Origin: a candidate division WOR-3 bacterium
GTDB taxonomy: Bacteria > Hydrothermota > Tepidihabitantia > Tepidihabitantales > Tepidihabitantaceae
NCBI GenBank assembly: GCA_965648905.1
Contig: CBFGIT010000008.1
Span: 22,255 to 86,254, forward strand
DNA: 64,000 nucleotides
Direction: 5' to 3'
Shown: positions 1 to 64,000 of the stretch, one piece after another
Position numbering within the stretch: position 1 is the stretch's first letter
How the letters are laid out: every line of letters begins with the position of its first letter
Position numbers and translations under genes: made by a program
The notes under the pieces: model-generated
What the model was told of the DNA's origin: nothing
The model's input: the letters and a program-made list of their open reading frames with translations, nothing else
Database searches by the model: none

Positions 1-689
1 CGAACACCAGGACTGTACTCATCCTGCGGCAACACGCCCAGTCGGCTGAAGTTGTCCACATACTTCGCATACTGCGGGAACATCCAATCAGCCACGGTCG
101 CAGGATAGGTGCCGCCCGAGTAATCAACACGCACCCGGATACGTTTGGTGACTTCGATTTCACCCCCGCCCGGGTTGACCTGAACCGGATATACCTGCAG
201 GTTCGCCACAGCCAAGTCACGCCAGACCCCAGTCTCGACAACCGAGACGTCGCGGCCCGGGTAGCTCACACTCTGACCGTAGAAGGCTCGGTCGAACACC
301 GGCGGGCCCGGCTCCTGGCCGTCAAGCAGCGGCGGTTGGAGCGGGTAGACGTTCGCCACCTTGAGCGTCTTTGTCTCGCGGGAAAGCACGCGGGTGGTGA
401 CGCGTGCGCCTGAGGGAATCGCCAAGAGCACCGAAACCTTCGGTACCTGAGGCTTGCCCTCTTCGAGAACCGCCATCACCTCGCCGGGCAGAGTCACGAG
501 CGAGAACTCATTGCCCTCGGCCGTCATCGGCGTCACCTCAACGCCCGGCACGACGACCTCAAAGGTCGTGCCCCTCGTGCTCTGGTCCAGGATCGTGATG
601 CGGGCGCTGCCTTCTGGTCCGCCCGTGCTCTGCCAGGCAGCAGAGGCAGTCGTGACGGCCAGCAGCGCGGCCAATACTATCCTCATCAT
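1..689 (-). CDS. Secreted peptidase C25 (gingipain-like) N-terminal propeptide region; 3' end runs out of window
   Basis: Minus-strand translation from ATG at 689..687 gives MMRIVLAALLAVTTASAAW (signal peptide). It continues with motifs typical of the C25 propeptide (FYGQSVSYPGRDVSVVE..., VYPVQVNPGGGEIEVTKRIRVRVDY). RBS GGAGG lies 7 nt upstream. The ORF is open to position 1. Confidence 0.55.
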   Translation of the reverse strand, partial: MMRIVLAALLAVTTASAAWQSTGGPEGSARITILDQSTRGTTFEVVVPGVEVTPMTAEGNEFSLVTLPGEVMAVLEEGKPQVPKVSVLLAIPSGARVTTRVLSRETKTLKVANVYPLQPPLLDGQEPGPPVFDRAFYGQSVSYPGRDVSVVETGVWRDLAVANLQVYPVQVNPGGGEIEVTKRIRVRVDYSGGTYPATVADWMFPQYAKYVDNFSRLGVLPQDEYSPGV

Positions 690-872
690 TCAGGACCTCC
701 TGTCAGCAGACAGCTTCTCGGCTGCGCCTTTGAGGCAGCTTCAGTACCCGGGCCTGCGCAGCCGGTCCGGTCCGGATACCTGCATCAGTTTCTGCCAGCC
801 TGATTCAGTATAGTCTGCCGACCACGGATGTCAACTCACTCACGCCGGGACCAGAACCCAGGCCGGAACGTG

Positions 873-1904
873 CTATTCGTGCGCCTTGGTTGGTGCAGGC
901 TCGAATCGATACGGGTACTCGAATGACCTGCGGTGACGTCGGTCCGAGCCGGCAAGCCTGAACTTCGACGCGCGGGCGTTCTCGACCGCAAGACTGTCGA
1001 GCAGCGGAATCCCGCTGGAACGGCGAACCACCGCGGCGATGACATTGCCCTTGTTGTCGGTCGTAATCTCAACCAACACAGTCCCGGTGTCGCCAACCCC
1101 GACCTGGGGCAGAGGCGGAGCGCTGAGACGCTCCGGCAACACGGTCTGCCCGGCCCCGCCTGCCCGCCGTCCTTCAAACCGGCGTTCGACCGGCCGCGGT
1201 CGCTCCTCCGACCGATGACGTGCCGAAACGCTGAAGCGCTCATCCTGGCCCTGGACACGCTCATTGGATTCGGACTCGACCTTGTCGGTCTGCGCCGGTG
1301 TTTCGACCGCAGCCTGAGGCACGGCGGCGTCTTCTGAGAGATGGTCCTCTTGCTTCTGCACGGTAGCCGCAGCTTCGACCTCAACCTTCTTCTTCGATGG
1401 TCCGCTGACTCGACCCGACTTGCCGACCAGCACAGGTTCGGCCTTCTGCTCAAGTGAGGGAGCGGTCTCCTCTGCCGATTCGAGCCCGCTCGTCGCGCTC
1501 GGCTGCACCCGTTCCGGACGACGAACCGGCTCGTGCCGAAGCAGACCCGGGCCCATCGTTTGCCAGCCGACCAGCACAACGACCAGCACGACAACCAACG
1601 CGCCGGCCAGAGTGGCGACTCTGGGCCAGACAAACGAAGGCCGGTAGAACTGCTGACGCGGTCGCCTGTCCTGCTCGAGCCGACGCTGCACCCTCGCGCG
1701 GACCCAGTCCCAGTAGTCTTCGGCCAACTCAGGCGGCCCGACCTTGCGCGTCAGGCTGGTCAGATGCTCCAGTCTGACCAGCTCGCGCTGGCAGTCAGCA
1801 CAGGTCTTGAGGTGCTCGCGGACACTCTCCTCGGTCACCTGGTTCAACTCGCGGTCGTGCAGCGCCCCGAGCAGGGGGCGGAATGCCCGGCATTCTCGCT
1901 TCAT
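873..1904 (-). CDS. Anti-sigma factor with zf-HC2 (HLKTCADCQRE), one TM helix and a TonB-C-like C-terminal domain
   Basis: N-terminal CxxC/H zinc-finger motif typical of ECF anti-sigma factors. Hydrophobic segment LAGALVVVLVVVLVGW. C-terminus resembles a TonB C-terminal domain. Start overlaps the sigma-gene stop (ATGA). Confidence 0.6.
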   Translation of the reverse strand: MKRECRAFRPLLGALHDRELNQVTEESVREHLKTCADCQRELVRLEHLTSLTRKVGPPELAEDYWDWVRARVQRRLEQDRRPRQQFYRPSFVWPRVATLAGALVVVLVVVLVGWQTMGPGLLRHEPVRRPERVQPSATSGLESAEETAPSLEQKAEPVLVGKSGRVSGPSKKKVEVEAAATVQKQEDHLSEDAAVPQAAVETPAQTDKVESESNERVQGQDERFSVSARHRSEERPRPVERRFEGRRAGGAGQTVLPERLSAPPLPQVGVGDTGTVLVEITTDNKGNVIAAVVRRSSGIPLLDSLAVENARASKFRLAGSDRRHRRSFEYPYRFEPAPTKAHE

Positions 1905-2533
1905 GTTCGCGGCATGTACTCCTTGAGCAGTTGTTTCAGCTTCTCGCGCGCCCGGTTAAGACGCGACATCACCGTGCCGACCGGTATCCCGAGCGTCTCG
2001 CTGATTTCACTATAGCTCATCTCCTGGTCGACCCGCAAGACGAACACCACCCGCTGGTCCGCGGGCAGCCGGGTCAGAGCCCGGTTCAGGTCGCGCCGCA
2101 GACCAGAAGTATCCACGTCCGACTTCGGGTCTGCGATGTCGACCGCGTCAGCCTCGCCGTCACTCTGAGGCAGCGGAACCAGCCGGAAGCGTTTGTTCCG
2201 GTTCAAGTGGTTGATGCAGAGGTTCACGGCAATCTTCCTCAGCCAGGTGTAGAGCTGATACCGCTCATCGAACCGACTGATTGACCGGAATGCCCGGATG
2301 AACGTCTCCTGGGTCAGGTCGTCGGCGTCAGCATGGGAATGAACGAAGCCGTAGGTCACTTTGTAGATGCTCCTGACATATCGCCTCATCAGCTCGTCGA
2401 ACGCGGCCGTATCCCCGGACTGGACCGACCGGATCAGCGCAAGGTCCGGGACCCGGTCGCGGGTTCCGTCATCAACATCTACCGTTGTAGTGGACGGACT
2501 ATTCCGGAGGCTATCCGAAGCGGCGGCCTTCAA
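1901..2533 (-). CDS. ECF-type RNA polymerase sigma-70 factor
   Basis: Sigma70 region 2 (DLTQETFIRAFRSISRF) and region 4 HTH (MSYSEISETLGIPVGTVMSRLNRAREKL). Translationally coupled to the downstream anti-sigma gene. Confidence 0.85.
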   Translation of the reverse strand: MKAAASDSLRNSPSTTTVDVDDGTRDRVPDLALIRSVQSGDTAAFDELMRRYVRSIYKVTYGFVHSHADADDLTQETFIRAFRSISRFDERYQLYTWLRKIAVNLCINHLNRNKRFRLVPLPQSDGEADAVDIADPKSDVDTSGLRRDLNRALTRLPADQRVVFVLRVDQEMSYSEISETLGIPVGTVMSRLNRAREKLKQLLKEYMPRT

Positions 2534-3821
2534 ACTTGCCGCCTTTCACCAGGCCTTCATAGTGGCGCATGACCAGGTGGGCCTCAATCTGCTGGAGCGT
2601 ATCAAGCGCCACGCCGACAATAATCATCAACGTGGTCCCGCCGAAGTAGAAGGGTACGCGGAACGCGCTCATCAGATACCAGGGCAGCAGAGCCATGATG
2701 ACCAGAAAGACCGCACCCGGCAGGGTAATCAGCGAAAGTGCCCGGTCGATGTAGGCAGCGGTCTTCTCGCCCGGCCTGATACCGGGAATGAACCCGCCGT
2801 AGCGCTGCATGTTGTCGGCAAGGTCGCGCGGGTTGAACACAACCGACGTATAGAAGTAGGTGAAGAAGACGATCAGGGCCGCATAGAGCAGATTGTACAG
2901 CCACCCGCCGGGATTGAGCATGCTCTGCAGAGATTGAGTCCACGGCGCCTTGACAAAGGTGGCGAACGTCGAGGGGAAGACAACGAGACTCTGGGCAAAG
3001 ATAATCGGTATCACGCCCGCGGTCCAGATGCGGAGCGGAATGTGTGTTGACTGACCGCCGTACATCCTCCGGCCGACGATGCGCTTCGGATACTGGACCG
3101 GTATCTTGCGCACCGCCATGGTCAGTTCCACTACTCCGGCGTAGACCGCAAAAATGACCACGGCAATCATCACCAGCGCCAGCCAGGAGATCTCTCCGGC
3201 CCGGACCATGTTGAAAGTTCGTCCGATGTCCTGGGGAGTGTTGTCGAGACACCCCACGAAGATTAGAAAGGAGATGCCGTTGCCGATACCCCGGTCGGTA
3301 ATCTGCTCACCCAGCCACATGGCGAGAATCGTTCCCGCGGTCAGGGTAATGATGGTCATCAGCCGGAAGAAAAACCCGGGGGTTACGACAATCGAGCCGA
3401 ACTGGCCGACCGGCTGATTCTCAAGGTAAATCGCGATGGTCGACGCCTGAATTACGGCCAGCGCCACGGTCGCATAGCGGGTGTACTGATTGACCTTCTT
3501 GCGGCCTTCTTCGTCCTTCTGCAGTTTTTCCAGATAGGGAAAAACCGACCCGAGAAGCTGGAACACAATCGATGCCGAGATGTAGGGCATGATGCCCAGT
3601 GCGAACACCGACGCACGGGACAGCGCACCGCCGACGAAGATGTCATACAGCCCGAACACCGTGCCGCGCAACTGGCCAAGCATGTAAGCCAGAGCCTGAG
3701 CATTGATACCCGGCACCGGAATGTGCCCGCCCAGACGGTAGGCAACAACCATCGCCAGGGTGAAGATGATCTTCCGGCGCAGGTCCGGAATCTTGAATAT
3801 GTTGGGAAGGCTGCCGGTCAA
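2511..3821 (-). CDS. secY: Preprotein translocase subunit SecY
   Basis: 436 aa, 10-TM profile, conserved SecY motifs (GIMPYISASI, LLPWYL). Confidence 0.95.
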   Translation of the reverse strand: MTGSLPNIFKIPDLRRKIIFTLAMVVAYRLGGHIPVPGINAQALAYMLGQLRGTVFGLYDIFVGGALSRASVFALGIMPYISASIVFQLLGSVFPYLEKLQKDEEGRKKVNQYTRYATVALAVIQASTIAIYLENQPVGQFGSIVVTPGFFFRLMTIITLTAGTILAMWLGEQITDRGIGNGISFLIFVGCLDNTPQDIGRTFNMVRAGEISWLALVMIAVVIFAVYAGVVELTMAVRKIPVQYPKRIVGRRMYGGQSTHIPLRIWTAGVIPIIFAQSLVVFPSTFATFVKAPWTQSLQSMLNPGGWLYNLLYAALIVFFTYFYTSVVFNPRDLADNMQRYGGFIPGIRPGEKTAAYIDRALSLITLPGAVFLVIMALLPWYLMSAFRVPFYFGGTTLMIIVGVALDTLQQIEAHLVMRHYEGLVKGGKFEGRRFG

Positions 3822-4255
3822 GACAGCACCTCGACCGTACCTCCAGCCTGTTCAATCTTCGCCCGGGCCGACTTGCTGAAAGCGTGTGCGGTGACCTTGA
3901 CCGCCCGGCTGAGTTCACCCGAACCCAGCACCTTAATCCTGAGCCGGCCTTTGACCAGACCCTGAGCGCGCAGCGCGGCCGGGTCCACGGCGTCGATGGC
4001 GAGTTCGGCGAGGTCGCCGACATTCACGACCGCATACTCCTGCCGGGCCGGACTGACAAAGCCGCGCTTCGGAATCCGACGATAGAACGGCATCTGGCCA
4101 CCTTCGAACCTGGCGTCATGACGTGGCGCCGAATGCTGACCAGCACCCTTGTGCCCGCGGGTCGAAGTCTTGCCGTGACCTGAACCCGGCCCGCAGCCGC
4201 GGCGCTTGCGCCGGTGGGTCGAGCCCGGTGCCGGCTTGAGCGTCGTGAGTTTCAT
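3818..4255 (-). CDS. rplO: 50S ribosomal protein L15
   Basis: MKLTTLKPAPGSTHRRKRRGCGPGSGHGKTSTRGHKG... is a typical L15 N-terminus. Start overlaps the rpmD stop. Confidence 0.9.
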   Translation of the reverse strand: MKLTTLKPAPGSTHRRKRRGCGPGSGHGKTSTRGHKGAGQHSAPRHDARFEGGQMPFYRRIPKRGFVSPARQEYAVVNVGDLAELAIDAVDPAALRAQGLVKGRLRIKVLGSGELSRAVKVTAHAFSKSARAKIEQAGGTVEVLS

Positions 4256-4431
4256 GCTTCCTCGACTTTCACCAGATGCCTCACCTTAAAAATCATCCCT
4301 CTGATGACCGGTGTCGCCTTGTGGACCCGGGTCGCACCGACCCGGCGCAACCCGAGCGCACGGACGGTTCTCTTCAGCGGCTCCTTCTGGTCAATCAGGC
4401 TCTTAGCCAGCGTGACTCTCAGTTGATTCAT
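4252..4431 (-). CDS. rpmD: 50S ribosomal protein L30
   Basis: My translation: MNQLRVTLAKSLIDQKEPLKRTVRALGLRRVGATRVHKATPVIRGMIFKVRHLVKVEEA (59 aa). It sits in the L30 position between rpsE and rplO. Not present in the ORF track. Confidence 0.7.
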   Translation of the reverse strand: MNQLRVTLAKSLIDQKEPLKRTVRALGLRRVGATRVHKATPVIRGMIFKVRHLVKVEEA

Positions 4432-4956
4432 GATGGCTTGCCCTTTCTACGAAGTGACTGACCGGTTTGTTGCGAGCCGACGCGACCATGTCGATGGTCC
4501 GGACCTGAGCCAGTGCGGCAATCGTAGCCCGGGCCGTGTTGTAGGCGTTCCTTGAGCCAAGCGACTTGGAGAGCGCATCGCGCAGGCCGGCCGCTTCGAG
4601 CACTGCCCGGACCTGAGGACAGGCAATCAACCCGGTGCCTTGGGCCGCGGGTTTGACGATGACCCGGCTCGCTCCGAACTTGCCCCGGGTCTCATGGGGG
4701 ATGGTGTACCCTTTGGTCGCCACCCGCACCATGTCCTTGCGCGCCCGGGCCGTGGCCTTGCGCACCGCAACCGCGACTTCGGTCGCCTTGCCGTGCCCCA
4801 GACCGACCATGCCCTTTCCATCACCGACCACAACGGACGCTGATATCCGCATCCGTTTGCCGCCCTTCATCACCTTGGAGACCCGCTTGATGTTGATTAC
4901 CCGTTCAACGAACTCGAGCTCGGGCTGAGCAGCGTTACTTGTCCTGCGAGTTCCGG
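4403..4956 (-). CDS. rpsE: 30S ribosomal protein S5; true start upstream of the GTG at 4873 but no canonical start codon seen
   Basis: VVGDGKGMVGLGHGKATEV is the S5 core. Conserved N-terminal AQPELEFVERVINIKRVSKV is encoded in-frame upstream of the GTG at 4873, right after the rplR stop. Confidence 0.8.
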
Positions 4957-5304
4957 CTAGAATTTCAGACCTCCTTCTCGTGCGCCTTCGGCCACAGCCT
5001 TGACCCGGCCGTGATAGCGGTAGCCACCCCGGTCGAAAACGACCTGAGCGATACCCAGTTCCCGGGCCCGCGCTGCTATCAGCCGGCCGACTTCCTTGGC
5101 TGCCTCAGTTCGCTTGAGCTTCTTGTCACGGACCTGACCAAGCAACGATGTGACCGTTGAGAGCACTCGACCCCGGGAATCGTCAACCAGCACGGCGCTC
5201 ACCTGCCGGTTGCTGCGGTTGACGCACAATCTCGGCCGCTCCTGAGTGCCGGCGATACGCCGACGCAAACTCAGGTGCCGCCGTCTTCGTCTGTCGCGAA
5301 TCAT
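4957..5304 (-). CDS. rplR: 50S ribosomal protein L18
   Basis: 115 aa. N-terminal basic region and C-terminal GGYRYHGRVKAVAEGAREGGLKF are typical of L18. Confidence 0.9.
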   Translation of the reverse strand: MIRDRRRRRHLSLRRRIAGTQERPRLCVNRSNRQVSAVLVDDSRGRVLSTVTSLLGQVRDKKLKRTEAAKEVGRLIAARARELGIAQVVFDRGGYRYHGRVKAVAEGAREGGLKF

Positions 5305-5347
5305 GTCGAGTATACTATTGAAAAGGCCCCTGAAGTCAAGCCCTGTT

Positions 5348-6295
5348 TCAACCGAGCGCGTCGGACAGAATCCGGAAAATCATCTCGTCGTAGCTGATGC
5401 CCGCGGCCTCGGCCTGGGCCGGCAGGTCGGAAATGTCGGTCAGCCCGGGGATCGTGTTGACCTCAAGGAAGTATGGTTGCCGGTTCTGACTGATGACCAG
5501 GTCGAGTCGGGCAAATCCTTTGGCACCAACCAGTTGGAAAGCCTTGATGGATAGCTCCTTGACTCGCTTTTCAACCTTAGGGTCCAGCCGGGCCGGAATC
5601 ACGAACTCGGTCTCGCCTCGGGTATACTTGGCCTCGTAATCGTAGAACTTCTGCCGCTTAGGCACCAGTTCAAGAATCGGCAGCGGCTCAGCGCCCAGAA
5701 TCCCGACGGTCGCAATCATGCCCGGGACAAACTGCTCCAGCAGCACGTCGCCGAACCCGCGCCGGACCTTGATGCACCTTTCGATCGCTCCCTTCCTGCC
5801 TTCGAGCAGTTCGATGCCGACGCTTGAACCTTCGCAGCGCGGTTTGGCAATCATCGGGTAGCCGAATTTCTTCTCTGCCTCGGCCAGTGATGCCTCGGCC
5901 GTGTCGCGCGGCCCGATGAACACGTAGTCCGGCGTGGGAATCCCGGCGAAGGAGAAGAGCATCTTGGTGACCAGCTTATCCATACAGATGGCTGAGGCGG
6001 TCGTGCCCGAGCCGGTGTAGGGCAGCCCGAGCAGGTCAAGGAACCCCTGAATCGTGCCGTCCTCACCCGGTCGGCCGTGCAGCGCTATGAACGCCAGGTC
6101 GATTTTCGCCTTCTTCACCTGGTCGGCGAACGCCCGGGTGACGTCAATCGCCACCGCTTGGAATCCGAGTCGCTTGAGCGACTCGAGCACCCGCTGCCCG
6201 GAAAGCAGCGAGACTTCCCGCTCGCTCGACCAGCCGCCCAGGAGCACGCCGATTCGGCGCTTCTTCAGTCGCCTGATGATGTCGCTTCTACTCAC
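5348..6295 (-). CDS. ddl: D-alanine--D-alanine ligase
   Basis: 315 aa ATP-grasp ligase. N-terminal IGVLLGGWSSEREVSLLSG and the C-terminal ATP-grasp core match Ddl. Confidence 0.9.
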   Translation of the reverse strand: MSRSDIIRRLKKRRIGVLLGGWSSEREVSLLSGQRVLESLKRLGFQAVAIDVTRAFADQVKKAKIDLAFIALHGRPGEDGTIQGFLDLLGLPYTGSGTTASAICMDKLVTKMLFSFAGIPTPDYVFIGPRDTAEASLAEAEKKFGYPMIAKPRCEGSSVGIELLEGRKGAIERCIKVRRGFGDVLLEQFVPGMIATVGILGAEPLPILELVPKRQKFYDYEAKYTRGETEFVIPARLDPKVEKRVKELSIKAFQLVGAKGFARLDLVISQNRQPYFLEVNTIPGLTDISDLPAQAEAAGISYDEMIFRILSDALG

Positions 6296-6336
6296 TGTTC
6301 ACCTGCCTTAGAGTTATCAATTCACCTGGCTGCCGC

Positions 6337-7704
6337 TCACCACACTCCGGTTCTCAAGTATTCGTCGATCGAGTTCGCAGCGAGCCGGCCTGCCCCCATT
6401 GCCAGAATCACGGTTGCGGCTCCGGTAACAATGTCGCCGCCCGCGAACACGCCTTTCTTCGAAGTCCGACCGGTCTTCGGGTCGGCGATAATGTTGCCGT
6501 GCTTGGCCACAGAAATCCCGGGTGTGGTCTGAGGAATCAACGGATTCGGGCTGTTGCCGATCGCCACGACCACGGTATCCACCGCAATCCGGAACTCACT
6601 GCCTCGAACCGGAACCGGTCGCCGCCGGCCGCTGGCATCCGGCTCCCCCAGTTCCATCCTCAGACACTCGACCTCACGCACCCAGCCCTGCTCGTCGGCG
6701 ATGTAGCGCAACGGGTTGGTCAGAAGATGGAACTCGATCCCCTCCTGCTCGGCGTGATGCACCTCAGCCGACCGGGCCGGCATCTCCTCGCGCGACCGGC
6801 GGTAGATGAGCATCGACTTCTCCGCCCCCAGCCTCAGGGCGGTCCGGGCCGAGTCCATGGCGACGTTGCCGCCGCCGATGGTCGCCACCCGCTTGCCCCG
6901 GACAATCGGCGTATCGTACTTCGGGAACAGGTAAGCCTTCATCAGATTCGAACGGGTGAGGTACTCGTTGGCCGAGTAAATCCCGAGTGCATTCTCGCCC
7001 GGTATCCCCATGAAAGACGGCTGGCCGGCGCCGGTTCCGACAAACACCGCGTCGAACTCGGCCAGGAGCTCATCGACGGTCTTGAGCTTGCCGACCACGT
7101 AGTTCAACTCCAGCTTGACACCCATCGACTGAACGAACTTCACCTCCCGCTCGACAATCGCCTTGGGCAGTCGGAACTCGGGAATACCGTAGACCAGCAC
7201 TCCGCCCGGCTTGTGCAGCGCCTCAAACATCGTTACCGAGTGCCCCAGCTTGGCCAGGTCACTGGCCACGGTCAGCCCGGCCGGCCCGGCACCCACGACC
7301 GCAACTTTCTTACCGGTGGCAGGCTTCATCTCGCACATCACGCACTCGTTCTGCTCTGCCTCCCAGTCGGCAATGAACCGTTCCAGATTACCGATTGCCA
7401 CCGACTCCATCTTTTTCGCCAATACGCACTGCCCCTCGCACTGAGTTTCCTGCGGACAGACCCGGCCGCAGATTGCGGGCAGCGTATTGGTCTGCTTCAT
7501 CACCTTCATCGCCTCCCAGAAGTTGCCCAGAGCAATCTGGCCGATGAAACCCGGGATGTCGATGTTCACCGGGCAGCCCTGGACACAGCCCGGCTTCTTG
7601 CACTGCAGACAGCGTTTTGCTTCCTCAACCGCTTCTTCCGGTGAATAGCCGAACGGGACCTCGTCGAAGTTCCGGGCCCTTGCCCCGGGTTCCTGCTCGC
7701 GCAT
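6337..7704 (-). CDS. NADPH-dependent FAD/Fe-S oxidoreductase, GltD/SudA/NfnB-like (large subunit of NfnAB-type ferredoxin:NADP oxidoreductase)
   Basis: N-terminal 2x[4Fe-4S] Cys clusters (CLQCKKPGCVQGCP, CGRVCPQETQCEGQC). Two Rossmann GxGxxG sites (VAVVGAGPAGL, ATIGGGNVAMD). Start set at the internal Met after the 16-nt gap to the upstream gene. Confidence 0.8.
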   Translation of the reverse strand: MREQEPGARARNFDEVPFGYSPEEAVEEAKRCLQCKKPGCVQGCPVNIDIPGFIGQIALGNFWEAMKVMKQTNTLPAICGRVCPQETQCEGQCVLAKKMESVAIGNLERFIADWEAEQNECVMCEMKPATGKKVAVVGAGPAGLTVASDLAKLGHSVTMFEALHKPGGVLVYGIPEFRLPKAIVEREVKFVQSMGVKLELNYVVGKLKTVDELLAEFDAVFVGTGAGQPSFMGIPGENALGIYSANEYLTRSNLMKAYLFPKYDTPIVRGKRVATIGGGNVAMDSARTALRLGAEKSMLIYRRSREEMPARSAEVHHAEQEGIEFHLLTNPLRYIADEQGWVREVECLRMELGEPDASGRRRPVPVRGSEFRIAVDTVVVAIGNSPNPLIPQTTPGISVAKHGNIIADPKTGRTSKKGVFAGGDIVTGAATVILAMGAGRLAANSIDEYLRTGVW

Positions 7705-7720
7705 CGCGGTCTTCTTCGGG

Positions 7721-8566
7721 CTAACCTTGGCCACAGCAACCTCCCTGCCCGCGACCGCAGCATTGGACACTCTGTGCTTCGTAGAGCGCGAGCGACTGCT
7801 TCTCCTCGGCGAGGTAGGTCCGCAACCGCGCAATCAGAAGGTCAAAGTCAACCTTGTGACCATCGAACTCCGGCCCGTCCACGCAGGCCAGCTTGGTCTC
7901 ACCGCCCACTTCCACCCGGCAGACCCCGCACATCCCGGTCGCGTCGAGCATGATCGGGTTCAGGGAGACAACCGTCGGGATACCGTACGGCTGGGTCAGC
8001 TTTGACACCATCTTCATCATGATGACCGGACCGACCGCGAAGACCTGGTCAACCTTCTCCCCACGGTCGATGACCCGCTGGAGCATGTCGGTGACGAAAC
8101 CCTTGTTGCCGTTCGACCCGTCATCAGTCGCGACAATGAGCTCATCCGAAACCGCGGCCATCTCCTGGTCCATCAGTATCAGGTCTTTGTTCCGAAAACC
8201 GATGATCGAGATGACCCGATTACCTGCCTGCTTCAGGGCCCGGGCAACCGGGAAGATCTCGGGCGTTCCTACCCCGCCGCCGATGCAGACCACGGTCCCG
8301 AACTTCTCGATGTGAGAAGGTCGGCCCAGAGGACCAATCAAATCCATGATGCTGTCGCCCGCCTGCAACGTGCCCAGCAGCCGAGTTGACTTGCCGACCT
8401 CCTGGAAGACAATCACAAGAATACCCTTCTCCGGCACGACATCGGCAACGGTCAGAGGAATCCGCTCGCCTTCCTCGGTGACACGCAGCACGACGAACTG
8501 CCCGGGCTGAGCCTTGCGGCTGATTTCTGGAGCGTCAAGCTCGAATCGCTTGATACCGGGCGACAA
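7721..8566 (-). CDS. Ferredoxin-NADP reductase-like small subunit (SudB/NfnA/PyrK family, FAD + 2Fe-2S)
   Basis: FAD-binding beta-barrel (RIPLTVADV). NAD-binding GTVVCIGGGVGTPEI. C-terminal Cys cluster CGVCRVEVGGETKLACVDGPEF. Confidence 0.8.
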   Translation of the reverse strand: MSPGIKRFELDAPEISRKAQPGQFVVLRVTEEGERIPLTVADVVPEKGILVIVFQEVGKSTRLLGTLQAGDSIMDLIGPLGRPSHIEKFGTVVCIGGGVGTPEIFPVARALKQAGNRVISIIGFRNKDLILMDQEMAAVSDELIVATDDGSNGNKGFVTDMLQRVIDRGEKVDQVFAVGPVIMMKMVSKLTQPYGIPTVVSLNPIMLDATGMCGVCRVEVGGETKLACVDGPEFDGHKVDFDLLIARLRTYLAEEKQSLALYEAQSVQCCGRGQGGCCGQG

Positions 8567-9221
8567 CGACTGAACTGACAGAATCCTGGTCGTAGAGCCT
8601 CCTGATGCTTGAGATAACCGGCCGAGGTTGCGTAACTAACTGGGTTTCCGATGCTCAAGTTCAGGACCGTGTTCCACGCCGCGGAAACGGCCCGAACTGA
8701 GCAATAAGAATAACCATAAGCTGAGAAATGTCAATAGCACCTGCCACCAACTCAAACCAAAAGTCCCCGGCTGGCCGGGGTTCTCCGGTGACGCCGGAAT
8801 GTTGCCCGAGCGAGTGCTTCTGCCCGTCACCGCCGATAACCGTGCCATCGGCGCTGCCAGCCCGCTCCGGCCTGCTGCCGGGCCGGCGACCGACATTGAC
8901 AGAGCCTAATCCCGGCTGTAGCCTTAGTCGTCATTGTCAGACTGCCGAACGTTCCGGGGTGCGTGCGGAACTATCGTGTGGTGTCAGTCCACTCCCTGCC
9001 CCATGCGCCGCAATGCACCCCTTTGCTCGCACGGCTTGATTCCGGTCTGACCGACGCCGACCCGACCAACCCGTGACGCGAACTGCTAATCACATGCCCG
9101 ACAGAACTCAAGCCGCCGGCTCAACTCGATTTCCTCCCCTGTTGCTGGCCGGCGCGGCATGCCCATCGCCCTGATGCTCACCCCTGGCTGTCGGCACCTT
9201 TCCATTTTTCGCTCCCGGACG

Positions 9222-10031
9222 ATGTCGTACAACGCCGGCGTGTTTGTGTCTGCCGGTCAGGCGATGCTTATTGACCCGGGAATCTTCCCGGACGAAATGG
9301 ACCGACTCCGTGCTGCGGTGTATGAGCAGGACGCCGTGCCGGCCCGGCTGGTTATCACTCACAGCCACTGGGACCACCTGCTCGGGCCCGAGTACTTCCC
9401 GGATGTGCCGGTCGTGCAGCAGGTCGAAGCTGAGGCGGTGCTGGCCGAGTTCCGACCGGCAATTGAACGTCAGGTCACCGACTGGGAACGGCAGAACCGC
9501 ATCGAACGTGAGCAGCCGTTCTTCTGTCCTGAGCCGGATGAGACATTCGGGGCCCGGACCGAGCTCGCCGTCGGCAACGAAGCGCTGCAACTCATGCACG
9601 CACCCGGTCACGCCCCCGAACACCTTGTCGTGTATCACCCGGCATCCGGGCTGCTCTGGGCCGGCGACATGCTGAGCGACATCGAAATCCCCTTTGTCAT
9701 GCACAGCCTTGTTTCTTACCAGCGCACGGTTGAAGCGCTGGCCCGCCTCGACGTGCGCGTGCTCGTGCCCGGACACGGACAGGCGACGAGCGACCCCAAG
9801 GAAATCCGCCGCCGCTTCGAGCGCGACCGAACCTACCTCGACCGACTGCACGAAACGGTCGCGGCCGCAGTGGCGGCAGGCAGAAGCCCCTCCGAAACAC
9901 TGCATGCCAGTGCCGGCCTGAGTCCGCTTCCTGGCAATGAGGAACCGCACCGGCTGAACGTCGAGACCGCATTCCTCGAGCTGGCCGGCCGACGCGAACC
10001 AGACCACAAAGGCTGGAGCCGACTGCAATGA
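9222..10031 (+). CDS. MBL-fold metallo-hydrolase
   Basis: HSHWDH (HxHxDH) motif, downstream His/Asp ligands (PGHAPEH, PGHGQ). Start placed at MSYNAGVFVS; an upstream ATG at 9159 is also possible. Confidence 0.75.
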   Translation: MSYNAGVFVSAGQAMLIDPGIFPDEMDRLRAAVYEQDAVPARLVITHSHWDHLLGPEYFPDVPVVQQVEAEAVLAEFRPAIERQVTDWERQNRIEREQPFFCPEPDETFGARTELAVGNEALQLMHAPGHAPEHLVVYHPASGLLWAGDMLSDIEIPFVMHSLVSYQRTVEALARLDVRVLVPGHGQATSDPKEIRRRFERDRTYLDRLHETVAAAVAAGRSPSETLHASAGLSPLPGNEEPHRLNVETAFLELAGRREPDHKGWSRLQ

Positions 10032-10714
10032 GAATCCTCGGCACACTGATAAACGCCGGAGCGGTGATCGTCGGCAGCCTGGTCGGACTCGTGTTCCACA
10101 CCCGTCTGCCCAGACGACTGACCGAGGTTGCATTCCAGGGCATTGGCCTGTTCACCTTGTTCATCGGGTTCACGATGGCTGCCAAAACCCAGCACCTGCT
10201 GGTGCTCGTTTTTTCGATTGTCCTCGGTGCCGTTGCCGGTGAACTGGCGGCAATCGACCGTCACCTGAACCGGCTCGGCGACTGGCTCAAGACGAAACTC
10301 AAGTCCACCAATGCTCGTTTCACTGAAGGGATGGTTGCGGCGTTCCTCTTGTTCTGTATGGGCTCGATGACCGTGCTCGGAGCAATCGAAGAAGGCCTGG
10401 GCGCCAGACCGAACCTCCTCGTTGCCAAGTCGGTGCTCGACGGCTTTGCCTCAGCCGCACTGGCCGCGTCTCTGGGCGTCGGCGTGCTTTTCTCGGTCAT
10501 TCCGCTGCTGGTCTACCAGGGAACTCTGACCGTCTTTGCCGGCTCGCTCCGTCCGGTCCTATCCGACCCGGTTGTGAACGAAATCACTGCGGTCGGCGGA
10601 CTGATTCTCGTAGGGCTCGGAATCAACATCCTCGAATTGCGGCAACTCCGAGTCCTGAACATGCTGCCCGCGCTGGTTGTCGCCGGCGTGCTGGCCGCCC
10701 TGTTTGTCCGATGA
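10028..10714 (+). CDS. DUF554 (YqgA-like) family membrane protein
   Basis: 228 aa multi-TM protein. N-terminal ILGTLINAGAVIVGSLVG matches the YqgA/DUF554 pattern. ATGA overlap with the upstream MBL gene. Confidence 0.7.
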   Translation: MRILGTLINAGAVIVGSLVGLVFHTRLPRRLTEVAFQGIGLFTLFIGFTMAAKTQHLLVLVFSIVLGAVAGELAAIDRHLNRLGDWLKTKLKSTNARFTEGMVAAFLLFCMGSMTVLGAIEEGLGARPNLLVAKSVLDGFASAALAASLGVGVLFSVIPLLVYQGTLTVFAGSLRPVLSDPVVNEITAVGGLILVGLGINILELRQLRVLNMLPALVVAGVLAALFVR

Positions 10715-10777
10715 AGCTCTAGTCGAGAAGCATCGCCCCTCCTTGCGGAGGGGCGACTCCATTCCGAAAGCGCGCGG

Positions 10778-11404
10778 CTAGTCTACTGCCTGTACGCTCC
10801 TCGGCTGCAGGGAGAAATCTATCCCGGTCACCGGCTGGCCGTTCTCGATGACAACCGGTTCAGGATACGTCGCGCACGAGTACCCTGACTTCATTGCCTT
10901 CACTGTGTACGAACCATCGGCCAGACCGGCAATCGTGTAGGTGCCGTCATCTCCAGTCATGGCATAGCGGCCGCAACTGCCGGCCGTTACCTTGGCCCCG
11001 GCAATTGGCTCACCGGTCGCCGCGTCAGTAACCCGGCCGGAAATTGAGCCGCTGCCACCTCCACCGCCCATCGGTCTGAGCGCGATGTCGATTCCGGTCA
11101 CGGCCTGACCTTCCTCAACCCGCACCGGCGTGGGGTAAGTCTTGGCGTAGTAGGCGCCGCACTTCATCGCCTTGACCGAATAGCTGCCCGGGGCAAGACT
11201 ACTGATGGTGTAGGTTCCGTCGCCTGCGGTAGTTGCGGAGCGACCGCAGCCACCGACCGTAACCTTGGCGCCGGCGATTGGTGCGCCGGTCACGGAATCG
11301 GTAATCGTCCCTGATATCGACCCGGTTCCAAGGTCGCCCTTGGGAACCGAGACCGCAGCAAACAATAGCGTCGCACACGCGACCAGGACTGCGAACGTCT
11401 TCAT
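10778..11404 (-). CDS. Secreted protein with two tandem carboxypeptidase-regulatory-like (CarboxypepD_reg) domains
   Basis: Signal peptide MKTFAVLVACATLLFAAVSVP. Two ~90-aa internal repeats (ISGxxTDxxTGxPIAGAKVTxGxCGR...DGTYTIxxLAxGSYTVKAMKxGY...PVTGIDxxL). Confidence 0.65.
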   Translation of the reverse strand: MKTFAVLVACATLLFAAVSVPKGDLGTGSISGTITDSVTGAPIAGAKVTVGGCGRSATTAGDGTYTISSLAPGSYSVKAMKCGAYYAKTYPTPVRVEEGQAVTGIDIALRPMGGGGGSGSISGRVTDAATGEPIAGAKVTAGSCGRYAMTGDDGTYTIAGLADGSYTVKAMKSGYSCATYPEPVVIENGQPVTGIDFSLQPRSVQAVD

Positions 11405-11504
11405 CGATGCTCCTGTTAGTTTGTGGACCGTGGATTATCATAGCCGGTGCAGACCACAAGTCAAGCCAGGCTTGCACGCGGCTTCTCTCTGTCTATTATC
11501 AGTC

Positions 11505-12251
11505 GTGTTCAGACTTCTGCTCCTTATCCTGCCCGGCTTGGTTCTCGGTCAGTTCGTCGAACTCGGCCCCGGCGGCACGCTCCTGATGAACGTGCCCTAC
11601 TGCGGCGGCTGAGGCGACGGTGAGCGGTACCAGGTTCTGGTACTTGCCTCCGAGATGCCCGGGCCCTGCACCATCGATTCGGTCCAGCTCCTTTGCGGCA
11701 GCGATGAGTATGACCACGGCATCTTCTACAACTCGCTCATCCTCGCCTGCCACACATCGGTCGGCGAACTGGAGAGCACCTTTGACCGTAACTACACAGG
11801 CAACGTCCCAGAAACCGTTATGTCCGCTAACCCGCTCGTGCTGCAATGGGTCAACAACCAGTGGCACGGGCTCGCATTCAACCGCCCGTTCAGCTACAAC
11901 GGCATCGACAATCTGATTCTCGAATACCGCTGGCAGGGTGATGACGGCAACTCGGTCTACGACCGTGGGTTCTACACGGTCGGCAACCGAGCCTGTGACG
12001 CCCGGTCATCAACCGCCCCGCGCGGCACCCCTCGCAACTACATGCCACGCCACCGCATCTTCTACTCGCTCACCGCGGTCGAAGAACCCGCCGCTCTCCG
12101 GTCAAGCCGACCGTCGCCTTCGGTCTGTGCCGGCACCGACCACGGCCTGCTCTACGACGCTCTCGGCCGACCGGTCGCGCAGACCCCAACCGGCGTCTAT
12201 TTCCGGGTCCAACCTCGGGGCCGCTCGGCCCGTCTGCTTATCATCCGGTAG
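11505..12251 (+). CDS. Secreted protein with T9SS-like C-terminal sorting domain. Signal-peptide exon (GTG 11505) joined to body through an in-frame TGA at 11610; candidate selenocysteine/recoding site or pseudogene
   Basis: Same frame throughout: MFRLLLLILPGLVLGQFVELGPGGTLLMNVPYCGG-TGA-GDGERYQVLVLASEMPGPC...GVYFRVQPRGRSARLLIIR. The downstream ORF 11655..12251 alone lacks a signal peptide. Confidence 0.4.
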
Positions 12252-12263
12252 CGGGCTTTTTCG

Positions 12264-12292
12264 TTAGACATTGGACATCACATCGCTATAAT
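12264..12292 (+). promoter_or_regulatory. Near-consensus sigma70-type promoter TTAGAC-17-TATAAT for the flxD-like operon
   Basis: TTAGAC at 12264-12269, 17-nt spacer, TATAAT at 12287-12292, about 17 nt before the ATG at 12310. AT-rich island in a GC-rich background. Confidence 0.45.
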
Positions 12293-12309
12293 GACCTCTT
12301 ACCCTACCA

Positions 12310-12756
12310 ATGAGTATCGACGACCCGCCGAACGCAGGCTTTGAACCAAAGATCGTCGCGTTCCTGTGCAACTGGTGCTCCTATGCCGGTGCTGACCTGG
12401 CCGGCATCTCCCGCATCCAGTACCCGCCGTCAATCCGCGTCATTCGCGTCCCCTGCTCAGGCCGGGTTGACCCGTTCTACATCCTGAAGGCGCTCCAGAA
12501 CGGTGCTGACGGCGTGCTCGTCTCCGGCTGCCACCCGGGCGACTGCCACTACCTTACCGGCAACTACGTTGCCCGGCGCCGGTTCGCAGTGCTCAACGAC
12601 CTCCTGGAGTTTGCCGGCATCGACCCGGGCCGGGTCAGCTTCTCCTGGGTTTCGGCTGCGGAAGGCGAGCGCTTTGCCGAAGTCGTGCGCGAAGTCACGG
12701 AGAAAGTCCGGCAACTCGGGCCGAACCGCAAACTGGTCAAGGAGTCGGTTGGATGA
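12310..12756 (+). CDS. MvhD/FlxD-like iron-sulfur subunit (methyl-viologen-reducing hydrogenase delta subunit family)
   Basis: CNWCSYAGADLAG...PCSGRV...GADGVLVSGCHPGDCHY, the MvhD signature. Confidence 0.85.
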   Translation: MSIDDPPNAGFEPKIVAFLCNWCSYAGADLAGISRIQYPPSIRVIRVPCSGRVDPFYILKALQNGADGVLVSGCHPGDCHYLTGNYVARRRFAVLNDLLEFAGIDPGRVSFSWVSAAEGERFAEVVREVTEKVRQLGPNRKLVKESVG

Positions 12757-13598
12757 ACCGCCAGGACCAGCTCCGCCAGCGTGCCCGGGAGCTGCTCGAA
12801 GGCAAAGAGGTAGTTCTGGTGCTCGGCTACCGGTCAGGCCGACGACCCGGAACTGCCACGCCCGCGTTCATCACCCGTCCTGAGGATGCCGACAAACTGG
12901 TCTTCGACGACCGCTGCGGCATGAACCTGGCCGCGTACCTGCCGCGCGTCAAGAGCCGAGGCAGGATTGCCATCGTTGCCAAAGGCTGCGACTCGCGTTC
13001 CATTGTCACGCTGCTTAAAGAGAAACAGGTCACGCGCGACCAGCTCTTCATCCTTGGAGTCGCCTGCGAGGGCGTCAAGGAGCAGGGCCGGCTCAGCGAC
13101 TCTTGTACCACCTGCGAATACCCCAACCCGGTAGTCTTCGACGAGATGATAGGAGACACATCTCGAGGACGCGATTCCGCATCGTGTCCCCGGGCCCAAA
13201 ACGACTTCGAGAAGCTCTCCGCGGATGAACGCTGGCAGGTATTGATGGACGACGTCTCCCGCTGCATCCGCTGCTATGCCTGCCGCCAGGTCTGTCCCAA
13301 CTGCTACTGTCCGACCTGCTTTGTCGACGCGAACAACCCGCAGTGGGTCGGCAAGACCACGTCCGGTCCAGACAACATGATGTTCCATCTCATGCGGGCC
13401 ATGCACATGGCCGGTCGCTGTGTCGAGTGCGGCACGTGCAGCCGGGCCTGCCCGATGAGTATTGACCTGATGAGGTTCAACCGCAAGGTAGCGCAGATAG
13501 TCAAAGACCGGTTCGGTGCGGTCGCGGGTCTGAACCCGGACGAACCGCCCGCCCTCGCCGCGTTTGACCCGAACGACCGGCAGGAGTTCATCAAGTGA
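12753..13598 (+). CDS. 4Fe-4S dicluster oxidoreductase subunit, HydB/AsrA/FlxC-like (shorter paralog)
   Basis: CIRCYACRQVCPNCYCPTC and CVECGTCSRACPMSIDL ferredoxin-type cluster motifs. ATGA overlap with the upstream gene. Confidence 0.7.
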   Translation: MNRQDQLRQRARELLEGKEVVLVLGYRSGRRPGTATPAFITRPEDADKLVFDDRCGMNLAAYLPRVKSRGRIAIVAKGCDSRSIVTLLKEKQVTRDQLFILGVACEGVKEQGRLSDSCTTCEYPNPVVFDEMIGDTSRGRDSASCPRAQNDFEKLSADERWQVLMDDVSRCIRCYACRQVCPNCYCPTCFVDANNPQWVGKTTSGPDNMMFHLMRAMHMAGRCVECGTCSRACPMSIDLMRFNRKVAQIVKDRFGAVAGLNPDEPPALAAFDPNDRQEFIK

Positions 13599-14671
13599 AA
13601 CCCGGCATCATCACGGCCCAAGAACTGGCTCGGCTCGTGGCCGAGTGGGCCAAGACCAGCGCGGTCTTTGCCCCGGTCAGGGTGAAGAACTGGACCGAGT
13701 TCCGGCGCATATCTTCGCTCGGCGAGGCCGACCTTACGCGCGTGAACACCAAGCTGTCTGCCCGCACTCTGCTCTTTCCTCAGTGCGAGACGATGTTCCG
13801 GTTCAGGACTGACCGGCCGGCAGACCCAGAAGAACCGGCCCTGCCTGAGAAACAGGTCATCCTCGGTATTCGTCCGTGTGATGCTGCCGGCATCGCACTG
13901 CTCGACAAGTTCTTCTGTGGTCAGGGCGAAACCGACACCTACTACCAGCGCCGCCGCGCCAAGACGGTGCTTGTCGGCCTTGCCTGCAATGCTCCGGCCG
14001 ACACCTGCTTCTGCTTGGCAGTTGGTGGTTCACCGGCAGGCTTGCGCGGGCTCGACCTGCTGCTCACCGACTTGGGCGACAGGTACCTGGCTGAACCAGT
14101 TACCGACGCCGGCGCTGCCCTTCTGATACCAATCGGAGAGACTCTCAGGCCGGCAACCGATGCTGATACGGCGAAGAAGCAGGAACTGGCCGAGCAGGCC
14201 GGCGCTGCGATTACCGGGCGCATCGACACCCCAAGACTCAAGGCCCTGCTCGACAACTCAGACCAGAGCCCGGTATGGGAGGAACTCAGCCTCGCCTGCG
14301 TCAACTGCGGAGCCTGCACCTTTGTCTGCCCGACCTGCCATTGCTTCGACGTCACGGACGAGACCGGCAAAGGCCAGGGCGCGCGCATCAGGGTCTGGGA
14401 CACCTGTCAGGCCTGCCTTTACTCCCAGCACGCCTCAGGCCACAACCCGCGTGCCACTCCTGCGGCCCGATTCCGCAACCGGACCATGGACAAGTTCAAG
14501 TACACGGTCGAAATATACGGCGAAGTCTCCTGCGTCGGCTGCGGCCGCTGCATCATCGAGTGTCCAGCCGGGATTGACGTTAGAGAAACGGTGCAGACGT
14601 TGACCGCAGCACTGCAGGCAGAACCGGAGCCGGACGCAGTGCAGAAGGCAAAGTGCAAAACAGGCAACTGA
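13595..14671 (+). CDS. 4Fe-4S dicluster oxidoreductase subunit, sulfhydrogenase-beta/AsrA/FlxB-like
   Basis: 358 aa. CVNCGACTFVCPTCHCFD and CVGCGRCIIECPAGIDV motifs. N-terminus resembles AsrA/HydB. Confidence 0.7.
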   Translation: MKPGIITAQELARLVAEWAKTSAVFAPVRVKNWTEFRRISSLGEADLTRVNTKLSARTLLFPQCETMFRFRTDRPADPEEPALPEKQVILGIRPCDAAGIALLDKFFCGQGETDTYYQRRRAKTVLVGLACNAPADTCFCLAVGGSPAGLRGLDLLLTDLGDRYLAEPVTDAGAALLIPIGETLRPATDADTAKKQELAEQAGAAITGRIDTPRLKALLDNSDQSPVWEELSLACVNCGACTFVCPTCHCFDVTDETGKGQGARIRVWDTCQACLYSQHASGHNPRATPAARFRNRTMDKFKYTVEIYGEVSCVGCGRCIIECPAGIDVRETVQTLTAALQAEPEPDAVQKAKCKTGN

Positions 14672-15021
14672 CATTGAGGGACCTGAAGGAACGGCTATTG
14701 GACTTCGCCACTGTGTGCTTGAAACTGCACGGCAAGCTGGGTCGCACTGTGCCCGGCCGGTACATTGGCGGTCAGATGATGCGCTCGAGTTCTTCTGCCG
14801 GAGCCAACTACTACGAGGCCTGTGGTGCGGAAAGCCGGGCGGACTTTGCCCACAAACTCCAGATCGTACTCAAAGAACTGCGCGAGACTGAGTACTGGCT
14901 GAAGCTCGCCGGTCGAGGCGGCCTACTCTCGCCGGATGACGTCAAACTAGCCGCAACCGAAGCGGACGAACTGGCTCGCATCATCGCTAAATCTGTCCTT
15001 ACTACCAAGTCGAGAACGTGA
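14653..15021 (+). CDS. Four-helix-bundle protein (TIGR02436 / 23S rRNA intervening-sequence protein family), copy 1
   Basis: GQMMRSSSSAGANYYEACGAESRADFAHKLQIVLKELRETEYWLKL is the family signature. Paralogous to 36835..37203. Inserted between the flxB-like and flxA-like genes. Confidence 0.75.
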   Translation: MQNRQLTLRDLKERLLDFATVCLKLHGKLGRTVPGRYIGGQMMRSSSSAGANYYEACGAESRADFAHKLQIVLKELRETEYWLKLAGRGGLLSPDDVKLAATEADELARIIAKSVLTTKSRT

Positions 15022-15082
15022 TGAGCCTGCGTCCCGGTTTTGCCTTGCCCGTTCTGCACTTTGACTTGACCATTGCATCCTC

Positions 15083-15919
15083 ATGAATCCCTATCTCCCG
15101 ACACCTGTCAAGGTCGCCCGCGTCACCGTTGAGAACGACGCCCGCGACCTCAAGACCTTCGACCTCTCGTTTGTCGAACCCGAGGCCCGCAAGTCATTCA
15201 ACTTCATTCCGGGCCAGTTCGCTTTCCTCTCCATCCTCGGCGTGGGCGAAGCGCCGTTCGGCATCGCCTCTGCCCCTTCCGAAGAACTAATCAAGTACAC
15301 GGTCAAGCGGGTCGGTACCTTCACGACTGCGCTGCACGAGCTGGAACCGGGCGCGGTCGTCGGCATGCGCGGGCCCTGGGGCAACTCCTACCCATTTGAC
15401 CTGATGCAGGGCAAAGACGTCGTCATCGTCTCCGGCGGCTTCTCGTTCACCACCCTGCGCTCGACCATCGTCTATCTGCTCGACCCGGCCCGCCGGTCCC
15501 AGTTCGGCAGGATAACTGCGGTCTACGGTGCCCGCTCGAGCGGCGAGCTGCTCTACAAAGACGAAATCAAAGCCTGGGAATCAAGCCCCGACCTTGACCT
15601 GCACCTCTGCGTTGACCGGCTCGGCGGTGCGGCCTGGCCTAAGACCGAAGGCTTAGTCCCCAACGTGCTCAAACAGGTTGCGCCCTCAGCCGCAAACGCG
15701 GTCGCACTGGTCTGCGGTCCGCCGGTCATGATTCGCTTCACCCACCCGGTCCTGGAGCAGCTCGGATTCAGGCCGGAACATGTTTTTCTATCACTGGAGA
15801 ACCGGATGAAATGCGGCATCGGCAAATGCGGCCACTGCAACATCGGGCCCAAGTACGTCTGTAAAGACGGCCCGGTCTTCTCCTACGCCCAGCTCAAGAC
15901 CCTCCCGGCCGAGTACTAA
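15083..15919 (+). CDS. FAD/NAD(P)-binding oxidoreductase subunit with C-terminal 2Fe-2S (HydG/AsrB/FlxA-like)
   Basis: Ferredoxin-reductase-type FAD- and NAD-binding folds. C-terminal CGIGKCGHCNIGPKYVCKDGPVF. Confidence 0.8.
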   Translation: MNPYLPTPVKVARVTVENDARDLKTFDLSFVEPEARKSFNFIPGQFAFLSILGVGEAPFGIASAPSEELIKYTVKRVGTFTTALHELEPGAVVGMRGPWGNSYPFDLMQGKDVVIVSGGFSFTTLRSTIVYLLDPARRSQFGRITAVYGARSSGELLYKDEIKAWESSPDLDLHLCVDRLGGAAWPKTEGLVPNVLKQVAPSAANAVALVCGPPVMIRFTHPVLEQLGFRPEHVFLSLENRMKCGIGKCGHCNIGPKYVCKDGPVFSYAQLKTLPAEY

Positions 15920-16033
15920 CCGCCAAGTCGCCAGCGCCGGGCCTTCGGTTACCCGGTAACCACGACCTGAGATACGCTCTGCGCTTGACGCACCTCGACC
16001 ATTCGTGGCGGGACGTCGCTCCGGCAACTTCGG

Positions 16034-17062
16034 TCATGCCTTCTCGTCCTGGTCCGGCGGAATCATGACCTTGTACCTCTCCCACGCCGCCAGCGCCGCT
16101 TCGCCTGCCTTGATTGCCTGCTCGGACCGCCTCTTCCAAGTCGCGACGTAGTCGGCAATCATTCGCCGTTTGCTTTCCAGGTCCAACTCGGGAAGAGCGG
16201 CAATCGCCCCGATGATGCGCGCGGCATCGCTCAGCCGCTTGAACATGAAGCCTTCTGCCACCAGCGGCTCCAGCGTCTCGTGCGCCGCCCGCTGCGCCTG
16301 TGACTCGACAAAGGCCTTCATCTTCGCACCGTGGTCGAGCTTCGCCCGCCGCTCGTCCCACGCCTTCTCTTTGACGGTCGTCTCACCCAGACAGACAAGC
16401 GTCGCAGACCCGGCATACACCTCGCCCTGGTTCAGCTCGAGCTCAGTGAGGACATCGCTTATCACTTCTCCCAGAGCCTCCACCATCGCCGGGTCAAGGC
16501 CCTTGCTCCTGCAGACCGCGATGCCCCGCGCCACCCGGTCTTCCAGACGCCGCCGCTTGCGACCGGGCCAGCGCCAGTGCGCCCGGCAGATTCCTCGTGC
16601 CGTCTTCACCAGCCACTTGCGCTGGGCCGGCTTCAGGGTTTGGCCGTAGCTGTCGACCAATTGCTCCAGAGCCTCATCCAATGGCCGGCTCTCAATGACG
16701 GCGTTCTTGAACGCTTCGAGCCGGCGCTGTCGGACTTCCGGCTGCTCGGTCCTTGTCTGTGGCTCCGGCTGGGCCACCGGCTTCGTCTCCGGCTCAGGCG
16801 TCCTTGCCGTGAGCGGCCCAAGCAGGTCGAGCAGGTCGGCAAAGCCTGCCCCGCATCCGCGCAGGTAGTCCACGACCAGGCCGAACGATGGATAGGGAAC
16901 CTTGCCGCGCTCCAACTGGCTGGCCAGGACTGCCGCGCCTTTGCCGGCCCTGCCTGCCCGCGCCATCAACTTAGCCTGGGTCAGACCCGCCCGCAGCCGC
17001 AGCGAACGCAGCCGGGCACCCAATTCAGGTGTGAATCTGGCCGTATCAGCACAACGTTTCAT
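16034..17062 (-). CDS. XRE-family helix-turn-helix protein with long uncharacterized helical C-terminal domain
   Basis: N-terminal HTH LGARLRSLRLRAGLTQAKLMARAG. The remaining ~270 aa have no motif I recognise. Confidence 0.55.
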   Translation of the reverse strand: MKRCADTARFTPELGARLRSLRLRAGLTQAKLMARAGRAGKGAAVLASQLERGKVPYPSFGLVVDYLRGCGAGFADLLDLLGPLTARTPEPETKPVAQPEPQTRTEQPEVRQRRLEAFKNAVIESRPLDEALEQLVDSYGQTLKPAQRKWLVKTARGICRAHWRWPGRKRRRLEDRVARGIAVCRSKGLDPAMVEALGEVISDVLTELELNQGEVYAGSATLVCLGETTVKEKAWDERRAKLDHGAKMKAFVESQAQRAAHETLEPLVAEGFMFKRLSDAARIIGAIAALPELDLESKRRMIADYVATWKRRSEQAIKAGEAALAAWERYKVMIPPDQDEKA

Positions 17063-17461
17063 GGCTGTCCGCCTTTCCCCTCCATTATATTGAAAGACTA
17101 AGCGACCTGCAATCCGGTCAAGTGAGACAACGCCAGCCGATTAAACGACTTAGCCGCCAGCAGCCGTCGTTCTCAACCCCCCAGGGGGAACGGTCTGGGG
17201 AGCGGTAAGGGAGACGGCGGCCCGAGCCGCTTTCCCGGCCCAGAACCCGGCGGTTTCGCCCGCGTCTCCCCTTGCGGCTTTCCCTGTGGCTCGGCCTGTT
17301 GCTCAGGCAGTCGCAGAGATTTCGGCAGACCGGGCCGCAGCGACAGCGGCAGGCCGAGCAGAACCCGGAGTCGCAATCAGGGCGGCTCGGCTCATCGCTC
17401 GCCACGCGGCTCACCGTGCCGACCTCCTCGCGGCCCGGCGCGCCGCAAGGGCAGCAGCCGC

Positions 17462-18427
17462 CTAAATCGCTTCGATAGTCGACGGCGGCTTGGCCGTGAT
17501 ATTATAGGTCACGCTCACCACACCCGGCACTTCGGTCGTGATGCGTGAGGCGAGCCTCTCCAGCTTCTCGAACGGCAGACGAGTCACGGTCGCGGTGACT
17601 GCGTCCGTGCTCTCCCAGCACCGGACCTCAATCTGGTGTCCGAAGTCCCGCTTGCCTGCCCTCATGCCGGTCACCCTGTCGTTGTGCAGGATGGCAAGAA
17701 ACTGGAACGCGCCCGAGCCCTTAAGTTCCTGCTCGACAATCAGGGTCGCCTTGCGCACGACCGCAACGCGCTCGGGCGTCACCTCGCCGATGACGCGCGC
17801 GGCCAGAGCCGGGCCTGGGAACGGCGGCCGGGCAAAGATTTCTTCGGGCAGGCCGAGTTCCTTGCCCACGCGGCGAATCCCGGTCTTGCGCAGTTGCAGC
17901 ACCGGCTCAAGTACTCGGTACCCGAACGCGGCCTGGGTGTCGATGCCGAGTTGTTCGAGAATGTTGTGCTGCCGCTTCACGCCCGCGACCGTCTCCTCAA
18001 CGTCGGTCCAGTTCGTGCCCTGCAACAAGTACTTGGCCCCGCTCTCCTTCACGAGGCGACCGAACACCTTCTTGTAGAAAGTCTGAGTAATCGCCTCGCG
18101 CTTCTCCTCCGGGTCGGTCAGCCCTTCAAGCGCGGCGAAGAACTCGTCCTCGGCGTGGACCAGTTCGACCGCAACGCCCAGCTTCCTGAACACCTCGACG
18201 ATGTACTCCGGCTCGCCCTCACGCATGATGCCGTTGGCGATGAAGAAGGTCTTCAGCCGCTCGCCCAGCGCGCGGTGGCCGATCATCGTCACGACCGACG
18301 AATCCACGCCACCGGACAAGGCGTTCACGGCCCGGCCGCTTCCCACGGTCCTCTTCAGGCTCTCGACCTGCTCGGCGACAAACTGCTTCGGATTCAGCTC
18401 TTCAAGCGGTATCTCTTTGACGTTCAC
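17462..18427 (-). CDS. guaA: GMP synthase PP-ATPase subunit (archaeal-type split GuaA, subunit B)
   Basis: PP-loop ALSGGVDSSV and the GMP synthase C-terminal dimerization region. No glutamine amidotransferase domain in this ORF. Confidence 0.8.
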   Translation of the reverse strand: MNVKEIPLEELNPKQFVAEQVESLKRTVGSGRAVNALSGGVDSSVVTMIGHRALGERLKTFFIANGIMREGEPEYIVEVFRKLGVAVELVHAEDEFFAALEGLTDPEEKREAITQTFYKKVFGRLVKESGAKYLLQGTNWTDVEETVAGVKRQHNILEQLGIDTQAAFGYRVLEPVLQLRKTGIRRVGKELGLPEEIFARPPFPGPALAARVIGEVTPERVAVVRKATLIVEQELKGSGAFQFLAILHNDRVTGMRAGKRDFGHQIEVRCWESTDAVTATVTRLPFEKLERLASRITTEVPGVVSVTYNITAKPPSTIEAI

Positions 18428-18580
18428 TCTGTCTCCGTTTCGGGTTTGTTGTGCACTTGCACTAGGCTAGCCACGACCGGCGTGAGGTCAAGCATAAGAA
18501 GTAGGTGACTGTCCCTAGTTTCGTGGCGAGAAGCGGGCCGGGTGTTGCCCGGCCCGCTTGAAGGTGATGAGCGGTTTCGG

Positions 18581-21304
18581 CTAGTTGCTCTTGACCAGCT
18601 TGACCGTGCCCGAGAACTCGCCGGCCTGCATCTGCACGTAGTAGATGCCGGTGCCGACCGTCTGTCCGGCATCGTTCACGCCGTTCCACAGCAGGGCGTA
18701 GTACCCGGGCCGCTGCGCGCCGGCAAACAGAGTCCTGACCTGTCGGCCGTCCGCCGAATAGACCGTGATGCGCACGTCAACCGAGCGCGGCAGTTCGTAC
18801 CGCACGCCTGCGACCGCCGCGGACGGATTGGCGCCAAGGCTTCTGATGCTGAACCGCCTGGGCAACTCGGCTCCACCTACGACACCGGTGAGCGGAATAA
18901 CCTGAAACGAGTCCGAGACCATGTCGTTAGCCGGGTTCTCGTCGCCGGCTAGGAGCGTCCTGGCCTGAGCTGCGAACCAGCCGACCGGCTGTGCCACCCA
19001 GTTCGCAAAGCTGACCGTGTCGGTTGCCCCTGAGGCAATGGTCACTGACTGCGTGTCGGCATAGCCCGAGCTGATAAGGAACTCAACGTCAAAAGTCTCA
19101 GGCGACGAGCCGAGATTGACAACCACGGCCTGCGGCACTATCACCAGCCCTGAGTCAACCTGACCGACCGGCGCGACAATCACATGCGCAGCCACGTCGT
19201 GAGTGAGTGCGACCGGCGTGATGTCGCCGGTGATGGTCCAGGCAAACGGCTGTTTCGAGCCGGTCGCGACGTTCTGTGCGCCGACCCAGATTGCCCACTC
19301 GCCGGTGTCAGGCGCGTTGATGCGCGCGCACTCTTCGACGTTGACCGCGTCCCAGGTGCCGGGGTTGGGCTGGGACTGACCGCCCGAGTACTTGTTACCC
19401 CGGTACTCAGTGCCGCCCGGCGCGATCAGTTCGAGGTTCAGGTCGTTGACCAGTGTCGGGTTGGCGCTGGGCGCGGCCGCGGTATCGGTCCACGCCAGGC
19501 ACGCACGCAGCGGGATAGACGAGTTGACGCGGAAGCGAATCTCCTTGAACTGACCGGTGGCAAGCCCGACCGTGTCGTCCATTATCATGAGCTTGCGCTC
19601 ATCGCCCGGGAAATAGAGCACCGAGTCGGCATCGATGCGGCCCCAGCCGATGTCAAAGCTCGGGACTGTGTACGAACCGACGTTCGGGTCCGCCGACACC
19701 ATTGCCATCGAACGCAGCAGGGCCGCGCTGATATAGCTGATGCGGTTCTGCGGCTCGGGCGTGCCGGTCGGGTAGTACCCTTCCTGCAGGTAGCAGCGCA
19801 TCAGGCCGACCGTGCCGTTCGCGGTCGGCGTGGCCATCGAGGTACCGGACATCTGCGAGTAGGTGTTGGCGCCGGTGTTCCGAGCCGACCAGATGTCCAC
19901 GCCCGGGGCCACGACGTTGGGCTTGATGCGGTTGTCCTGGGTCGGGCCGCGGCTTGAGAAGCTGGCAATCGTGTTGGAGCTGGTGCCGCGATTGGTCGCG
20001 CCGATGGTCAGCACGTTCTTGGCGATGCCGGGGTTACGCAGCCGCCGGGTCGAAGTCTCGTTGCCCGCAGCCATCAGGTTCATGAAGTCCTTGTGCGCCC
20101 AGCCGAATGCGTCGGTCGAGGCGTCCTGAATCAGGTACGTTCCCTGGGTATTAGACCAGCCCCACGAGCCGGAATGCTGTTTGATTGGCCGAACCGAGTC
20201 GGGCAGAGTGCGGCCGAGGTAGACCGTGTCCCACATCGGCGTGTGGTCGGTCGGCACGAGGAACGACGTGCCGTTGGTGATGTCCACAAAGTAGTACCGC
20301 GCATCCCTGGCCATGCCGTCGTAATAGCTCGTGCCGCCGGTCACCGAGTCGTCACCACAGATACTGCCCGCCACATGGCTGCCGTGATACTGGCCTTCGC
20401 TTACGTCGGCCGAGCCGAACCGCTTGTACGCGACCACCTTGCGGTGGTCCGGCCACACTCCGGGCGGCGTGATGGCCAGCGCCGGGTCGCGGAACATGTC
20501 GTGCCCGGTATTGAGACCGGTGTCGGTCGCGGACATGATGACGCCCTGGCCGCGCACGCCGTTGCGCCATACCGGCCGCGCTGCCATGCTCGTATCCGGC
20601 GGCGACGTGGCCAGGTACCCGCTCTGCATCACCCATTGTGACGTGTTGTTGCAGAACGAGCCTTCGCGGAACTCCTGAATCCAGAACGTCTGAGACAGGC
20701 GGGCAACCGCAGCAATGTCGTCCGGCTCAAGTGCGGCCGTGATGGTCGTGCCGAAGCTCGATGTCATCTTCTCCTCCACGACACCGCCAGCAGCCTCGAT
20801 CGCATCGGTGATGGCAGTCGGGTCTTCGCCCTGCATAGCCAGGATGACCACACGCTTCATTCCGACCTCGTCGAGCAGACCGGGCTCGAGCTTGTACGCC
20901 GGCTGGAACAGCCCGACCCAGCGCACGAATGGCCGGGCCTTGGCCTGGGCGACCTGGTTCGGGTCGAGCTTGGCCAGCATCGCGTAGTGCGGCACATAAC
21001 CGAACACTCTGATGCCGTGCTCCTTTAGAGCCGAAACCCATGCCTGCTCAATCGGCCCGGTGAACTGCACGATGTAGTACTGGGTCGCCTGCCCGGTGCC
21101 GTCGAGCCTGAGTTCGGCCGGCAATGGTGGCTCGCCGGTGCGAGTGTCGATGACGTAGCCGCTTGAGAAACTGATGAAATTGGCTTCTTCTCCGGTAACC
21201 GGCTTGAACCTGCCCACCGGCCCCATGTCATACTTCGGGACGGCAAGCACCGGAACCGCCAGTACCGCAAGCAGCAGAGGTACTGCCTTTGATAGATGTC
21301 TCAT
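18581..21304 (-). CDS. Secreted subtilisin-like serine peptidase (S8) with T9SS-type C-terminal sorting domain
   Basis: Signal peptide. Asp (ATDTGLNTGHDMF), His (GSHVAGSI) and Ser (GTSMATP) catalytic motifs. C-terminal GIYYVQMQAGEFSGTVKLVKSN. Confidence 0.85.
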   Translation of the reverse strand: MRHLSKAVPLLLAVLAVPVLAVPKYDMGPVGRFKPVTGEEANFISFSSGYVIDTRTGEPPLPAELRLDGTGQATQYYIVQFTGPIEQAWVSALKEHGIRVFGYVPHYAMLAKLDPNQVAQAKARPFVRWVGLFQPAYKLEPGLLDEVGMKRVVILAMQGEDPTAITDAIEAAGGVVEEKMTSSFGTTITAALEPDDIAAVARLSQTFWIQEFREGSFCNNTSQWVMQSGYLATSPPDTSMAARPVWRNGVRGQGVIMSATDTGLNTGHDMFRDPALAITPPGVWPDHRKVVAYKRFGSADVSEGQYHGSHVAGSICGDDSVTGGTSYYDGMARDARYYFVDITNGTSFLVPTDHTPMWDTVYLGRTLPDSVRPIKQHSGSWGWSNTQGTYLIQDASTDAFGWAHKDFMNLMAAGNETSTRRLRNPGIAKNVLTIGATNRGTSSNTIASFSSRGPTQDNRIKPNVVAPGVDIWSARNTGANTYSQMSGTSMATPTANGTVGLMRCYLQEGYYPTGTPEPQNRISYISAALLRSMAMVSADPNVGSYTVPSFDIGWGRIDADSVLYFPGDERKLMIMDDTVGLATGQFKEIRFRVNSSIPLRACLAWTDTAAAPSANPTLVNDLNLELIAPGGTEYRGNKYSGGQSQPNPGTWDAVNVEECARINAPDTGEWAIWVGAQNVATGSKQPFAWTITGDITPVALTHDVAAHVIVAPVGQVDSGLVIVPQAVVVNLGSSPETFDVEFLISSGYADTQSVTIASGATDTVSFANWVAQPVGWFAAQARTLLAGDENPANDMVSDSFQVIPLTGVVGGAELPRRFSIRSLGANPSAAVAGVRYELPRSVDVRITVYSADGRQVRTLFAGAQRPGYYALLWNGVNDAGQTVGTGIYYVQMQAGEFSGTVKLVKSN

Positions 21305-21462
21305 GAACGCTCCTGTTGAGTCGCTTTACTGACCTCTTGCCGCCTGCGCTACGGCAAGACGAGAATTCGGAATCAGATATATTACATTGGACTGATGCTT
21401 CGGTCAAACGGTTCGAAACCCGGGCAGCATCATGCTCGGCCGAGCTGACCGAAGAGAAGTTG

Positions 21463-21496
21463 AGACAAAAAGCAGCCGGCCCGCTGACGGGCCGGC
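21463..21496 (-). terminator. Rho-independent terminator downstream of ftsZ
   Basis: On the minus strand: GCCGGCCCG-TCAG-CGGGCCGGC hairpin followed by TGCTTTTTGTCTC. Confidence 0.55.
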
Positions 21497-21579
21497 TCTG
21501 TCTGGCATGTCGGAGGCTATAACACGCCCGACTCGGAACTACTTACCGTTCACACACCGCTCGCCGCGTGCCGCAGCGT

Positions 21580-22731
21580 CTAGTCCATCTGCCGACGGAT
21601 GAAAGCCGGCACGTCAAGGTTGGACTTGTCCAGAGTGAGCACCGTCTCCCGGCCGACGCGCCGGCGCGTGATGGGAAACAGGTCAACGTGCTCAAGCAGG
21701 TCGGAGACATCGGCCAGTCGGGGCAATGGCTCGTTCAGCCCGGTCGCGATGAGCGTGACCTTGACCGTGTCGCGCAGGGACCGTGACCGGGCCGCGCCCA
21801 GGCGGACGTCAGCCTGACCATTGGTCGCGTGATAGACCGCAGTCGCGGCCTGGTCGACTTCTTTGAGCGTCATCGTCTCGTCACCGGTGATGTTCAGCAG
21901 CACTTTGCGCGCGGTCTCCACGGCCATGTCTTCAATCAACGGCGAGTGCAGGGCCCGCTGCGCTGCCTCGACCGCCCGGCCATCGCCGTTGGCCATGCCG
22001 ACCGACATGACCGCGCCGCCCCGCTCCGACATCACCGACCGGACGTCGGCAAAGTCGATATTGATGAGCTGGCGGGTAATGACGATTTCGGCAATGCCCC
22101 GCACCGCATCGAGCAGGACCTCATCGGCCAGCCGGAACGCCTCAAAGCAGGGCTGTTCGCCGTAGACCTCGAGCACGCGCTGGTTGGGCAGGACAATGAG
22201 CGTGTCGACGCTCGGCCGCAGGGCTTCGATACCCCCGGCGGCCTTTTCTTCGCGTGCCCGGCCTTCGAAAGTGAACGGCCGGGTGACAACCGCGACCACG
22301 AGCGCGCCCTGACGCTTCGCTTCCTGGGCGATGACCGGTGCGGCGCCTGTCCCTGTACCGCCACCCTCGCCCGCAGCGATGAAGACCATATCGAACCCGG
22401 CCAGATTCTCGCGCAGGGTCTCGATTGACTCCTCGGCGGCCTGACGTCCGATTTGCGGATTGCCGCCTGAACCCAGGCCGCCGGTCAACTGTGCGCCGAT
22501 CTGCACCTTGTTCGGCGCGAGTGACATCGAGAGTGCCTGCAGGTCGGTGTTGACCGCGTAGTGCTCGACGCCGGTCACGTTTGCGGCCATCATGTGATTG
22601 ATGGCGTTGCAGCCGGCGCCGCCGACTCCGAACACGCCAATCCGGGTGAGCGTTCGTTCCTCAACCGGTTCGATCATGCTTTGCCTCCTTTGTTTGAAAC
22701 CACTAATCAGCACCCGGCCGTCGGGCCGCAA
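21580..22731 (-). CDS. ftsZ: Cell division GTPase FtsZ
   Basis: Tubulin signature GGGTGTGAAPVIAQ and the N-terminal IGVFGVGGAGCNAINHM. Confidence 0.95.
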   Translation of the reverse strand: MRPDGRVLISGFKQRRQSMIEPVEERTLTRIGVFGVGGAGCNAINHMMAANVTGVEHYAVNTDLQALSMSLAPNKVQIGAQLTGGLGSGGNPQIGRQAAEESIETLRENLAGFDMVFIAAGEGGGTGTGAAPVIAQEAKRQGALVVAVVTRPFTFEGRAREEKAAGGIEALRPSVDTLIVLPNQRVLEVYGEQPCFEAFRLADEVLLDAVRGIAEIVITRQLINIDFADVRSVMSERGGAVMSVGMANGDGRAVEAAQRALHSPLIEDMAVETARKVLLNITGDETMTLKEVDQAATAVYHATNGQADVRLGAARSRSLRDTVKVTLIATGLNEPLPRLADVSDLLEHVDLFPITRRRVGRETVLTLDKSNLDVPAFIRRQMD

Positions 22732-22767
22732 CCAACTCCGGTGTCGTTCGCGGCCGATGGTCGAACA

Positions 22768-23988
22768 TCATACGAACCAGCTCCTGATTTCGTCCAGGAG
22801 CGAGTCCCAGAATCTTGCGCCTGGGGCCCGGGATGCCCAGCGGCCTTCCAGCCCGCCGCGGACCAGCCCGACCGCAGTGGCGAATGACGGGTCGCGGCTG
22901 ACCTCGTCCGGCCCGGACAGCCGGTCAGGACGACCGATCCGCACCGGCATTCCAAACACCTGCTCTGCCAGGACGTCAATGCCGGGAAGCAGAGCGCCGC
23001 CGCCGGTCAGAACCACGCCCGCGGCCAGACCCTCGACCAGACCGGACTTGCGCAGCTCGGCATCGGCCATGGTCAGGATTTCCTCAGCCCTTGGTTCGAT
23101 AATCGAAGCCAGCAGCCGCCGGGAAACCTGCTTGGGCCCCCGGCCTGAGGCATCCTCAACCGGAATCGACTCGTCCTTGTCCACAAGGCTGGCCATTGCC
23201 ACGCCGTGCCGGCGCTTCAGTTCCTCGGCCTGGCTGTAAGTCGTACGCACTCCGATCGCCACGTCTTTGGTGATGTTGCCCGCGCCGACCGGCAGCAGCT
23301 TCGTGAACCGGATTTCGCCGTCGCGGTAGATCGACAGGTCGGTCACACCGCCTAGGTCAACGAGCACCACCCCCTGGTCCCGGTCCTCCTGGTCACAGAC
23401 GCCGGACATCGTCGCGATCGACTGAAGCATCAGTGACCGGTTCCTGACGTCGAGCTGGTCGAGCACGCGATACAGGTTCGCCACCGCCGTGACCGCCCCG
23501 ATGATCAGCATCGCCTCGACTTCAAGCCGAACCCCAAACAGGCCCAGCGGGTTACGCACGCCTTTCTGGCCGTCAACGATGAACTGGGTCGGCACGACGT
23601 GCAGTATCTGCTCGTCGTTCGGCAGCCGGATTGTCTGGGCCTGCTTGATGACGTCCTCAACGTCGCGCGCGCTGATGCCGCGCTGGGGCCGGCGCACCGG
23701 AACCGCCCCGACTCCGGCGATGTGCTTGACGTGCTCGCCCGAGACTCCAACGTAGACCGGGTAGGCACGGAACTTGCCGCCTGAGGTCGCCTCGGCCGCC
23801 TTGACCGCGGTTTCGACCGACCCGGTCGCCTTGTCCAAATTGATAACCACGCCCTGCCTGAACCCGTCCGGCGGCGCCGTCCCGAACCCGACGATGCTCG
23901 TCTTGCCCGCGTTGTCGGTCTCGGCAATTACGACCGCCACCTTGGTACTCCCGATGTCGACTGCTGCGGTTCTCCTAACTCTTGCCAT
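22768..23988 (-). CDS. ftsA: Cell division protein FtsA
   Basis: Actin-fold ATPase. AVDIGSTKVAVVIAE and DLGGVTDLSIYRDG motifs. Confidence 0.9.
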   Translation of the reverse strand: MARVRRTAAVDIGSTKVAVVIAETDNAGKTSIVGFGTAPPDGFRQGVVINLDKATGSVETAVKAAEATSGGKFRAYPVYVGVSGEHVKHIAGVGAVPVRRPQRGISARDVEDVIKQAQTIRLPNDEQILHVVPTQFIVDGQKGVRNPLGLFGVRLEVEAMLIIGAVTAVANLYRVLDQLDVRNRSLMLQSIATMSGVCDQEDRDQGVVLVDLGGVTDLSIYRDGEIRFTKLLPVGAGNITKDVAIGVRTTYSQAEELKRRHGVAMASLVDKDESIPVEDASGRGPKQVSRRLLASIIEPRAEEILTMADAELRKSGLVEGLAAGVVLTGGGALLPGIDVLAEQVFGMPVRIGRPDRLSGPDEVSRDPSFATAVGLVRGGLEGRWASRAPGARFWDSLLDEIRSWFV

Positions 23989-24976
23989 TGAACTGCCTCC
24001 TTGGGAACGGTTGCGCCATGCCGGGAAGTATGCGCACCTCTTCTTCGAGGAGTATGCCCGTCTTTTCCTCGACCGTCGCTTTCACAATCTGAGCCAGCTC
24101 ATAGACGTCAGCGCAGCGCGCGCCCCCGGCATTGACGATGAAGTTGGCATGCTTCATCGAGACGCGCGCGCCGCCGACGCTACGGCCCTTCAGGCCGCAC
24201 TCCTCAATCAACCGGGCAGCCGGAATCCTCGGCTCAGAACCTGCCGTCCGTGACTCCGGATTCTTGAAGAATGACCCGGCCGAAGGCTCGGGCGGGTGGA
24301 TTGCCCGGCGTCGCTGCCGTACCTGGTCGGCAGTCTGACCCTGGGAAGAAACCGGTTCGAGCCGGAACCGGACCCGGGTCGCCACCAGCCCGTCGTCAAT
24401 CAACGGCTCCCGGTAGCGTACGGTCAGCTCTTCGCGCCGACGTCGCCAGGGACGACCGACGCGGTCCAGTCCGCTCACTTCGACGATAACGTCGGCGATA
24501 CACCGACCGAACGCACCGGCATTGGAAGCAAGCGCACCGCCTACGGTTCCGGGTATGCCGGCCAGAAACTCAACTCCGCCCAGCCCGGCGGCCTGAACTG
24601 CGCTAACCACATCGTCGAGCCTTGCACCAGCCCCGGCCTCGATGAATCCCGAACCCTGGCCGTCCGACCGCGGATACGCCGCACCGGATACTGGGGAAAC
24701 GTTGGCCAGAGCACCACCCAGCCTGACCACGACTCCGGCCAGACCCTGGTCCGACACGAGCACGTTCGTGCCCCGACCCAGGACCCGGCAGTCAACCAGC
24801 TCCTCATGGCAGAAGCCGAGCACACGGGCCAGGGCCGGCTCGGCTCTCACTTCGAGCATCAACTCGGCGTCGCCACCGATGCGGAAACTGGTGTGACGGG
24901 CGAGCGGCTCAGCCGGCCGAAACTCGACGTCGTCGTCGGCTAGAGCTGCTTCAAGACCTCGTCGCCAATCGTCCAT
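23975..24976 (-). CDS. murB: UDP-N-acetylenolpyruvoylglucosamine reductase MurB
   Basis: FAD-binding domain (FRIGGDAELM...LGRGTNVLVSDQG) and the MurB C-terminal domain. Confidence 0.9.
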   Translation of the reverse strand: MDDWRRGLEAALADDDVEFRPAEPLARHTSFRIGGDAELMLEVRAEPALARVLGFCHEELVDCRVLGRGTNVLVSDQGLAGVVVRLGGALANVSPVSGAAYPRSDGQGSGFIEAGAGARLDDVVSAVQAAGLGGVEFLAGIPGTVGGALASNAGAFGRCIADVIVEVSGLDRVGRPWRRRREELTVRYREPLIDDGLVATRVRFRLEPVSSQGQTADQVRQRRRAIHPPEPSAGSFFKNPESRTAGSEPRIPAARLIEECGLKGRSVGGARVSMKHANFIVNAGGARCADVYELAQIVKATVEEKTGILLEEEVRILPGMAQPFPRRQFNGKS

Positions 24977-26310
24977 ATGTTGCCTGCTCCGAGCGTCAGC
25001 ACGACGTCGCCGGCACGTAGTCGCGGCACGAGCGCCGCGGCCAGGTCGCCGAGCTCGGGAACAATCTGCACTGCCGGTTGCGGGCCGTTCCGGCGCACCG
25101 CGTCGGCAATCAGCTCCGAATCAACCCCCGGGATCTCCGGTTCGGATGCGGCGTAGATTCGAGTCAGAACCAGTTCATCGGCCGCGGCAAAACTCGGCCC
25201 GAACTCATCGGCCAGCAGCCGGGTACGAGTATAGCGGTGCGGTTGGAATACTACGATGATACGCCGGGTCGGGAAGGCATGCCGCAACGCCTCAATCGTC
25301 ACCCGTACCTCAGTCGGATGATGGCCGTAGTCATCGAACACCGTGATGCCCGACTTTTCGCCGCGTTTCTCCAACCGCCGATGCACCCCGCCAAAGACCC
25401 GCAGCGCCGCCTCAGTCACGCCCGGCTCGATGCCGAGTTCGGTCGCAACCGCAATTGCCGCCAGCGCATTCTGCACGTTGTGCAGTCCGGGCAACGGCAG
25501 ATTGAATCGGCCGACCTCCTGATTCCCGTACCGGACCGTGAAGGCAGACGAGAAGCCGTAGAGCTGCAGGTCACGGACCACAAGGTCTGCGGGCTCGCCG
25601 GTCGCGTAGGTCACGACCCGCCGCGCCACCCGCCGACGGATCGCCCGAACCGCGGGCGAGTCCAGACAGAGAATCGCGGCACCGTAGAACGGCACCCGGT
25701 TCACGAAGTGAACGAACTCGCGCTTCAGGTCGGCGAGGTCTCGATACACGTCCAGATGTTCGCGCTCGATGTTCGTGACCACGGCAATTGTCGGATAGAG
25801 GTCAAGGAACGAACGGTCACTCTCGTCTGCCTCCGCCACCAGGTACTGGGACTGGCCCAGCTTGGCCCCGGAATCGCTCGAAAGAACCCGACCGCCGACA
25901 ACCCAGGTCGGGTCCATGCCGGCACGTTCCAGCACGTGCGCCACCAGCGAAGTAACGGTCGTCTTGCCGTGGCTGCCCGAGACCGCGATCGAGAACTTCA
26001 TCCGCATCAGCTCGGCGAGCATCTCAGCCCGTCTGATAACCGGCACGCCCTGTGCGCGTGCCCGGTCGAGCTCCGGATTGCTCGAAACCACGGCCGAGGA
26101 GTACACCACAACCTGCGCGTCGGCCACGCAGGCCGCATCATGACCGATCGTGACCGCGACTCCGGCTTCGGTCAGCGCCTGAGTTGTGTCACTGGCGCGG
26201 GCGTCGCTGCCCGACACCTCGAACCCCATATTCTTGAGAACCAAGGCGATGCCCGACATACCGACCCCGCCGATGCCGACAAAGTGTACCCGCTTCACCC
26301 GACCGAACAT
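24940..26310 (-). CDS. murC: UDP-N-acetylmuramate--L-alanine ligase MurC
   Basis: VHFVGIGGVGMSGIA N-terminus. Mur ligase central domain (GSHGKTTVTSL). Confidence 0.9.
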   Translation of the reverse strand: MFGRVKRVHFVGIGGVGMSGIALVLKNMGFEVSGSDARASDTTQALTEAGVAVTIGHDAACVADAQVVVYSSAVVSSNPELDRARAQGVPVIRRAEMLAELMRMKFSIAVSGSHGKTTVTSLVAHVLERAGMDPTWVVGGRVLSSDSGAKLGQSQYLVAEADESDRSFLDLYPTIAVVTNIEREHLDVYRDLADLKREFVHFVNRVPFYGAAILCLDSPAVRAIRRRVARRVVTYATGEPADLVVRDLQLYGFSSAFTVRYGNQEVGRFNLPLPGLHNVQNALAAIAVATELGIEPGVTEAALRVFGGVHRRLEKRGEKSGITVFDDYGHHPTEVRVTIEALRHAFPTRRIIVVFQPHRYTRTRLLADEFGPSFAAADELVLTRIYAASEPEIPGVDSELIADAVRRNGPQPAVQIVPELGDLAAALVPRLRAGDVVLTLGAGNIWTIGDEVLKQL

Positions 26311-26311
26311 G

Positions 26312-27376
26312 CTAGCTCCGATGAGAGGAACATCGATTGGCCGCGCTCAACGTCGGCTCCTTTCCGCGCTCTGCCGCACAATCGCAGCCTGCCAACATCT
26401 CGATAATCCGTCCAGCAATGACCCGGGCTGCATCTGGGCGGGCCACGGTTCGGGCTGCCTGCTCCATGCGCCGACGCTTTGGCTCATCGTCCATCAGGCT
26501 GCGGATTGTGCTCGTCAGCCCGGACAGGCGGGTCTGGTCCAGAACAGAGGCTGCTCCGACCGCAGCAAGATGCTGGGCATTGGCATCCTGATGCCGATCA
26601 GTGGCATATGGAAACGGTATCAGTATCGCCGGTATGTTGAAGGCAACCAGCTCAGACAGAACCATCCCGCCCGCCCGGGAGACGCAAATCGTGGCCCGTC
26701 GATACAACTCTTCAGGCCGAGATGTGAAAGCGACCAGTTCGCAGTTCGCCGAACTGCGCCGGCCTCTGATGTAGTCATAGTCGCGGTGGCCGGTGAGGAT
26801 GATGAAGTTCAATGTGGTCAGCGCTGCCGCCGCATCGAGTGCAGCCAGGTTTAGAGCCCGCGCACCCTGACTTCCGCCCAGAACGAGCACTGTGCGACCG
26901 TCGTCGCTCCGACCGCCGGCCGCGAGCGCACCCCGCAGCGGATTACCCGTCACCTCGTAGCATCCGGGTAACGGTTTCGCCGGTACGAATCCGAGAAACG
27001 TCGCCTTTGCCCGGCGCGCAAAGAACCGTGTCACCCGACCGGGAATGCAGTTCTGCTCGAGCAGGAAGAAAGGTATGCGGCTGACCAGCGCTGCTGCAAG
27101 CACTGCTGCCGAGGCAAAGCCGCCGGTTGCCACCACCCCTTGGGGCGTGACCCGTCGCAGCAGAACCAGAGCCCGGAACAACCCGACCAGCCCGACCCAC
27201 AGCCCGAGCGCTTTGGCCCAGGCTTTCTTGCCGTAGAATCCGCGCGCCGGCAGCGACACAAACTCCACGCCGTGCTCTGCCGCCACCTGACACTCCAGCC
27301 CGCGGTCGCGCCCGACCCAGACCACCTTTGTGCCGAGCCGACGCAGCTCATCAACGAGCGCCAGGGCCGGAAACAC
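26312..27376 (-). CDS. murG: UDP-GlcNAc:undecaprenyl-PP-MurNAc-pentapeptide GlcNAc transferase MurG; the canonical GTG start truncates the G-loop (see findings)
   Basis: GT28 family (HVFPALALVDEL...). In-frame upstream codons encode RTILVAAGGTGGH with no ATG/GTG/TTG before the ftsW stop. Confidence 0.85.
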   Translation of the reverse strand: MFPALALVDELRRLGTKVVWVGRDRGLECQVAAEHGVEFVSLPARGFYGKKAWAKALGLWVGLVGLFRALVLLRRVTPQGVVATGGFASAAVLAAALVSRIPFFLLEQNCIPGRVTRFFARRAKATFLGFVPAKPLPGCYEVTGNPLRGALAAGGRSDDGRTVLVLGGSQGARALNLAALDAAAALTTLNFIILTGHRDYDYIRGRRSSANCELVAFTSRPEELYRRATICVSRAGGMVLSELVAFNIPAILIPFPYATDRHQDANAQHLAAVGAASVLDQTRLSGLTSTIRSLMDDEPKRRRMEQAARTVARPDAARVIAGRIIEMLAGCDCAAERGKEPTLSAANRCSSHRS

Positions 27377-27465
27377 ATGTCCGCCGGTCCCGCCGGCTGC
27401 GACGAGAATCGTTCGCTCGACTCCACGGTCAGCCGATTCCCGGTCCTGGGGTCGAGGGGTCGGTG

Positions 27466-28626
27466 CTATCCTGCACCTCCGAACCGATTTGTCGTCCGCC
27501 AGCCCAGAACCGGGTCAGCCAGGAACGTACGACTGCGCCGAAAACATGAGACATTCAACAGCACTCCGGCCGCAGCCATGTTCGTAACCAGGGCCGAGCC
27601 GCCGTACGATATGAACGGCAGCGGCTGACCCGTGGTCGGTACAAGTCCGAGCGTCACCGCGACATGTACCAGCGCATACATGAAGAGCATCACCGTAATG
27701 CCGGCAGCCAGCAGTTGACTGAAATTCCCGCTCGCTTCCCGGCTCACCCGCATCCCGCGTACCAGCAGCAAAGCGTAGAGCACAAAGACGACGACACTTC
27801 CTACAAACCCGGATTCCTCGCCCACCGAAGCGAAGATGAAGTCGTTGTGCATTTTGGGCAGGAACAGCCGCTTCTGCCGGCCTTCACCCAGGCCCATGCC
27901 CAGCAGTTGGCCCGAGCCAATCGCAATCAGGGACTGCTGCTGGTGATAGCGGTTGCCGTTGACAAAGTTGTTCCAGCGCCGGTTCGCGTAAGGCTGGAAC
28001 CGTATCACCCCGGCCACCAGCACAATCATCGCCAGGGTCACCGGCAGAAGAAACCGCACACTGACTCCGGCCACGAAGAAGAGCACCAGACACGACCCGA
28101 CCATAATGACGCTCGTCCCGATTGAAGGTTGAACCAGGGTCAAAAGAACCATGCCGAGCACCACGAGCCCGGGTTTGGCCACGGTGTTTCTGAAGTTCGG
28201 CTCCTTGCCGTCCCCGGCCAGGTCGGCGAAATAGCCGGCCAGCCAGAAAATCAGAGCGTACTTGGCGAACTCGGCCGGCTGAATTGATACGAACCAGACC
28301 GGCAGGTCGCGCTTGGCCACACCGCAGGCCAGACCGATTAGCCGTGTCAGGACAAGAAGGCCGGCCGAACCGCCCAGCAGCACCCAACGCAGCCGGCGCC
28401 AGCACACCGTGTGGTTGAGCAACGCGGTCACGGTCATGGCCGTAGCTCCGACCAGAACCCGGACCGCGTGCAGCCTGAGAAACGACGCGCCACGGTCAAG
28501 CGTGGTCGCGTAGACGGCGATGACGCCAATCATGACCAGCGCGGCGACAACGAAAAGAATGCGCGAGTCAATCGGGCTGGTTCGACACAGTCTCGAATCG
28601 CTGTTGTGTCGGTCAATCGCGAACAT
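27466..28626 (-). CDS. ftsW: SEDS-family lipid II flippase/peptidoglycan glycosyltransferase FtsW
   Basis: Multi-TM SEDS protein. Start set at MFAIDRHNS (ATG 28626), 2 nt after the murD stop. The ORF track offers an upstream ATG at 28683. Confidence 0.85.
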   Translation of the reverse strand: MFAIDRHNSDSRLCRTSPIDSRILFVVAALVMIGVIAVYATTLDRGASFLRLHAVRVLVGATAMTVTALLNHTVCWRRLRWVLLGGSAGLLVLTRLIGLACGVAKRDLPVWFVSIQPAEFAKYALIFWLAGYFADLAGDGKEPNFRNTVAKPGLVVLGMVLLTLVQPSIGTSVIMVGSCLVLFFVAGVSVRFLLPVTLAMIVLVAGVIRFQPYANRRWNNFVNGNRYHQQQSLIAIGSGQLLGMGLGEGRQKRLFLPKMHNDFIFASVGEESGFVGSVVVFVLYALLLVRGMRVSREASGNFSQLLAAGITVMLFMYALVHVAVTLGLVPTTGQPLPFISYGGSALVTNMAAAGVLLNVSCFRRSRTFLADPVLGWRTTNRFGGAG

Positions 28627-28628
28627 CG

Positions 28629-30041
28629 CTAGCTCATTGCCCTCGGTTGAATCGGTATTCGGTCCGCCCTGCCCGACCGGCACTTGCGCACCAGAACCCG
28701 AAACGCCTCACCCCGCGCCTGGAAGTCGGCGAACTGGTCGAAACTGGCAAACCCGGGCGAGAAAAGCACTGTGTCGCCGGCCACGGCCCGGCCCTGTGCA
28801 GCCCGTACCGCACTCTCAAGGTCAGCAGCCTTGCTCCAGCGGCTGAATCCGCGCTGCTTGAGCGCGCGTGCCAGGCGGTGCCGATTCTCGCCGGTCAGGA
28901 CTACCCATTTGGCGTGTCGCTCGATTGCCGCCAGATAGTCGTCCAAAGGCAGACCCTTTTCGCGGCCCCCGGCAATCAACACGACCCCTCTCCGCTCGGC
29001 TGCTGCGGCCAGGGACCGCGCTGCTGCAACTGGATTGGTACTCATCGAATTGTTCACGAACACCACCCGATTGATAACCGCCACCCGCTCCATCCGATGC
29101 TCAAGACCCCGGAACCTCGAAAGCACCTGCTGCATCGGTCCCGGCCCTGCGCCCAGCAGCCCCGAGGCAAGACACGCGGCCAGCGCGTTCTCAACATTGT
29201 GCTCACCCGGAAGCGCCAGTTGGGTCTTGGGCATCACCCTGCGTCCCAGGCACCAGATGTCTCCGTTCACAAGGCACGCGCCGTTCGCCCGGCCGCGAGT
29301 TGAAAAGAACCGCTTCCTGCCCCGGCCGCGCGCACGCGCCTGCCGGACACGCTCGTCGTCACGGTTCAGCACCGCAAAGTCTTCTCTTGTCTGCCGGTCC
29401 AGAACCCGCAGCTTGCTCTCAGCATAGGCCGCCATGGTCTGGTGTCGGTTAAGATGGTCGGGCGTGATGTTCAACACGACCGCAACCTTCGGCTTCAGCC
29501 AGCGTGCCCGCTCCAGTTGAAAACTCGAAGTCTCGACCACATAGTAGTCCCGGGCCGCCTGACCAAGAGCCTGAGAAAGAGGCTTGCCCGGTGCCAGGTT
29601 ACCACCCCAGAACACCTTCTTGCCCGAGGCAACAAGAATCCGGGCAATCAGAGTCGTGGTTGTTGACTTGCCATTGGTCCCGGTGACGACAACCAGCGGC
29701 CCCGGGACAAAACAGGAGGAGAAGTCGAGCTCATCAGCCACCTTTGTCCCGTGTTTGAGCAGGGCTTTGACTACCGGGTGCGAGTCTGGTATCCCTGGGC
29801 TGACTATCGCCCATTTCGGATTCACCGCATCAGGCTGGTTCGTAAGCTCAAGCCCCTGCTGTTTCAAACCTGCCACCGCCTCGCTCGTCCGCACGGCTCG
29901 ATTCTCATCCCAACCCAGAACCTCGGCTCCGGCCCGCAGCAGAAAGCGGCTGACGCTCTGGCCGGACCGGCCCAGCCCTAGTACCAGAAACCGACTCCCT
30001 GCCAGCTCCGGAATTCCCTGCTTCACCGACCGCGCCATCAC
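28629..30041 (-). CDS. murD: UDP-N-acetylmuramoylalanine--D-glutamate ligase MurD
   Basis: FLVLGLGRSGQSVSRFL and VVVTGTNGKSTTTTLIARIL. Confidence 0.9.
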   Translation of the reverse strand: MMARSVKQGIPELAGSRFLVLGLGRSGQSVSRFLLRAGAEVLGWDENRAVRTSEAVAGLKQQGLELTNQPDAVNPKWAIVSPGIPDSHPVVKALLKHGTKVADELDFSSCFVPGPLVVVTGTNGKSTTTTLIARILVASGKKVFWGGNLAPGKPLSQALGQAARDYYVVETSSFQLERARWLKPKVAVVLNITPDHLNRHQTMAAYAESKLRVLDRQTREDFAVLNRDDERVRQARARGRGRKRFFSTRGRANGACLVNGDIWCLGRRVMPKTQLALPGEHNVENALAACLASGLLGAGPGPMQQVLSRFRGLEHRMERVAVINRVVFVNNSMSTNPVAAARSLAAAAERRGVVLIAGGREKGLPLDDYLAAIERHAKWVVLTGENRHRLARALKQRGFSRWSKAADLESAVRAAQGRAVAGDTVLFSPGFASFDQFADFQARGEAFRVLVRKCRSGRADRIPIQPRAMS

Positions 30042-31126
30042 CTTATCTTCAGTGTTGCCAGAGCTGCCAGACCAAACAAGGCGGCCAGAATCATGAACCG
30101 GGTCACAACCTTAGGCTCAGCCCAGCCGGCCAGCTCAAAATGATGGTGAATCGGCGCCATCCTGAACAGCCGTCTACCCCGGGTCGCGCGGAAGTATCCC
30201 ACCTGAAGAATCACCGACCCGGCCTCAAGCACGAACACACCGCCGACAATCGGCAGCAGCATCTCGTGCTTGGTCAGAACCGCAGCCAGTCCGAGCACGC
30301 CGCCGAGTGGCAGCGACCCGGTGTCACCCATGAACACCTCAGCCGGGTGAGCATTGAACCAGAGAAAGCCAAGACACGCACCGGTCAATGCCAAACAGAA
30401 GACCGCGGTCTCGCCCGCGGTCGGCACGAACATGATGTTCAGGTACTGGGCGATGCGGAAATGACCGGAAACATACGCCAGCACGGCATAGGTCGCCAGC
30501 GCGATGACCATCAGTCCTGAAGCCAACCCATCCAGGCCGTCGGCCAGGTTGACCGCGTTCGACGTTCCAATAACCACCGTCATGACAAACGGTATGTAGA
30601 GCCAGCCGAAATCAGCCACCAGGTTCTTGAACAGAAGCACGTTGGTGTGCGAACGCCGCAGCGGGTCAACCGGCACAAAATAGAGCACTGCCCCGATGAA
30701 TAGTGCCAGCGCCAACTGAACCACGAGTTTCACGGTTTTGCTCAGGCCGCGCGGCCGGCCCAGTCTCACCTTGACATAGTCGTCCCAGAAACCGAGCAAT
30801 CCGAGCCAGACCAGAGTCAGCAGCCCGAGCTGAACCTGGCGGTTCTCGAGGTCGGCAAAGAGCAGGACCGCGATTCCGCCGGCCGCAAGAATCAGAATGC
30901 CGCCCATGGTCGGGGTCCCGGCTTTGCCCTGATGTCGCTGGGGCACCTCATCACGAATCCGTTGTCCGATGTTGAGACGCCGCACGACCCGAATGAGCGC
31001 GGGCCCGAGCAGCAGAGTAAGCATGATGCTTGTCGCTCCGGCCGCGGCTGCTCTGAAAGTAATGTATCTGAACAGGTTGAACAACCCAAATGACCCGCGC
31101 AATGGTGCGAGCAGCTCATAGAGCAT
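30038..31126 (-). CDS. mraY: Phospho-N-acetylmuramoyl-pentapeptide transferase MraY
   Basis: 10-TM polyprenyl-phosphate sugar-phosphotransferase. NAVNLADGLDGLA motif. Confidence 0.95.
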   Translation of the reverse strand: MLYELLAPLRGSFGLFNLFRYITFRAAAAGATSIMLTLLLGPALIRVVRRLNIGQRIRDEVPQRHQGKAGTPTMGGILILAAGGIAVLLFADLENRQVQLGLLTLVWLGLLGFWDDYVKVRLGRPRGLSKTVKLVVQLALALFIGAVLYFVPVDPLRRSHTNVLLFKNLVADFGWLYIPFVMTVVIGTSNAVNLADGLDGLASGLMVIALATYAVLAYVSGHFRIAQYLNIMFVPTAGETAVFCLALTGACLGFLWFNAHPAEVFMGDTGSLPLGGVLGLAAVLTKHEMLLPIVGGVFVLEAGSVILQVGYFRATRGRRLFRMAPIHHHFELAGWAEPKVVTRFMILAALFGLAALATLKIR

Positions 31127-32692
31127 CTACTGCTCCCCGCCCGGCTCTTCTTCCGCCTTCGCCTTCAACCGCCCTTCGAGCACCTCGCGCGCCACCTCAC
31201 GGTCGTCGAAGTGGCGACGTTCGGCTCCGACAATCTGATAGTCCTCGTGACCCTTGCCGCAAATCACGACCGTATCACCAGACCGAGCCAGCCGCAAGGC
31301 ACGTTCAATTGCCGCGGCCCGGTCCGGCTCAACCAACACTTCGGCTCGCGGCCGCCGGATGCCCGTGCCATTGTCCTTCCTCACTTCCTGCTCGACTCCG
31401 ACCAGAATCTCCTCGATAATCGCCTCGGGTTTCTCGCCGCGCGGGTTGTCCGAAGTAACGACACAGACATCGGCCAGCTTTGCTGCCGTCTCTCCCATCT
31501 GGGGGCGCTTGCCTCGGTCCCGGTCCCCACCGCATCCGAACACAACCAGAACCCGGCCGGACGTGAACCGGCGTACCGTCGCCAGCACCCGACCGAGCGC
31601 ATCGGGCGTGTGTGCGTAGTCGACAAAGACGCCGAACCCCTGACCCGCGGCCACCGGTTCGAGCCGGCCCGGGACACCGGTAAGAGCTTCAGCTCCGGCA
31701 ACAATCTGTTCGAGCGGCCAGCCCAGGGCCCGACCCGCAGCCACCGCGGCAAGCAGATTCGACAACTGATGCTCGCCCACCAGCTTCATCCGCACCGGCA
31801 CAACCCGGCCTTCAACACTCACCGAACAGTCCAGACCATCAGGCCGCACCGCCTCAACCTTGCCCGACACCTCAGGAACCGGCTCCAGGTCCGGCCGCGT
31901 TCCGTAGCCGACCACGCGCGCCCGGGTCCGGTGTGGAATGTCCCGGCCCAAGGCATCGTCGTAGTTCACCACCGCAACCGCGTTCGGCCCAAGCTGAGTG
32001 AACAGCTTCGCCTTCGCTGCCCGATAGTTGTCCATTGTCCGGTGGAAGTCGAGATGGTCCTGGGTCACGTTGGTCAGCACCGCAACCCTGAAGTCAAGGT
32101 CGAACACCCGGTCCAGCTCCAGCGCGTGTGACGAAACCTCGGCGATGCACAGCCCGGCGCCGCGCTCGACCAGTGACGAGAGAATCTCTACCAGTTCCAG
32201 ACTCTCGGGCGTGGTCTGACCGGCCGGCCGCAACTGGCCGCCGTCATAGTACTCAATCGTCCCGATGAATCCCGGTTCCTGCCCGCCCTGTCGCGCCATC
32301 GCCCGGAGTAGATAGGTGGTCGTGGTCTTGCCGTTCGTACCCGTAACACCGACCAGACTCAGTTTCCGACTCGGGAAGCAGTAGAACCGGTTCGCGACCT
32401 GGGCCAGGAACCGCCGCGGCGTCGCGGTCTGCACCACGGTCACCCAGCTCTTCTGCACCCGGCTTACGTCCGAGCAGGCCACGCACAACGCGCCCCGGTT
32501 CACCGCGTCATCGATGAAGTCGGTGCCCGATGCCCGGAGCCCGTCAATCGCGACGAACAGCGCGCCCGGGCCTGACCGGGCCGAATGGTAGCAGATACTC
32601 CTCACCTCGACCGCCGCATTGCCGTAGACCACACAGGGTACGCCCTTGGTCAGGTCGGCAAGCTTCTTTGCGGTCGGCCCCGGTGTTTTCAC
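31127..32692 (-). CDS. murE: UDP-MurNAc-tripeptide synthetase MurE (meso-DAP/L-Lys adding)
   Basis: VGVTGTNGKTTTTYLL, TTPESLEL, and FGCGGDRDRGKRPQMG (MurE-specific). Start at GTG 32692 overlapping the ftsI stop (GTGA). Confidence 0.85.
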   Translation of the reverse strand: MKTPGPTAKKLADLTKGVPCVVYGNAAVEVRSICYHSARSGPGALFVAIDGLRASGTDFIDDAVNRGALCVACSDVSRVQKSWVTVVQTATPRRFLAQVANRFYCFPSRKLSLVGVTGTNGKTTTTYLLRAMARQGGQEPGFIGTIEYYDGGQLRPAGQTTPESLELVEILSSLVERGAGLCIAEVSSHALELDRVFDLDFRVAVLTNVTQDHLDFHRTMDNYRAAKAKLFTQLGPNAVAVVNYDDALGRDIPHRTRARVVGYGTRPDLEPVPEVSGKVEAVRPDGLDCSVSVEGRVVPVRMKLVGEHQLSNLLAAVAAGRALGWPLEQIVAGAEALTGVPGRLEPVAAGQGFGVFVDYAHTPDALGRVLATVRRFTSGRVLVVFGCGGDRDRGKRPQMGETAAKLADVCVVTSDNPRGEKPEAIIEEILVGVEQEVRKDNGTGIRRPRAEVLVEPDRAAAIERALRLARSGDTVVICGKGHEDYQIVGAERRHFDDREVAREVLEGRLKAKAEEEPGGEQ

Positions 32693-34443
32693 TGCGGGAT
32701 TACCCAGCCGGCATGACGGTCCAGACCAGGCCGGGCCGCGGCATACAGTCTTGCCCGCCGGCTCTCGGCCCGCTCCCAGCGGACCAGCCGGCTCCCGATG
32801 CAACTGAACACCGGACAGCAGACCGCGCCCGCGAACCGTTCGGTCCTCGGCTCGTCAATCAGCACGGCGATAACAAACCGCGGCCGTTCCTTGGGCAGAA
32901 ACCCGACAAAAGTCATTCGTGACCTCGTCATCGAGTAGCCACCCCACGGCTCGATCTTCTGTGCCGTGCCGGTCTTGCCGCAGGCAGCAACGCCCTCGAT
33001 TCGGGCCAGCACTCCGGTCCCCTCGGTGACCACCCGTTCCAGAATGTCCTTGATGCGCGCGCAGTTCTCTCGCCTCAGCACGCGGCGCACTGCCGTCGAC
33101 CGGGTTCGGCGCAGTACTCGGTTTCCCTGTTTCACTGAGTCGAGCAGGTACGGCCGCAGGTACACTCCGTCGTTGGCCACGCACAGATATGCGGCGGCCA
33201 TCTGCATCAGCGTCACGGTCAACCCTTGACCGAACACGACATTGGCAAAGCGCAGCGGCTTCAGTCGCCCCGGCCGGTCCAGATACCCCGCGCCTTCGTT
33301 GGGCAGCCCGAGTCCGGTCATCGTCCCGAACCCGAGCCCGCGCGCCAGCTCGTAGTAGTCTGCCGGGTCGAGCTGCTCCGACAACAGGGCGCAGCCGGCA
33401 TTCGACGACTTCACGAACAAACCATCGAAATCGAGCACCCCGTTCGGATGCACATCGCGTATCTTCCGGCCGGCAATCTCGACGTAACCCGGGGAAACGT
33501 CATACTTTCGCTGCACCAGTTTGTACGCGTCCCGGCTCTCCAATGCAGCCGCACACACCACCAGTTTGAATGAAGAGCCCGGCTCGAACTGGTCCGACAC
33601 TGCCGCGAGTTTCAGTCGTTCCTTGGGCACGCGCCCTGGTTCGTCCGGGTCATACTCCGGGTAGTCAACCAGCCCGAGCACGGCTCCGGTCTGAGCATCG
33701 AGCACGACCGCGGAACCGGAAAGGGCTCCGGTTCTCTCCACTGCCTGAGCTAGGGCATCACGGCATATCTCCTGGACGTCGATGTCCAGGGTCAGGTAAA
33801 TGTCCGCGCCGCCGACCGCTTCCTGGCGCGGCAGACTCGGGTGTGGATACCGCTGCCCAACCGCATCCCTGAGCAGCAGCGCCCAGCCGTCCCGGCCGCG
33901 CAGAATTGAGTCGTACTCGGCCTCAATCCCGGCCCGACCCCGACCGTCGCTGACAAACCCGACCACATCCGCGCCGAGCCCATGGTACGGGTACTCCCGC
34001 CTGAAGTCGTCATTGACAAATGTGCAGTTGTGATACTGCCGCTTGACCAGCACTCGGCGCAGTGCCTCGCCGGTTCGGTAATCGATATGGCGGCAGAACC
34101 AGTAGAACGTCTGACGCTCGGCCATCTCCTGGGCAATCTTGCGACGTTCGCCCAGTCCGAATCGAGAAAGAATCGCGGCCAGGGTCTCCTGCGAAGCGGC
34201 GTACTGCGGCAGCAGATGAATCGAGCACGAGCTCTTCGACAGTGCCAGTGAACGTCCGGCCCGGTCAAACACTTCGCCACGGCGAGCCGGTAGTTCCACC
34301 CTCAGCCAGTGCTGGACCTGGGCCTCACGTCGATAGTACGCTCCGCGCACGAGCTGGACAAACCCGACGTACAGAAAGAGCAGGACCCACCCTGCAAGCA
34401 GCGTCCCCGTGACGAACCGGAACCTGCCTCCACCCAAGGTCAA
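32689..34443 (-). CDS. ftsI: Penicillin-binding protein transpeptidase FtsI (PBP3-like)
   Basis: N-terminal TM anchor, SxxK (GSSFK), SxN (KSSNAG) and KTG (CGKTGTAQK) motifs. Confidence 0.9.
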   Translation of the reverse strand: MTLGGGRFRFVTGTLLAGWVLLFLYVGFVQLVRGAYYRREAQVQHWLRVELPARRGEVFDRAGRSLALSKSSCSIHLLPQYAASQETLAAILSRFGLGERRKIAQEMAERQTFYWFCRHIDYRTGEALRRVLVKRQYHNCTFVNDDFRREYPYHGLGADVVGFVSDGRGRAGIEAEYDSILRGRDGWALLLRDAVGQRYPHPSLPRQEAVGGADIYLTLDIDVQEICRDALAQAVERTGALSGSAVVLDAQTGAVLGLVDYPEYDPDEPGRVPKERLKLAAVSDQFEPGSSFKLVVCAAALESRDAYKLVQRKYDVSPGYVEIAGRKIRDVHPNGVLDFDGLFVKSSNAGCALLSEQLDPADYYELARGLGFGTMTGLGLPNEGAGYLDRPGRLKPLRFANVVFGQGLTVTLMQMAAAYLCVANDGVYLRPYLLDSVKQGNRVLRRTRSTAVRRVLRRENCARIKDILERVVTEGTGVLARIEGVAACGKTGTAQKIEPWGGYSMTRSRMTFVGFLPKERPRFVIAVLIDEPRTERFAGAVCCPVFSCIGSRLVRWERAESRRARLYAAARPGLDRHAGWVIPQ

Positions 34444-34757
34444 CGCGCCCTCGCGAACTCCATTCTCCGCTCGCTGCTCGTACCGGTTGAATCCTTCTGG
34501 CCTGGCTCGATCGCGACCATGGTCGGCCGCACTGGCTCGGCCGCAACCAACGTCCAGATTGAATCGAGTCGTTCGAACCTGGTCAACTGCGCGATTTCCA
34601 CATCCAGACGGTCCAGCTCATCTTTCAGCAACTGCCGCTCGGTCGCAAGCGTGGTAAGCTGCCGGGTCAACCTGACGCTCCGGTCATGCTGATAAAGGTA
34701 GGCAAGCGCCAGACCGCAGAGCAGTATCAGCCCGACAATCCTGCCCGCACTGCTCAT
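34440..34757 (-). CDS. ftsL: FtsL-like cell division protein (single TM + coiled coil)
   Basis: 105 aa with TM helix IVGLILLCGLALAYL followed by a Leu-heptad region. Position between rsmH and ftsI. Confidence 0.6.
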   Translation of the reverse strand: MSSAGRIVGLILLCGLALAYLYQHDRSVRLTRQLTTLATERQLLKDELDRLDVEIAQLTRFERLDSIWTLVAAEPVRPTMVAIEPGQKDSTGTSSERRMEFARAR

Positions 34758-35614
34758 CCGACCACCTCGGCGGCCCGCAGCCGCGCACTCCTTGCCCGGG
34801 GATTGCGCCGCACCTCATCCGGCCCGGGCGCCACTGCCTTGCGCGTCAGCACCCGCAGCCGCGTGCCGGCCGAGCCAAAGGCCTGCTTCACCAGACGTGC
34901 CTCGAGTGAATGATAGCAGATCGTTACTAACCTTCCGCCGCGCACCAGTACTTCAAGTGCCGCGGCCAGACCCATTCGCACCGCCCCAAGCTCATCATTG
35001 ACGGCAATCCGCAGTGCCTGAAACACCCGCGGCAGAGCCCGACGGACGAATCGCCCGGGCAAGACCTGCCGGACCACTCTAACCAGGTCCTGGGTCGTGC
35101 GTATCCGACTCCGCGCCCCGTGCACCACTCGGGCAATCCGGCCGCTCATCGGCTCCTCGCCATAGTCCCGCAACAGACTCTTGAGCTCTCGTTCCGGAGT
35201 CCTTCGCACCAGCTCAAGCGCGCTCTGCCGCTTGCCCGCCTGGTCAAACCGCATGTCCAGCGGCCCGTCATACTGATGACTGAATCCCCGGCCCGGCTCC
35301 TGCAACTGGTGAAGCGATACCCCGAAGTCAAAGAACACACCCGTCACCGGTCCAAGCCCAAGACGCTGGACAATCGACGCCATGTCCACGTAGCTGCTCT
35401 GAACCAGCGCTACGTTGTTGTAACCACTGAGTGCTTTCGAGGCCTCGGCAATCGCGTCCGGGTCAACGTCCAACCCCAGGACGAAGCGCGCCCCGGCATC
35501 AAGAATGGCGCGGGCGTGCCCTCCTCCCCCGACCGTTGCGTCAATCACTGTTCCGGTCTCGGGCCTGAGGAACTCCAGCACCTCATTGACCATCACCGGC
35601 TCGTGAAACATCAT
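34754..35614 (-). CDS. rsmH: 16S rRNA (cytosine1402-N4)-methyltransferase RsmH/MraW
   Basis: MMFHEPVMVNEVLEF...DATVGGGGHARAIL. Start set at the MM pair, which removes the overlap with mraZ. Confidence 0.9.
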   Translation of the reverse strand: MMFHEPVMVNEVLEFLRPETGTVIDATVGGGGHARAILDAGARFVLGLDVDPDAIAEASKALSGYNNVALVQSSYVDMASIVQRLGLGPVTGVFFDFGVSLHQLQEPGRGFSHQYDGPLDMRFDQAGKRQSALELVRRTPERELKSLLRDYGEEPMSGRIARVVHGARSRIRTTQDLVRVVRQVLPGRFVRRALPRVFQALRIAVNDELGAVRMGLAAALEVLVRGGRLVTICYHSLEARLVKQAFGSAGTRLRVLTRKAVAPGPDEVRRNPRARSARLRAAEVVG

Positions 35615-36143
35615 CCTGCTGAGGCTCGGTCTTTGGGTTCTGGCCACAAGCGGTACCGCTCACGACTTCGGGTCTGTTGCCCTGGGGCCTGAGACGGTCG
35701 AGTCTTGTAAGGTCGTCATCATACTGGCTGTCTGCCGACTGGAAGTACGTGCGATAACGTGTTGGCTCCCAGACCTCGAAAAACGGCCCGACCCCGATTA
35801 TCACTGCGGAATCGGTAATGCCGGTCACGTCCTTGAGGTTCTTGGGGATAAGAATCCGACCCTGGCTGTCCAACTCGACCTCGCGCGACTGTGACAACCT
35901 GGTCCGGCGCAGCCGCCGCGCCTGTGGGTCATAGAGCGGCACCCCGCCCATCACTTCCTCGACGTGCCTGCGCCAACCTTCGGCAGTGTGTACCTCTATG
36001 CAGCAGTCCGGCCCTCGCGCCATAACAACCCTATCACCGTCCACCAACCGCATCTGCTTGCGGAACGCGTGAGGAACTGCTACCCGGCTCTTCGGGTCAA
36101 CTGCATGAACAAACTCACCAACACAGACCGGCTCAGGACTATC
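35583..36143 (-). CDS. mraZ: Transcriptional regulator MraZ
   Basis: Two MraZ repeats (VDPKSRVAVPHAFRKQM... and LDSQGRILIPKNLKDV...). Start GTG 36143 preferred over GTG 36167 because GTGG repeats (putative operator) lie across 36141-36170. Confidence 0.8.
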   Translation of the reverse strand, partial: DSPEPVCVGEFVHAVDPKSRVAVPHAFRKQMRLVDGDRVVMARGPDCCIEVHTAEGWRRHVEEVMGGVPLYDPQARRLRRTRLSQSREVELDSQGRILIPKNLKDVTGITDSAVIIGVGPFFEVWEPTRYRTYFQSADSQYDDDLTRLDRLRPQGNRPEVVSGTACGQNPKTEPQQDDVSRAGDGQ

Positions 36144-36170
36144 CACGCGAGTCCACCACTTTTCCACACT
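36141..36170 (-). promoter_or_regulatory. Three GTGG direct repeats at ~10-bp spacing (putative MraZ operator) at the mraZ 5' end
   Basis: Minus strand: GTGTGGaaaaGTGGTGGactcGCGTGGata. Upstream sigma70-like TTGACA (plus 36237-36232), 17-nt spacer, TAGACT (plus 36214-36209). Confidence 0.35.
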
Positions 36171-36614
36171 GGTACTTGCGGTGAATTGTACTCATAGACA
36201 CCTGTATGCAGTCTATCACCACCATGCCTGCCTGTCAACTTCGGCTTTTGAGAATCACTAAGTCCGTAAGTCTTAGCCAAATAATATATTAACATATCCT
36301 CTGATACTGATGCTCGGTTCAGTACGCTTCTGGCCAGGCATCTGCTGCAGTCCGTGTCCCGCACCGTGTTCCGTGTCAGGCATCCTGCACTTTGAAGCCT
36401 GCATTCTGCCCTGGCAGCAATAGCGCGCTGGCCTGGTCATTGAGGCTTGGGCTTTACCACTCCCCTCCATCCGCCCTCTGCTGCCCGACACCCTACGACT
36501 CGGTCATTGCAGTCTGCACCATGCCCTCCGTGCTTGACTTCACCGCGCCCCGGCCTATATTTCGGGTCTATGCGGAATGGCGAGCAGCCCGACCAGAACC
36601 AGCTCATCCGGCGC

Positions 36615-36800
36615 GATGTTCTACCCTATGCCGAGGGCGTCTGTGTGAACGAGAGCAAGACCAAGATAGGCTACGAAATCAGCTTCAACCGCTACTTCTA
36701 CAAACCCCAGCCGCTTCGGACGCTCGAACAAATCCGCGCCGACATCCTGGCGTTGGAGAAGGAAACGGAAGGACTGCTGGACGAGATAGTCGGAAAGTGA
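36615..36800 (+). pseudogene. C-terminal remnant of a type I restriction-modification methyltransferase (HsdM-like) gene
   Basis: Only the last ~60 codons of ORF 36447..36800 look like protein: DVLPYAEGVCVNESKTKIGYEISFNRYFYKPQPLRTLEQIRADILALEKETEGLLDEIVGK, which matches the HsdM C-terminal NRYFY...LEEI pattern. The upstream part of the ORF is low-complexity non-protein-like. Confidence 0.45.
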
Positions 36801-37497
36801 TGAATGATGAGTGATGAATTATGAGCGGTGAAAGATGAGTACTCAACGCGGACAGAAGCTGACAGAAAGGACGCGGGAGTTCGCGCTACGGGTGATTCGC
36901 CTGTGCTCGGAACTGCCCAAATCTACGGTTGCTCAAGTTATCGGCAAGCAGATGCTCCGGGCCGGGACATCGGTTGGCGCGCACTATCGCGAAGCCGTGC
37001 GCAGTCGGTCTGACGCAGAGTTTGTCAGCAAGCTCGAAGGCGCCCTGCAGGAAGCAGAGGAGACGCGCTACTGGCTTGAACTTCTGACAGCCGAGCGACT
37101 GGGTCCGCAGTCGGAACTTGCGGCCCTAGCGTCCGAGATTGATGAACTTGCCGCCATGCTCGTCGCCAGCGTCAAAACCGTCAAGGCACGAACGAAGCGA
37201 TAAACTCGGAATGATAAGCGATGAATTCAGCCGACAGAGAACGCGGCGGCCTGTAGGTTCGCTTCTTGCTCATCCTCAATCATTCCCTGCTCCTCGGATG
37301 ACCCGCCGCAACCGATGAATACCCCGCGTTCGTCACAAGAAATTCATCGCCTGTCTTCTCGCATCGTATGAGCACTCAGCACCCATCATTCATCACTCCG
37401 CGCTCTCCTTCAGCCTCCCCCACTCAGAACTCATCACTCATTACTCATCGTTCTCCTTCTTCCCCCACTCATAATTCATCATTCATAACTCATCACT
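36796..37497. repeat. Imperfect ~30-bp inverted repeats (27/30) flanking four-helix-bundle gene copy 2, plus additional degenerate TCATCACTCAT-type copies at 37385-37450
   Basis: Left arm 36796-36825 AGTGATGAATGATGAGTGATGAATTATGAG. Right arm 37468-37497 CTCATAATTCATCATTCATAACTCATCACT. Confidence 0.6.
36835..37203 (+). CDS. Four-helix-bundle protein (TIGR02436 / 23S rRNA intervening-sequence protein family), copy 2
   Basis: GKQMLRAGTSVGAHYREAVRSRSDAEFVSKLEGALQEAEETRYWLELL. Clear paralog of 14653..15021. Confidence 0.8.
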   Translation: MSTQRGQKLTERTREFALRVIRLCSELPKSTVAQVIGKQMLRAGTSVGAHYREAVRSRSDAEFVSKLEGALQEAEETRYWLELLTAERLGPQSELAALASEIDELAAMLVASVKTVKARTKR

Positions 37498-38047
37498 CTC
37501 CTCTCCGCCCCTACCCTACCTACAAGCCCTCCGGCATGCCGTGGCTGGCTGGCTGACACCGTGTTCGACCTGACCTACAACAAAGAAGTCGCGTAGCGAC
37601 GCCCGGTCTCAGTTCGACTCGGTCAGCCTCTCGCTAACAGCAACTGAGAGCTCCTTTGCCCCTGAACAGGACCGTAGGCCGTGCTATGAGCAATGCCTGC
37701 AGTCGTGCTTCTCGAAGTACCGGCTTGAGTGCTTGGCAGCGTGACACCAGAAGTCACTTATGCTGCACTGGCTGGTGTCACATTGCCTGTACTCGGAGCA
37801 GTTCAGGACCAGATGACGACTGCTTGGACGGTGGCGATCACGCTGGACGTGCCATTAGGATTGCCGAGACGATGGAATCGAAAGATGACACCGGCCGTTC
37901 CGAATGGAATGACATTGGGAATGCTCTAGGGAACCGCCTGCCGGACGTCCCCAATCCTCCAGTTCAGCAGTCACTTCTTTCGCATAACCGATTGACCGCT
38001 AAACCGTTAGCCGCAATCAGCCGTATGTCGCCCAGTTAGACGACTTG

Positions 38048-38353
38048 TCAGCTTGAGCTGCCGGTGCCGGTTGCGGCCTCGACTTTGTGCTTCATCGACG
38101 AAGGCTTGTCGCGCCGGTCGTCGACCTTCATCACCGTATAGATGCGCTTGCAGCCGAGACGCTCGTATTCGTCGTGAATTGAGCGGATTGCCTGAAGTAC
38201 CGGTTCCCAGTCGCCCTGGATGCAGGTTCCCATCGAATTGACCTGGTACTCAAGGCCCGAGGCCCTGACTATCTCGACTGCCCGGCGCACAAACCGGCTG
38301 ACTGATGTCTCGCCGGTGCCGGTGGGGACAACGCTGATTTCAAAGATGGGCAT
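38048..38353 (-). CDS. MTH1187/YkoF-family protein (thiamine-binding/DUF77-like)
   Basis: 101 aa. ISVVPTGTGETSVSRFV...SGLEYQVNSMGTCIQGDWEPVLQAI pattern. Confidence 0.75.
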   Translation of the reverse strand: MPIFEISVVPTGTGETSVSRFVRRAVEIVRASGLEYQVNSMGTCIQGDWEPVLQAIRSIHDEYERLGCKRIYTVMKVDDRRDKPSSMKHKVEAATGTGSSS

Positions 38354-38362
38354 CGGTCTTCC

Positions 38363-38881
38363 TCACATGAATCGCTCGAACCGGTCTTTCGAGACTTTGC
38401 AAATTGGGCATTTGTCCGGCGGCGCGTCTCGGGCACAGAGATAGCCGCAGACCTTACACCGCCAGACCGGCAAAGGCAGAGTGCGGGGAGCCTGAGTCTG
38501 TGCCGTTCCTTCCAGCCGTGAGAACCCTTCACGCATGTACTTCTCCGGCCGGCGTTCCGGGATTGACTTGTGCGGCTTGCGGCCGGCAATCCAGTCTTCG
38601 CTGACGTAGAGTGCGCAGTAGCACGCGCCAAACTCGGCCAAATCCGCATCCCGGTAGTCGCACGGACAGATGATATCCAGGTCTTTTTCCCGCGCGCCGA
38701 ACGGCAGCCGGCACGGACATGCCCAGTAGCCGTGGCGCTGCTGGTTTTCAAGCAGACCCTGAATCAGACGCAGGGTGAACTCTTTGTCCGGGTTGAGCCG
38801 GTAACCGCCTGCCTCTGCCTCGCGCTTCAGCCGCTCGTAGACCTGAACAACCTCAGCCGAAAACTGCTCAGACGCACTCAT
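38363..38881 (-). CDS. Ferredoxin:thioredoxin reductase catalytic-subunit-like protein fused to a C-terminal rubredoxin-like zinc ribbon
   Basis: FTR catalytic CPC..CPC..CHC-type cluster (WACPCRLPF...ICPCDYRD...GACYCALYV). C-terminal [10 protein letters not shown]...CPICKV. Confidence 0.7.
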
Positions 38882-39114
38882 AGCTCAAGCAGTTCGCGGA
38901 TCCGTTCCTCGTCAAACCCGGCCACAACCTGGTCGTCAATCTTGATTGTTGGATACGAGCCGCGCGGGTTCAGCTCACGCACCCGACCGGCCATCTGCTG
39001 GCGCTCGTCCCCGGTGCACTGGTCAACGTAGATGTAGTCGTAGGCGACGCTGTTCGAATCGAGCAGTTCTTTGGTCCGGCGGCACCAGCCGCAGGTTGAC
39101 AGGGCATAGAGCAT
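38878..39114 (-). CDS. Glutaredoxin-like thioredoxin-fold protein (CxxC)
   Basis: [18 protein letters not shown]...[17 protein letters not shown]. Start set at the internal Met; the ORF track extends it to 39201. Confidence 0.65.
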
Positions 39115-39149
39115 CACGCGGTGTTTGTTGTTTGTCCCGGACTGATGAA

Positions 39150-39347
39150 CTATCGGCACAATTCTTCTCCTTCTGATTGGGGCTGGCTTTGACCGAAACA
39201 CTCAGGGCAGTCTGTCTCGCCCTTGGGCAATGGCTTGCCGCAGATTGCGCAGGTGATGACTGCAACCTGGCAGGGGGTGCAGACTGAATCGTCCTCGCCC
39301 GGCAGTCCGTCGCAGTAGGGACAGCGGCATTCAGCGTTGGACTTCAC
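39150..39347 (-). CDS. Small Cys-rich zinc-ribbon protein (65 aa)
   Basis: CRCPYCDG...CTPCQVAVITCAICGKPLPKGETDCPEC. Four CxxC pairs. Sits between iscU and the glutaredoxin-like gene. Confidence 0.4.
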   Translation of the reverse strand: MKSNAECRCPYCDGLPGEDDSVCTPCQVAVITCAICGKPLPKGETDCPECFGQSQPQSEGEELCR

Positions 39348-39721
39348 TTCGCCTCCTTGGCTTTGGCCCGGTAGTTTTCGATTGCCCGGTGCAGGGCATC
39401 TGCTCCAAGATTAGAGCAGTGGAGCTTATTGGGTGGCAGGCCGCCGAGCTCCTGGGCAACGTCGGCATTGGTTATCTTCATCGCCTCATCCAGGGTCTTG
39501 CCGATCGCCATCTCGCTAACCATCGAGGAGACCGCAATCGCCGCTCCGCACCCGAACGTCTTGAACTTCACGTCGGTGAGCACATTGTCTTTGACCGTGA
39601 TGTAGAAGGTCATCATGTCACCGCAGACCGGGTTGCCGATTTCCCCGACTCCGTCTGCGTGCTCGATTTCGCCGACATTGCGCGGGTTGCGGAAATGCTC
39701 CATCACTTTCTCAGAATACAC
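39344..39721 (-). CDS. iscU: Fe-S cluster assembly scaffold IscU/NifU-N
   Basis: GNPVCGDMM, KFKTFGCGAAIA and LPPNKLHCS give the three conserved Cys plus His. Confidence 0.9.
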   Translation of the reverse strand: MYSEKVMEHFRNPRNVGEIEHADGVGEIGNPVCGDMMTFYITVKDNVLTDVKFKTFGCGAAIAVSSMVSEMAIGKTLDEAMKITNADVAQELGGLPPNKLHCSNLGADALHRAIENYRAKAKEAK

Positions 39722-40965
39722 TAGCTCTCCTCGCTTGTGTGCTCGTCTTCTTCACAGACCTCACCCGGCCTGGTCCGGTAAGGGTCTTCGCCCCGCTCGA
39801 ACCGGGCATAGAGCGGCGACATCCGACGCAGCCGTTCAACAATCGGCGGCAGCTTTTCCAGGAAGTAGTCAACGTCGCTGTCGGTCGAATCCTTGCCCAA
39901 GGTCAGGACCAGCGAAGACTGGGCCAGAGCATGGGGCAGTCCCATTGCCAGGAGCACATGTGAAGCCTTCAGATTGCGGGCTGTGCAGGATGAACCCGAG
40001 GCGGCCCTAATGCCCTCGTCGTCGAGGAACAGAAGCATCGCCTCGCCCTCAACGAACTCAACGCACATGCTGACATGGCCGGGCAGGCGATGGTCAGGAC
40101 AACCGGTCATGACTACGTGTTTCAGCCGCTCAGGCAGCTCGGTCCGGATGCGACGACTCAACCGGGCGAGAAGTCTTGACCATTCATCAACATGGTTGCG
40201 GCAGAACTCGGCCGCGACCCCGAACCCGGCAATCGCGGCCACATTCTCGGTCCCGGCCCGCCGGTTCCGCTCCTGGAACCCACCGTCAATGAGCGGCCGA
40301 ATCGTCACCCCTTTGCGCAGATACAGGGCCGCCGCGCCGCGCGGCCCGTAGACCGACTGCGCGGCAAATGAGTAGGCATCAATCCCGAGCTCAGCAACGT
40401 CAACCGGAATCCGGCCGACCGCAGCACAGCCATCAGAGTGAAACAATACCTTGTGCGCACAGCAGGTTCGGGTCAGCTCCATCAGATTCTGAATCGTGCC
40501 GACCTCGTTGTTGGCGTGCATGACCGAAATCAGCACTGTGTCGGGTCGAACCGCGGCCTTAAGCTGGTCAGGTTGCACCGAACCGTTCCGGTCTACCGGC
40601 ACTTCGGTTACCTCAAATCCCAGTCGTCTGAGCGCGCGCGCCGGCTCCATGACAGACGCGTGTTCGATGGCCGAAACGACGATGTGCTTTCCCTTATCCA
40701 TCCGGGCCAGGGCAAGGCCTTTGACCGCAAGGTTGTTGCTTTCGGAGCCGGACGCAGTGAAGACGATTTCCTCGGGCCGGGCATTGACAAGGGCCGCAAC
40801 CTGGGCTCGTGCGGTCTCAAGAGCCTGCCTCGGCCGCTCGCCGCCCCGGTGCAGACTTGAAGGGTTGCCGTACTCTTCGGTGAGAAACTCCTGCATTGCC
40901 TCCCTTGCCTGCTCAAGTACCGGTGCTGCTGCCGCGTGGTCAAAGTTGATGTCGGGCATACTCAT
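39721..40965 (-). CDS. iscS: IscS/NifS-like class V aminotransferase-fold protein lacking the PLP-binding lysine (HK replaced by QS)
   Basis: NifS-family N-terminus and active-site loop GSSCTARNL are present. At the PLP site the sequence is IDAYSFAAQSVYGPRGAAALYLRK, where E. coli IscS has [24 protein letters not shown]. Confidence 0.8.
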   Translation of the reverse strand: MSMPDINFDHAAAAPVLEQAREAMQEFLTEEYGNPSSLHRGGERPRQALETARAQVAALVNARPEEIVFTASGSESNNLAVKGLALARMDKGKHIVVSAIEHASVMEPARALRRLGFEVTEVPVDRNGSVQPDQLKAAVRPDTVLISVMHANNEVGTIQNLMELTRTCCAHKVLFHSDGCAAVGRIPVDVAELGIDAYSFAAQSVYGPRGAAALYLRKGVTIRPLIDGGFQERNRRAGTENVAAIAGFGVAAEFCRNHVDEWSRLLARLSRRIRTELPERLKHVVMTGCPDHRLPGHVSMCVEFVEGEAMLLFLDDEGIRAASGSSCTARNLKASHVLLAMGLPHALAQSSLVLTLGKDSTDSDVDYFLEKLPPIVERLRRMSPLYARFERGEDPYRTRPGEVCEEDEHTSEES

Positions 40966-41070
40966 ATAGACGAACTGCGGGTCGGTTTCGGTTCGAAGCG
41001 CCTAGAGTCTAGTATGCCGCAAGCAGTTGTCAAACGAACATCACGCCCGAAACAGGGACGACAACACCGG

Positions 41071-41098
41071 TTGACAGCACTGACTTGCCCGGTATGAT
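41071..41098 (+). promoter_or_regulatory. Sigma70-type promoter TTGACA-16-TATGAT immediately upstream of thrS (predicts leaderless or near-leaderless mRNA)
   Basis: TTGACA 41071-41076, TATGAT 41093-41098, GTG start at 41105 (7 nt after the -10). Confidence 0.45.
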
Positions 41099-41104
41099 TG
41101 CACC

Positions 41105-43009
41105 GTGATTCGCGTTACCGTCAACGGTGCGACCCGAGAAGTCGAACCGGGCACAACTGTTGCTGAAGTGCTTGCCGACCCAACTGCCCTGGCGGCTCGA
41201 GTCGACGGCCGGCTTATCGACCTGTCGTCGCCGCTTGAAGCCGACGCCGTGGTCGAGCCGGTCAGGTTCGACTCTGAGCCAGGCCGGGACGTATTCTGGC
41301 ATTCAGCCTCGCACCTGTTGGCCCAGGCGGTCAAGCAGCTCTATCCCCAGGCCAAAGTAACCATCGGGCCGGCTGTGCCTGAGGGTTTCTACTACGACTT
41401 TGACGTGGACCCGCCGTTCACCGAGGCGGACCTGGAGAAGATTGAAACCCGGATGCGGGAGCTGGCTGCGCAGAAGATACCGGTGGTGCACAAGTGGCTT
41501 GCGCGCGACCAGGCCCTGAAGCTCTTTGCCGAGCGGGGCGAAACCTACAAGAACGAAATCATCAGCGAGCTGCCCGACGAGCAGATTTCGGTCTACGAGC
41601 AGGGCGACTTCGTCGACCTGTGCCGCGGGCCGCACGTGCCCAGCACCGGATACCTGAAGGCGGTCAAGCTGCTGAGCGTGGCCGGTGCCTACTGGCGCGC
41701 CGACGAGAAGAACCGGATGCTGTCGCGGGTCTACGGCGTGGCCTTCCCGACGCGCGAGCAGCTCAAAGAACATTTGGCCATGCTTGAGGAGGCCAAACGA
41801 CGCGACCACCGCAAGCTCGGTCCGGCCCTGGACCTCTACAGCTTCCATGAAGAAGCCGGCGCCGGCCTTGTTTTCTGGCATCCCAAGGGCGCGACGGTTC
41901 GGCGGATGATTCAGCAGTACTGGGAGCAGGAGCATCTCGCTGCCGGTTACCAGCTCGTGCTGACGCCGCACATCGCGCGCGCCGGATTGTGGCAGACCTC
42001 TGGCCACCTCGACTACTACAGCGAGAACATGTACCTGATGGACGTGGAACAGGAGCAGTACGTCCTGAAGCCGATGAACTGCCCGGGCCACATGCTTATC
42101 TACCGGACCAGAGTGCATTCGTATCGCGACCTGCCTCTGCGGATGGGCGAATGGGGCACGGTCTACCGCCGGGAACGGTCCGGCGTGCTGCACGGCATGA
42201 TGCGGGTACGCGGTTTTACCCAGGACGACGCCCATATCTTCTGCACGCCCGAACAGGTCGAGGACGAGGCGTTCGGCGTGGTCAGCCTCTCGGTGAAGAT
42301 GCTGCGGGCATTCGGGTTCGAGAAGTTCAAGGTTGACCTGTCGGTGCGCGACCCCCGACACCGGGAAAAGTACCTGGGCACGGACGAGCAATGGCAACTG
42401 GCCGAGCAGGCCCTGGTACGTGCGCTCGAACGCACCGGTCTCCCCTATCGGCGGGCTGAAGGTGAGGCGGTCTTCTACGGGCCGAAGATTGACATCAAGC
42501 TGCTCGACTCGCTCGGCCGGGAATGGCAGTGTCCGACCTGCCAGTTCGACTTCAACGAAGGGGTACGGTTCGACCTGTACTATATGGGCCAGGACGGCCA
42601 GCACCATCCGGTCTATCTTGTCCACCGTACCGTGCTCGGCGGCATCGAGCGGTTCATGGGCATTCTCGTCGAGCACTACGCCGGCGCGTTCCCGGCCTGG
42701 CTGGCGCCGGTCCAGGTGCGGGTAATGTCGGTGACCGACGCTGAGGCGGCCTATGCCGCAGCCACTGCCGACCGGCTTCAGGCTGAGGGCGTCAGGGTTG
42801 AAACCGACTTAAGAAGTGATAAAATTAGCCACAAAATCAGTGAAGCCGAACGTCAGAAAATCCCGTTCATGTTCGTGGTAGGCGGACGCGAAGCACAGTC
42901 CGGTGCGGTCGCGCTCCGGCGCCACGGCCGGGGTAATCTCGGCGCACTGCCTTTTGCCGCCGCTTTAGCCCAAGTCAAGGAGGAGATCAACGCACCCGGG
43001 TCAGAGTAG
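41105..43009 (+). CDS. thrS: Threonine--tRNA ligase
   Basis: 634 aa: TGS domain, editing domain, class II core (motifs 2/3), anticodon-binding domain. Confidence 0.95.
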   Translation: MIRVTVNGATREVEPGTTVAEVLADPTALAARVDGRLIDLSSPLEADAVVEPVRFDSEPGRDVFWHSASHLLAQAVKQLYPQAKVTIGPAVPEGFYYDFDVDPPFTEADLEKIETRMRELAAQKIPVVHKWLARDQALKLFAERGETYKNEIISELPDEQISVYEQGDFVDLCRGPHVPSTGYLKAVKLLSVAGAYWRADEKNRMLSRVYGVAFPTREQLKEHLAMLEEAKRRDHRKLGPALDLYSFHEEAGAGLVFWHPKGATVRRMIQQYWEQEHLAAGYQLVLTPHIARAGLWQTSGHLDYYSENMYLMDVEQEQYVLKPMNCPGHMLIYRTRVHSYRDLPLRMGEWGTVYRRERSGVLHGMMRVRGFTQDDAHIFCTPEQVEDEAFGVVSLSVKMLRAFGFEKFKVDLSVRDPRHREKYLGTDEQWQLAEQALVRALERTGLPYRRAEGEAVFYGPKIDIKLLDSLGREWQCPTCQFDFNEGVRFDLYYMGQDGQHHPVYLVHRTVLGGIERFMGILVEHYAGAFPAWLAPVQVRVMSVTDAEAAYAAATADRLQAEGVRVETDLRSDKISHKISEAERQKIPFMFVVGGREAQSGAVALRRHGRGNLGALPFAAALAQVKEEINAPGSE

Positions 43010-43010
43010 T

Positions 43011-43544
43011 CGAGTACCAAGAGAAGGTTTCAAGGACCGCCCCAAAGTCAATGACCAGATACGAGTACCCTATGTCCGCGTCATCGGCACCGACAAGAAG
43101 CCGATCGGCATTCTGCCGACCCGCGACGCCCTGGGTCTGGCCCGACGCCAGGACCTCGACCTGGTCATGCTTGCGCCGAACGAAGACCCGCCGGTGTGCG
43201 GCATCATGGACTTCGGCAAGTACCTCTACGAACAGAAGACCAGGCAGCGCGAGTCGAAGAAGAAGCAGCACCAGACCGAGGTCCGGGAAATGCGGATGAA
43301 GATGAAAATCGGACCGGGCGACTACGAGGTCAAGCTGCGCAAGATGCGCGAGTTCCTGGCCGAAAAGGATCGGATTCGCGTCACCCTCTGGCTGCGCGGC
43401 CGCGAAGTCGTCCACGCCGATCTGGGCATGAAGCTGATGGAGAAGATTGCCGCTGACCTCTCTGACATCGCCCGGCTGGAGGGGCAGGCCCGACAGACAA
43501 CCGAAGGCAGGAAATCAATCCAGATGATGTTGGTACCAAGATGA
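43011..43544 (+). CDS. infC: Translation initiation factor IF-3; 5' end not resolved, no ATG/GTG/TTG in frame before the conserved N-domain
   Basis: In-frame upstream translation gives KVNDQIRVPYVRVIGTDKKPIGILPTRDALGLARRQDLDLVMLAPNEDPPVCGIMDFGKYLYEQ. This aligns residue-for-residue with E. coli and B. subtilis IF3. The ORF track starts only at 43167. Confidence 0.75.
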   Translation, partial: RVPREGFKDRPKVNDQIRVPYVRVIGTDKKPIGILPTRDALGLARRQDLDLVMLAPNEDPPVCGIMDFGKYLYEQKTRQRESKKKQHQTEVREMRMKMKIGPGDYEVKLRKMREFLAEKDRIRVTLWLRGREVVHADLGMKLMEKIAADLSDIARLEGQARQTTEGRKSIQMMLVPR

Positions 43545-43735
43545 AACAACGTTCACTCAGTTCTCTGAAGAAGCGCATCAAGCGTTCTGCCCGCGGCAAG
43601 TTCGTTCACCGCCGCAGCGGCACGAGCCACAATAACGCCAGCAAGTCGAAACGCCGCAAGCGGGTCCTGCACTCGCCGACCGTGCTTGAGGGAACCCTGG
43701 CGAAACGGGTAGCGACGCTCGTGCCCTACAAGTAG
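43541..43735 (+). CDS. rpmI: 50S ribosomal protein L35
   Basis: 64 aa, basic, MKQRSLSSLKKRIKRSARGK... ATGA overlap with infC. Confidence 0.85.
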   Translation: MKQRSLSSLKKRIKRSARGKFVHRRSGTSHNNASKSKRRKRVLHSPTVLEGTLAKRVATLVPYK

Positions 43736-43748
43736 TCACGGAGGAACC

Positions 43749-44120
43749 ATGCCCAGAGTAACAACCGGTCCCTATACCAGACAACGTCGCAAGAAGTGGC
43801 TCCGTCAGGCCAAAGGCTACTGGGGCGGGAAGTCGCGGCTCTACAAGACCGCCCGACAGCAGGTGATGCACGGCCTCATCTCCTCTTACAAGGAGCGCCG
43901 CCGCAAGAAGCGCGTCTTCCGCGGCCTGATGATTACCCGGATAAATGCCGCGCTCCGGCTGCACGACTTGAGCTACAGCCGGTTCATCTGGGGACTGAAG
44001 CAGGCGGGCATTGAACTCGACCGGAGCGTTCTTTCGGAGCTCGCGATCCGCTCGCCCGACGACTTCGCCCGACTGGTCGAACAGGTTCGCTCCTTTCTGA
44101 ACACGGCCCAGTCGGCCTAG
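43749..44120 (+). CDS. rplT: 50S ribosomal protein L20
   Basis: MPRVTTGPYTRQRRKKWLRQAKGYWGGKS... is the canonical L20 N-terminus. Confidence 0.9.
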   Translation: MPRVTTGPYTRQRRKKWLRQAKGYWGGKSRLYKTARQQVMHGLISSYKERRRKKRVFRGLMITRINAALRLHDLSYSRFIWGLKQAGIELDRSVLSELAIRSPDDFARLVEQVRSFLNTAQSA

Positions 44121-44273
44121 CCGACTTCGATTTCGCCGGGGCGCCTCCGCCCTCGCTCGCCCGCTCTTTACACGTCAGGCTCTTGGAGTAGAATCTGCCA
44201 TGGTAGCAGTCTCAGCTCTACGCGGCACGGTTGCCGGTCAATGCCGGAACCAGTGCCGCGTCGGCGTCAGTAA

Positions 44274-45746
<1,473 letters not shown>

Positions 45747-45764
45747 AACTGCTGCCGAACTCCC

Positions 45765-48629
45765 CTACCTTACCAGCACGAACCGGGCAACGTGGCGATG
45801 GAAGGTGGTGTGGAGGACCGCGGCGTACAGGCCGGCCGCAACCGGTTTGCCGGCCTGATTCCTGCCGTCCCAGAACGCGCCCGCTGCTTCAAGCGTGGCC
45901 TTGTCGCCCGACGCACCGTACCGACCCGGCCGCGACAGCACTGCTCCGTTCAGGACCGACTCATACACCATCACACCGGATGACGAGTAGACCCTGAGCT
46001 TGGCATCGGTAACCGGACGGGTCAGATTGATTGGAAAGTAGACCCGGTTGTGCTCAGTCGGGACAAAAGGATTCGGGAAGATCGTGCCGATGCCGTCACC
46101 GACGATATCAGGAGTCTCTGGCCCAGGCGGATAAAGCCGGTACACCGAATCGACCCTGGGCACGCCGTAACCGAAGGTGCAGCTCTTCACCGAACGCGTG
46201 GCAGTCGCGAAGAGCACGGCTTTCACCGACTCGGCACTCCACTGTGGTCGTACTTCTTTCACCAGCGCACACACGCCGGCCACCAGAGCGGTCGCACAAG
46301 AAGTACCGACCGCGCCGTCCAGCCAGTCGAGCGAATCCGGAGCGACCACTGCCACTGTGTCGCACAGCGCCACCAGGTCAGGCTTAGTGCGGCCGTCCGC
46401 CGTTGGTCCGGTTCCGGTGTGGCGCCACGGAGTCAGGTTTTTCTGGACTCCGCCGACCGTGATAACATTCTCAGCATCGCCCGGTGTGACGATGTAGGGC
46501 CCGGGCCAGGGGTTGACCGTCGTATCCCGGTTGCCCATGGCCGTGACCACGACCACGCCGCGGCGGGCAGCAAGGTCGGCGGCAATTGAGACCAGCGCGG
46601 TCTTGCCGTCGAGCTGGCTCGGTGAGTACCAGCCGCGATAACCGAGCGAAGACGAGACGATATCAGCACCGATGCGCTCGGCCCACTCCAGCGCCTCAAT
46701 ATAGGTATCTTCTTCCATGTTGTACTCGTAGAAACGGTTGGAGCGAACCTTGTACAGCTCGGTCTTGGCAACAATCAGGTCAACACCAGGTGCAATACCG
46801 ACCAGCCCGCCCTGCTGCCAGCCGGCAATGATTGACGCCATGCGTGTACCGTGGTCCGGCTGCTGAGGTGAGAACTTGGCCGTATCTGAATCTTCCCAGA
46901 CCGTGTTGTCGTCTCCGCGCTTGAACCAGACCGCCAGTTCACTCTGACCCGTCCCGACCAGTGCCGGCATGTAGCAGAACCCGGCAGTGTCGAGTGGCCC
47001 GGTCCTGCTCCAGGATACTCCGTCGTCAGTTGACTGCGCACGGTAGAGCAATCCGCCGGTCTCATAGAGTACCGAAAGCCGGCCCGCCTGGTCCTGCCTG
47101 GGACTGAAACTGCCGACCGACAGCGTGCTCTCAGCCACAAGACCGGCCTGAGCCCAGTTCTGCCCCCGGTCGCGCGATACCAGCAGGGCAAGACGCACCA
47201 GGCCGTTTTCCGATTCATTCTTGTAGTAAAGAGACAGGTTGTCACCATTCTGCGTTAGGCGGCAGGCTCGCGCCCCAACAGCGGCCAGCTCACGACCGGG
47301 TCCAAAACTCACGCCGCCGTCGGTCGAACTGAACTGCAGTAGCCGACCGGACTTGTACCCGTTGGCAACGATGTCAATGCTGCCGCCCGGTCCGACCGCG
47401 ACCTGAGGGTATGCCACCGGCTCGCCAGCACTGAACACATTCGCCAGCAGCGGCTCGGGCGCGGGCATGACAATCGATGCTTTCCAGAGCACCAGCAGCG
47501 ATTCAGCCCGGACCGCTGTGACATAGAGCGTGTCCCCGGCAACCGCGATGCCGGGAAAGCGTCCTGAACCCAGGTACATGCTCGTCCCATACCAGTCTGT
47601 GCCGATGTACCAACCGAGATAGACATTAGCACTGGCATCGGCTCCGGCCGGGGCCAGCTCGTCATAGACAAGGTAGGAAGTGAACCGGTTCGTCGCAAAG
47701 TTGAGATTCTCACAGGTGTTGTCGAACGGCCTGGACCGGACAATCGGGGTCGGGTCTGACCAGGTTCGGCCGGCATCAGTGGTGTGGCAGGTGAAGATGA
47801 CCCGGACCGGCGGGTTGTAGCCATAGGCGAAGCTGTCGGCAACAAAGGCCAGTAGACAGGTATCGATTGAGCCGTTGACCGTGGTGAGTGCCGGGTCGCG
47901 CACCAGACCTAAGTAGCGCAGGTTGTCAATCTGCCCGGGCTGCCAGTTGTCGGAACGGGCCGAGAAGAAGTTGTCGCCCGACAGGAAGTCGTGCTGCTTG
48001 TGGATGCGCAGTCGGGCGACCGCCCGGTTGCGCAGCTTAAGACCGGTATCAAACAGGGCAAGCTTGACGTTCGCGCCCGAGAAACCGCGGAACGCGACCT
48101 CAGGCACACCCATCATCTGCGCCTGGTCAAAGGACGAGCCGTAGAACCGTCGGTATTCCGCGGTGTCGGCCCGGCGCGAATCGAGCGGTTCGAACCGGGC
48201 AAGAGGGAACGTCGGGACGCCGTCGGCCGCATGGACCCCCACCGCCTTGACGTCGTAGACGAACGGCAGCGCGTAGACCGCCGGGACAACTGAGGCCGGC
48301 AGGATGAAGCTCGCCGCATTGAGCCAGTTCGACACTGTCCGCCGACGACCGCCCAGGGCCTCAATTGCACGGACATACTGCTCGCGCACCGGCAGGTCGT
48401 CGAAGTCGAATCCGCCAATCAACTCACGACCACGGCGCGCCGCCACATCCGGCGCGGCCTGAGCCGCAACTGCACTCCGTGCCCGAAGGTAGTCAGCTTC
48501 GCTGAACACGCCCTTGTCCGTGAAGAAGACCCAGACGTGGTTGGTCCGAAGCACCGGGACCTGGGTCTTGTCCGGCACGCGCACCAGGCTTGTGCCGAGA
48601 AGCAGCAGGAAAACAATTGCCGGGTTCAT
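45765..48629 (-). CDS. Secreted subtilisin-like serine peptidase (S8) with T9SS-type C-terminal domain, second copy
   Basis: Signal peptide MNPAIVFLLLLGTSLV. Asp (ALFDTGL), His (DHGTRMASIIAG) and Ser (GTSCATALVAG) motifs. C-terminal ...GLYAAVLHTTFHRHVARFVLVR. Confidence 0.8.
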   Translation of the reverse strand: MNPAIVFLLLLGTSLVRVPDKTQVPVLRTNHVWVFFTDKGVFSEADYLRARSAVAAQAAPDVAARRGRELIGGFDFDDLPVREQYVRAIEALGGRRRTVSNWLNAASFILPASVVPAVYALPFVYDVKAVGVHAADGVPTFPLARFEPLDSRRADTAEYRRFYGSSFDQAQMMGVPEVAFRGFSGANVKLALFDTGLKLRNRAVARLRIHKQHDFLSGDNFFSARSDNWQPGQIDNLRYLGLVRDPALTTVNGSIDTCLLAFVADSFAYGYNPPVRVIFTCHTTDAGRTWSDPTPIVRSRPFDNTCENLNFATNRFTSYLVYDELAPAGADASANVYLGWYIGTDWYGTSMYLGSGRFPGIAVAGDTLYVTAVRAESLLVLWKASIVMPAPEPLLANVFSAGEPVAYPQVAVGPGGSIDIVANGYKSGRLLQFSSTDGGVSFGPGRELAAVGARACRLTQNGDNLSLYYKNESENGLVRLALLVSRDRGQNWAQAGLVAESTLSVGSFSPRQDQAGRLSVLYETGGLLYRAQSTDDGVSWSRTGPLDTAGFCYMPALVGTGQSELAVWFKRGDDNTVWEDSDTAKFSPQQPDHGTRMASIIAGWQQGGLVGIAPGVDLIVAKTELYKVRSNRFYEYNMEEDTYIEALEWAERIGADIVSSSLGYRGWYSPSQLDGKTALVSIAADLAARRGVVVVTAMGNRDTTVNPWPGPYIVTPGDAENVITVGGVQKNLTPWRHTGTGPTADGRTKPDLVALCDTVAVVAPDSLDWLDGAVGTSCATALVAGVCALVKEVRPQWSAESVKAVLFATATRSVKSCTFGYGVPRVDSVYRLYPPGPETPDIVGDGIGTIFPNPFVPTEHNRVYFPINLTRPVTDAKLRVYSSSGVMVYESVLNGAVLSRPGRYGASGDKATLEAAGAFWDGRNQAGKPVAAGLYAAVLHTTFHRHVARFVLVR

Positions 48630-48631
48630 CG

Positions 48632-48943
48632 TCAGTCCCCGGACAGGAATCCGCCGAGCGTGCCGGCCAGACCCAGAACCAGGATGCCGCCCAGTACGAC
48701 CACGACCAGCACGGTGTTGGTAATGCCGAGAATCAAGCAGGTGCGGCCGACCCGCTTTGACTGGTCCGACACGCTGCCGGTAAGCAGCAGGATGCCGTAG
48801 AACAGACCGACCAGCGGATAGAGCAGCGAGAACACATAAAGCCAGGTAACCTGGGTGAGATAAAGGATATCAATCAGGGCGTGCCAGCGGTCGAGTTGAC
48901 GCGGCTGAAGTTGCTGAGTCTCGGTCGGTTCAGCGGTTGTCAT
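48632..48943 (-). CDS. Small integral membrane protein (2-3 TM), hypothetical
   Basis: Hydrophobic segments YLTQVTWLYVFSLLYPLVGLFYGILLL and LVVVVLGGILVLGLAG. 2-nt gap from the upstream peptidase gene. Confidence 0.4.
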   Translation of the reverse strand: MTTAEPTETQQLQPRQLDRWHALIDILYLTQVTWLYVFSLLYPLVGLFYGILLLTGSVSDQSKRVGRTCLILGITNTVLVVVVLGGILVLGLAGTLGGFLSGD

Positions 48944-48973
48944 GGGCCTCCCTTGACCAGGCAGAAAAGAAAG

Positions 48974-49047
48974 TACCCCGCGCCAGAATTGAACTGGCAA
49001 CCCACGGATTAAGAATCCGTTGCTCTACCAAGTTGAGCTAGCGGGGC
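48974..49047 (-). tRNA. tRNA-Lys (anticodon CTT)
   Basis: Hand-folded 74-nt cloverleaf: acceptor GCCCCGC/GCGGGGT, anticodon loop TTCTTAA, T-loop TTCAATT. No encoded CCA. Confidence 0.8.
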
Positions 49048-49067
49048 ACAAGTGCAGTACCACGCGA

Positions 49068-49141
49068 CGCGCCCGGCGCGACTCGAACGCGCAACCTGCG
49101 GGTTCGAAGCCCGACGCTCTGTCCAGTTGAGCTACGGGCGC
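49068..49141 (-). tRNA. tRNA-Arg (anticodon TCG)
   Basis: 74-nt cloverleaf: acceptor GCGCCCG/CGGGCGC, anticodon loop CTTCGAA, T-arm GCGCG-TTCGAGT-CGCGC. One U-C mismatch at the base of the anticodon stem. Confidence 0.75.
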
Positions 49142-49235
49142 TGCTAGAGACGCCTCCGGCCGGTCGCCGGACGTGAAGTGTAACGAAATCCGGCCAGGAT
49201 GCAACCATCGCCGGCGCTGACGAACACAACACGAG

Positions 49236-49310
49236 GGTGAGTGAGGGGACTTGAACCCCCAACATCCTGAGCCACAGTCAGGTACTCTAACCAGTTGAGC
49301 TACACTCACC
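49236..49310 (-). tRNA. tRNA-His (anticodon GTG) with encoded G-1
   Basis: 75 nt: extra 5' G pairing with C73, acceptor GTGAGTG/CACTCAC, anticodon loop CTGTGGC. Confidence 0.85.
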
Positions 49311-49434
49311 ATTGGGGTGTACTGCTAGTATAGCGGACGCCGTTTTGATGTCCAGCGAGCGCGGTTTCCTTTGACGACCGCTGATTTCGCCGCTATATTC
49401 CCGCCGACCGATTCCAACAAAGGAGCCTCAGACT

Positions 49435-50418
49435 ATGAAAACGAAAGAAATGAAACGACTGCTCGTCACCGGCGCTGTCGGCCAGATTGGCTCGGAACTG
49501 ACCCTGGCCCTGCGCCAGCGCTACGGCGCCGACAATGTGATTGCCACCGGCCGCAAGACCGCGCCGAGTCCGGAACTTAAGGACTCCGGCCCGTTCTACT
49601 TCATTGACGTCGCCCAGCGCGAGACTCTGGAAGAGGTCGTGCGCAAACACAACATTGACACGATTGTCCATATGGCCGCCATCCTCTCCGCGGTCGGCGA
49701 GAAGGACCCGATGCGCTGCTGGGACGTCAACATCAACGGCACCCTGGTTGTGCTCGAATGTGCCCGTGCCCACGAAATGGCCCGGGTGATTATCCCCAGC
49801 TCGATTGCCGCTTTCGGCCCTGAGACCCCGCGCGTCAACACGCCGAACGACACGATCCTGAAGCCGCGCACGATGTACGGCATCACCAAGGTCGCGGGCG
49901 AGCTTCTGGGCGACTACTACTTCCGCAAGTACGGACTCGACGTGCGCGGCCTGCGCTATCCGGGCATCATCTCGCACATGACCCTGCCCGGCGGCGGCAC
50001 CACCGACTTTGCGGTCGCCATCTATTTCGAGGCGGTCAAGAACCGGCGCTACACGTGCTTTGTGCGCGAGGACACGCGGCTGCCGATGATGTACATGCCC
50101 GACTGCATCAAGGCAACGATTGACCTGGCCGAGGCCGACCTGTCCCGGCTCGTCCACCACTGCGACTTCAACGTCGGTGCGATGAGCTTCTCGGCCGGCG
50201 AGCTGGCCGCGTCCATCAAGAAGTACATCCCGGACTTCGTCTGCACCTACGAGCCGGACTTCCGTCAGGCAATCGCCGATTCCTGGCCCCAGTCACTCGA
50301 CGATTCGGCCGCCCGCGAAGAATGGGGCTGGAAGCCGTCCTATGACCTCGACGCCATGACCAAAGACATGCTCGACGTTCTGACTCGCCGGCACCAGGCA
50401 GGCAAGCTCGGGTACTAG
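49435..50418 (+). CDS. tdh: NAD-dependent epimerase/dehydratase-family protein, probable L-threonine 3-dehydrogenase (short-chain type)
   Basis: LLVTGAVGQIGSEL Rossmann motif. Extended SDR Tyr-x3-Lys region (YGITKVAGE). Confidence 0.8.
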   Translation: MKTKEMKRLLVTGAVGQIGSELTLALRQRYGADNVIATGRKTAPSPELKDSGPFYFIDVAQRETLEEVVRKHNIDTIVHMAAILSAVGEKDPMRCWDVNINGTLVVLECARAHEMARVIIPSSIAAFGPETPRVNTPNDTILKPRTMYGITKVAGELLGDYYFRKYGLDVRGLRYPGIISHMTLPGGGTTDFAVAIYFEAVKNRRYTCFVREDTRLPMMYMPDCIKATIDLAEADLSRLVHHCDFNVGAMSFSAGELAASIKKYIPDFVCTYEPDFRQAIADSWPQSLDDSAAREEWGWKPSYDLDAMTKDMLDVLTRRHQAGKLGY

Positions 50419-50457
50419 CCTTGACCAGTGCTGTGGTTCTCCTAGACTATTCTCAAC

Positions 50458-50934
50458 GTGCTGTACTTTGAAAAGAAAGACCTGAGTCAGTACTTCAACC
50501 CGGATGGTATCCGGTACTATGAAGGCCGCGGCGAGATTGGGCTCTGCCTGCACCTGCCGCTGGTCAACTACGTTGCCGGCACCTCGCCCGGCGAGGACTA
50601 CATGCTGATGATCGCCGTCGCCAACGACCTGATTGAGTATCTGCTCTACAAGCGGCCGACCAAAGGCCCGGAAGCGTGGGACTACGATGCCGAGAGGGCA
50701 GCCGAAGTCTACACGGTCTGCGGCGACAACCCGAGCATCGCCGGCATCATCATCTACGACCGCAACTTCCTCGGCGGAGCCAAGCTCCAGGTGTTCCTGG
50801 ACAAGACCTTCGGCTCGAACGAAATCGCGATCCGCTGGAAGAATCAGATGGTCGGCGACGAGCGCTTAATCGACGACTACATCGCCTATCTTCAGGAGAC
50901 ACTCCGCAACGGCGGGGCCGGCGCGTCGGCCTGA
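50458..50934 (+). CDS. Hypothetical protein (158 aa), no recognised domain
   Basis: GTG-start ORF with no overlapping alternative. No SD. Function unknown. Confidence 0.45.
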   Translation: MLYFEKKDLSQYFNPDGIRYYEGRGEIGLCLHLPLVNYVAGTSPGEDYMLMIAVANDLIEYLLYKRPTKGPEAWDYDAERAAEVYTVCGDNPSIAGIIIYDRNFLGGAKLQVFLDKTFGSNEIAIRWKNQMVGDERLIDDYIAYLQETLRNGGAGASA

Positions 50935-50950
50935 GCCCCGAAGAGAGACC

Positions 50951-51628
50951 TTGGCTGCTCAAGAACCCGCCGTGATCCTGAGAGCCGTCACCCGGGACCC
51001 GGAAGTCATTGCTCTGGTCGAGGAGGCGGACCGGCAGCTCGCCACGCTCGGCTACACCGAACACGGCCCCCGGCATGCCCGGCTCGTGGCCAAGAACGCC
51101 AAGGCGGTTCTCACCGCGCTGGGATTCGATGAACGCGAAGCCGAGCTGGCCGCGATCGCCGGGTACCTGCACGACATCGGCAACGTCGTCAATCGGGACC
51201 AGCACGAACGCACGAGCGCCCTCCTGGCGCGCGATGTCCTGCTGCGTCTGAGAATGGGCTACGGCGAGGCGGCCCAGGTCATGGCCGCCATCGGTAACCA
51301 CCATGAGGAAGGCGGCAACCCGGTTTCCAACATCTCATCGGCGCTGATTCTTGCCGACAAGGCTGACGTCCACCGGAGCCGGGTGCGCAATCCCGAGCTG
51401 GTGAAGTTCGACATTCACGACCGCGTCAACTATGCGGTGAAGAAATCCGGGCTGAGCGTAGACAAGGCCGGCCGCCGCATCACCTTCGACCTGCAGGTTG
51501 ATACCGCCATCGCGCCGGTGATGGAGTACTTCGAGATCTTCCTCGCCCGGATGCTCATCTCGCGCCGGGCCGCCGACTTCCTTGAGTGCCGCTTCGAGCT
51601 GGTCATCAACGGCACGCGCCTGGTCTAA
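50951..51628 (+). CDS. HD-domain phosphohydrolase-family protein
   Basis: H...HD metal-binding motif (HGPRHA...AGYLHDIGN) and a downstream His (IGNHHEEG). Confidence 0.7.
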   Translation: MAAQEPAVILRAVTRDPEVIALVEEADRQLATLGYTEHGPRHARLVAKNAKAVLTALGFDEREAELAAIAGYLHDIGNVVNRDQHERTSALLARDVLLRLRMGYGEAAQVMAAIGNHHEEGGNPVSNISSALILADKADVHRSRVRNPELVKFDIHDRVNYAVKKSGLSVDKAGRRITFDLQVDTAIAPVMEYFEIFLARMLISRRAADFLECRFELVINGTRLV

Positions 51629-51634
51629 CGCAGC

Positions 51635-53182
51635 CTAGCCGGTCCGATAGACCGAATCGAGCACGGTTCCGTCCACCCACTTGACGACGGCCACAACCTG
51701 GTCAGACAGCTTCGGTCGCGCCGGCCGACCGCACATCCGCTCAATCTCAGCCTTCATCTCCCCGATGTCTCTTATCGGCAACCCCGATCCTTTGATCGCA
51801 TCGCGCAGGTCGGTCCGTCGCGGGTTGATAGCGATGCCCAGCTCGGTGACGACCACGTCGACCAGTTCGCCCGGCCCGACCAACGTGGTGACCCGGTCTA
51901 CGATTATCGGCAGCCGGTCACGCATGGCCGGAACCGCAAGGATAACGCACTTGGCGAAAAGACAGTTCTGCCAGCCGCCGATGCCATGCCGCAGCCTGCC
52001 GTCAGAATGAGTCACCACGTTGGCGTTGAACTCGGTATCGACCTCGGTCGCCGACAGCACAGCAACGTCGAGCAGGTTTATGTAGTTACCCTTGGCATGG
52101 TAGTTGTAGCTCACGAGCGGTGAAATCGACACGTGCCCCCGGTTGACCGCAATCGAGCGCACCGCCTCAAGGTCGAACGCCTGGCCGTCCACCAGCGCTG
52201 GGGCCAGTCCCTGTTCGAGCATCCGGACCAGGTAACGGGTTGTGCCGCCATGTATCCATCCGGCCTTGACACCTTCAGCCTTCATCATGTCGGCAAGGTA
52301 CACGGCAAACGCCAGTGAGATACCACCTGCTCCGCCCTGAAAACTGAACCCGTCCTTCAAGATTCCCGACTCCCTGATGAATCGGGCGACTAGCTCAGCA
52401 ATGTAGAGCCGGTCCGGCGAGCGGGTGACTTCGGTCGTACCGGACATGATTTTCGCCGGGTTGCCGATTGAGTCCTGTTGAACCACAAAGTCGACGTGGG
52501 TTCCGTTGAGCTGAAATGGAATGCAAGGAAACGGAACCAGGTTGTTGGTGACAATCACCGTGCGGTCCGCGTACATCGTGTCTGCGACCGCATAGCCGAG
52601 TACACCGCAGGCAGAGTCACCCTTGATACCGTTGGCATTACCGAACTTGTCTGCCGCCGGCGCGGCCAGGACCGCGATGTCGATGTGAATCTCGCCGTCC
52701 TGAATCGCCTGGGCCCGGCCACCGTGCGACCGCAGAACCCCGAGCCCGCGCATCCGACCCTGGGTGCAGTAATCGCCGAGCGGGCCGTTGAGGCTGCCTT
52801 CGATGTGATGAATGACACCGGCGTCAAGGTGCTTCATGATCGGAGCATGGCATGGAAACGCCGCGGACGGGTACCAGACCAAATCCTTCAGTCCCATCTC
52901 GGCGCAGATGTCAAAGAGCTGCAAAGGCAGGGTGTCGCCGTCGCGGAAGTGATGGTGCGTGGAAATGCACATGCCGTCACGGATGCCGCACTTCTCAAGC
53001 GCAGTGCGCAAGTCCGGCACGGTCTTGTCACCGTTGTCCGGGTAGTCGATACAGGTCGGAATCTGGGGACAGGCCTTGCGCCCCGAAGGCCGATGCTTGC
53101 CCACGCCGGCAAACGGAACCGCGGGTCTGCCATTGACTTCAGTCGGGACCTTTCGGCCCAGCGCGTTCTCAACGAGCTTCAT
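51635..53182 (-). CDS. citF: Citrate lyase alpha subunit-like (citrate CoA-transferase, CitF family)
   Basis: 515 aa CitF-family protein with the two CoA-transferase-like halves. Confidence 0.8.
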   Translation of the reverse strand: MKLVENALGRKVPTEVNGRPAVPFAGVGKHRPSGRKACPQIPTCIDYPDNGDKTVPDLRTALEKCGIRDGMCISTHHHFRDGDTLPLQLFDICAEMGLKDLVWYPSAAFPCHAPIMKHLDAGVIHHIEGSLNGPLGDYCTQGRMRGLGVLRSHGGRAQAIQDGEIHIDIAVLAAPAADKFGNANGIKGDSACGVLGYAVADTMYADRTVIVTNNLVPFPCIPFQLNGTHVDFVVQQDSIGNPAKIMSGTTEVTRSPDRLYIAELVARFIRESGILKDGFSFQGGAGGISLAFAVYLADMMKAEGVKAGWIHGGTTRYLVRMLEQGLAPALVDGQAFDLEAVRSIAVNRGHVSISPLVSYNYHAKGNYINLLDVAVLSATEVDTEFNANVVTHSDGRLRHGIGGWQNCLFAKCVILAVPAMRDRLPIIVDRVTTLVGPGELVDVVVTELGIAINPRRTDLRDAIKGSGLPIRDIGEMKAEIERMCGRPARPKLSDQVVAVVKWVDGTVLDSVYRTG

Positions 53183-54375
53183 GCACTCTCCTTGTCCCAG
53201 CCCGAAACCAGCCGTCCCAGCTTCTCGGCCAGTTCGACCGTGCGCAGGCAGCGCTTCACCACTGGTGCGTCAACCATCTTCGAGCCGACCGCAACCGCGC
53301 CATGACCCTGAGCCCGAGCCTTGCGATAAGCCAGCACCACTTTCCTTGCCTGCTCAACCTCGTCGACCGAAGGCGTGAATGCCTCATTCACCACCGGTAT
53401 CTGACGCGGGTGGACGCAGCCCTTGCCTTCAAACCCGAACTCGCGGGCAACGCGGCAACTGGCCGCCAGTCCTTCGAGGTCATCGACGTTACCGTAGACC
53501 GTATCTATCGGCTGGACCCCGGCCGCCCGGGCTGCATTCACGACCTGGGACCGGGCCCAGACCGTCTCAAGCCCGGCTTGGGTTTTACTTGCGCCGGTGT
53601 CGGCCAGGTAGTCTTCCATTCCCCAGGTCAGGGCTGCGACCCGTTCCGATGCACGGGCAATCCTAGCCGCTTCGAACATACCCTGCGCGGTCTCGATAAT
53701 CGGCATCAACCACACCTCAGTTGAGGCCTGCTTCAATCGCCGGTCCAACTCCTTGATATCGTCCTCAACCTCGCACTTGGGCACAAGTATCAGGTTCGCA
53801 CCCGCCCTGACCAGCGTATCCAGCTCATCCAGGCCGCGCGGCAACTGGTTGACGCGCACCATCCGTTCACAGTCTCCAAAGTCCACGACCCGCAGGGCAT
53901 TGCGGACAAGAACGAGCGCCGCGTCTTTCTCTTCAGGTGGCACCGAATCCTCCAGGTCAAGAATCACCGCGTCTGCGCCGTGGATTCGCGCGTTGACCAT
54001 GAACCGTGCCTCATTGCCTGGCAGATAGAGCCGCGACCGGCGCCAGTGGTCGCGGGCCGAAGGCCGGGCAAAGGTCGGGCCAGCCTCAGGCAGCCATTCC
54101 TTGACTGCCTGGCCCGGCTTTGCCCGCCGAACTGCAGCTTCAAGCCGGGCCATGATAACAAACGGCAGCGCGCCTCTGTCCTCCACCTGCACCTTCGCGT
54201 GCTTGACGCCAAAGAACTCAAGCCCTTCCCTCGCCAGTGCTCTAATACTCTCCCCGTACATCGCCTCGACTTTGCTCTTCACGTCAAGCTGAATGCCGCC
54301 CGACTTCTCCAGCTCGACCGAGACCCAGACGTCGCTTCGGACCCCTTCGCCGCGCAGTCCTGCCTGGCCGGTCAT
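53179..54375 (-). CDS. Fused citrate-lyase acyl-carrier (CitD-like, N-terminal ~95 aa) and citryl-CoA/citramalyl-CoA lyase beta subunit (CitE, HpcH/HpaI aldolase fold)
   Basis: N-terminus aligns to CitD (DRGALPFVIMARLEAAVRRA vs E. coli DKGALDCILRARLEA). Remainder is CitE-like (RSRLYLPGN...DLED). ATGA overlap with the citF-like gene. Confidence 0.75.
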   Translation of the reverse strand: MTGQAGLRGEGVRSDVWVSVELEKSGGIQLDVKSKVEAMYGESIRALAREGLEFFGVKHAKVQVEDRGALPFVIMARLEAAVRRAKPGQAVKEWLPEAGPTFARPSARDHWRRSRLYLPGNEARFMVNARIHGADAVILDLEDSVPPEEKDAALVLVRNALRVVDFGDCERMVRVNQLPRGLDELDTLVRAGANLILVPKCEVEDDIKELDRRLKQASTEVWLMPIIETAQGMFEAARIARASERVAALTWGMEDYLADTGASKTQAGLETVWARSQVVNAARAAGVQPIDTVYGNVDDLEGLAASCRVAREFGFEGKGCVHPRQIPVVNEAFTPSVDEVEQARKVVLAYRKARAQGHGAVAVGSKMVDAPVVKRCLRTVELAEKLGRLVSGWDKESA

Positions 54376-54376
54376 G

Positions 54377-54871
54377 CTAGGCTCCTGCCTTGCGCGCGGC
54401 CAGCTTGCGCCGCGTGAACTCCAGGAGTCCGCCTGCCTCGCAGATCGCGAGAATCTCCTGAGGCAGCTTCGGGAAGGTATAGGTCTTGTCTCCCACCTTT
54501 ATTGTCCCTGCGGCCGCATCCAGCTCAACCGCCATTCCCGGCTCGTACGCATCGACCGCGTCCGGAGCCTCGACCAGAAGCAACCCCTGGTTGATGGCGG
54601 CCCGGTAGAAGATGCGGGCAAAACTCCGGGCAACAATTGCCTGCACACCCACGGCCTTGAGTCCGACAACCGGCTGCTCCCGCGACGACCCGCATCCGAA
54701 GTTCTTGCCTGCCATCACGATGTCGCCCGGCTGCACCGCCTTGGCAAACTCCGGGTCAAGGTCCTCAAGCAGATGCGGCTTAATCTCCTCCGGCTTCGAG
54801 CAGGTATAGGTGTACTTGCCCGGAAAGAGCATGTCGGTATTGATATCGTCACCATACTTCCAGACTCTCAT
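54377..54871 (-). CDS. leuD: Aconitase-family hydro-lyase small subunit (LeuD/HACN-small, archaeal type)
   Basis: 164 aa. GDDINTDMLFPGKY...GKNFGCGSSREQ is the LeuD swivel-domain signature. Confidence 0.85.
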   Translation of the reverse strand: MRVWKYGDDINTDMLFPGKYTYTCSKPEEIKPHLLEDLDPEFAKAVQPGDIVMAGKNFGCGSSREQPVVGLKAVGVQAIVARSFARIFYRAAINQGLLLVEAPDAVDAYEPGMAVELDAAAGTIKVGDKTYTFPKLPQEILAICEAGGLLEFTRRKLAARKAGA

Positions 54872-54956
54872 ACTTCACCTCCACAGGCAATGCCGGTCGG
54901 CTCGGTCAGCTCTGGCTTCTGCATTCTGGCTTCTGGATTCTGCCTACGTCCTGCCA

Positions 54957-56219
54957 TTACCCCACCTTTCTCGGGTCGGTTATCATCCCGGTGATGGCCG
55001 AAGCGGCCACGGTCGCGGGCGAGGCAAGATAAATCTCTGCATCCTTGCAGCCCATCCGGCCCTTGAAGTTGCGGTTCGAGGTCGAAATGCACCTTTCGCC
55101 TGGAGCCAGACACCCCTGATGCGCACCAAGACACGGCCCGCACCCGGGCGGCAGGAGCACTGCGCCGGCGGCCACGAGAGTCTGGATGTCACCAGCGTCA
55201 AGTGATCGCTCCAGCTCGGCCCGCGACGCGGGCAGGACCAGGAGCCGCGTGCGCGGGTGAACCTTCTTGCCCCGAAGGACACGTGCGGCCAAAGCAAGGT
55301 CTGATGCCCGGCCATTCGTGCAGGTGCCGACTAAGCACTGCTGCACCTCGGTTCCGGCGAGTTCAGTCACCGGCTTGTACTTGTCCACCTTGTGGGGCAG
55401 AGCCACAGCCGGCACAATGCTGTCCAGGTCGAACCTCAGTTCCTGCCGGTAATTCGCACCCTCGTCTGCCCACTCTGCGCTCCACGAACTTTCAGCCACA
55501 CCAATGGACTGAAGATACCCCTTGGTCACTTCATCCACCGGGAACACAGCATTCTTCGCCCCCATCTCCACGCCCATATTGGCAATCACGAACCGGTCGT
55601 CAACCGACAACGAGCCCAGGTCGCCCCAGTACTCGACCGAGCAGTAGTCTGCCCCGTCTGCGCCGACCTTGCCGACGATGGTCAGCACCAGGTCCTTGGC
55701 GGTCACCATGTCGCCCAATTTGCCCCGCAGCACAATCCTGATTGACTCCGGCACCTTGAACCAAGTCTCGCCGGTCATAAGCAAGGCCGCAGCCTCGGTC
55801 CGGTCAATCCCGGTGGCAAGAGCGTTCACCGCGCCGTACGAACACGTGTGCGAGTCTGACCCGACCGCCAGCATCCCAGGCAGTACCAGCCCCTTCTCAA
55901 CCATCACTTGATGACACACTCCGGTTCCGACGTCAAAGAAGTGCTTGATCCCGTACCTCTGCACAAACTCGCGTATCTTCTTGTGGCTTGTTGCGGTCTT
56001 CTCATCTGATGCCGGTATCACATGGTCGAGCACGACTACCGGCTGATTCGGGTCGGCCACGCCGTACTCAGCAAGGTCCTTGCTGACCTTGTCGGTAATG
56101 GCCGCAGCATTGTCGTGCATCAGAAGCCGGTCCGGCTTACAGGTCACGAGCTCGCCAGCCCGGGCCTGCTTCCTGCCGCCCTTGCGGGCGAGCACTTTCT
56201 CGGCAAATGTCATCGGCAT
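54957..56219 (-). CDS. leuC: Aconitase-family hydro-lyase large subunit (LeuC/HACN-large, archaeal type)
   Basis: 420 aa. MTFAEKVLARK...LLMHDNAAAI. Cys ligands in GTCTNGRASD and LLPPGCGPCLG. Confidence 0.9.
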   Translation of the reverse strand: MPMTFAEKVLARKGGRKQARAGELVTCKPDRLLMHDNAAAITDKVSKDLAEYGVADPNQPVVVLDHVIPASDEKTATSHKKIREFVQRYGIKHFFDVGTGVCHQVMVEKGLVLPGMLAVGSDSHTCSYGAVNALATGIDRTEAAALLMTGETWFKVPESIRIVLRGKLGDMVTAKDLVLTIVGKVGADGADYCSVEYWGDLGSLSVDDRFVIANMGVEMGAKNAVFPVDEVTKGYLQSIGVAESSWSAEWADEGANYRQELRFDLDSIVPAVALPHKVDKYKPVTELAGTEVQQCLVGTCTNGRASDLALAARVLRGKKVHPRTRLLVLPASRAELERSLDAGDIQTLVAAGAVLLPPGCGPCLGAHQGCLAPGERCISTSNRNFKGRMGCKDAEIYLASPATVAASAITGMITDPRKVG

Positions 56220-57008
56220 GATTCCTCACTTGGTTCGATGGTACTCAACTGCCAGATTATAGACAGCCCGGCCCGCACTGCAAGAACGCCAGTTGCCGTT
56301 CGCCTCTCGCCGCCCGCTCCTCGCTTTCCGCCACTTCACATCGTGCGTCCGCCGCCTGCCTCTCACATCCACCTGCTCGCAGATTCGCGTCTTGTTCGCA
56401 CTCTGGCTTCGGCGCTGCCCTGAGGCTCGCTACGAGTCGTGGCTTCAGGCCCGGATTCAAGCGCGGACTCGGACGCGCTCGCCAGCCCGCAACTACCCCT
56501 GCCTCGGCGTACGCTGACTAGTCTGCTGCCTCGCCTGACAGGCTTCGTGAACTCTCAGCCGCAGGTCTGGTCACGGGCGCGAACGGAAAGCATCCTGACC
56601 TTGTGCCTAACCTCTGGCTTGGTAGGGGGAGCGACTCCCGGAGTCACTCCCGTTACCAAAGACAAGAGCAGATACCGAATGTGGCTCGCAGCACTAAGTC
56701 CCGGGACTACGCGGCTTAGGCTCAGTGCCCCGCAGTCTGGAAGCTCGCCGGCATCATTCCTAGGCCCGAGGTTCTGATGCCGCAAGTTGTCGGCCGACAG
56801 CCCAGAGCCGTCAGCATTCACCCCAAAGCCTGGCCCGGCAACTCACCCCGCTGCCCACCGCTCTTCGGTCGCAGTCGAACAGCGGCGGCGTGGTTCGCAC
56901 CCCATCCAAACCACGTCGGGCACATTCGGTTCTGCCAAGCCACAGCGGACGATCGGGAATGCTGACGTAACCCAAGACTCAAGACGCACCGGACTGCTCT
57001 GACAAGGG

Positions 57009-57036
57009 CAGGGGCGGCTGGACTGCCGCCCCTGCG
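57009..57036. repeat. Perfect 11-bp inverted repeat hairpin (GCAGGGGCGGC-TGGACT-GCCGCCCCTGC), possible bidirectional terminator
   Basis: Followed on the plus strand by GTGGCCCCCGGCCTGTCTTGTTTGG. On the minus strand it lies just 3' of the small ORF 57065..57367. Confidence 0.45.
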
Positions 57037-57064
57037 TGGCCCCCGGCCTGTCTTGTTTGGCGCA

Positions 57065-57367
57065 CTAGCGCCGGCTAGGCTCTTGCTGCCGGCTTCGCCT
57101 CGCGTGAGGTCTGGGCTGCGGCAGTCTGACCTCAGGGTCGGAAACACTGCTCTGAGTGAGCGACTTTGCCGCCTCAATCCGCTCGTAGAACAGCTCAGCA
57201 CCATGTTCACCATGGGCTCCGACCTGCGAGAGCTTCTCTCTGTTGACAACAATCGCATACCCTGCACCAGCAATCATGGCCACTCCGACCAGCAACTGAA
57301 TCAGTCTCATCAATCGTGTCACGGCAACCTCCGGGTTGTTGTTTGTACTTTCGTGCCTTTCAGTCAT
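57065..57367 (-). CDS. Small hypothetical membrane protein (100 aa)
   Basis: AAGAGGG RBS 4 nt before the ATG. One TM helix (LIQLLVGVAMIAGAGYAIVV). Region has lower GC than its surroundings. Confidence 0.35.
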   Translation of the reverse strand: MTERHESTNNNPEVAVTRLMRLIQLLVGVAMIAGAGYAIVVNREKLSQVGAHGEHGAELFYERIEAAKSLTQSSVSDPEVRLPQPRPHARRSRQQEPSRR

Positions 57368-57696
57368 GCCCTCTTGGTTGCAGTTGTCGTTCCAATCTGG
57401 CCCAAGTACTAAGTGACGCAGAATTGGAACTTAGCAGCACACGGAAATCGCCGGCACGGACGAGATGTTGTCGATTGACGACATCTTCTCCGATCAGTCA
57501 ACTGTGCTTATCCGATAATGCTTTGATTCTCATAGCTTTAGGCAATCTAATGATTGTGTCGCCAGGTTACAACGTTTGTCGTCGCCGGGATACGGTTTGT
57601 GATGCGCTTGCTTCGAACGACCAAAGCCCGGTCCGCCAGCAGGGTCTGGACCCGTTTGTGTCTGGTGAGGGAGCTTCGGGCGGCTACTGCACGGTC

Positions 57697-57724
57697 TTTA
57701 CAAATCCAGCGCGTTCACTAGAAT
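57697..57724 (+). promoter_or_regulatory. Sigma70-type promoter TTTACA-16-TAGAAT 5 nt upstream of the purE ATG (predicts leaderless mRNA)
   Basis: TTTACA 57697-57702, TAGAAT 57719-57724, ATG 57730. Confidence 0.4.
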
Positions 57725-57729
57725 AGGCA

Positions 57730-58254
57730 ATGCCAAGAAGAGCTGCGTCGCTGGTTGCGGTCGCGATGGGCAGCGACTCGGACCTGCCGGTCATGAACGA
57801 GTGCCTCAGGATTCTGGAACGATTCTCTGTCCCATATGAATGCGCGGTCGTCTCCGCACACCGCACCCCGGACCGGTGTCGCCAGTTTGTCCGCTCCGCA
57901 GTTGCTCGGGGCGCCAAGGTGATTATCGCCGGAGCAGGACGAGCAGCTCATCTGCCCGGAGTGATCGCGTCGTACACGACTGTGCCGGTTGTGGGAGTGC
58001 CGCTCGACGCCGGAATGTCGGGCCTGGATGCGCTACTCTCGATCGCGCAGATGCCCGCCGGAGTGCCGGTGGCCTGCATGGCAGTCGGCAAGTCGGGTGC
58101 GACCAATGCAGCCCTCCTGGCAGTTGAGATTCTGGCGACTTCTGACCGCGACCTGGCAAGAGAGCTGAAGCAACACCGCAGAAGCATGGCAGCCGAGGTA
58201 GTCAGGAAGTCGCGCCTGGTTGCTGCAAAATCCGGCCCGGTCGACAAGCCATGA
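57730..58254 (+). CDS. purE: 5-(carboxyamino)imidazole ribonucleotide mutase PurE
   Basis: VAVAMGSDSDLPVM...VIIAGAGRAAHLPGVIAS signature. Confidence 0.9.
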   Translation: MPRRAASLVAVAMGSDSDLPVMNECLRILERFSVPYECAVVSAHRTPDRCRQFVRSAVARGAKVIIAGAGRAAHLPGVIASYTTVPVVGVPLDAGMSGLDALLSIAQMPAGVPVACMAVGKSGATNAALLAVEILATSDRDLARELKQHRRSMAAEVVRKSRLVAAKSGPVDKP

Positions 58255-59141
58255 CCCGGCCTGTCAGCTCCGTTGAGTTGCCCGGACTGACGCGTGTAGC
58301 CCAAGGCAAGGTCAGAGACATCTTCCAAGTCGGTGCCGACCTGCTGGTGGTGTGCTCTGACCGTTTGTCGGCGTTCGACGTTGTTCTGCCTGATCCGATT
58401 CCGGACAAAGGCAAGGTGCTGAATCTGCTGTCGGCGTTCTGGTTCGACCAATTCCGGGACGTGATACCGAATCATGTCATTTCGACTGATTCCGGGCAGT
58501 TCCCGGCTGAGCTTGCGCCGTATCGGGACGTGCTGGACGGTCGGGCGATGCTTGTCAAGCGGGCCCGGCCCCTGCCGGTCGAATGTGTTGTGCGTGGGTA
58601 TCTTGCCGGCAGCGCGTGGGTCGAGTATCGGGACAAGGGCTCGGTGTGCGGTATCGAGCTGCCTCGGGGACTGGAGCAGTCTCAGCAGTTGCCCAGCCCG
58701 ATTTTCACGCCTTCGACCAAGGCCCAGTCCGGCCACGACGTGAATATCACCGAGCAGGAGATGGGCGACCTTGTCGGCTACGCTGAAAAGCAGTGGGTGA
58801 AGAGTGTTTCGCTTGAGCTCTACCGTCGAGGTGCCGAGTATGCACGGGAGCGGGGCATTATCATTGCCGACACGAAGTTCGAGTTCGGCCTGTACCGTGG
58901 TGAGATGATGCTCATCGACGAGGTTCTGACTCCGGATTCGTCCCGGTTCTGGGATGTGGAGAACTACCGGGTTGGGTCTTCCCCGCCCAGTTTTGACAAG
59001 CAGTTCGTGCGCGACTATCTTCAGGCGCTCGGGTGGACTAAGACCCCGCCCGGGCCGCGCCTGCCCGGCGAGGTGATTGCCGGTACGTCGGCCCGGTACC
59101 GCGAGGCGTACCGCCGCATCACGGGCAGCGACCTGAAGTAG
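58251..59141 (+). CDS. purC: Phosphoribosylaminoimidazole-succinocarboxamide synthase PurC
   Basis: GKVRDIF...SDRLSAFD and IADTKFEFG motifs. ATGA overlap with purE. Confidence 0.9.
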   Translation: MTRPVSSVELPGLTRVAQGKVRDIFQVGADLLVVCSDRLSAFDVVLPDPIPDKGKVLNLLSAFWFDQFRDVIPNHVISTDSGQFPAELAPYRDVLDGRAMLVKRARPLPVECVVRGYLAGSAWVEYRDKGSVCGIELPRGLEQSQQLPSPIFTPSTKAQSGHDVNITEQEMGDLVGYAEKQWVKSVSLELYRRGAEYARERGIIIADTKFEFGLYRGEMMLIDEVLTPDSSRFWDVENYRVGSSPPSFDKQFVRDYLQALGWTKTPPGPRLPGEVIAGTSARYREAYRRITGSDLK

Positions 59142-60170
59142 ATGCGGGTCGCGGACTTCGACTACGACCTGCCGGTCGAGCTCGTCGCTCAGGAGCCGCC
59201 TGCTCGGCGTGATGATTCGCGTCTGCTTGTGCTGGAGCGCAGAACCGGCTGCTGGCACGACGAGCACTTTCGGGACATCGGCCGGTGGCTCAAGTCGGGT
59301 GACGTCCTGGTGCTGAACGACACGCGAGTCATTCCGGCCCGGGTGTTCGGCCGTCTGCCGACCGGGGCCAGTGTCGAACTGCTGCTGCTGCGCCTGACTT
59401 CGCCCGGAGTCTGGGAAACTCTGGCACGACCGGCGCGCAAGGCCAGACCAGGAGTGAAGCTGATCGTGGGCAGGTTCTGCGTCGAGGTGCTGGAGCGAAG
59501 GCCGGATGGAATCAGACTGGTGCGGGTCGAACCTGACGAGGTCAGCGAACTCCTGGCCGAGCAGGGTGAGGTAGCTTTGCCGCCGTACATCCGGAAGAAG
59601 TGCGCAGAGCCGGAGCGCTACCAGACCGTCTTTGCGCGGGCCGCGGGCGCTGTTGCCGCACCGACCGCCGGGCTGCACTTCACGCCTGAGCTCCTTGAGA
59701 GCCTGAAGCACCAGGGCGTTCAGACTGAATTTGTGACGCTGCACGCCGGGCTCGGAACGTTTCGACCGGTGAAGACAGAGACGGTGGAAGAGCACGTCAT
59801 GCATCCGGAGGAATTTGAGTTGACCGAGGAGGCAGCCGACCGGGTCAACCGCGCTCTGGCTCAAGGCCGGCGGATTGTCTGCGGCGGAACGACCACGGTG
59901 CGGGTGCTTGAGACCCAGGCGGTGTTTGATAATTCGTCCTCGGCCTGGCAGGTGGTTCCGGGCCGGGGCGAGACGCGGCTGTACATTTGCCCGGGGTATG
60001 AGTGGAAGGTCTGCGGTGCGATGCTGACCAATTTCCATCTGCCCCGGTCGACCCTGCTGATGCTGGTGGCGGCATTCGCCGGCCGCGAGCTGGTCCTGGC
60101 TGCGTACCGGCATGCGATCGACCGGAAGTACCGGTTCTACAGCTTCGGCGATGCGATGCTGATTGTGTAG
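59142..60170 (+). CDS. queA: S-adenosylmethionine:tRNA ribosyltransferase-isomerase QueA
   Basis: MRVADFDYDLP...LVLNDTRVIPAR and the C-terminal GGTTTVR motif. Confidence 0.9.
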   Translation: MRVADFDYDLPVELVAQEPPARRDDSRLLVLERRTGCWHDEHFRDIGRWLKSGDVLVLNDTRVIPARVFGRLPTGASVELLLLRLTSPGVWETLARPARKARPGVKLIVGRFCVEVLERRPDGIRLVRVEPDEVSELLAEQGEVALPPYIRKKCAEPERYQTVFARAAGAVAAPTAGLHFTPELLESLKHQGVQTEFVTLHAGLGTFRPVKTETVEEHVMHPEEFELTEEAADRVNRALAQGRRIVCGGTTTVRVLETQAVFDNSSSAWQVVPGRGETRLYICPGYEWKVCGAMLTNFHLPRSTLLMLVAAFAGRELVLAAYRHAIDRKYRFYSFGDAMLIV

Positions 60171-60617
60171 GGCTGACCACGATACTGATTGAACAATGGA
60201 GAACGACACGTGAATAGAAGAAAACCATGGCCCGGACCGAGAGCGGGCAACACGGCACGGCACGGAAGCCACGGGCAGAATCCTCGCCGTAGCGCGCGGC
60301 CGGGTGAGCCGGACGGCAACCGGTTTGAGCCGGGAACGCGCCTCGACTGGCGCGGCGTGCCGATTCGTTCGGAACGCCGGTGGAAAAGTGGAGAGAACTA
60401 TCGAAACCCCAAAGCGGGCAGTGGCTACGGGCCCCGGAAGTTCGGTTCTTCATCTCATTTCGGACGGTCATCATCCTCGACCCCGGTTGACGGTAACCGG
60501 CCCGGGCCGAACCGCCAGAGGGACCGACGGGCAGGCCGACGTCACGAGACAAGACGGAGAGCGCGACCGCACACCGAAGCGCGAACGCCGGCACACCGTA
60601 CCCCTGAGCCATTCTCG

Positions 60618-62000
60618 GTGGTCGAACTTCTGCGCGTGACCGGCGGGCGTCAGGTCGGCAACGGACCTCAGTTCTTCAGCAGCGTTTCAATCGACACCCG
60701 GACTCTGAAGCCAGGTGATGTCTATTTCGCCCTGCACGGCAAGCGGCTCAACGGACACCAGTTTGTCGGTGACGCGCTCAGGCTCGGAGCGGCCGCGGTC
60801 GTGGTTGACCAGGCCGATGCCGCACCGGACGACTCGCTCGCGATTGTCGTTGACAACACGACTCTGGCTCTGGGTCGGTTTGCCGCGGCTTACCGGGCGA
60901 AGTTCGACATACCGGTCTTTGCAGTCACGGGCAGCAACGGCAAGACCACGACCAAAGAGATGCTGGCCGCAGTTCTCTCGCACCGGCTGCGGACGGTCTA
61001 TGCTCCGGACAGCTTCAACAACGATATCGGCGTGCCGCTGACCGTGCTGAAGCTGAACCACGAGACCCAGGCCGCGGTCTTTGAACTGGAGATGAACGAA
61101 CTCGGCGGCACCGCCCGGCTGGCCCGTATCTGCCAGCCAAAGTATGGCATCATCACGAACATCGGCGACACTCACCTCGAAGCGATGAAGGGCCGACCCG
61201 GGGTCGCGCAGGAGAAAGGCGAACTGCTACAATGTCTACCCAGGCAGGGCGTGGCGATACTCAACGCCGACGACCCGGCGGTCATGGACCTGGCTCATAA
61301 GCACTGGGCCGGCCGGACACTGACATTCGGCCTGGAGCAGCCGGCTGACCTGTGGGCAACCGACATCCGGACCAATGACCTCACCGGTGTGCGATTCAAG
61401 ATTCAGGGGAGGCATCCGGTCTCACTGCGGGTACCGGGAGTCCACAACGTGATGAACGCGCTGGCTGCCTGTGCTGCTTTGGTGGCCAGCGGCACGAGTG
61501 TCGAGAAGGCTCTGGCCGGACTGGATCGGTTCCGCCCCCTGCCCATGCGACTGACTGTTCGCCGCCTGTCTCAGGTAACGCTGATTGACGACAGCTACAA
61601 TGCCAATCCGCAGTCAATGCGAGCCGCACTTGCGGTTCTCGCGGGCAGCGCGTCAGCCGGACACCGGGTGGCGTTCCTCGGCGACATGCTGGAACTGGGC
61701 GAAGCCGCACCTCAACTGCACGAGGAGCTGGGCCGCGAGCTGGCCGGAGCGGTGGACCGAGGCGTGCTCGTTGGCGCAATGGCCGAGCATGTGCTCGTCG
61801 GCGCGGTCGAGGCCGGGATGAACCGGGATGCCTTCGTTCTCGCCGAGGCCAGCGACCGGTTGCCGGACGCGGTGTTTGACATGGTCAGACCCGGGGATAC
61901 AATCCTCGTCAAAGGCTCACGCGCCACAGCCATGGAACTGGTGAGCCAGGAGATTAGCAGACGATATGCAGAAAACAACGTCCAGTCCGTCGGAAGTTGA
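60618..62000 (+). CDS. murF: UDP-MurNAc-pentapeptide synthetase MurF (D-Ala-D-Ala adding); relocated away from the dcw cluster
   Basis: Start set at GTG 60618 (MVELLRVTGGRQV...), matching MurF N-termini. The in-frame 143-codon Arg-rich extension back to ATG 60189 looks non-coding. AVTGSNGKTTTKEML, DDSYNANP. Confidence 0.8.
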   Translation: MVELLRVTGGRQVGNGPQFFSSVSIDTRTLKPGDVYFALHGKRLNGHQFVGDALRLGAAAVVVDQADAAPDDSLAIVVDNTTLALGRFAAAYRAKFDIPVFAVTGSNGKTTTKEMLAAVLSHRLRTVYAPDSFNNDIGVPLTVLKLNHETQAAVFELEMNELGGTARLARICQPKYGIITNIGDTHLEAMKGRPGVAQEKGELLQCLPRQGVAILNADDPAVMDLAHKHWAGRTLTFGLEQPADLWATDIRTNDLTGVRFKIQGRHPVSLRVPGVHNVMNALAACAALVASGTSVEKALAGLDRFRPLPMRLTVRRLSQVTLIDDSYNANPQSMRAALAVLAGSASAGHRVAFLGDMLELGEAAPQLHEELGRELAGAVDRGVLVGAMAEHVLVGAVEAGMNRDAFVLAEASDRLPDAVFDMVRPGDTILVKGSRATAMELVSQEISRRYAENNVQSVGS

Positions 62001-63939
62001 TTCGGTGCCGGCCCGGCCCATCGGCATCACCGACACGACCCTGCGCGATGCCCACCAGTCGCTCTGGGCCACGCGGATGCGTCTGTCCGACATGTTGCCG
62101 GTCCTGGAGCAGATTGACCGGGTCGGTTACTATTCCCTCGAGATGTGGGGCGGGGCGACGTTTGACGTATGTCTGCGCTACCTGAACGAGGACCCCTGGG
62201 AGCGACTGAGCGAAATCCGGCGCCGGGTCAAGAAGACCAAGCTCCAGATGCTGCTGCGCGGCCAGAACGTAGTCGGCTACCGCAACTACCCGGACGACGT
62301 GCTCGAGGAGTTCGTCGCCCGGTCGGCCGACCGCGGCCTGGACATCTACCGCGTGTTCGATGCTCTGAACGATGCCCGCAACCTCGAGCGGGCGATCGAG
62401 TACGTCAAGAAGCACGGCAAGCATGCCCAGGGCACGCTCTGTTATGCCATCAGCCCGGTCCACACCATCGAGTATTTCCTGGCCCGGGCCCGCGAGCAGA
62501 AAGAGATGGGCATCGATTCAATCTGCATCAAGGACATGGCCGGCATCATTGCGCCGTCCATGGCGTATGAGCTGGTGCGGGCACTGAAAGAGGAAATCAG
62601 ATTGCCGGTCCAGCTCCACTGCCACGCCTCAAGCGGCATGGCGGTGGCGAGCTATGTCAAGGCGGCAGAGGCCGGCGTTGACGTCATCGACACTGCGACC
62701 GCACCGCTTGCCTTCATGACCTCGCAGCCGGCGGCCGAGACGATGGTCGCCTGCTTTGCCGGCACGAAATGGGACCCCAAGCTCGACCTGGCGGCGATGG
62801 AACAGGTTGAGCTCCACTTTGAGAAGAACGCGGCCGAGCGGTGTGTCGGCACGAACAAGGTGGTTGACTCGATGGTCATCATCCACCAGATACCAGGAGG
62901 CATGGCTTCGAACCTCCTCTCCCAGCTCCGGGAACAGAAGGCCGAGGACCGGCTGAACGAAGTACTCGAAGAAGTGCCGCGCGTGCGTGAGGACCTGGGC
63001 TACCCGCCGCTGGTGACTCCGACCAGTCAGATCGTCGGGGTTCAGGCGGTGATGAATGTGCTCAGCGGTGACCGGTACAAGCTCGTCCCCAAGGAAGTCA
63101 AGGACTACGTGAAAGGACTCTACGGTCGGCCGCCCGCGCCCATCAGGGAGGCGGTGCTGGCCAAGATTCTGGGCAGCGAGAAGCCGATCAAGGTCCGGCC
63201 CGCTGACCTGCTCGAGCCGGCCATGCCCAGGGTGCGTCGGGAACTCGGTCGCGACCTGGTCGACAAAGAAGAGGATTACATCTCGTACGCCATCTTCCCC
63301 GAGGTGTCGCTCAAATTCTTTAACTGGCGCAAGAACCCGACCCAGAGCCCTGAGCCCAAGCCGGTCCAGGCAAGCACGGCACCGGCCCAGGCCAAGCCAG
63401 CGCCGGTTGTCCATCCTGATGACCCGGTTGTCCGGCGCGTGCGCGGCATGATGGAGCTTGTCACCCAGCACGGCGTGACCGAGTTCGAGTGGCAGCACGA
63501 TGAAGAGAAGGTGCGCATCAGACGCGGCAGTGTGTCCGAACCAGCGCCAGTGTCGGTCGCGCCCCCTGTGGTAACGCCGGCTTCTCCGGCACCCCAGACA
63601 GTACCTTCATCAGCACCGGTCCAGACGGCGCCGACTCAGGCCCGGGAAGCCGGCACCGAGCCGACTCCACCGCGGGAGCCGACCCGGCCCGCGGCCAACA
63701 CCGAAGAAGTGACATCGCCGATGGTCGGGACTTTCTACCTCAGGGCCCGACCCGAGTCACCGCCGTTCATCGAGAAGGGCGACGTGGTCGATGCCGGCTC
63801 AACCCTGTGTATCGTCGAGGCAATGAAGCTGATGAACGAGATCCAGGCCGAGAAGAAGTGCCGGATCGTGGACATCGTGGTTGATGACGGCGAGTCGGTC
63901 GAGTACGGCCAGCCGCTCGTCATCATCGAACCGCTCTAG
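61966..63939 (+). CDS. Biotin-dependent carboxyltransferase 5S subunit with C-terminal biotinyl carrier domain (oxaloacetate decarboxylase alpha / pyruvate carboxylase subunit B-like)
   Basis: N-terminal ITDTTLRDAHQS (HMGL-like TIM barrel). Pro/Ala-rich linker. C-terminal biotinylation site CIVEAMKLMNEI. Confidence 0.85.
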   Translation: MQKTTSSPSEVDSVPARPIGITDTTLRDAHQSLWATRMRLSDMLPVLEQIDRVGYYSLEMWGGATFDVCLRYLNEDPWERLSEIRRRVKKTKLQMLLRGQNVVGYRNYPDDVLEEFVARSADRGLDIYRVFDALNDARNLERAIEYVKKHGKHAQGTLCYAISPVHTIEYFLARAREQKEMGIDSICIKDMAGIIAPSMAYELVRALKEEIRLPVQLHCHASSGMAVASYVKAAEAGVDVIDTATAPLAFMTSQPAAETMVACFAGTKWDPKLDLAAMEQVELHFEKNAAERCVGTNKVVDSMVIIHQIPGGMASNLLSQLREQKAEDRLNEVLEEVPRVREDLGYPPLVTPTSQIVGVQAVMNVLSGDRYKLVPKEVKDYVKGLYGRPPAPIREAVLAKILGSEKPIKVRPADLLEPAMPRVRRELGRDLVDKEEDYISYAIFPEVSLKFFNWRKNPTQSPEPKPVQASTAPAQAKPAPVVHPDDPVVRRVRGMMELVTQHGVTEFEWQHDEEKVRIRRGSVSEPAPVSVAPPVVTPASPAPQTVPSSAPVQTAPTQAREAGTEPTPPREPTRPAANTEEVTSPMVGTFYLRARPESPPFIEKGDVVDAGSTLCIVEAMKLMNEIQAEKKCRIVDIVVDDGESVEYGQPLVIIEPL

Positions 63940-64000
63940 CCGGCCCGGGCACCCGGAATCGATGAGCTACCTGGTCGGGACCAGCGGCTTTTCGTTTGAC

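Follow-up and report, generated by a model that had tools for sequence, protein, structure and literature searches.

An in-frame UGA followed by a SECIS-type hairpin points to an uncatalogued family of exported beta-sandwich selenoproteins

The 64-kb window analyzed here, the whole of a stretch of DNA from a candidate division WOR-3 bacterium, contains an in-frame TGA that is conserved in a family of homologous genes and is followed by a SECIS-type RNA hairpin. We consider it very likely (probability about 85%) that the TGA is decoded as selenocysteine (Sec) by the standard bacterial mechanism, involving SelB and a SECIS element. The product would be an exported beta-sandwich protein with a Cys-x-x-Sec turn close to its mature N-terminus. 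A first-pass annotation of the window had proposed Sec or a programmed recoding at this position. The Sec reading is supported by agreement of the hairpin with the published consensus for bacterial SECIS (bSECIS) elements, by codon choice and compensatory changes in its stem, by a stem-loop in the selD gene of a related locus (L011), and by a clade of homologs with CxxC at the site.

According to this explanation, the region from 11505 to 12251 would be one selenoprotein gene. Sec-tRNA(Sec) would be carried by a SelB-type elongation factor that binds the hairpin at 11626-11644, selenocysteine would be delivered at the UGA at 11610-11612, and translation would proceed downstream. The product would be a pre-protein of 248 residues with an N-terminal signal peptide, presumably cleaved, and its body would be a galactose-binding-domain-like beta-sandwich with a Cys-Gly-Gly-Sec turn between the second and third strands. 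Most relatives appear to add a T9SS C-terminal sorting domain. The features of the gene are as follows.

11505-12251, forward strand: complete recoded open reading frame, 248 codons with Sec predicted at codon 36, then a TAG stop codon
11505-11549, forward strand: predicted Sec-type signal peptide MFRLLLLILPGLVLG, read from the sequence, with a GTG start and probable cleavage before QFVELG
11550-11609, forward strand: conserved start of the mature protein, QFVELGPGGTLLMNVPYCGG, which supplies the first beta-sandwich strands in the model of the homolog P0048
11601-11612, forward strand: C-G-G-U (CxxU) motif; Cys33 is invariant across the Sec family, and the aligned residues are CxxC (CGDC) in a Sabulitectum-labelled clade
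11610-11612, forward strand: UGA, the predicted selenocysteine codon (TGA in 42 of 43 junction sequences)
11613-12074, forward strand: rest of the galactose-binding-domain-like (PHR/CBM32-like) beta-sandwich core, with conserved LLCGS, ACHT, NYxGNxP and WQGDDGNSVY motifs
11626-11644, forward strand: SECIS-type hairpin with an 8-bp stem (seven Watson-Crick pairs plus a closing G.U) and a GUU triloop at 11634-11636
12147-12248, forward strand: short C-terminal tail, LLYDALGRPV...GVYFRV...ARLLIIR, resembling only the last strands of the T9SS type A sorting domain

A single reading frame conserved on both sides of the TGA

The frame opened by the GTG at 11505 begins MFRLLLLILPGLVLGQFVELGPGGTLLMNVPYCGG, passes through the TGA at 11610-11612, continues for 212 codons downstream and ends at the TAG at 12249-12251. 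Across the junction it reads ...NVPYCGG-TGA-GDGERYQVLVLASEMPGPC... in the window. The first-pass annotation had reported this start, this TGA and the continuing frame, all of which are borne out by the window sequence, and the peptides on both sides of the TGA are exactly as it quoted them.

A search with the read-through protein gave 69 homologs. Nearly all of them are called from the peptide MPGPC or VLVLASE, just 3' of the position of the window TGA. The peptide patterns used to retrieve homologous DNA match far downstream of the junction; they gave 12 loci from species-representative genomes and 30 from metagenomes. With the window itself this made 43 junction sequences, the 42 other loci coming from WOR-3-labelled MAGs, Eisenbacteria, Coatesbacteria, and metagenomes or unlabelled contigs. 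Several loci carry the label candidate division WOR-3, one is labelled Candidatus Eisenbacteria (L011), and one lies on a complete Candidatus Coatesbacteria chromosome (L012). A WOR-3-labelled relative (P0003) is 79-80% identical to the window protein, and the Coatesbacteria homolog has just 33% identity.

We found TGA in the same column in 42 of the 43 junction sequences, AGA in one and a Cys codon in none. The context of this column across the family is P-[YF]-C-[GT]-[GDS]-TGA, and in all 43 sequences the frame is unbroken across the TGA, without insertions or deletions. Conservation of the TGA at the junction is far beyond chance. At the single exception, L015, an AGA (Arg) codon replaces the TGA and the hairpin is intact, so either a non-Sec residue may be tolerated or the L015 contig carries an error.

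The sequence upstream of the TGA behaves as coding sequence in the same frame as the sequence downstream. Over the 20 mature N-terminal codons before the TGA, variability was 0.30 at the third codon position compared with 0.12 and 0.10 at the first and second. Synonymous and nonsynonymous differences upstream of the TGA numbered 2932 and 2619 in frame, and 623:4904 and 521:4881 in the other two frames. Between the window copy and its closest relatives, dN/dS was 0.07-0.13 upstream and 0.09-0.26 downstream of the TGA. These values indicate that purifying selection acts in one shared frame both before and after the TGA.

The first-pass annotation had kept two alternatives, a nonsense pseudogene and a sequencing error, and an error of assembly at 11610 may be considered with them. 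Each would account for a bare stop codon, and two relatives do look degraded (L040/L041 and L045). We nevertheless consider these alternatives excluded to near certainty for the window gene. The same TGA is present in 41 independent loci recovered from many samples and by many assemblers, the 42 of 43 occurrences span three candidate phyla, purifying selection in the window lineage is strong on both sides (dN/dS 0.07-0.26), and the RNA element downstream is itself selected.

A different possibility is that the TGA is a true stop and that the locus makes two products, an exported peptide of 35 residues and an internally initiated, leaderless beta-sandwich, with the hairpin serving coupling, attenuation or mRNA stability. 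This is how public gene callers annotate the locus. Most database homologs begin at MPGPC or VLVLASE, the upstream fragment of one locus (L054) is annotated as an open reading frame of its own (36 aa), and in most loci the 15th codon after the TGA is ATG. However, the two parts share one frame with no indels in all 43 sequences, protein-level conservation extends over the 14 codons that separate the TGA from this ATG, and five loci (L009, L010, L012, L038 and L039) have no ATG, GTG or TTG within 20 codons after the TGA. A full-length homolog is modelled as one sandwich that includes the upstream strands, and the window protein modelled without that segment is less confident (see below). In addition, uninterrupted members of the superfamily and a Cys-containing clade encode both parts as a single protein. 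We regard two separate products as very improbable.

A SECIS-type hairpin downstream of the UGA

The first-pass annotation had described a perfect hairpin, GUACCAG-GUU-CUGGUAC, at 11627-11643. Its sequence and position stand, and a G.U pair (11626/11644) extends the stem to 8 bp. The distances needed correction: the stem starts 14 nt from the UGA, not 13, and the loop, 21 nt from the UGA, occupies +25 to +27, with the U of the UGA as +1, rather than +24 to +27.

A recent review (PMC13188914) gives the consensus bSECIS as a loop of 3-9 nt, a stem of 4-16 bp, a distance of 16-37 nt from the UGA and a minimum free energy of -7.5 kcal/mol or lower, with a G in the first two loop positions, usually as G[G|U]. 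The window hairpin, with its GUU loop, 21-nt spacing, stem of 7-8 bp and energy of -7.8 kcal/mol for the stem alone, falls within every one of these published limits (PMC13188914). In a strict version of this comparison, using the energy of the bare stem only, 27 of 35 distinct junction sequences passed.

Several measurements indicate that the structure is conserved. The 71-nt junction region is more stable than shuffled sequences (z = -2.8), and RNAalifold predicts the same 8-bp helix from the 35 distinct junction sequences. Among the aligned sequences 95% of hairpin cells are paired, compared with at most 53% in slid-partner controls. Double changes are present at three stem pairs: L005 and L030 have UAU/AUA, and L015 has CAC/GUG, in place of UAC/GUA, and in L021 a G-C pair beside the closing G.U pair is changed to A-U. 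U.G intermediates were also seen among the stem variants. Covariation counts are small (four cells), as the stem hardly varies and lies over conserved codons.

Since the stem overlaps the codons for R-Y-Q-V-L-V-L, codon choice is the stronger test. The Val codon in the stem is GTA at 26 of 32 Val-coding loci, compared with 4.7% elsewhere in the same genes. Likewise, the stem Leu codon is CTG in 33 of 35 sequences (35% elsewhere in the same genes), and the stem Gln codon is CAG in 34 of 34 (66%). At the Val codon in the loop, all four codons are in use.

The hairpin is weak or absent in homologs that have no TGA, even where the peptide RYQ[VI]LVL is retained. For non-TGA members of the superfamily the corresponding region gave -1.2 kcal/mol (P0088), -1.5 kcal/mol (P0089, peptide RYQILVL) and -2.9 kcal/mol (P0161, peptide RYQVLVL). 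The Cys form has a 5-bp remnant of the hairpin with an AUA loop (-5.0 kcal/mol). At L040/L041, where the hairpin has decayed, the gene also carries a frameshift downstream, as would fit a pseudogene. Together, the sequence comparisons indicate that the hairpin at 11626-11644 is an RNA element under selection with the properties of a SECIS.

Cysteine at the UGA position in one clade

An exhaustive phmmer search with P0048 defined a superfamily of 496 cluster representatives, some of which have 3-5 tandem copies of the domain. The typical junction of an uninterrupted member reads PF-W-G-x-x-Y-D-A-x-R-F-Q. In most of these members the Cys column is Trp and the Sec column is S, T, A or V, and the CxxU pair thus arose within a single subfamily.

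Cys aligned to the UGA is limited to a single clade of four clusters (P0163, P0337, P0338 and P0339) with the sequence NRPF-C-G-D-C-NQSLR, which aligns with NRPF-C-G-D-U of L011. P0338, labelled Candidatus Sabulitectum (Fermentibacterota), occurs on 14 contigs. We confirmed TGC at the Sec column in the DNA of three contigs (L046-L048). A Cys of a CxxC motif aligned with UGA is the classic Sec/Cys pattern. The check proposed in the first-pass annotation, an alignment of orthologs at the junction column, gave TGA in 42 of 43 sequences and Cys in the aligned CGDC clade.

Selenocysteine machinery and a related stem-loop in selD

The Eisenbacteria locus (L011) encodes a SelD homolog 5 kb downstream of its family gene, 40% identical to E. 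coli SelD. This selD has an in-frame TGA of its own at the column of the catalytic Cys17; Sec-containing SelD is a well-known form. The stem-loop of the L011 selD, GCGCAG-GUC-CUGCGC, lies 33 nt from its UGA, and the hairpin of the L011 family gene, GUACCAG-GUC-CUGGUAC, lies 21 nt from the UGA of that gene. The apical CAG-GUC-CUG is identical in the two, as would be expected if one SelB reads both genes. Judged from these sequences, Sec decoding is present in one genome that carries the family, that of L011.

Searches for Sec genes elsewhere gave little. With E. coli SelA, SelB and SelD as tblastn queries against the window and all loci, the selD in L011 was the sole match. No tRNA-Sec was predicted by ARAGORN for the window or for 36 loci. 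In an Rfam search of the window, three tRNAs were the only matches at gathering thresholds, and a SECIS-type family was not among them. The genes selA, selB, selD and tRNA-Sec were absent from the 64-kb window and from every WOR-3-labelled flank, and there were no Sec genes in the neighbourhoods of family members on the long contigs L052-L054. When the L011 SelD was searched against a database, most of the SelDs returned were unlabelled or labelled Anaerolineae or Thermoflexales, and none was labelled WOR-3. Because no Sec genes were found on WOR-3-labelled contigs, the Sec trait is established for the Eisenbacteria contig only.

These results bear on the possibility that the UGA is read through as a standard residue, by a near-cognate Trp, Cys or Arg tRNA or with another recoding factor, and that the hairpin is a general stimulator of read-through. 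Both the lack of Sec machinery on any WOR-3-labelled contig searched and the L015 locus, with Arg at the site and its hairpin retained, would fit such a mechanism. It would leave unexplained why the hairpin has the geometry and loop sequence of a bSECIS and why its apical stem-loop is common to the selD SECIS in L011. The sole uninterrupted close clade has Cys (as CxxC) at the position, neither Trp nor Arg. If a standard residue were acceptable, moreover, replacement of the TGA by a sense codon should be frequent, and just one of the 43 sequences shows it. We therefore judge read-through as a standard residue improbable and favor Sec insertion.

The encoded protein: export, fold and C-terminal tail

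Residues 4-15 of the predicted signal peptide have a mean Kyte-Doolittle hydropathy of 2.7, and a basic n-region and a hydrophobic h-region can be recognized by eye. The N-termini of homologs follow the pattern M[RK]xxLxLLL...A-x-A / [QED][YF]VELG at equal distance.

The core domain had no match in Pfam-A or NCBIfam (release 20.0), whether the query was the window protein, P0048, P0001 or the Cys form. P0048, which has Arg at the site, is the sole close homolog called through the junction. Its model is one beta-sandwich, with strands contributed by the upstream segment (pLDDT 88.7; about 97 in the core), and the position of the CxxU lies in the turn joining the second and third strands. When the window protein was modelled without its first 35 residues, pLDDT was 74 and core strands were disordered; the alignments used for the two models differ, so this drop in confidence is suggestive only. 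The best structural matches of the models, which are all-beta, were PHR, CBM32 and discoidin-type modules, CBMs of carbohydrate esterases, and phage tail-spike domains. The models thus identify the protein as a galactose-binding-domain-like sandwich.

A thioredoxin-like redox fold was also considered. It was rejected because the models are all-beta, the motif lies in a beta-turn, and the best matches are to PHR, CBM32 and discoidin modules.

The first-pass annotation had described a T9SS-like sorting domain at the C-terminus. This description holds for relatives: P0006, P0011, P0014 and P0029 score 23.8-32.1 bits with TIGR04183 (cut-off 23). The window copy, however, fails the HMM. The window protein had no Pfam match, and its C-terminal 65 residues had no match to TIGR04183 even at E ≤ 10. 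The window copy and its nearest relatives keep about 35 residues of the sorting domain; given the failure of the HMM and the absence of a CTD match, the T9SS label is not established for the window copy.

The signal peptide and, in most relatives, the T9SS sorting domain suggest that the protein is exported, and the relatives are probably either presented at the cell surface or shed from it. From its motif, the CxxU pair would most likely form a reversible selenenylsulfide or bind a soft metal; as regards a redox role in particular, this would be a guess. We suggest more tentatively, and at somewhat less than even odds, that the family comprises cell-surface or secreted selenoenzymes or selenium-dependent binding modules: T9SS-delivered CBM32/PHR-like beta-sandwiches with an N-terminal Cys-x-x-Sec turn for extracellular redox or soft-metal chemistry, with the Sec form kept near-exclusively in several uncultured phyla, including some of the FCB group. 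If this is correct, selenoprotein biology would extend to T9SS cargo and to a fold without known redox members, and WOR-3 and Coatesbacteria would have an unrecognized Sec-decoding trait.

Relation to known selenoproteins and novelty

The archetype of an in-ORF SECIS is E. coli fdhF (UGA140). In both fdhF and the window gene an in-frame UGA is followed by a stem-loop within the reading frame, with G-U opening a small apical loop. Measured with the same script, the GGUC loop of fdhF lies 18 nt after UGA140 and the GUU loop of the window 21 nt after its UGA, and the two elements agree with the bSECIS consensus given above. The window element differs in being minimal, with a near-perfect stem of 7-8 bp, a triloop and no bulged U, and the RNAalifold analysis found no conserved lower stem across the family. 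The protein family, the phyla and the cellular location also differ from those of fdhF.

Thioredoxin-fold thiol/selenol oxidoreductases are the commonest CxxU/UxxC selenoproteins. Most selenoproteins have this fold, and Cys forms usually dominate selenoprotein families. The family described here is unusual in that it is predicted to be exported, has a lectin/CBM-like beta-sandwich and is nearly always in the Sec form. Its fold is related only distantly to the PHR, CBM32, discoidin/F5/8-C and ephrin-receptor ligand-binding domains, with about 10% identity or less and no profile match, and we know of no galactose-binding-domain-like sandwich with Sec or a CxxC/CxxU turn at this position.

An extracytoplasmic selenoprotein is not unprecedented, since the table of the review lists predicted envelope selenoproteins, for example a TonB-dependent receptor of FCYXU type and an MtrB/PioB-like barrel (PMC13188914). 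Those proteins likewise have CxxU in envelope or exported proteins without a thioredoxin fold, and are likewise known from computation only. The present family has no sequence or domain relation to them, as indicated by the lack of an NCBIfam or Pfam match, and is a soluble beta-sandwich, not a beta-barrel. It also differs in the T9SS sorting domain of relatives and in that Sec forms far outnumber Cys forms. Of the sorting domain that characterizes T9SS type A cargo (TIGR04183 / PF18962), about 35 C-terminal residues are all that is left in the window copy and its closest relatives. In the literature that could be searched here, no T9SS cargo is described as a selenoprotein.

A 2026 inventory lists 119 prokaryotic selenoprotein families, keyed to Pfam, NCBIfam and CDD (PMC13188914). 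When tested with Pfam-A and NCBIfam 20.0 models, the family was unmatched to the entries in Table 1 of that inventory. WOR-3, T9SS and signal peptides go unmentioned in the accessible portions of the recent surveys PMC13188914, BSepDB and deep-Sep. A full-text search for "selenoprotein" with "type IX secretion" returned only rabbit nutrition work in which each term occurs once, and searches of the literature for selenoprotein terms with the phylum names returned nothing relevant. We conclude that this is a new, uncatalogued selenoprotein family, and that the mechanism of Sec insertion itself is already known.

Public pipelines split every member of the family into a tiny "ORF" and a truncated "hypothetical protein" without a signal peptide. 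Because the splitting is systematic, predictions of localization and function are wrong for the whole family.

TGA usage in the window and a scan for similar elements

The first-pass annotation had noted that TGA is used as a true stop elsewhere in the window. This proved correct: ftsA ends in TGA directly before ftsZ, and in a crude gene map of the window 19 of 46 calls end in TGA. Since TGA terminates other genes of the window, recoding at 11610 would be local. Screens of the window by composition and by gene map turned up other in-frame TGAs, the top junction being ftsA-TGA-ftsZ; all were rejected as antisense noise or adjacent genes.

The compact element, a 7-8 bp stem with a GUN triloop, is common to the L011 selD and could help to find further Sec genes in uncultured lineages. 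We scanned all of the collected sequence with a generic pattern, an in-frame TGA and, after it, a hairpin with a G[G/U]N triloop and a stem of 7 bp or more. The scan recovered the family and the L011 selD; the few other matches translate to junk.

The probable Sec site and its loss

All members of the Sec subfamily but one have TGA at the probable selenocysteine (Sec) site. The exception, and degraded copies of the family gene, were found at the following homologous loci.

L015:826 (contig ena:ERZ27279932:k141_814211): AGA (Arg) at the Sec site
L040:6423 / L041:6722: degraded family copy, hairpin gone, C-terminal half frameshifted
L045:2718: degraded family copy, truncated shortly past the LLCGS motif

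The AGA variant has kept the strong hairpin, which itself carries a compensatory change from U-A to C-G. The AGA codon arose by recent substitution, or else the 1.6-kb contig contains an error. In the degraded copies, loss of the hairpin accompanies loss of the open reading frame.

The family is subject to a systematic annotation error, as shown by the split public gene call at another homologous locus, L054.

L054:9848-9958: 36-residue signal-peptide fragment called as its own ORF, ending at the TGA and adjoining the truncated main gene

The gene call for P0070, a protein 81% identical to the product of the AGA variant, is also truncated at the N-terminus.

The core-domain superfamily and its C-terminal ends

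The superfamily of the core domain is large and uncharacterised; it comprised 496 representatives at 50% identity, and this domain was covered by no Pfam or NCBIfam model. Tandem copies were present, three in some superfamily proteins of 550-580 aa and four or five in some of more than 2000 aa (P0074, P0076, P0077, P0094 and others), and in P0086 the core domain is fused to an FGE-sulfatase/GldK-like domain. The T9SS C-terminal sorting domain is absent from part of the family and superfamily (L012:10031-10546, on a Coatesbacteria chromosome, and the proteins P0117, P0212, P0163 and P0337). In its place these have a short conserved end, ...SLGxxKxxF[RM] or ...GxIKATLG[RK], possibly an alternative signal for sorting or anchoring at the C-terminus.

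Genomic surroundings of the family gene

On the Eisenbacteria contig L011, the family gene lies 5 kb upstream of selD, whose product is a SelD of the Sec type. A 717-aa DUF255/Thioredox_DsbH thioredoxin-domain protein is encoded directly 3' of the family gene.

L011:8998-10050: selD, in-frame TGA at 9052, at the E. coli Cys17 column

The following features surround the family gene in the window.

10778-11404 (-): protein with two CarboxypepD_reg domains, divergently transcribed, N-terminus signal-peptide-like
12265-12292 (+): near-consensus sigma-70-like promoter, 11/12 matches
12310-12756 (+): mvhD-like gene (FlpD), directly downstream of the family gene
18584-21325 (-): S8 subtilase, 914 aa, FlgD_ig/T9SS-like C-terminal domain

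The subtilase and the CarboxypepD_reg protein are likely exported. The region 12265-15919 (+) encodes, besides the mvhD-like gene, two 4Fe-4S proteins and an NAD-binding Fe-S oxidoreductase, all with Cys. Some organisms have MvhD as a selenoprotein, but the mvhD-like gene in the window uses Cys instead.

In the window and at two homologous loci, a GMP-synthase-C/NAD-synthase-like gene lies downstream of the family gene, no more than a few kb away, and this recurrence hints at partial synteny.

Window 17465-18466 (-)
L052:11779-12744
L054:15349-16875

Several loci (L002, L007, L008, L010, L035, L040 and L041) carry tRNA-Ala(CGC) upstream of the family gene, at a distance of approximately 5 kb. 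The ARAGORN prediction in L002 is unusually long; it could be a false call, or the gene could contain an intron.

L002:365-458 (-): tRNA-Ala(cgc), 94 nt

One further junction in the window was considered as a read-through candidate and rejected; its TGA is the end of ftsA, and ftsZ is next in the same frame.

21580-24081 (-): ftsA-TGA-ftsZ, TGA at 22768-22770

Both genes belong to a dcw cluster, with Mur ligases, a murG-type glycosyltransferase and ftsW at ~24.9-30.1 kb of the window.

Follow-up and report, generated by a model that had tools for sequence, protein, structure and literature searches.

A four-helix-bundle (4HB) gene lies between the flxB-like and flxA-like genes of a WOR-3 bacterium, and together with two flanking arms it makes up a cassette of 449 nt (14632-15080; left arm, 4HB ORF, and right arm). 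Comparison with related genomes shows, on synteny, that the cassette was inserted exactly at the stop/start junction of flxB-like and flxA-like genes that ancestrally abutted, and that it belongs to a large family of cassettes at operon junctions that have been gained, lost, or exchanged among lineages. We think it rather probable (about 0.6) that it resembles the intervening sequences (IVSs) of rRNA genes, lacking any detected promoter and having arms that pair with each other in the RNA of the operon. This type of cassette is widespread at the operon junctions of many phyla and is apparently undescribed. (A full-text search of the literature outside subscription-only sources found no paper that links heptamer arms to 4HB genes.) Positions are those of the window, which is the whole 64,000-nt stretch of DNA that we analysed, and labels such as L004 denote related loci.

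A four-helix-bundle gene between two inverted arms

Table 1. Cassettes, host genes, and related features of the window.
Feature	Start	End	Strand	Remarks
Promoter-like site ahead of flxD (12310)	12265	12292	+	TAGACA-16-TATAAT (11/12)
flxB-like Fe-S protein (AsrA / sulfhydrogenase-beta-like), upstream host	13595	14671	+	Fer4_22, 3.5e-30
Left arm, GGACGCAGTGCAGAAGGCAAAGTGCAAAACAGGCAA	14632	14667	+	Decayed array of ~5 heptamers, within the final flxB-like codons
4HB ORF (S23p / 23S rRNA IVS protein family)	14653	15021	+	122 aa from GTG 14653
Right arm, TTGCCCGTTCTGCACTTTGACTTGACCATTGCATCC	15045	15080	+	Ends 2 nt ahead of the flxA-like ATG (15083)
flxA-like FAD/NAD(P)-binding 2Fe-2S protein, downstream host	15083	15919	+	Profile matches
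Second cassette, left arm	36796	36828	+	Heptamers GATGAAT/GATGAGT; overlaps the stop of an hsdM C-terminal remnant
Second 4HB ORF (paralog)	36835	37203	+	39% identical to the first
Second cassette, right-arm region	37373	37511	+	Three tandem 45-nt units (tandem repeat finder)
Solo five-heptamer array	54911	54945	-	GCAGAAT CCAGAAG CCAGAAT GCAGAAG CCAGAGC; between large- and small-subunit genes

The initial annotation had described a 4HB gene that occupies the gap between positions 14671 and 15083, and both the gene and the coordinates held up. The ORF fills the space from the flxB-like stop (14669-14671) to the flxA-like ATG, and its product scores above the cutoffs of both PF05635 (59.1 bits, cutoff 33.8; 5.8e-16) and TIGR02436, "four helix bundle protein" (75.3 bits, cutoff 24; 4.1e-21). 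The start codon is uncertain. The GTG at 14653, which was originally proposed and overlaps the end of the flxB-like gene, is one option; another is TTG 14674 (115 aa; 2 nt past the flxB-like stop), the position at which the closest orthologues (L004, L082, and L083) have an aligned ATG. This ATG overlaps the flxB stop as ATGA, and in the same orthologues the arms are clean heptamer arrays (TGCAAAC/TGCAGAC/TGCAAAG). In L004, the homologue of the right arm at 15045-15080 is the distal one of its right arms.

The arms form an inverted repeat that is far above chance. In the best register (14632-14667 with 15045-15080), 28 of 36 nt are complementary (78%). The repeat that was noted initially is thus confirmed, but its register (14638-14664 with 15034-15060; 27 nt, 74%) is a second one within the same repetitive arms. 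The local-alignment score of the arms was 16, as compared to 6.6 +/- 1.2 for equally spaced control pairs from the window, and just 1 of 1197 controls reached 16. A test based on duplex energy was not significant (-43.1 versus -34.3 +/- 7.9 kcal/mol; 87 of 655 controls were as good); this test is cruder and the window is GC-rich, and we used the alignment-score null in its place. Both the minimum-free-energy fold and the centroid fold of 14600-15100 close the cassette with an arm-arm stem, while the stability of the whole-region fold was no greater than for shuffles (z = -0.15).

The promoter-like site ahead of flxD is the sole one found for the flxD-flxC-flxB-4HB-flxA unit, and neither a promoter-like site nor a + strand terminator-like site was found within 14632-15080. 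The flxB-like protein is similar to ShyB, HydB, and AsrA, with scores under the equivalog cutoffs. Its gene is about 12 aa longer than in relatives with an empty site, where flxB ends in ...LPEK or ...AEKK and stops right at the flxA ATG; in our reading, the original stop is displaced by the cassette insertion. Unlike the other genes of this genome, the flxA-like gene has no Shine-Dalgarno (SD) sequence within 25 nt of its start, and the ancestral SD-bearing codons (CCGGAG) now lie at 14624-14629, directly 5' of the left arm. (On the - strand, a 342-aa ORF at 16034-17062 has no match in NCBIfam.)

Synteny points to an insertion at the flxB/flxA junction

We compared 80 related genome loci with a conserved flxD-flxC-flxB-flxA cluster. 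In 77 of these, flxA comes directly after flxB, with a gap of at most 80 nt in 71. Of the 77 loci with the pair, just three (L001, L002, and L004) have a 4HB gene in between, and all of these carriers are the closest WOR-3 relatives. In the sister lineages L003 and L005, the junction is empty and reads GGAGAA(G)TAG/ATG; in the sister lineage L006, too, the TAG/ATG junction is empty. Because flxB and flxA are adjacent in so many loci, with the 4HB gene in only three and with empty junctions in sister lineages, we conclude from synteny that the 4HB gene is an insertion and not an operon member. This agrees with the initial suggestion of an insertion: relatives do not all carry the gene at the same place, and most of them lack it between adjacent flxB and flxA.

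Two types of cassette are found at this junction: type A in the window, L004, L082, and L083, and type B in L001 and L002. The 4HB protein from the window is 81-82% identical to those of L004 and L082 but 63-65% identical to that of L001, which is the sister by host genes. Furthermore, L082, L002, and L003 have close host genes (their X proteins are 86-92% identical), yet they have a type A cassette, a type B cassette, and no cassette at this junction, respectively. On these identities, the distribution of cassette types contradicts the similarities of the host genes. In L003, a cassette is found between hdrC-like and hdrA genes, inside the remnants of L002-type arms.

We saw no target-site duplication when we compared occupied to empty flxB/flxA junctions, and this data set contains no near-identical cassettes at different sites. 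The term "insertion-prone" from the initial annotation is apt in the evolutionary sense, but we found neither an insertion mechanism nor a recent identical copy. Synonymous sites between cassettes are saturated, so recent movement or transfer cannot be claimed, and the site polymorphism within WOR-3 could come from ordinary homologous recombination.

The 4HB protein

The motif of this protein family, (G)xxRxxxSxxxNxxE (Zhang & Ye 2013, PMC3936711; credited also to Lin 2006), is present in the cassette ORF as GGQMMRSSSSAGANYYEA, with the G one or two residues further from the R than published. Across seven aligned cassettes, the R, S, N/Y, E, and A of the motif are invariant, except that the N is H in the paralog at 36835. 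A profile search of PDB reached just one structure by sequence, 2RLD (BT_0352, five chains; E = 7e-29), and did not reach Avd or Xcc0516. An AlphaFold model that was built from a two-sequence alignment is all-helical and has low confidence (pLDDT 59.6); with this low-confidence model, Foldseek put 2RLD and 2GSC on top, followed by Avd (4DWL, 8UB7). By analogy to these relatives, the 4HB protein is probably pentameric, and it may bind structured nucleic acid, as Avd does. The protein is basic (pI 9.4). Its dN/dS against orthologues is 0.05-0.07 (about 0.06), which implies strong purifying selection, and by this measure it is maintained by selection. PADLOC gave no match, and PHROGs gave just a marginal match, for the paralog, to a family of unknown function.

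Similar cassettes at many operon junctions

The same layout, an ORF with flanking inverted arms, was found at 65 of 77 related 4HB genes in unrelated operons, which supports the initial idea of an IVS-like cassette. These cassettes have a median span of 486 nt and a median arm complementarity of 87%. The arms are tandem heptamers (the lag-7 autocorrelation is 0.72/0.70 in the arms versus 0.24 inside the ORF), most often five of them on both sides, and the lengths of the left and right arms are correlated (rho = 0.43, p = 0.002). Although the heptamer varies from cassette to cassette, it matches between the two arms of one cassette: the best partner of a left flank was its own right flank in 32 of 77 cassettes, and the own right flank ranked third or better in 54 of 77. 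Duplicated right arms occur in L004, L082, L085, L087, and L141 and a triplicated one at 37373-37511 of the window, and ORF-less hairpins or solo arrays are found at operon junctions in L043, L039, and the window (54911-54945).

The arms abut the neighbouring stop and start codons. Co-orientation with the 4HB gene was seen for the upstream neighbour in 48 of 55 cases, for the downstream neighbour in 40 of 53, and for both neighbours in 32 of 44. The host junctions among related cassettes include POR subunits, HlyD/AcrB, LysRS/MacB, SDR/LarA, and Hdr genes, and those in annotated records include helicase/methylase, csx2/cas1, and DUF1156/HEPN. We found no convincing rRNA context near 160 related loci, where there were isolated single-motif matches at up to 2 mismatches.

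As a way to tell pairing of RNA from pairing of DNA, we counted the mismatches between arms that are G:T, which would be tolerated as G:U in the sense RNA, or A:C. There was no excess of G:T over A:C (49 versus 63, p = 0.22), so selection specifically on the sense RNA is not favoured.

The window contains two 4HB copies and no others. The second, at 36835, was initially described as a paralog of the first, and it is a real but distant one (38.6% identity over 114 aa; tblastn E = 4.5e-20). Its protein shares 61% identity with a Chlorohelix protein annotated as "four helix bundle protein," which also has GATGAAT-type arms. The second cassette has its own inverted repeat (36796-36817 with 37376-37397; 20/22), and each 45-nt unit of its right-arm region holds the inverse heptamers CATCACT/CATTCAT. 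The fragment ahead of this gene has no match in Pfam or NCBIfam; by tblastn, it is a C-terminal remnant of a type I methylase (66% identical to the C-termini of hsdM, on plasmids). It had been claimed that each paralog lies within its own inverted repeat at an operon junction. Both repeats are real, and the first gene is at a junction, but the gene at 36835 follows the hsdM remnant, with no intact junction.

The array at 54911-54945 has neither a 4HB ORF nor a partner arm and may be the footprint of a cassette. We take the genes around it to be aconitase/isopropylmalate-isomerase-like (leuC/leuD-like), an assignment made by reading their sequences, not by family search.

How the cassette might be tolerated

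Because no promoter-like site lies within the cassette, it is probably transcribed from the promoter of the host operon. Within the transcript, the arms would pair to form a stem of ~36 bp with the 4HB coding region as the loop, as in the IVSs of 23S rRNA, and with this stem the flxA start would again lie next to the flxB end. In the window, the displaced SD (GGAG, 14626-14629) would be 2 nt from the base of the stem, and the ATG on the opposite side would likewise be 2 nt from it. This geometry, with the stem as a bridge to the SD, fits the window and L004, but it is not general, as it does not fit L001, L002, or L082. The stem may also offer a site for RNase III, which would cut the cassette RNA out of the polycistronic message. 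Either SD bridging or excision by RNase III would let the insertion persist without polar damage. Translation of the 4HB gene may be coupled to the ribosomes that are finishing flxB, because the 4HB start lies in or just past the left arm.

We also offer a broader proposal, which is speculative and which we think is rather unlikely to be right: that 4HB cassettes are a distinct class of mobile elements for operon junctions. A pentameric, Avd-like ring would read the roughly five heptamers in the arms of its own cassette (one per subunit, as RNA or as single-stranded DNA) and would promote copying, exchange, or precise loss, perhaps along with host RNase III or a reverse transcriptase. The orphan heptamer arrays of Geobacter, Xanthomonas, Beggiatoa, and cyanobacteria would be ORF-less derivatives or footprints of such cassettes, and the IVSs of rRNA would be a special case in which the host transcript is an rRNA.

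Alternative explanations

It is possible, but not likely, that the arms act at the level of DNA, as structure-specific ends (a foldback or hairpin of single-stranded DNA, or array recombination sites) that move or swap the cassette. The 4HB protein would then be a mobility factor, and the ORF-less arrays and hairpins would be non-autonomous or footprint derivatives, related to it as REPINs are to RAYT or MITEs are to ISs. A mismatch spectrum that is symmetric between strands fits this idea, as do the replaced or nested cassettes within older arms (L003 versus L002), the duplicated and triplicated right arms, the ORF-less hairpins and solo arrays at operon junctions, and the opposite-strand pairs of five heptamers in Geobacter (PMC2700814). 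The two arms of a cassette are also alike and correlated in length while their sequences differ between cassettes, and copying or gene conversion between the arms would produce the likeness within a cassette. But the 4HB protein has no nuclease, recombinase, or polymerase domain, and the comparisons above gave neither a target-site duplication nor near-identical copies at different sites, with synonymous sites being saturated. A mechanism that involves DNA only would not require the strong co-orientation with host genes, and duplex DNA is unlikely to form a cruciform across a 400-nt spacer. (Arms that act as DNA are compatible with an RNA stem too.) More doubtful is a domesticated module for post-transcriptional control from which the host would benefit. 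Much as repeated triplets are wrapped by TRAP, the heptamer arms of the operon mRNA would be bound by the 4HB pentamer, which would compete with arm pairing, tune the translation or stability of the downstream gene, and set the stoichiometry of subunits. Even among close relatives whose operons are identical, the cassette is present in some only, which speaks against a regulator that is needed, and the same module occurs in operons that are functionally unrelated, even though a basic protein under strong purifying selection, arms that abut or cover the downstream start region, and the match between arms of most often five units and a solved relative with five chains are what a control module might have. 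That Avd binds a defined RNA element also favours it.

Two other explanations seem very improbable. If the 4HB protein were an ordinary ancestral subunit or assembly factor of an Flx/Hdr-type redox complex, with incidental complementarity on either side, then one would expect what is seen: a gene in the same orientation as flxB and flxA, packed tightly against them, and probably translated along with them. This is contradicted by the synteny data: the gene is absent from 74 of the 77 orthologous clusters, which come from both bacteria and archaea, and homologous cassettes are found in unrelated operons, besides the inverted repeat being far above chance. We give equally little credence to a remnant of a diversity-generating retroelement (DGR) in which the 4HB gene encodes the accessory protein Avd. 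The family is related to Avd (PMC10053308), and the Avd structures 4DWL and 8UB7 come after 2RLD and 2GSC in the Foldseek results for the low-confidence model, but the profile does not reach Avd by sequence. There is no reverse transcriptase among the identified neighbours, which are Flx-type redox genes (though the 342-aa ORF at 16034-17062 matches no NCBIfam family), and no pair of template and variable repeats, as 9000-21000 has no direct repeat of at least 35 nt. We also considered and rejected an IS- or MITE-type element: the sole ORF is the 4HB gene, the arm sequences differ between cassettes, and there is no target duplication.

Implications

We propose that the cassettes could link four things that have been noted separately: the unexplained ORF-bearing IVSs of rRNA, the swarms of 4HB paralogs in many genomes, the orphan tandem-heptamer repeats of several phyla, and the 23S_rRNA_IVP genes that recur inside cas, restriction-modification, and other defence operons. 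They are also a warning about guilt by association, as a 4HB gene that is found within a cmr3/cmr2 or an hsdM/hsdS pair may only be lodged there and be no component of the system. For an uncharacterised protein family, to which the DGR accessory protein Avd belongs, the cassettes provide a handle, with the five-heptamer arms as a candidate ligand and with natural pairs of occupied and empty sites. More generally, they raise the question of how a 450-nt insertion between translationally coupled genes can avoid polar effects, and the answer could serve the design of synthetic operons.

Comparison with known systems

Like an integron cassette, the 4HB cassette has a single ORF, no detected promoter, probable transcription from the host or platform, and an imperfect inverted repeat at its boundary, and cassettes at one site can be exchanged. 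In contrast to integrons, it has no integrase, attI, or attC, its arms bracket the ORF instead of lying at one end, and the insertion sites are scattered operon junctions. In the REP/REPIN-RAYT and MITE-IS systems, too, a short repeat lies in inverted copies on both sides of a gene, along with ORF-less copies that are intergenic and often within operons (as in L043, L039, and 54911-54945), but the 4HB protein is not an HUH/Y1 transposase and has no catalytic domain, there is no target duplication, and the heptamer is particular to each cassette and is not one genome-wide repeat.

Orphan heptamer arrays are the same kind of sequence as the cassette arms and are found in the same places. The arms of L136 and L159 match STRR heptamers of cyanobacteria, TTGGTCA for instance. 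Geobacter metallireducens has opposite-strand pairs of five tandem heptamers (MTYCTGA), for instance between proB and proA (PMC2700814); Xanthomonas has 70-75 convergent pairs of GGGAATC (PMC4692102); and in Beggiatoaceae, TAACTGA arrays lie just upstream of start codons (PMC4679880). In these papers, the arrays are interpreted as sites for regulators, as G-quadruplexes, or as elements of translation. None of the three connects them to 4HB genes, and we found no mention of "four helix," "S23," or "intervening sequence" in their text.

There are functional analogues in phages, in which an intercistronic stem is cut without loss of expression or brings a distant SD to the AUG. In phage T4, the split ribosome-binding site of gene 38/25 is bridged by a hairpin. 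The early mRNA of phage T7 has intercistronic RNase III sites (cited in PMC4990558). Unlike the proposed stem of the cassette, these phage hairpins are short and local, and their loops contain no gene.

The Avd protein resembles the S23 proteins; it forms a pentameric barrel with a positive charge and binds a stem-loop of RNA (bioRxiv 10.1101/2023.10.23.563531). The cassette protein is related to it as a basic four-helix-bundle protein; the pentameric barrel and the binding of structured RNA are Avd's features. In contrast to the systems of Avd, the cassette has no reverse transcriptase or TR/VR repeats, the sequence similarity is below detection, and Avd genes have not been described with inverted heptamer arrays that bracket them.

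The closest parallel to our preferred reading is the rRNA IVS with an S23p ORF, which is found in 23S (and 16S) rRNA genes of Leptospira, Coxiella, Brucella, and Xanthomonas and also in CPR bacteria. Such an IVS sits within the rRNA gene, at the tip of helix 9, 25, or 45, whereas the cassette lies between protein-coding genes and its host RNA is a polycistronic mRNA, at a stop/start junction. (In the window, Rfam finds only three tRNAs and no rRNA.) In Coxiella, RNase III excises an IVS of 428 nt that has a 28-bp terminal stem and contains an S23p ORF (PMC4990558); for the cassette, processing by RNase III is a proposal. The ORF in Coxiella is decaying and untranslated, while the cassette ORF is under strong purifying selection. 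The arms of the cassettes are heptamer arrays. What the two have in common is the protein family (PF05635), the size class (449 nt for the cassette and 428 nt in Coxiella, with IVS elements being about 0.4-0.8 kb), an ORF within terminal inverted repeats for which a long stem is predicted (28 bp in Coxiella; arms of 36 nt in the cassette), and a sporadic distribution that suggests horizontal transfer (PMC4990558).

A four-helix-bundle gene inserted between flxB and flxA

The + strand around 14632-15071 carries a tightly packed row of genes, in which a four-helix-bundle (4HB) ORF encoding 122 amino acids lies between genes that the initial annotation called flxB-like and flxA-like. Those names are reasonable: the proteins are similar to sulfhydrogenase beta/gamma and AsrA/AsrB, with scores under the equivalog cutoffs, and in relatives the genes lie downstream of hdrA and mvhD. 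(The window genome has no hdrA ahead of its flx genes, unlike L002 and L003, two loci from our scans.) The 4HB ORF matches Pfam PF05635 (23S rRNA-intervening sequence protein; 59.1 bits, curated cutoff 33.8) and NCBIfam TIGR02436 (four helix bundle protein; 75.3 bits, curated cutoff 24), and its sole relative within the window is a second 4HB ORF (38.6% identity, E = 4.5e-20). Against solved structures, a seven-protein 4HB profile has a single match, 2RLD (E = 7e-29), which is BT_0352, "S23 ribosomal protein family," with five chains. The protein is basic (pI 9.4); a 2024 survey still termed the S23p/4HB domain functionally uncharacterised. The ORF could start at GTG 14653 or TTG 14674, and orthologues show an ATGA overlap, which suggests that its translation is coupled to that of flxB.

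Features of the window discussed in the text (positions in nt)
Feature	Coordinates	Strand	Basis
Promoter-like site TAGACA-16-TATAAT	12265-12292		
flxD (MvhD/FlpD-type)	12310-12756	+	family profile searches
flxC (Fe-S gene of the flx row)	12753-13598	+	family profile searches
flxB-like (Fe-S)	13595-14671	+	family profile searches
Codons CCGGAG	14624-14629		
Left arm	14632-14667		
4HB ORF	14653-15021	+	family profile searches
Right arm	15045-15080		
flxA-like (FAD/NAD-binding, 2Fe-2S)	15083-15919	+	family profile searches
hsdM remnant	36600-36800		
Second 4HB ORF	36835-37203		
Region downstream of second 4HB ORF	37204-37511		
Three tRNA genes in a row	48974-49309	-	Rfam
leuD-like ORF	54377-54871	-	
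Solo array GCAGAAT CCAGAAG CCAGAAT GCAGAAG CCAGAGC	54911-54945	-	
leuC-like ORF	54957-56219	-	

We scanned one genome per species for flxB-like proteins and obtained 80 loci, which span many phyla of bacteria and archaea. The four-gene flx cluster is conserved throughout, and the two genes are normally adjacent: flxA is immediately downstream of flxB in 77 of the 80 loci, with a gap of at most 80 nt in 71 loci, 105-177 nt in three, and 418-492 nt in three. A 4HB gene fills the gap in the last three (L001, L002, and L004); these loci, from candidate division WOR-3, rank among the closest relatives of the window (flxB 63-81% identical). In the equally close L003, L005, and L006, the flxB stop adjoins the flxA start (GGAGAA(G)TAG/ATG), with a Shine-Dalgarno sequence within the last flxB codons. 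An ancestral operon member, the alternative that the initial annotation had set against an insertion, would be expected in all orthologous clusters; we found the gene in three loci and empty junctions in close relatives. Thus, the cassette at 14632-15080 is an insertion. The window's flxB extends about 12 codons into the left arm, and the ancestral Shine-Dalgarno-bearing codons CCGGAG now lie just 5' of that arm. No Shine-Dalgarno sequence for flxA is present within 25 nt upstream (15058-15082); flxC, flxB, 54871 (leuD-like), 56219 (leuC-like), 39721, and 54375 in the same genome do have one.

The inverted repeat around the 4HB ORF

The inverted repeat reported around the 4HB ORF is real. In the best register, 28 of 36 nt are complementary, and the local-alignment score of the arm pair is 16, as compared to 6.6 +/- 1.2 for 1,197 control pairs of the same spacing taken across the window, just one of which reaches 16. 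The register originally described is a second one of the same arms, offset because the arms are internally repetitive. The left arm is placed inside the final flxB codons and the right arm ends 2 nt 5' of the flxA ATG. The arm-arm stem closes the cassette in both the minimum-energy and the centroid structures; the duplex energy of the arms did not differ significantly from controls, and the cassette region folds no more stably than shuffles (z = -0.15).

Heptamer arms are a family trait

Searching metagenomes with a 4HB alignment added 80 loci, and among these and the copies from the genomes and the window, 77 cassettes had usable flanks. A flanking inverted repeat scoring at least 13 is present in 65 of the 77, and arms score a mean of 20.6 with their own partner versus 9.5 across pairs. 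In 32 of the 77, the right flank that pairs best with a left flank is the one from the same cassette; in 54, it ranks among the best three. The arms consist of heptamers in tandem (autocorrelation of 0.72 left and 0.70 right at lag 7, and 0.72 at lag 14, against 0.24 inside the ORF), most commonly with five units per side (21 of 59 for left and right arms alike; median length 33-35 nt), and left and right arm lengths are correlated (rho = 0.43, p = 0.002). The heptamer varies among cassettes (ATTGAAA, GCCAAAA, GATGAAT, TGACCAA, TTGTCAT, and others), median arm complementarity is 87%, and the median element length is 486 nt. In the window's flxB/flxA cassette, the heptamer periodicity has decayed and the complementarity is retained.

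Neighbouring genes are mostly co-oriented with the cassette (upstream 48/55, downstream 40/53, both 32/44), and the arms adjoin their stop and start codons. The host operons are unrelated: they include pyruvate:ferredoxin oxidoreductase subunits, HlyD/AcrB efflux pairs, LysRS/MacB, SDR/LarA, and Hdr genes, and, in annotated plasmids of cultured bacteria, helicase/N-6 methylase, csx2/cas1, and DUF1156/HEPN. The 4HB copy in Chlorohelix shares 61% identity with the second paralog of the window; its arms are of the same GATGAAT type and its context is different. An ORF with inverted heptamer arms is a family trait of 4HB cassettes, which supports and considerably extends the original proposal of an IVS-like insertion cassette.

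Many cassettes have two right arms, 25-110 nt apart (L082 4385-4502, L004 7170-7276, L085 4366-4535, L087 884-1011, and L141 4828-4939). The repeated unit in L082 seems to take in the downstream gene's start and runs up to the end of the contig, which may point to an assembly effect. In two other loci (L136 613-662 and 1081-1129; L159 1949-1981 and 2402-2434), the arms are AATGACC/TTGGTCA repeats, the heptamer of the cyanobacterial "STRR" fingerprinting repeat, so that some STRR arrays may be 4HB cassette arms.

Repeated occupation or exchange of cassettes among WOR-3 relatives

Host-gene identity groups the loci as (window, L001), (L002, L003, L082), and (L004 = L081, L005), followed by L006 and L007. 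There are two cassette types. Type A (window, L004, L082, and L083; proteins 78-91% identical) has TGCAAAC/TGCAGAC/GGCAAAG arms; type B (L001 and L002; protein identity 80-83% within the type and 59-66% with type A) has TTGCAGA/TTGCAGG arms. The window's 4HB protein is 81% identical to that of L004 but only 63-65% identical to that of its host sister L001, and a single host clade contains type A (L082), type B (L002), and a junction with no cassette (L003). By these sequence comparisons, the flxB/flxA site was occupied more than once or cassettes were exchanged.

The same relatives have a second cassette-bearing junction, between an hdrC-like gene and hdrA. There, L003 (990-1470) has a cassette with (GCCAAAA)n arms nested in remnants of another kind of arm, the GTCGAAGTCAG...CTAGAAGCTAGAG pair that brackets the L002 cassette at this site (985-1475). 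The nesting suggests that a cassette was replaced within pre-existing arms. Homologous recombination among relatives could explain part of the cassette distribution. Between cassettes, dN/dS of the 4HB ORF is 0.05-0.07 and synonymous sites are saturated; therefore, the ORF is functional and the events are old, and this saturation lends no support to recent movement.

The second cassette and ORF-less arrays

The initial annotation placed both of the window's cassettes at operon junctions. This holds for flxB/flxA but not for the second paralog: the ORF ending at 36800 keeps only the C-terminal part (~66 amino acids) of hsdM, the methylase gene of a type I restriction-modification system, and shares 66% identity with copies on enterobacterial plasmids; there is no intact hsdM or hsdS near the cassette, so it sits in a decayed restriction-modification operon. 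Downstream of the second 4HB gene is a small ORF-less hairpin (37208-37224/37270-37286, also 37213-37227/37341-37355), and 3' of it are three tandem 45-nt units, each with right-arm heptamers, giving this cassette three right arms. In appearance, this right end is composite or has been remodelled repeatedly.

Five heptamers form a solo array that occupies most of the 85-nt gap between two ORFs which, judging by their sequences, look like aconitase/IPM-isomerase large and small subunits; GGAGGTGAAGT-ATG follows 3' of the array. It has neither a 4HB ORF nor an inverted partner, and could be what a lost cassette left behind. Two Verrucomicrobiota genomes have related structures at the flxB/flxA junction: L043 (1250-1330) carries a heptamer hairpin that lacks an ORF, TTGCGCCTTTTGTGGTT/AACCACAAAAGGCGCAA, its stem perfect over 17 nt, and L039 (7075-7115) carries a solo array, CGAAAAA GCGAAAT CCGAAAT TCGAAAT.

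A proposed mechanism

The cassette would be transcribed with the rest of the operon: 18 nt 5' of flxD lies a strong promoter-like site close to the sigma-70-type consensus, and no promoter-like or terminator-like sites were found inside the cassette. The arms would pair in the RNA, looping out the 4HB coding region and bringing the flxB end and the flxA start close again (in the window, the order is GGAG, 2 nt, stem, 2 nt, ATG). Because the ancestral Shine-Dalgarno codons are just 5' of the left arm, the stem would set them beside the flxA ATG. RNase III may cut the stem, as in rRNA IVSs; the Coxiella IVS (428 nt, with a 28-bp stem and an S23p ORF) is excised by RNase III (PMC4990558). We infer this pairing and processing, and likewise the mechanism of movement. 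Alternatively, the arms might act at the DNA level, in exchange or foldback copying, which is compatible with a role in RNA. Arm mismatches have no G:U bias, which counts against an RNA-specific reading, so a DNA-level role remains a serious rival to pairing in the transcript. As for the protein, its relative Avd, a DGR accessory protein, is a pentameric, basic barrel with a defined RNA stem-loop as its ligand (bioRxiv 10.1101/2023.10.23.563531); by analogy, and because the arms have five units, the 4HB protein may bind the arms.

Comparison with known systems

The cassette has the structure that defines an ORF-bearing rRNA IVS but differs in location, as it lies in an mRNA; the window contains no rRNA, and the tRNA genes are its only Rfam matches. 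It is not a DGR (there is no reverse transcriptase among the identified neighbouring genes and no TR/VR pair), nor is it an IS or MITE in the usual sense, as it has no transposase, shared ends, or target duplication. Previous studies had reported separate elements of this pattern and left them unlinked: 23S_rRNA_IVP genes between cas genes, such as cmr3 and cmr2 (PMC3936711); in Geobacter, pairs of "five tandem heptanucleotide repeats" lying between proB and proA and interpreted as regulator sites (PMC2700814); convergent GGGAATC pairs in Xanthomonas (PMC4692102); and TAACTGA arrays in Beggiatoaceae (PMC4679880). In the open full-text literature, which our search covered, we did not find 4HB genes described as heptamer-armed operon cassettes. 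What is new here is an IVS-type element that lives in operon mRNAs and has a defined heptamer-arm architecture. The pattern is general, can be tested directly, and bears on several features of bacterial genomes that lack an explanation.

Follow-up and report, generated by a model that had tools for sequence, protein, structure and literature searches.

A four-helix-bundle gene enclosed by heptamer arms

The window analysed here is a 64-kb stretch of DNA in which an intact gene for a four-helix-bundle (4HB) protein of 122 aa occupies positions 36835–37203 on the plus strand. As the sequence-only reading had proposed, the product belongs to the 23S rRNA intervening-sequence (IVS) family: it passes the curated thresholds of both PF05635 (23S_rRNA_IVP; E 2.9e-21, 76.1 bits against a cut-off of 33.8) and TIGR02436 ('four helix bundle protein'; E 3.1e-26, 91.7 bits against a cut-off of 24). 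Residues 9–117 also match PDB chain 2rld_A (E 1.3e-19), which is titled 'Uncharacterized protein' and which we take to be a four-helix bundle. Comparison of the gene with its relatives gave dN/dS values of 0.05–0.17, and the protein is therefore under purifying selection. Neither this gene nor a second 4HB copy in the window matched the PADLOC-DB defence models at E ≤ 0.01.

The gene lies between long inverted repeats. The 5′ arm (F1, 36792–36838, plus strand) was delimited by inverted-repeat search, TRF and duplex energy, and is built of tandem heptamers of the type AGTGATG/AATGATG, which TRF resolved at period 7 (3.9 copies, 36798–36824) and at period 14 (3.2 copies, 36796–36840). It contains the stop codon of the upstream hsdM fragment, an SD-like GGTGAAAG and the 4HB start ATG (36835). 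On the 3′ side, repeat search, TRF and alignment revealed three reverse arms on the plus strand (R1–R3; 37373–37418, 37421–37466 and 37466–37511), tandem units of ~46 nt that each consist of the F1 reverse complement followed by a C/T-rich tail (TRF period 45, 3.0 copies, 78% matches); these account for the further degenerate 3′ copies remarked on earlier. The ~30-bp repeats first reported to flank the gene held up when checked by hand, with 36796–36825 identical to the reverse complement of 37468–37497 at 27 of 30 positions, and the inverted pair extends to 44 nt at 84% complementarity (36792–36835 with 37458–37501). A partial forward copy (F2, 37209–37227, plus strand; 89% repeat match) directly follows the 4HB stop and has weak reverse partners at 37270–37286 and 37341–37355. 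The same order of F1, gene, F2 and R is found in the relative loci L093 and L189.

No copy of the arm motif was found elsewhere in the window. All five occurrences in the 64 kb of an arm 21-mer with up to 3 mismatches fall at this locus (0.00 expected from shuffles), as do all six of TCATCACTCAT with up to 1 mismatch (0.73 expected). The predicted RNA duplex of F1 with R3 has an energy of −49.9 kcal/mol, compared with −22.5 ± 3.9 kcal/mol for 500 shuffles (minimum −38.7), and those of F1 with R1 and R2 reach −38.4 and −38.8 kcal/mol. The minimum-free-energy fold, a check suggested with the original observation, likewise pairs F1 with R3 (z −3.1). The 4HB ORF is thus enclosed by terminal inverted repeats that are predicted to form a long stem. 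The gap between the 4HB stop and the 3′ arms measures 170 nt here and ~12 nt in most relatives. Because the 3′ arms are distant and threefold, with F2 lying in between, the true structure could be more elaborate.

Probable host-gene remnants at the two ends of the cassette

Immediately upstream, positions 36597–36800 of ORF 36447–36800 (plus strand) hold the last 66 codons of a type I HsdM methyltransferase and its TGA stop (36798–36800), close to the ~60 codons that had been recognised by eye. In tblastn, 36597–36794 proved 63.6% identical to residues 725–790 of a plasmid HsdM that is 792 aa long (E 6e-21), and the tail also matched 734 plasmid records (E 1e-19) and positions 596–660 of the 661-position PADLOC MTase_I profile (E 8.3e-20). 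The stop codon falls among the initial heptamers of F1. A sigma-70-like match (TTGACT-16-TATATT, 10/12; 36534–36561, plus strand) precedes by 10 nt an ATG that is in frame with the relic ORF (36571); it is at best a weak promoter candidate, three such sites having been found with 0.8 expected from shuffles.

At the other end, a stretch of ~15 codons on the plus strand (37512–37556) reads YPTYKPSGMPWLAG and then a stop. It follows R3 without a gap, lacks its own start codon, and forms part of ORF 37368–37556, which runs through all three 3′ arms. Comparison by eye with a reference HsdS N-terminus, together with weak tblastn matches (E 5–9) of which five out of five lie inside annotated HsdS genes, one of them at residues 3–18, suggests that this is probably the relic of an HsdS N-terminus, an assignment that is not significant on these matches alone. 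Searching the 64 kb by tblastn with one reference set returned no further HsdM, HsdS or HsdR remnants, and the window does not hold a complete type I system for restriction and modification (RM), with hsdM, hsdS and hsdR.

Between the HsdS-like codons and a thiamine-binding-protein gene on the minus strand (38048–38353), the DNA at 37557–38047 carries no conserved ORF or Rfam match. Some 800 bp downstream of the 4HB gene had been described as lacking a convincing ORF, and this is borne out in 37557–38047 by Pfam and PADLOC, the ~15 HsdS-like codons preceding that segment; a 127-aa ORF in it matches neither collection, and its sole match among 1.84 billion representative proteins covers 21 residues (E 6.7e-6). 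The GC content of the downstream DNA, said to be lower, is indeed lower but only modestly so (0.54–0.57 versus 0.60–0.64 in the flanks). No Rfam family was detected at E ≤ 1 in 36100–38100, and no rRNA at Rfam gathering thresholds in the window. Within ~6 kb on each side lie genes for MraZ, RsmH, the thiamine-binding protein, FeThRed_B, glutaredoxin, NifU, a class-V aminotransferase (NifS-like) and ThrRS, a neighbourhood that combines a division/cell-wall cluster with Fe-S/redox genes.

A named orthologue at 93% identity points to candidate division WOR-3 as the host. Homology with the genome of the nearest relative (78% nucleotide identity) ends at 36321. Gene order upstream of mraZ varies among relatives, and the locus sits at a break in order with the nearest relative, so that decay in place and import of a fragment are indistinguishable here. 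Of the proposal that this is a decayed type I RM locus, the hsdM tail and the HsdS-like head stand, but the one reference set detected nothing else of such a system in the 64 kb, and the fragment may have been imported.

Arms and junction geometry across relatives

Relatives of the 4HB gene, at 55–71% identity, are scattered over more than eight phyla. In a census of 77 such loci, scored for an inverted repeat significant at E < 1e-3, arms were present in 56 and absent in 21, whereas none of 76 control pseudo-genes had them, which bears out the rRNA-insert architecture originally suggested for this locus. The arms are variable in sequence between loci, with 29 different heptamer units, and matched within them. 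The top unit was common to both arms in 43% of loci (72% when up to one mismatch was allowed), compared with 11% (37%) when the arms were drawn from different loci. The cyanobacterial cassettes in L083 and L084 have AT-rich heptamers (GATTTTA).

These arms could instead be two opposed arrays of binding sites through which the 4HB protein would regulate its own expression or package its RNA or DNA. Solved homologues form a pentameric, positively charged ring, the diversity-generating retroelement (DGR) homologue Avd is in the same family and binds nucleic acid, the arms accompany the gene in the 56 loci counted above, and the protein is under purifying selection. Set against this, the units are diverse (GATTTTA in cyanobacteria versus GATGA elsewhere, among the 29) while the protein is 55–80% conserved, and the matching of units within a locus is predicted by a stem and not by a shared protein-binding motif. 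We regard this reading as very unlikely.

The two arms differ in coding character. The 5′ arm has the core GATGA and carries TGA and ATG in two or three frames; stops occur in at least two frames in 50 of the 56 armed loci and ATG in at least two frames in 47, and it is from this arm that the upstream host gene takes its stop and the 4HB gene its start codon. On the sense strand, the 3′ arm is free of stops in 47/56 loci and of ATG in 55/56. The neighbouring gene points the same way as the 4HB gene in 67 of 80 loci on the upstream side and in 60 of 79 on the downstream side. Measured from the outer edge of the 5′ arm, the upstream stop has a median offset of −0.5 nt (within 15 nt in 28 of 40); the downstream start lies at a median of 12.5 nt past the outer edge of the 3′ arm (within 30 nt in 33 of 40), and the element spans a median of 449 nt. 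The cassette therefore fills the gap from the upstream stop to ~12 nt before the downstream start. The locus at 36.6–37.56 kb follows this stop-to-start geometry, with the hsdM TGA inside F1 and the HsdS-like codons starting at 37512, one base past R3.

A second case of a stub joined to a cassette is seen in L087 and L088, in which a methylase-like tail (EELDFIINYDIKYRMGK, then a stop) is kept before the arm. This recurrence bears on the possibility that a full type I RM system decayed in place and left the cassette as a chance survivor, its arms being functionless, slippage-prone repeats at this locus. Such a history would fit the flanking remnants, an HsdM tail and an HsdS-like head, the gene-order break and the slightly lower GC, and defence islands turn over fast. 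We nevertheless consider it improbable, given that the one reference set uncovered no other hsdM, hsdS or hsdR remnant in the window, that the stubs break off precisely where the hairpin has its two bases, around a fully intact 4HB ORF, that the stub-plus-cassette arrangement arose independently in L087 and L088, and that the arms are selected family-wide. Decay in place is a statement about how the locus came to be, and does not conflict with the account of how the cassette works that is given below.

A second cassette and the mode of spread

The window contains a second, divergent cassette at 14632–15080 (plus strand), with a 5′ arm at 14632–14667, a 4HB gene at 14674–15021 and a 3′ arm at 15034–15080. 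Its gene has a TTG start, is 39% identical to the first copy and matches PF05635 at E 5e-16 (59.3 bits); its arms pair over 36 nt at 78%. It separates two subunit genes, Fer4_22 and NAD_binding, in a sulfhydrogenase-like operon, where its arm lengthens the Fer4_22 protein by ~15 residues. The site is empty in L183 and L184 and occupied in L186. In L183, whose flanks are 93–94% identical at the nucleotide level, the host genes abut as TAGATG without a cassette, whereas the more distant L186 (78%) has it, and at the junctions ~50–60 nt on each side track occupancy and not overall relatedness. These comparisons show that cassette 2 moved by homologous recombination of the cassette with tens of bases of host flank, and its presence and absence among close relatives supports the early suggestion of a mobile or selfish cassette. 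The window as such thus yields a modest result, a stranded relic and one live-looking cassette.

Mobility of this kind raises the question of whether the cassette is an element that transposes at the DNA level, into gene junctions and with an enzyme supplied in trans, its arms acting as terminal inverted repeats or as single-stranded DNA hairpins like those of IS200/IS605 ends and integron attC sites, with RNA pairing incidental. The scatter of relatives at 55–71% identity over more than eight phyla would suit such an element, as would the two copies in this 64 kb, two further cassettes in 2.9 kb of L093, the presence/absence polymorphism of cassette 2, and an identical 13-nt AGTACCGCATGGG outside both arms in L087 and L093. 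Arm mismatches on the sense strand comprise 8 G.U and 14 A.C, so the absence of a G.U excess means that this test does not favour an RNA stem over a DNA-level hairpin. However, no general target-site duplication was seen, the shared outer-flank substrings of 62 loci following the same distribution as the mismatched-locus null, and there are no conserved terminal repeats of the kind that define a transposable element or MITE. Arms of 29 units in variable copy number are hard to square with a single recognising enzyme, the sole resolvable gain or loss event exchanges flanking coding sequence and is thus homologous recombination, and neither the co-orientation with host genes nor the stop-to-start geometry is expected from transposition alone. 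On balance a DNA-level element appears an unlikely explanation.

Association with defence genes

The sequence-only reading spoke of 4HB genes lying between hsdM and hsdS in other genomes, and supposed that the RM association might be meaningful. Our searches do not support this. An HsdM tail adjoined the 4HB relative in 0 of 80 genome loci. In 71 metagenomic loci whose HsdM tail is closely related, tblastn with 25 queries detected no 4HB gene within 4 kb, and neither did a family HMM that does detect both copies in the window. An hsdM-4HB-hsdS order is thereby ruled out as a common arrangement.

There is a looser tendency for 4HB relatives to reside in defence operons: ~10% adjoin DISARM DrmD/DrmMI, HmaB, type IIG or cas genes, most neighbours being housekeeping genes. 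Examples are a 4HB gene upstream of cas1-cas2 in a cas locus (L082), one between DISARM drmD and the methylase (L084), and one between DUF1156 and Swt1-HEPN (L083). Cultivable carriers of the cassette include Gloeocapsa sp. PCC 7428 (pGLO7428.03, DUF1156-4HB-Swt1), Planktothrix agardhii (drmD-4HB-MTase) and Nostoc punctiforme.

Proposed working of the cassette and its significance

Taken together, these observations make it probable, in our judgement, that the DNA at 36.6–37.56 kb is an operon-resident cassette of the rRNA-insert type, stranded here with the 3′ stub of hsdM and the 5′ stub of hsdS, and, as part of the same judgement, that this cassette is widespread, promoterless and of the same kind as the ORF-bearing rRNA IVS. 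It would be transcribed by read-through from the host operon. In the transcript the arms would pair into a stem of 30–45 bp, looping out the insert and placing the upstream stop beside the ribosome-binding site and start of the downstream gene; we propose that the host operon tolerates the insert because the upstream stop is brought to the downstream start in this way. The 4HB start codon may be hidden in the stem until a ribosome ending the upstream ORF opens it, and the stem is a candidate RNase III substrate by analogy with the experiment on the Coxiella rRNA IVS. For this element we infer RNA pairing, RNase III cleavage and translational coupling from sequence and from this precedent. By extension from cassette 2, the copy at 36.6–37.56 kb could have spread by homologous recombination of the cassette with tens of bases of host flank, which would explain the hsdM tail and hsdS head found here. 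As a relic without a host operon, it may be silent.

We raise only tentatively, as a possible if doubtful generalisation, that IVS-type inserts make up a general class of elements looped out of the transcripts of bacterial operons, a functional analogue of introns for polycistronic mRNAs. If the looped-out reading is true, a selfish or domesticated 4HB gene brings its own heptamer hairpin, the base of which rejoins the host stop to the next start and keeps coupling across ~450 nt; the 5′ arm works in any frame and tolerates repeat slippage; RNase III could excise the whole insert; and the element, present in hundreds of species, spreads by recombination of short host flanks. The function of the S23p/4HB family and the origin of rRNA IVS are questions that have stood since the early 1990s. 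What is new here is that, in many phyla, the same element is found between genes that code for proteins, with a geometry that can be measured (stop at the 5′ base, start ~12 nt past the 3′ base) and with arm units that vary between loci and match within a locus. This geometry and the within-locus matching lead to testable predictions, namely RNase III processing, coupling across the stem and tolerance of frame shifts. Two consequences for annotation follow: 4HB genes in RM, DISARM, BREX-like and CRISPR operons are probably riders and not components of those systems, and upstream genes gain spurious C-terminal codons from the arms.

Comparison with known systems

Like integron cassettes, MITEs and REP hairpins, the element is a small promoterless gene or hairpin between genes that needs transcription from outside and is present or absent among relatives. 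It differs in having two arms that enclose the gene, in place of one attC, and in lacking an integrase, a conserved arm sequence and target-site duplication. Dispersed heptanucleotide tandem repeats (STRR) of cyanobacteria were reportedly noted by Mazel et al. in 1990. Both are tandem 7-nt units in intergenic DNA, and the AT-rich heptamers of L083 and L084 are of STRR style, but the arrays here are inverted pairs around one gene family and occur in many phyla.

Genes of the 23S_rRNA_IVP family have been described in CRISPR-cas loci, for example between cmr3 and cmr2 (Zhang and Ye 2014, PMC3936711), and share with ours the family and a co-directional placement between genes of a defence operon. 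In the part of that account on which we draw, flanking arms go unmentioned and a CRISPR-related role is suggested, whereas here most hosts are non-defence operons and it is the arms that stay constant. Avd, the DGR accessory protein known from Bordetella phage BPP-1, has a homologous four-helix-bundle fold, and PF05635 is the family assigned to it (PMC10053308). That the 4HB protein is itself an Avd nonetheless deserves next to no weight: it is encoded by a stand-alone gene with hairpin arms, no template/variable repeat pair (TR/VR) is present, the only repeats being the arms, and no reverse transcriptase lies within ~6 kb on either side.

The literature searched contained no description of heptamer-flanked 4HB genes outside rRNA, although one may exist; what it yielded was a paper on the Coxiella IVS, the note on cas loci, a review of DGRs and a survey of rRNA inserts in CPR bacteria. 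The closest counterpart is the rRNA IVS, known from the 23S/16S genes of Leptospira, Coxiella burnetii, Brucella and Xanthomonas and from CPR bacteria, and looped out of its host RNA. Shared features are the protein family (S23p = PF05635), terminal inverted repeats with a predicted long stem around the ORF, and tandem heptamers of variable copy number immediately ahead of the start codon. In the Coxiella IVS the terminal stem measures 28 bp and two to three (GACAGAT) heptamers precede the S23p ATG, and cleavage of its stem by RNase III at the first repeat has been shown experimentally (PMC4990558). Here the host is a junction in a protein-coding operon and not an rRNA helix, the flanks are coding stubs, and the arms supply the upstream stop and end before the downstream start, an arrangement that would be meaningless in rRNA. 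Furthermore, the Coxiella ORF is decaying and thought to be untranslated (PMC4990558), whereas the operon-form protein is under purifying selection, and the rRNA and operon forms may therefore work differently.

Architecture of the focal cassette

The four-helix-bundle (4HB) gene at 36835-37203 (plus strand, 122 aa) lies between two minus-strand genes, mraZ at the end of a division/cell-wall gene cluster on its left (35583-36167; Pfam MraZ) and a thiamine-binding-protein gene on its right (38048-38353). Its product matches PF05635 (E 2.9e-21), TIGR02436 'four helix bundle protein' (E 3.1e-26) and PDB chain 2rld_A (E 1.3e-19); a search with PADLOC models gave no match to it. The 30-mer inverted repeats quoted around this gene in the sequence-only reading are identical at 27/30, and a repeat search extends them to 44 nt (36792-36835 with 37458-37501, 84% complementarity). 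The degenerate extra copies noted in the 3′ flank proved richer than first seen, comprising three tandem units of ~46 nt (R1-R3; 37373-37418, 37421-37466 and 37466-37511), each consisting of the 5′ unit in reverse complement and a C/T-rich tail. A partial forward arm copy (F2, 37209-37227) directly follows the 4HB stop codon. Tandem-repeat analysis resolves the arms into heptamers (period 7 and 14). In two pattern searches the arm motif occurred only at the focal locus within the 64 kb (shuffle expectation 0.00 and 0.73 matches). The predicted RNA duplex of the 5′ arm with the third 3′ copy has an energy of -49.9 kcal/mol versus -22.5 ± 3.9 for shuffled partners, and the full 731-nt fold pairs the same two arms. 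The observation as a whole (gene, arms and HsdM fragment) is confirmed.

The upstream fragment is indeed what it had been taken for, the end of a type I HsdM: 36597-36794 encodes the last 66 residues (63.6% identity to residues 725-790 of a 792-aa plasmid HsdM, whose gene is followed by hsdS and hsdR) and matches positions 596-660 of 661 of the PADLOC MTase_I profile (E 8.3e-20). Its TGA stop codon (36798-36800) falls within the opening heptamers of the 5′ arm. From 37512, one base past the last 3′ arm, the sequence reads YPTYKPSGMPWLAG, then a stop. All five weak tblastn matches of this peptide lie within annotated HsdS genes, one of them at residues 3-18, and the N-terminus of the reference HsdS is MTVASVYPNYRRPKMRWLPA; the codons after R3 are thus suggestive of an HsdS-like head, on a match too short for significance. 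The description of a 'decayed restriction-modification (RM) locus' is overstated: beyond these two stubs, tblastn of the 64-kb window with one HsdM/HsdS/HsdR set found no further RM remnant.

Homology to the nearest genome, GCA_900174595.1 (78% nt identity), spans mraZ and its promoter region and stops abruptly at 36321, and upstream of mraZ the relatives carry unrelated genes, placing the relic at a break in gene order. It may have decayed in place or may have arrived as a fragment; the host operon of the focal copy is gone. A promoter-like site at 36534-36561 precedes a 76-codon relic ORF ending in the 5′ arm, and the two could conceivably drive the focal 4HB gene. The mraZ upstream region itself (36168-36321, 78% nt identity with the nearest relative, all conservation ending at 36321) holds a promoter-like site on the minus strand (36238-36210, TTGACA-17-TAGACT with TG). 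On the other side, neither a conserved ORF nor an Rfam match was found in the 490 bp at 37557-38047. This stretch does contain a hairpin resembling a terminator, with a T-run (37588-37600, minus strand); it lies ~450 nt downstream of the gene for the thiamine-binding protein, whose transcription unit may have its real 3′ end there. Elsewhere in the window, three tRNA genes are clustered at 48974-49309 (minus strand; Rfam, 65 bits each).

Conserved geometry across 4HB loci

The main interest lies in the family-wide pattern more than in the focal relic. We sampled 80 genome loci encoding 4HB proteins at 55-71% identity, from WOR-3, Chloroflexota, Planctomycetota, Verrucomicrobiota, Acidobacteriota, Nitrospirota, Cyanobacteriota, Bacillota and Pseudomonadota, together with four annotated plasmid loci. 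Comparing 150 nt upstream with 250 nt downstream of the gene (blastn-short, E<1e-3), a significant inverted repeat was found in 56/77 4HB loci versus 0/76 control pseudo-genes from other parts of these loci. With few exceptions the arms consist of tandem heptamers, built from 29 different units, of which AAGGATG, AATGATG, AACGATG, AGGGATG and AGTGATG are common, while cyanobacterial arms use GATTTTA or GATTTAC. In 43% of loci one top unit is common to both arms (72% within one mismatch), compared with 11% (37%) for arms drawn from different loci; the two arms of a locus co-vary in their repeat unit.

Read on the sense strand, the 5′ arm carries stops in at least two frames in 50/56 loci and ATG in at least two frames in 47/56; the 3′ arm has no stop in 47/56 and no ATG in 55/56. 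The 4HB gene is co-directional with its upstream neighbour in 67/80 loci and with its downstream neighbour in 60/79. In the 40 loci where both neighbouring genes run in the same direction as the 4HB gene, the median distance of the upstream stop from the 5′ arm's outer edge is -0.5 nt (28/40 within 15 nt), the first in-frame start of the downstream gene follows the 3′ arm's outer edge by a median of 12.5 nt (33/40 within 30 nt), and the arm-to-arm span has a median of 449 nt. The focal locus fits this geometry, with the hsdM stop in the 5′ arm and the HsdS-like codons right after R3. Its layout of gene, forward copy and reverse arms, and its multiple tandem 3′ arms, are seen again in the closest relatives, L188 (80% identity), L189, L093 and L186. 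Target-site duplication gave no general signal among the 4HB loci. One locus, L093, carries two cassettes (461-841 and 2089-2451; proteins 88% identical) within 2.9 kb, flanking a HicA/HicB-like toxin-antitoxin pair.

Gain or loss of a cassette

A second cassette in the window bears out the earlier suggestion of a selfish element, being present in some relatives and absent from others. Its 4HB gene (14674-15021), found by tblastn and the family HMM, encodes a protein with 39% identity to the focal one (PF05635 E 5e-16), between arms at 14632-14667 and 15045-15080 (36 nt, 78%, unit about GCAGAAG). The cassette separates the Fer4_22 subunit gene of a sulfhydrogenase-like operon from the NAD_binding one, and its 5′ arm codes for the upstream protein's last ~15 residues and stop, that protein having 358 aa here versus 339-344 aa in relatives without the cassette. 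The site is empty in the WOR-3 MAG locus L183 (93-94% nt identity to the window flanks), where the host genes abut as TAGATG (L183:2581-2586), and in L184/L185 (72% aa for the Fer4_22 protein, 74-83% nt; L184:4033-4038, GCA_900174595.1). In L186/L187 (78% nt) it is occupied and colinear through the cassette at ~80-85% (L186:3640-4262). The 3′ arm of this orthologous cassette stands in three tandem ~72-nt copies (L186:4056-4262), paralleling the three ~46-nt copies at 37373-37511; 3′ arm amplification, seen in L186, L188 and the focal locus, seems recurrent.

The window and L183 lose homology at 14565 and regain it at 15122, each point lying ~50-60 nt beyond an arm. Within these host coding flanks the window resembles the occupied allele and not its closest relative, L183. 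Since the flanks track occupancy rather than overall relatedness, the alignments indicate that this cassette was gained or lost by homologous recombination of the cassette with short host flanks. The focal arrangement of hsdM tail, cassette and hsdS head could plausibly have arisen by the same route, as could the methylase-like tail that travels with the cassette in L087 and L088. This conserved tail, ending in EELDFIINYDIKYRMGK and a stop, looks like a DNA-methylase C-terminus and lies 5′ of the 5′ arm in three different contexts (L087:4896-4994, L088:4708-4821 and L093:380-454). In L087 a 13-mer, AGTACCGCATGGG, is repeated after the 3′ arm; L088 has a near-identical copy at the same place and L093 a diverged one, perhaps through a single duplication of the target or because a host junction was carried along. 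In the stretch from the ResIII-RE_endonuc gene to the 4HB gene, some contigs have an AAA_15/AAA_21 ATPase gene and a 152-aa ORF that others with the identical 4HB protein lack (L087 versus L088/L090), in what looks like a variable defence island.

Genomic context

The sequence-only reading had suggested that the hsdM/hsdS association may be meaningful, which is wrong: none of the 80 genome loci has an HsdM tail, and a search of 71 metagenomic loci whose HsdM tails are 64-75% identical to that of the focal locus found no 4HB gene within 4 kb. The family is not specifically tied to type I RM. Neighbours of 4HB relatives are very varied (ABC transporters, AlaRS, CysRS, kinases, epimerases, carboxyl transferase), with DISARM DrmD/DrmA-type helicases at ~7-8/80 upstream positions and DrmMI (3), type IIG enzymes (2-3), Cas1 (2) and PglX among those downstream. 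The closest metagenomic relatives adjoin Mrr and YhcG genes, type III Res, HicAB and HEPN genes; one relative lies between MTHFR and a methyltransferase. The four plasmid loci (L081-L084, from Chlorohelix, Pseudanabaena, Gloeocapsa and Planktothrix), whose 4HB genes are annotated only as 'four helix bundle protein', all have defence genes around them, and in three the 4HB gene directly separates two such genes: helicase to N6-methylase, a cas locus upstream of cas1-cas2 (~1 kb after csx2), DUF1156 to Swt1-HEPN, and DISARM drmD to PglX-like methylase, respectively. Arms of the cyanobacterial plasmid cassettes are AT-rich heptamers (GATTTTA, GATTTAC, CCCCAAT), like the STRR repeats of cyanobacteria. 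Counts reported in PMC3936711 include 18 4HB-family genes in cas loci. The counts suggest a tendency of 4HB genes toward defence islands.

A possible mode of expression

We propose that the cassette, lacking a promoter, would be transcribed along with its host operon and that the arms would pair in the transcript. The stem would loop out ~450 nt, and at its base the host stop would come to lie beside the start and ribosome-binding site of the following gene. The 5′ arm could end upstream translation, give a start in any required frame and tolerate gain or loss of heptamers; the stem may mask the 4HB start, coupling 4HB translation to a ribosome arriving from upstream, and RNase III could cut it as in rRNA. 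As inverted repeats, the arms give 'stops on entry, open on exit' in either orientation; the co-orientation with host genes therefore points to selection for expressing the 4HB protein. A comparison of G·U with A·C mismatches (8 versus 14) shows no preference for RNA over DNA pairing, and the hairpin may have a role at the DNA level.

Relation to rRNA intervening sequences

A literature search found no description of the non-rRNA setting or the stop/start geometry of S23p-type cassettes. In Coxiella burnetii, the 23S intervening sequence (IVS) encodes a protein of the same (S23p) family, has a terminal inverted-repeat stem of 28 bp, and carries two or three tandem GACAGAT heptamers, in strain-dependent number, directly 5′ of the start codon; RNase III cuts it in vitro at the first heptamer (PMC4990558). 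Given this stem, these heptamers and the RNase III cut, the IVS-like architecture proposed from sequence was right in detail, and the element belongs to a known kind, the S23p-encoding IVS, in a different host RNA. Unlike the Coxiella ORF, reported as probably untranslated and decaying (PMC4990558), the window gene and its relatives have dN/dS values of 0.05-0.17, with dS largely saturated, and the 4HB protein is under purifying selection.
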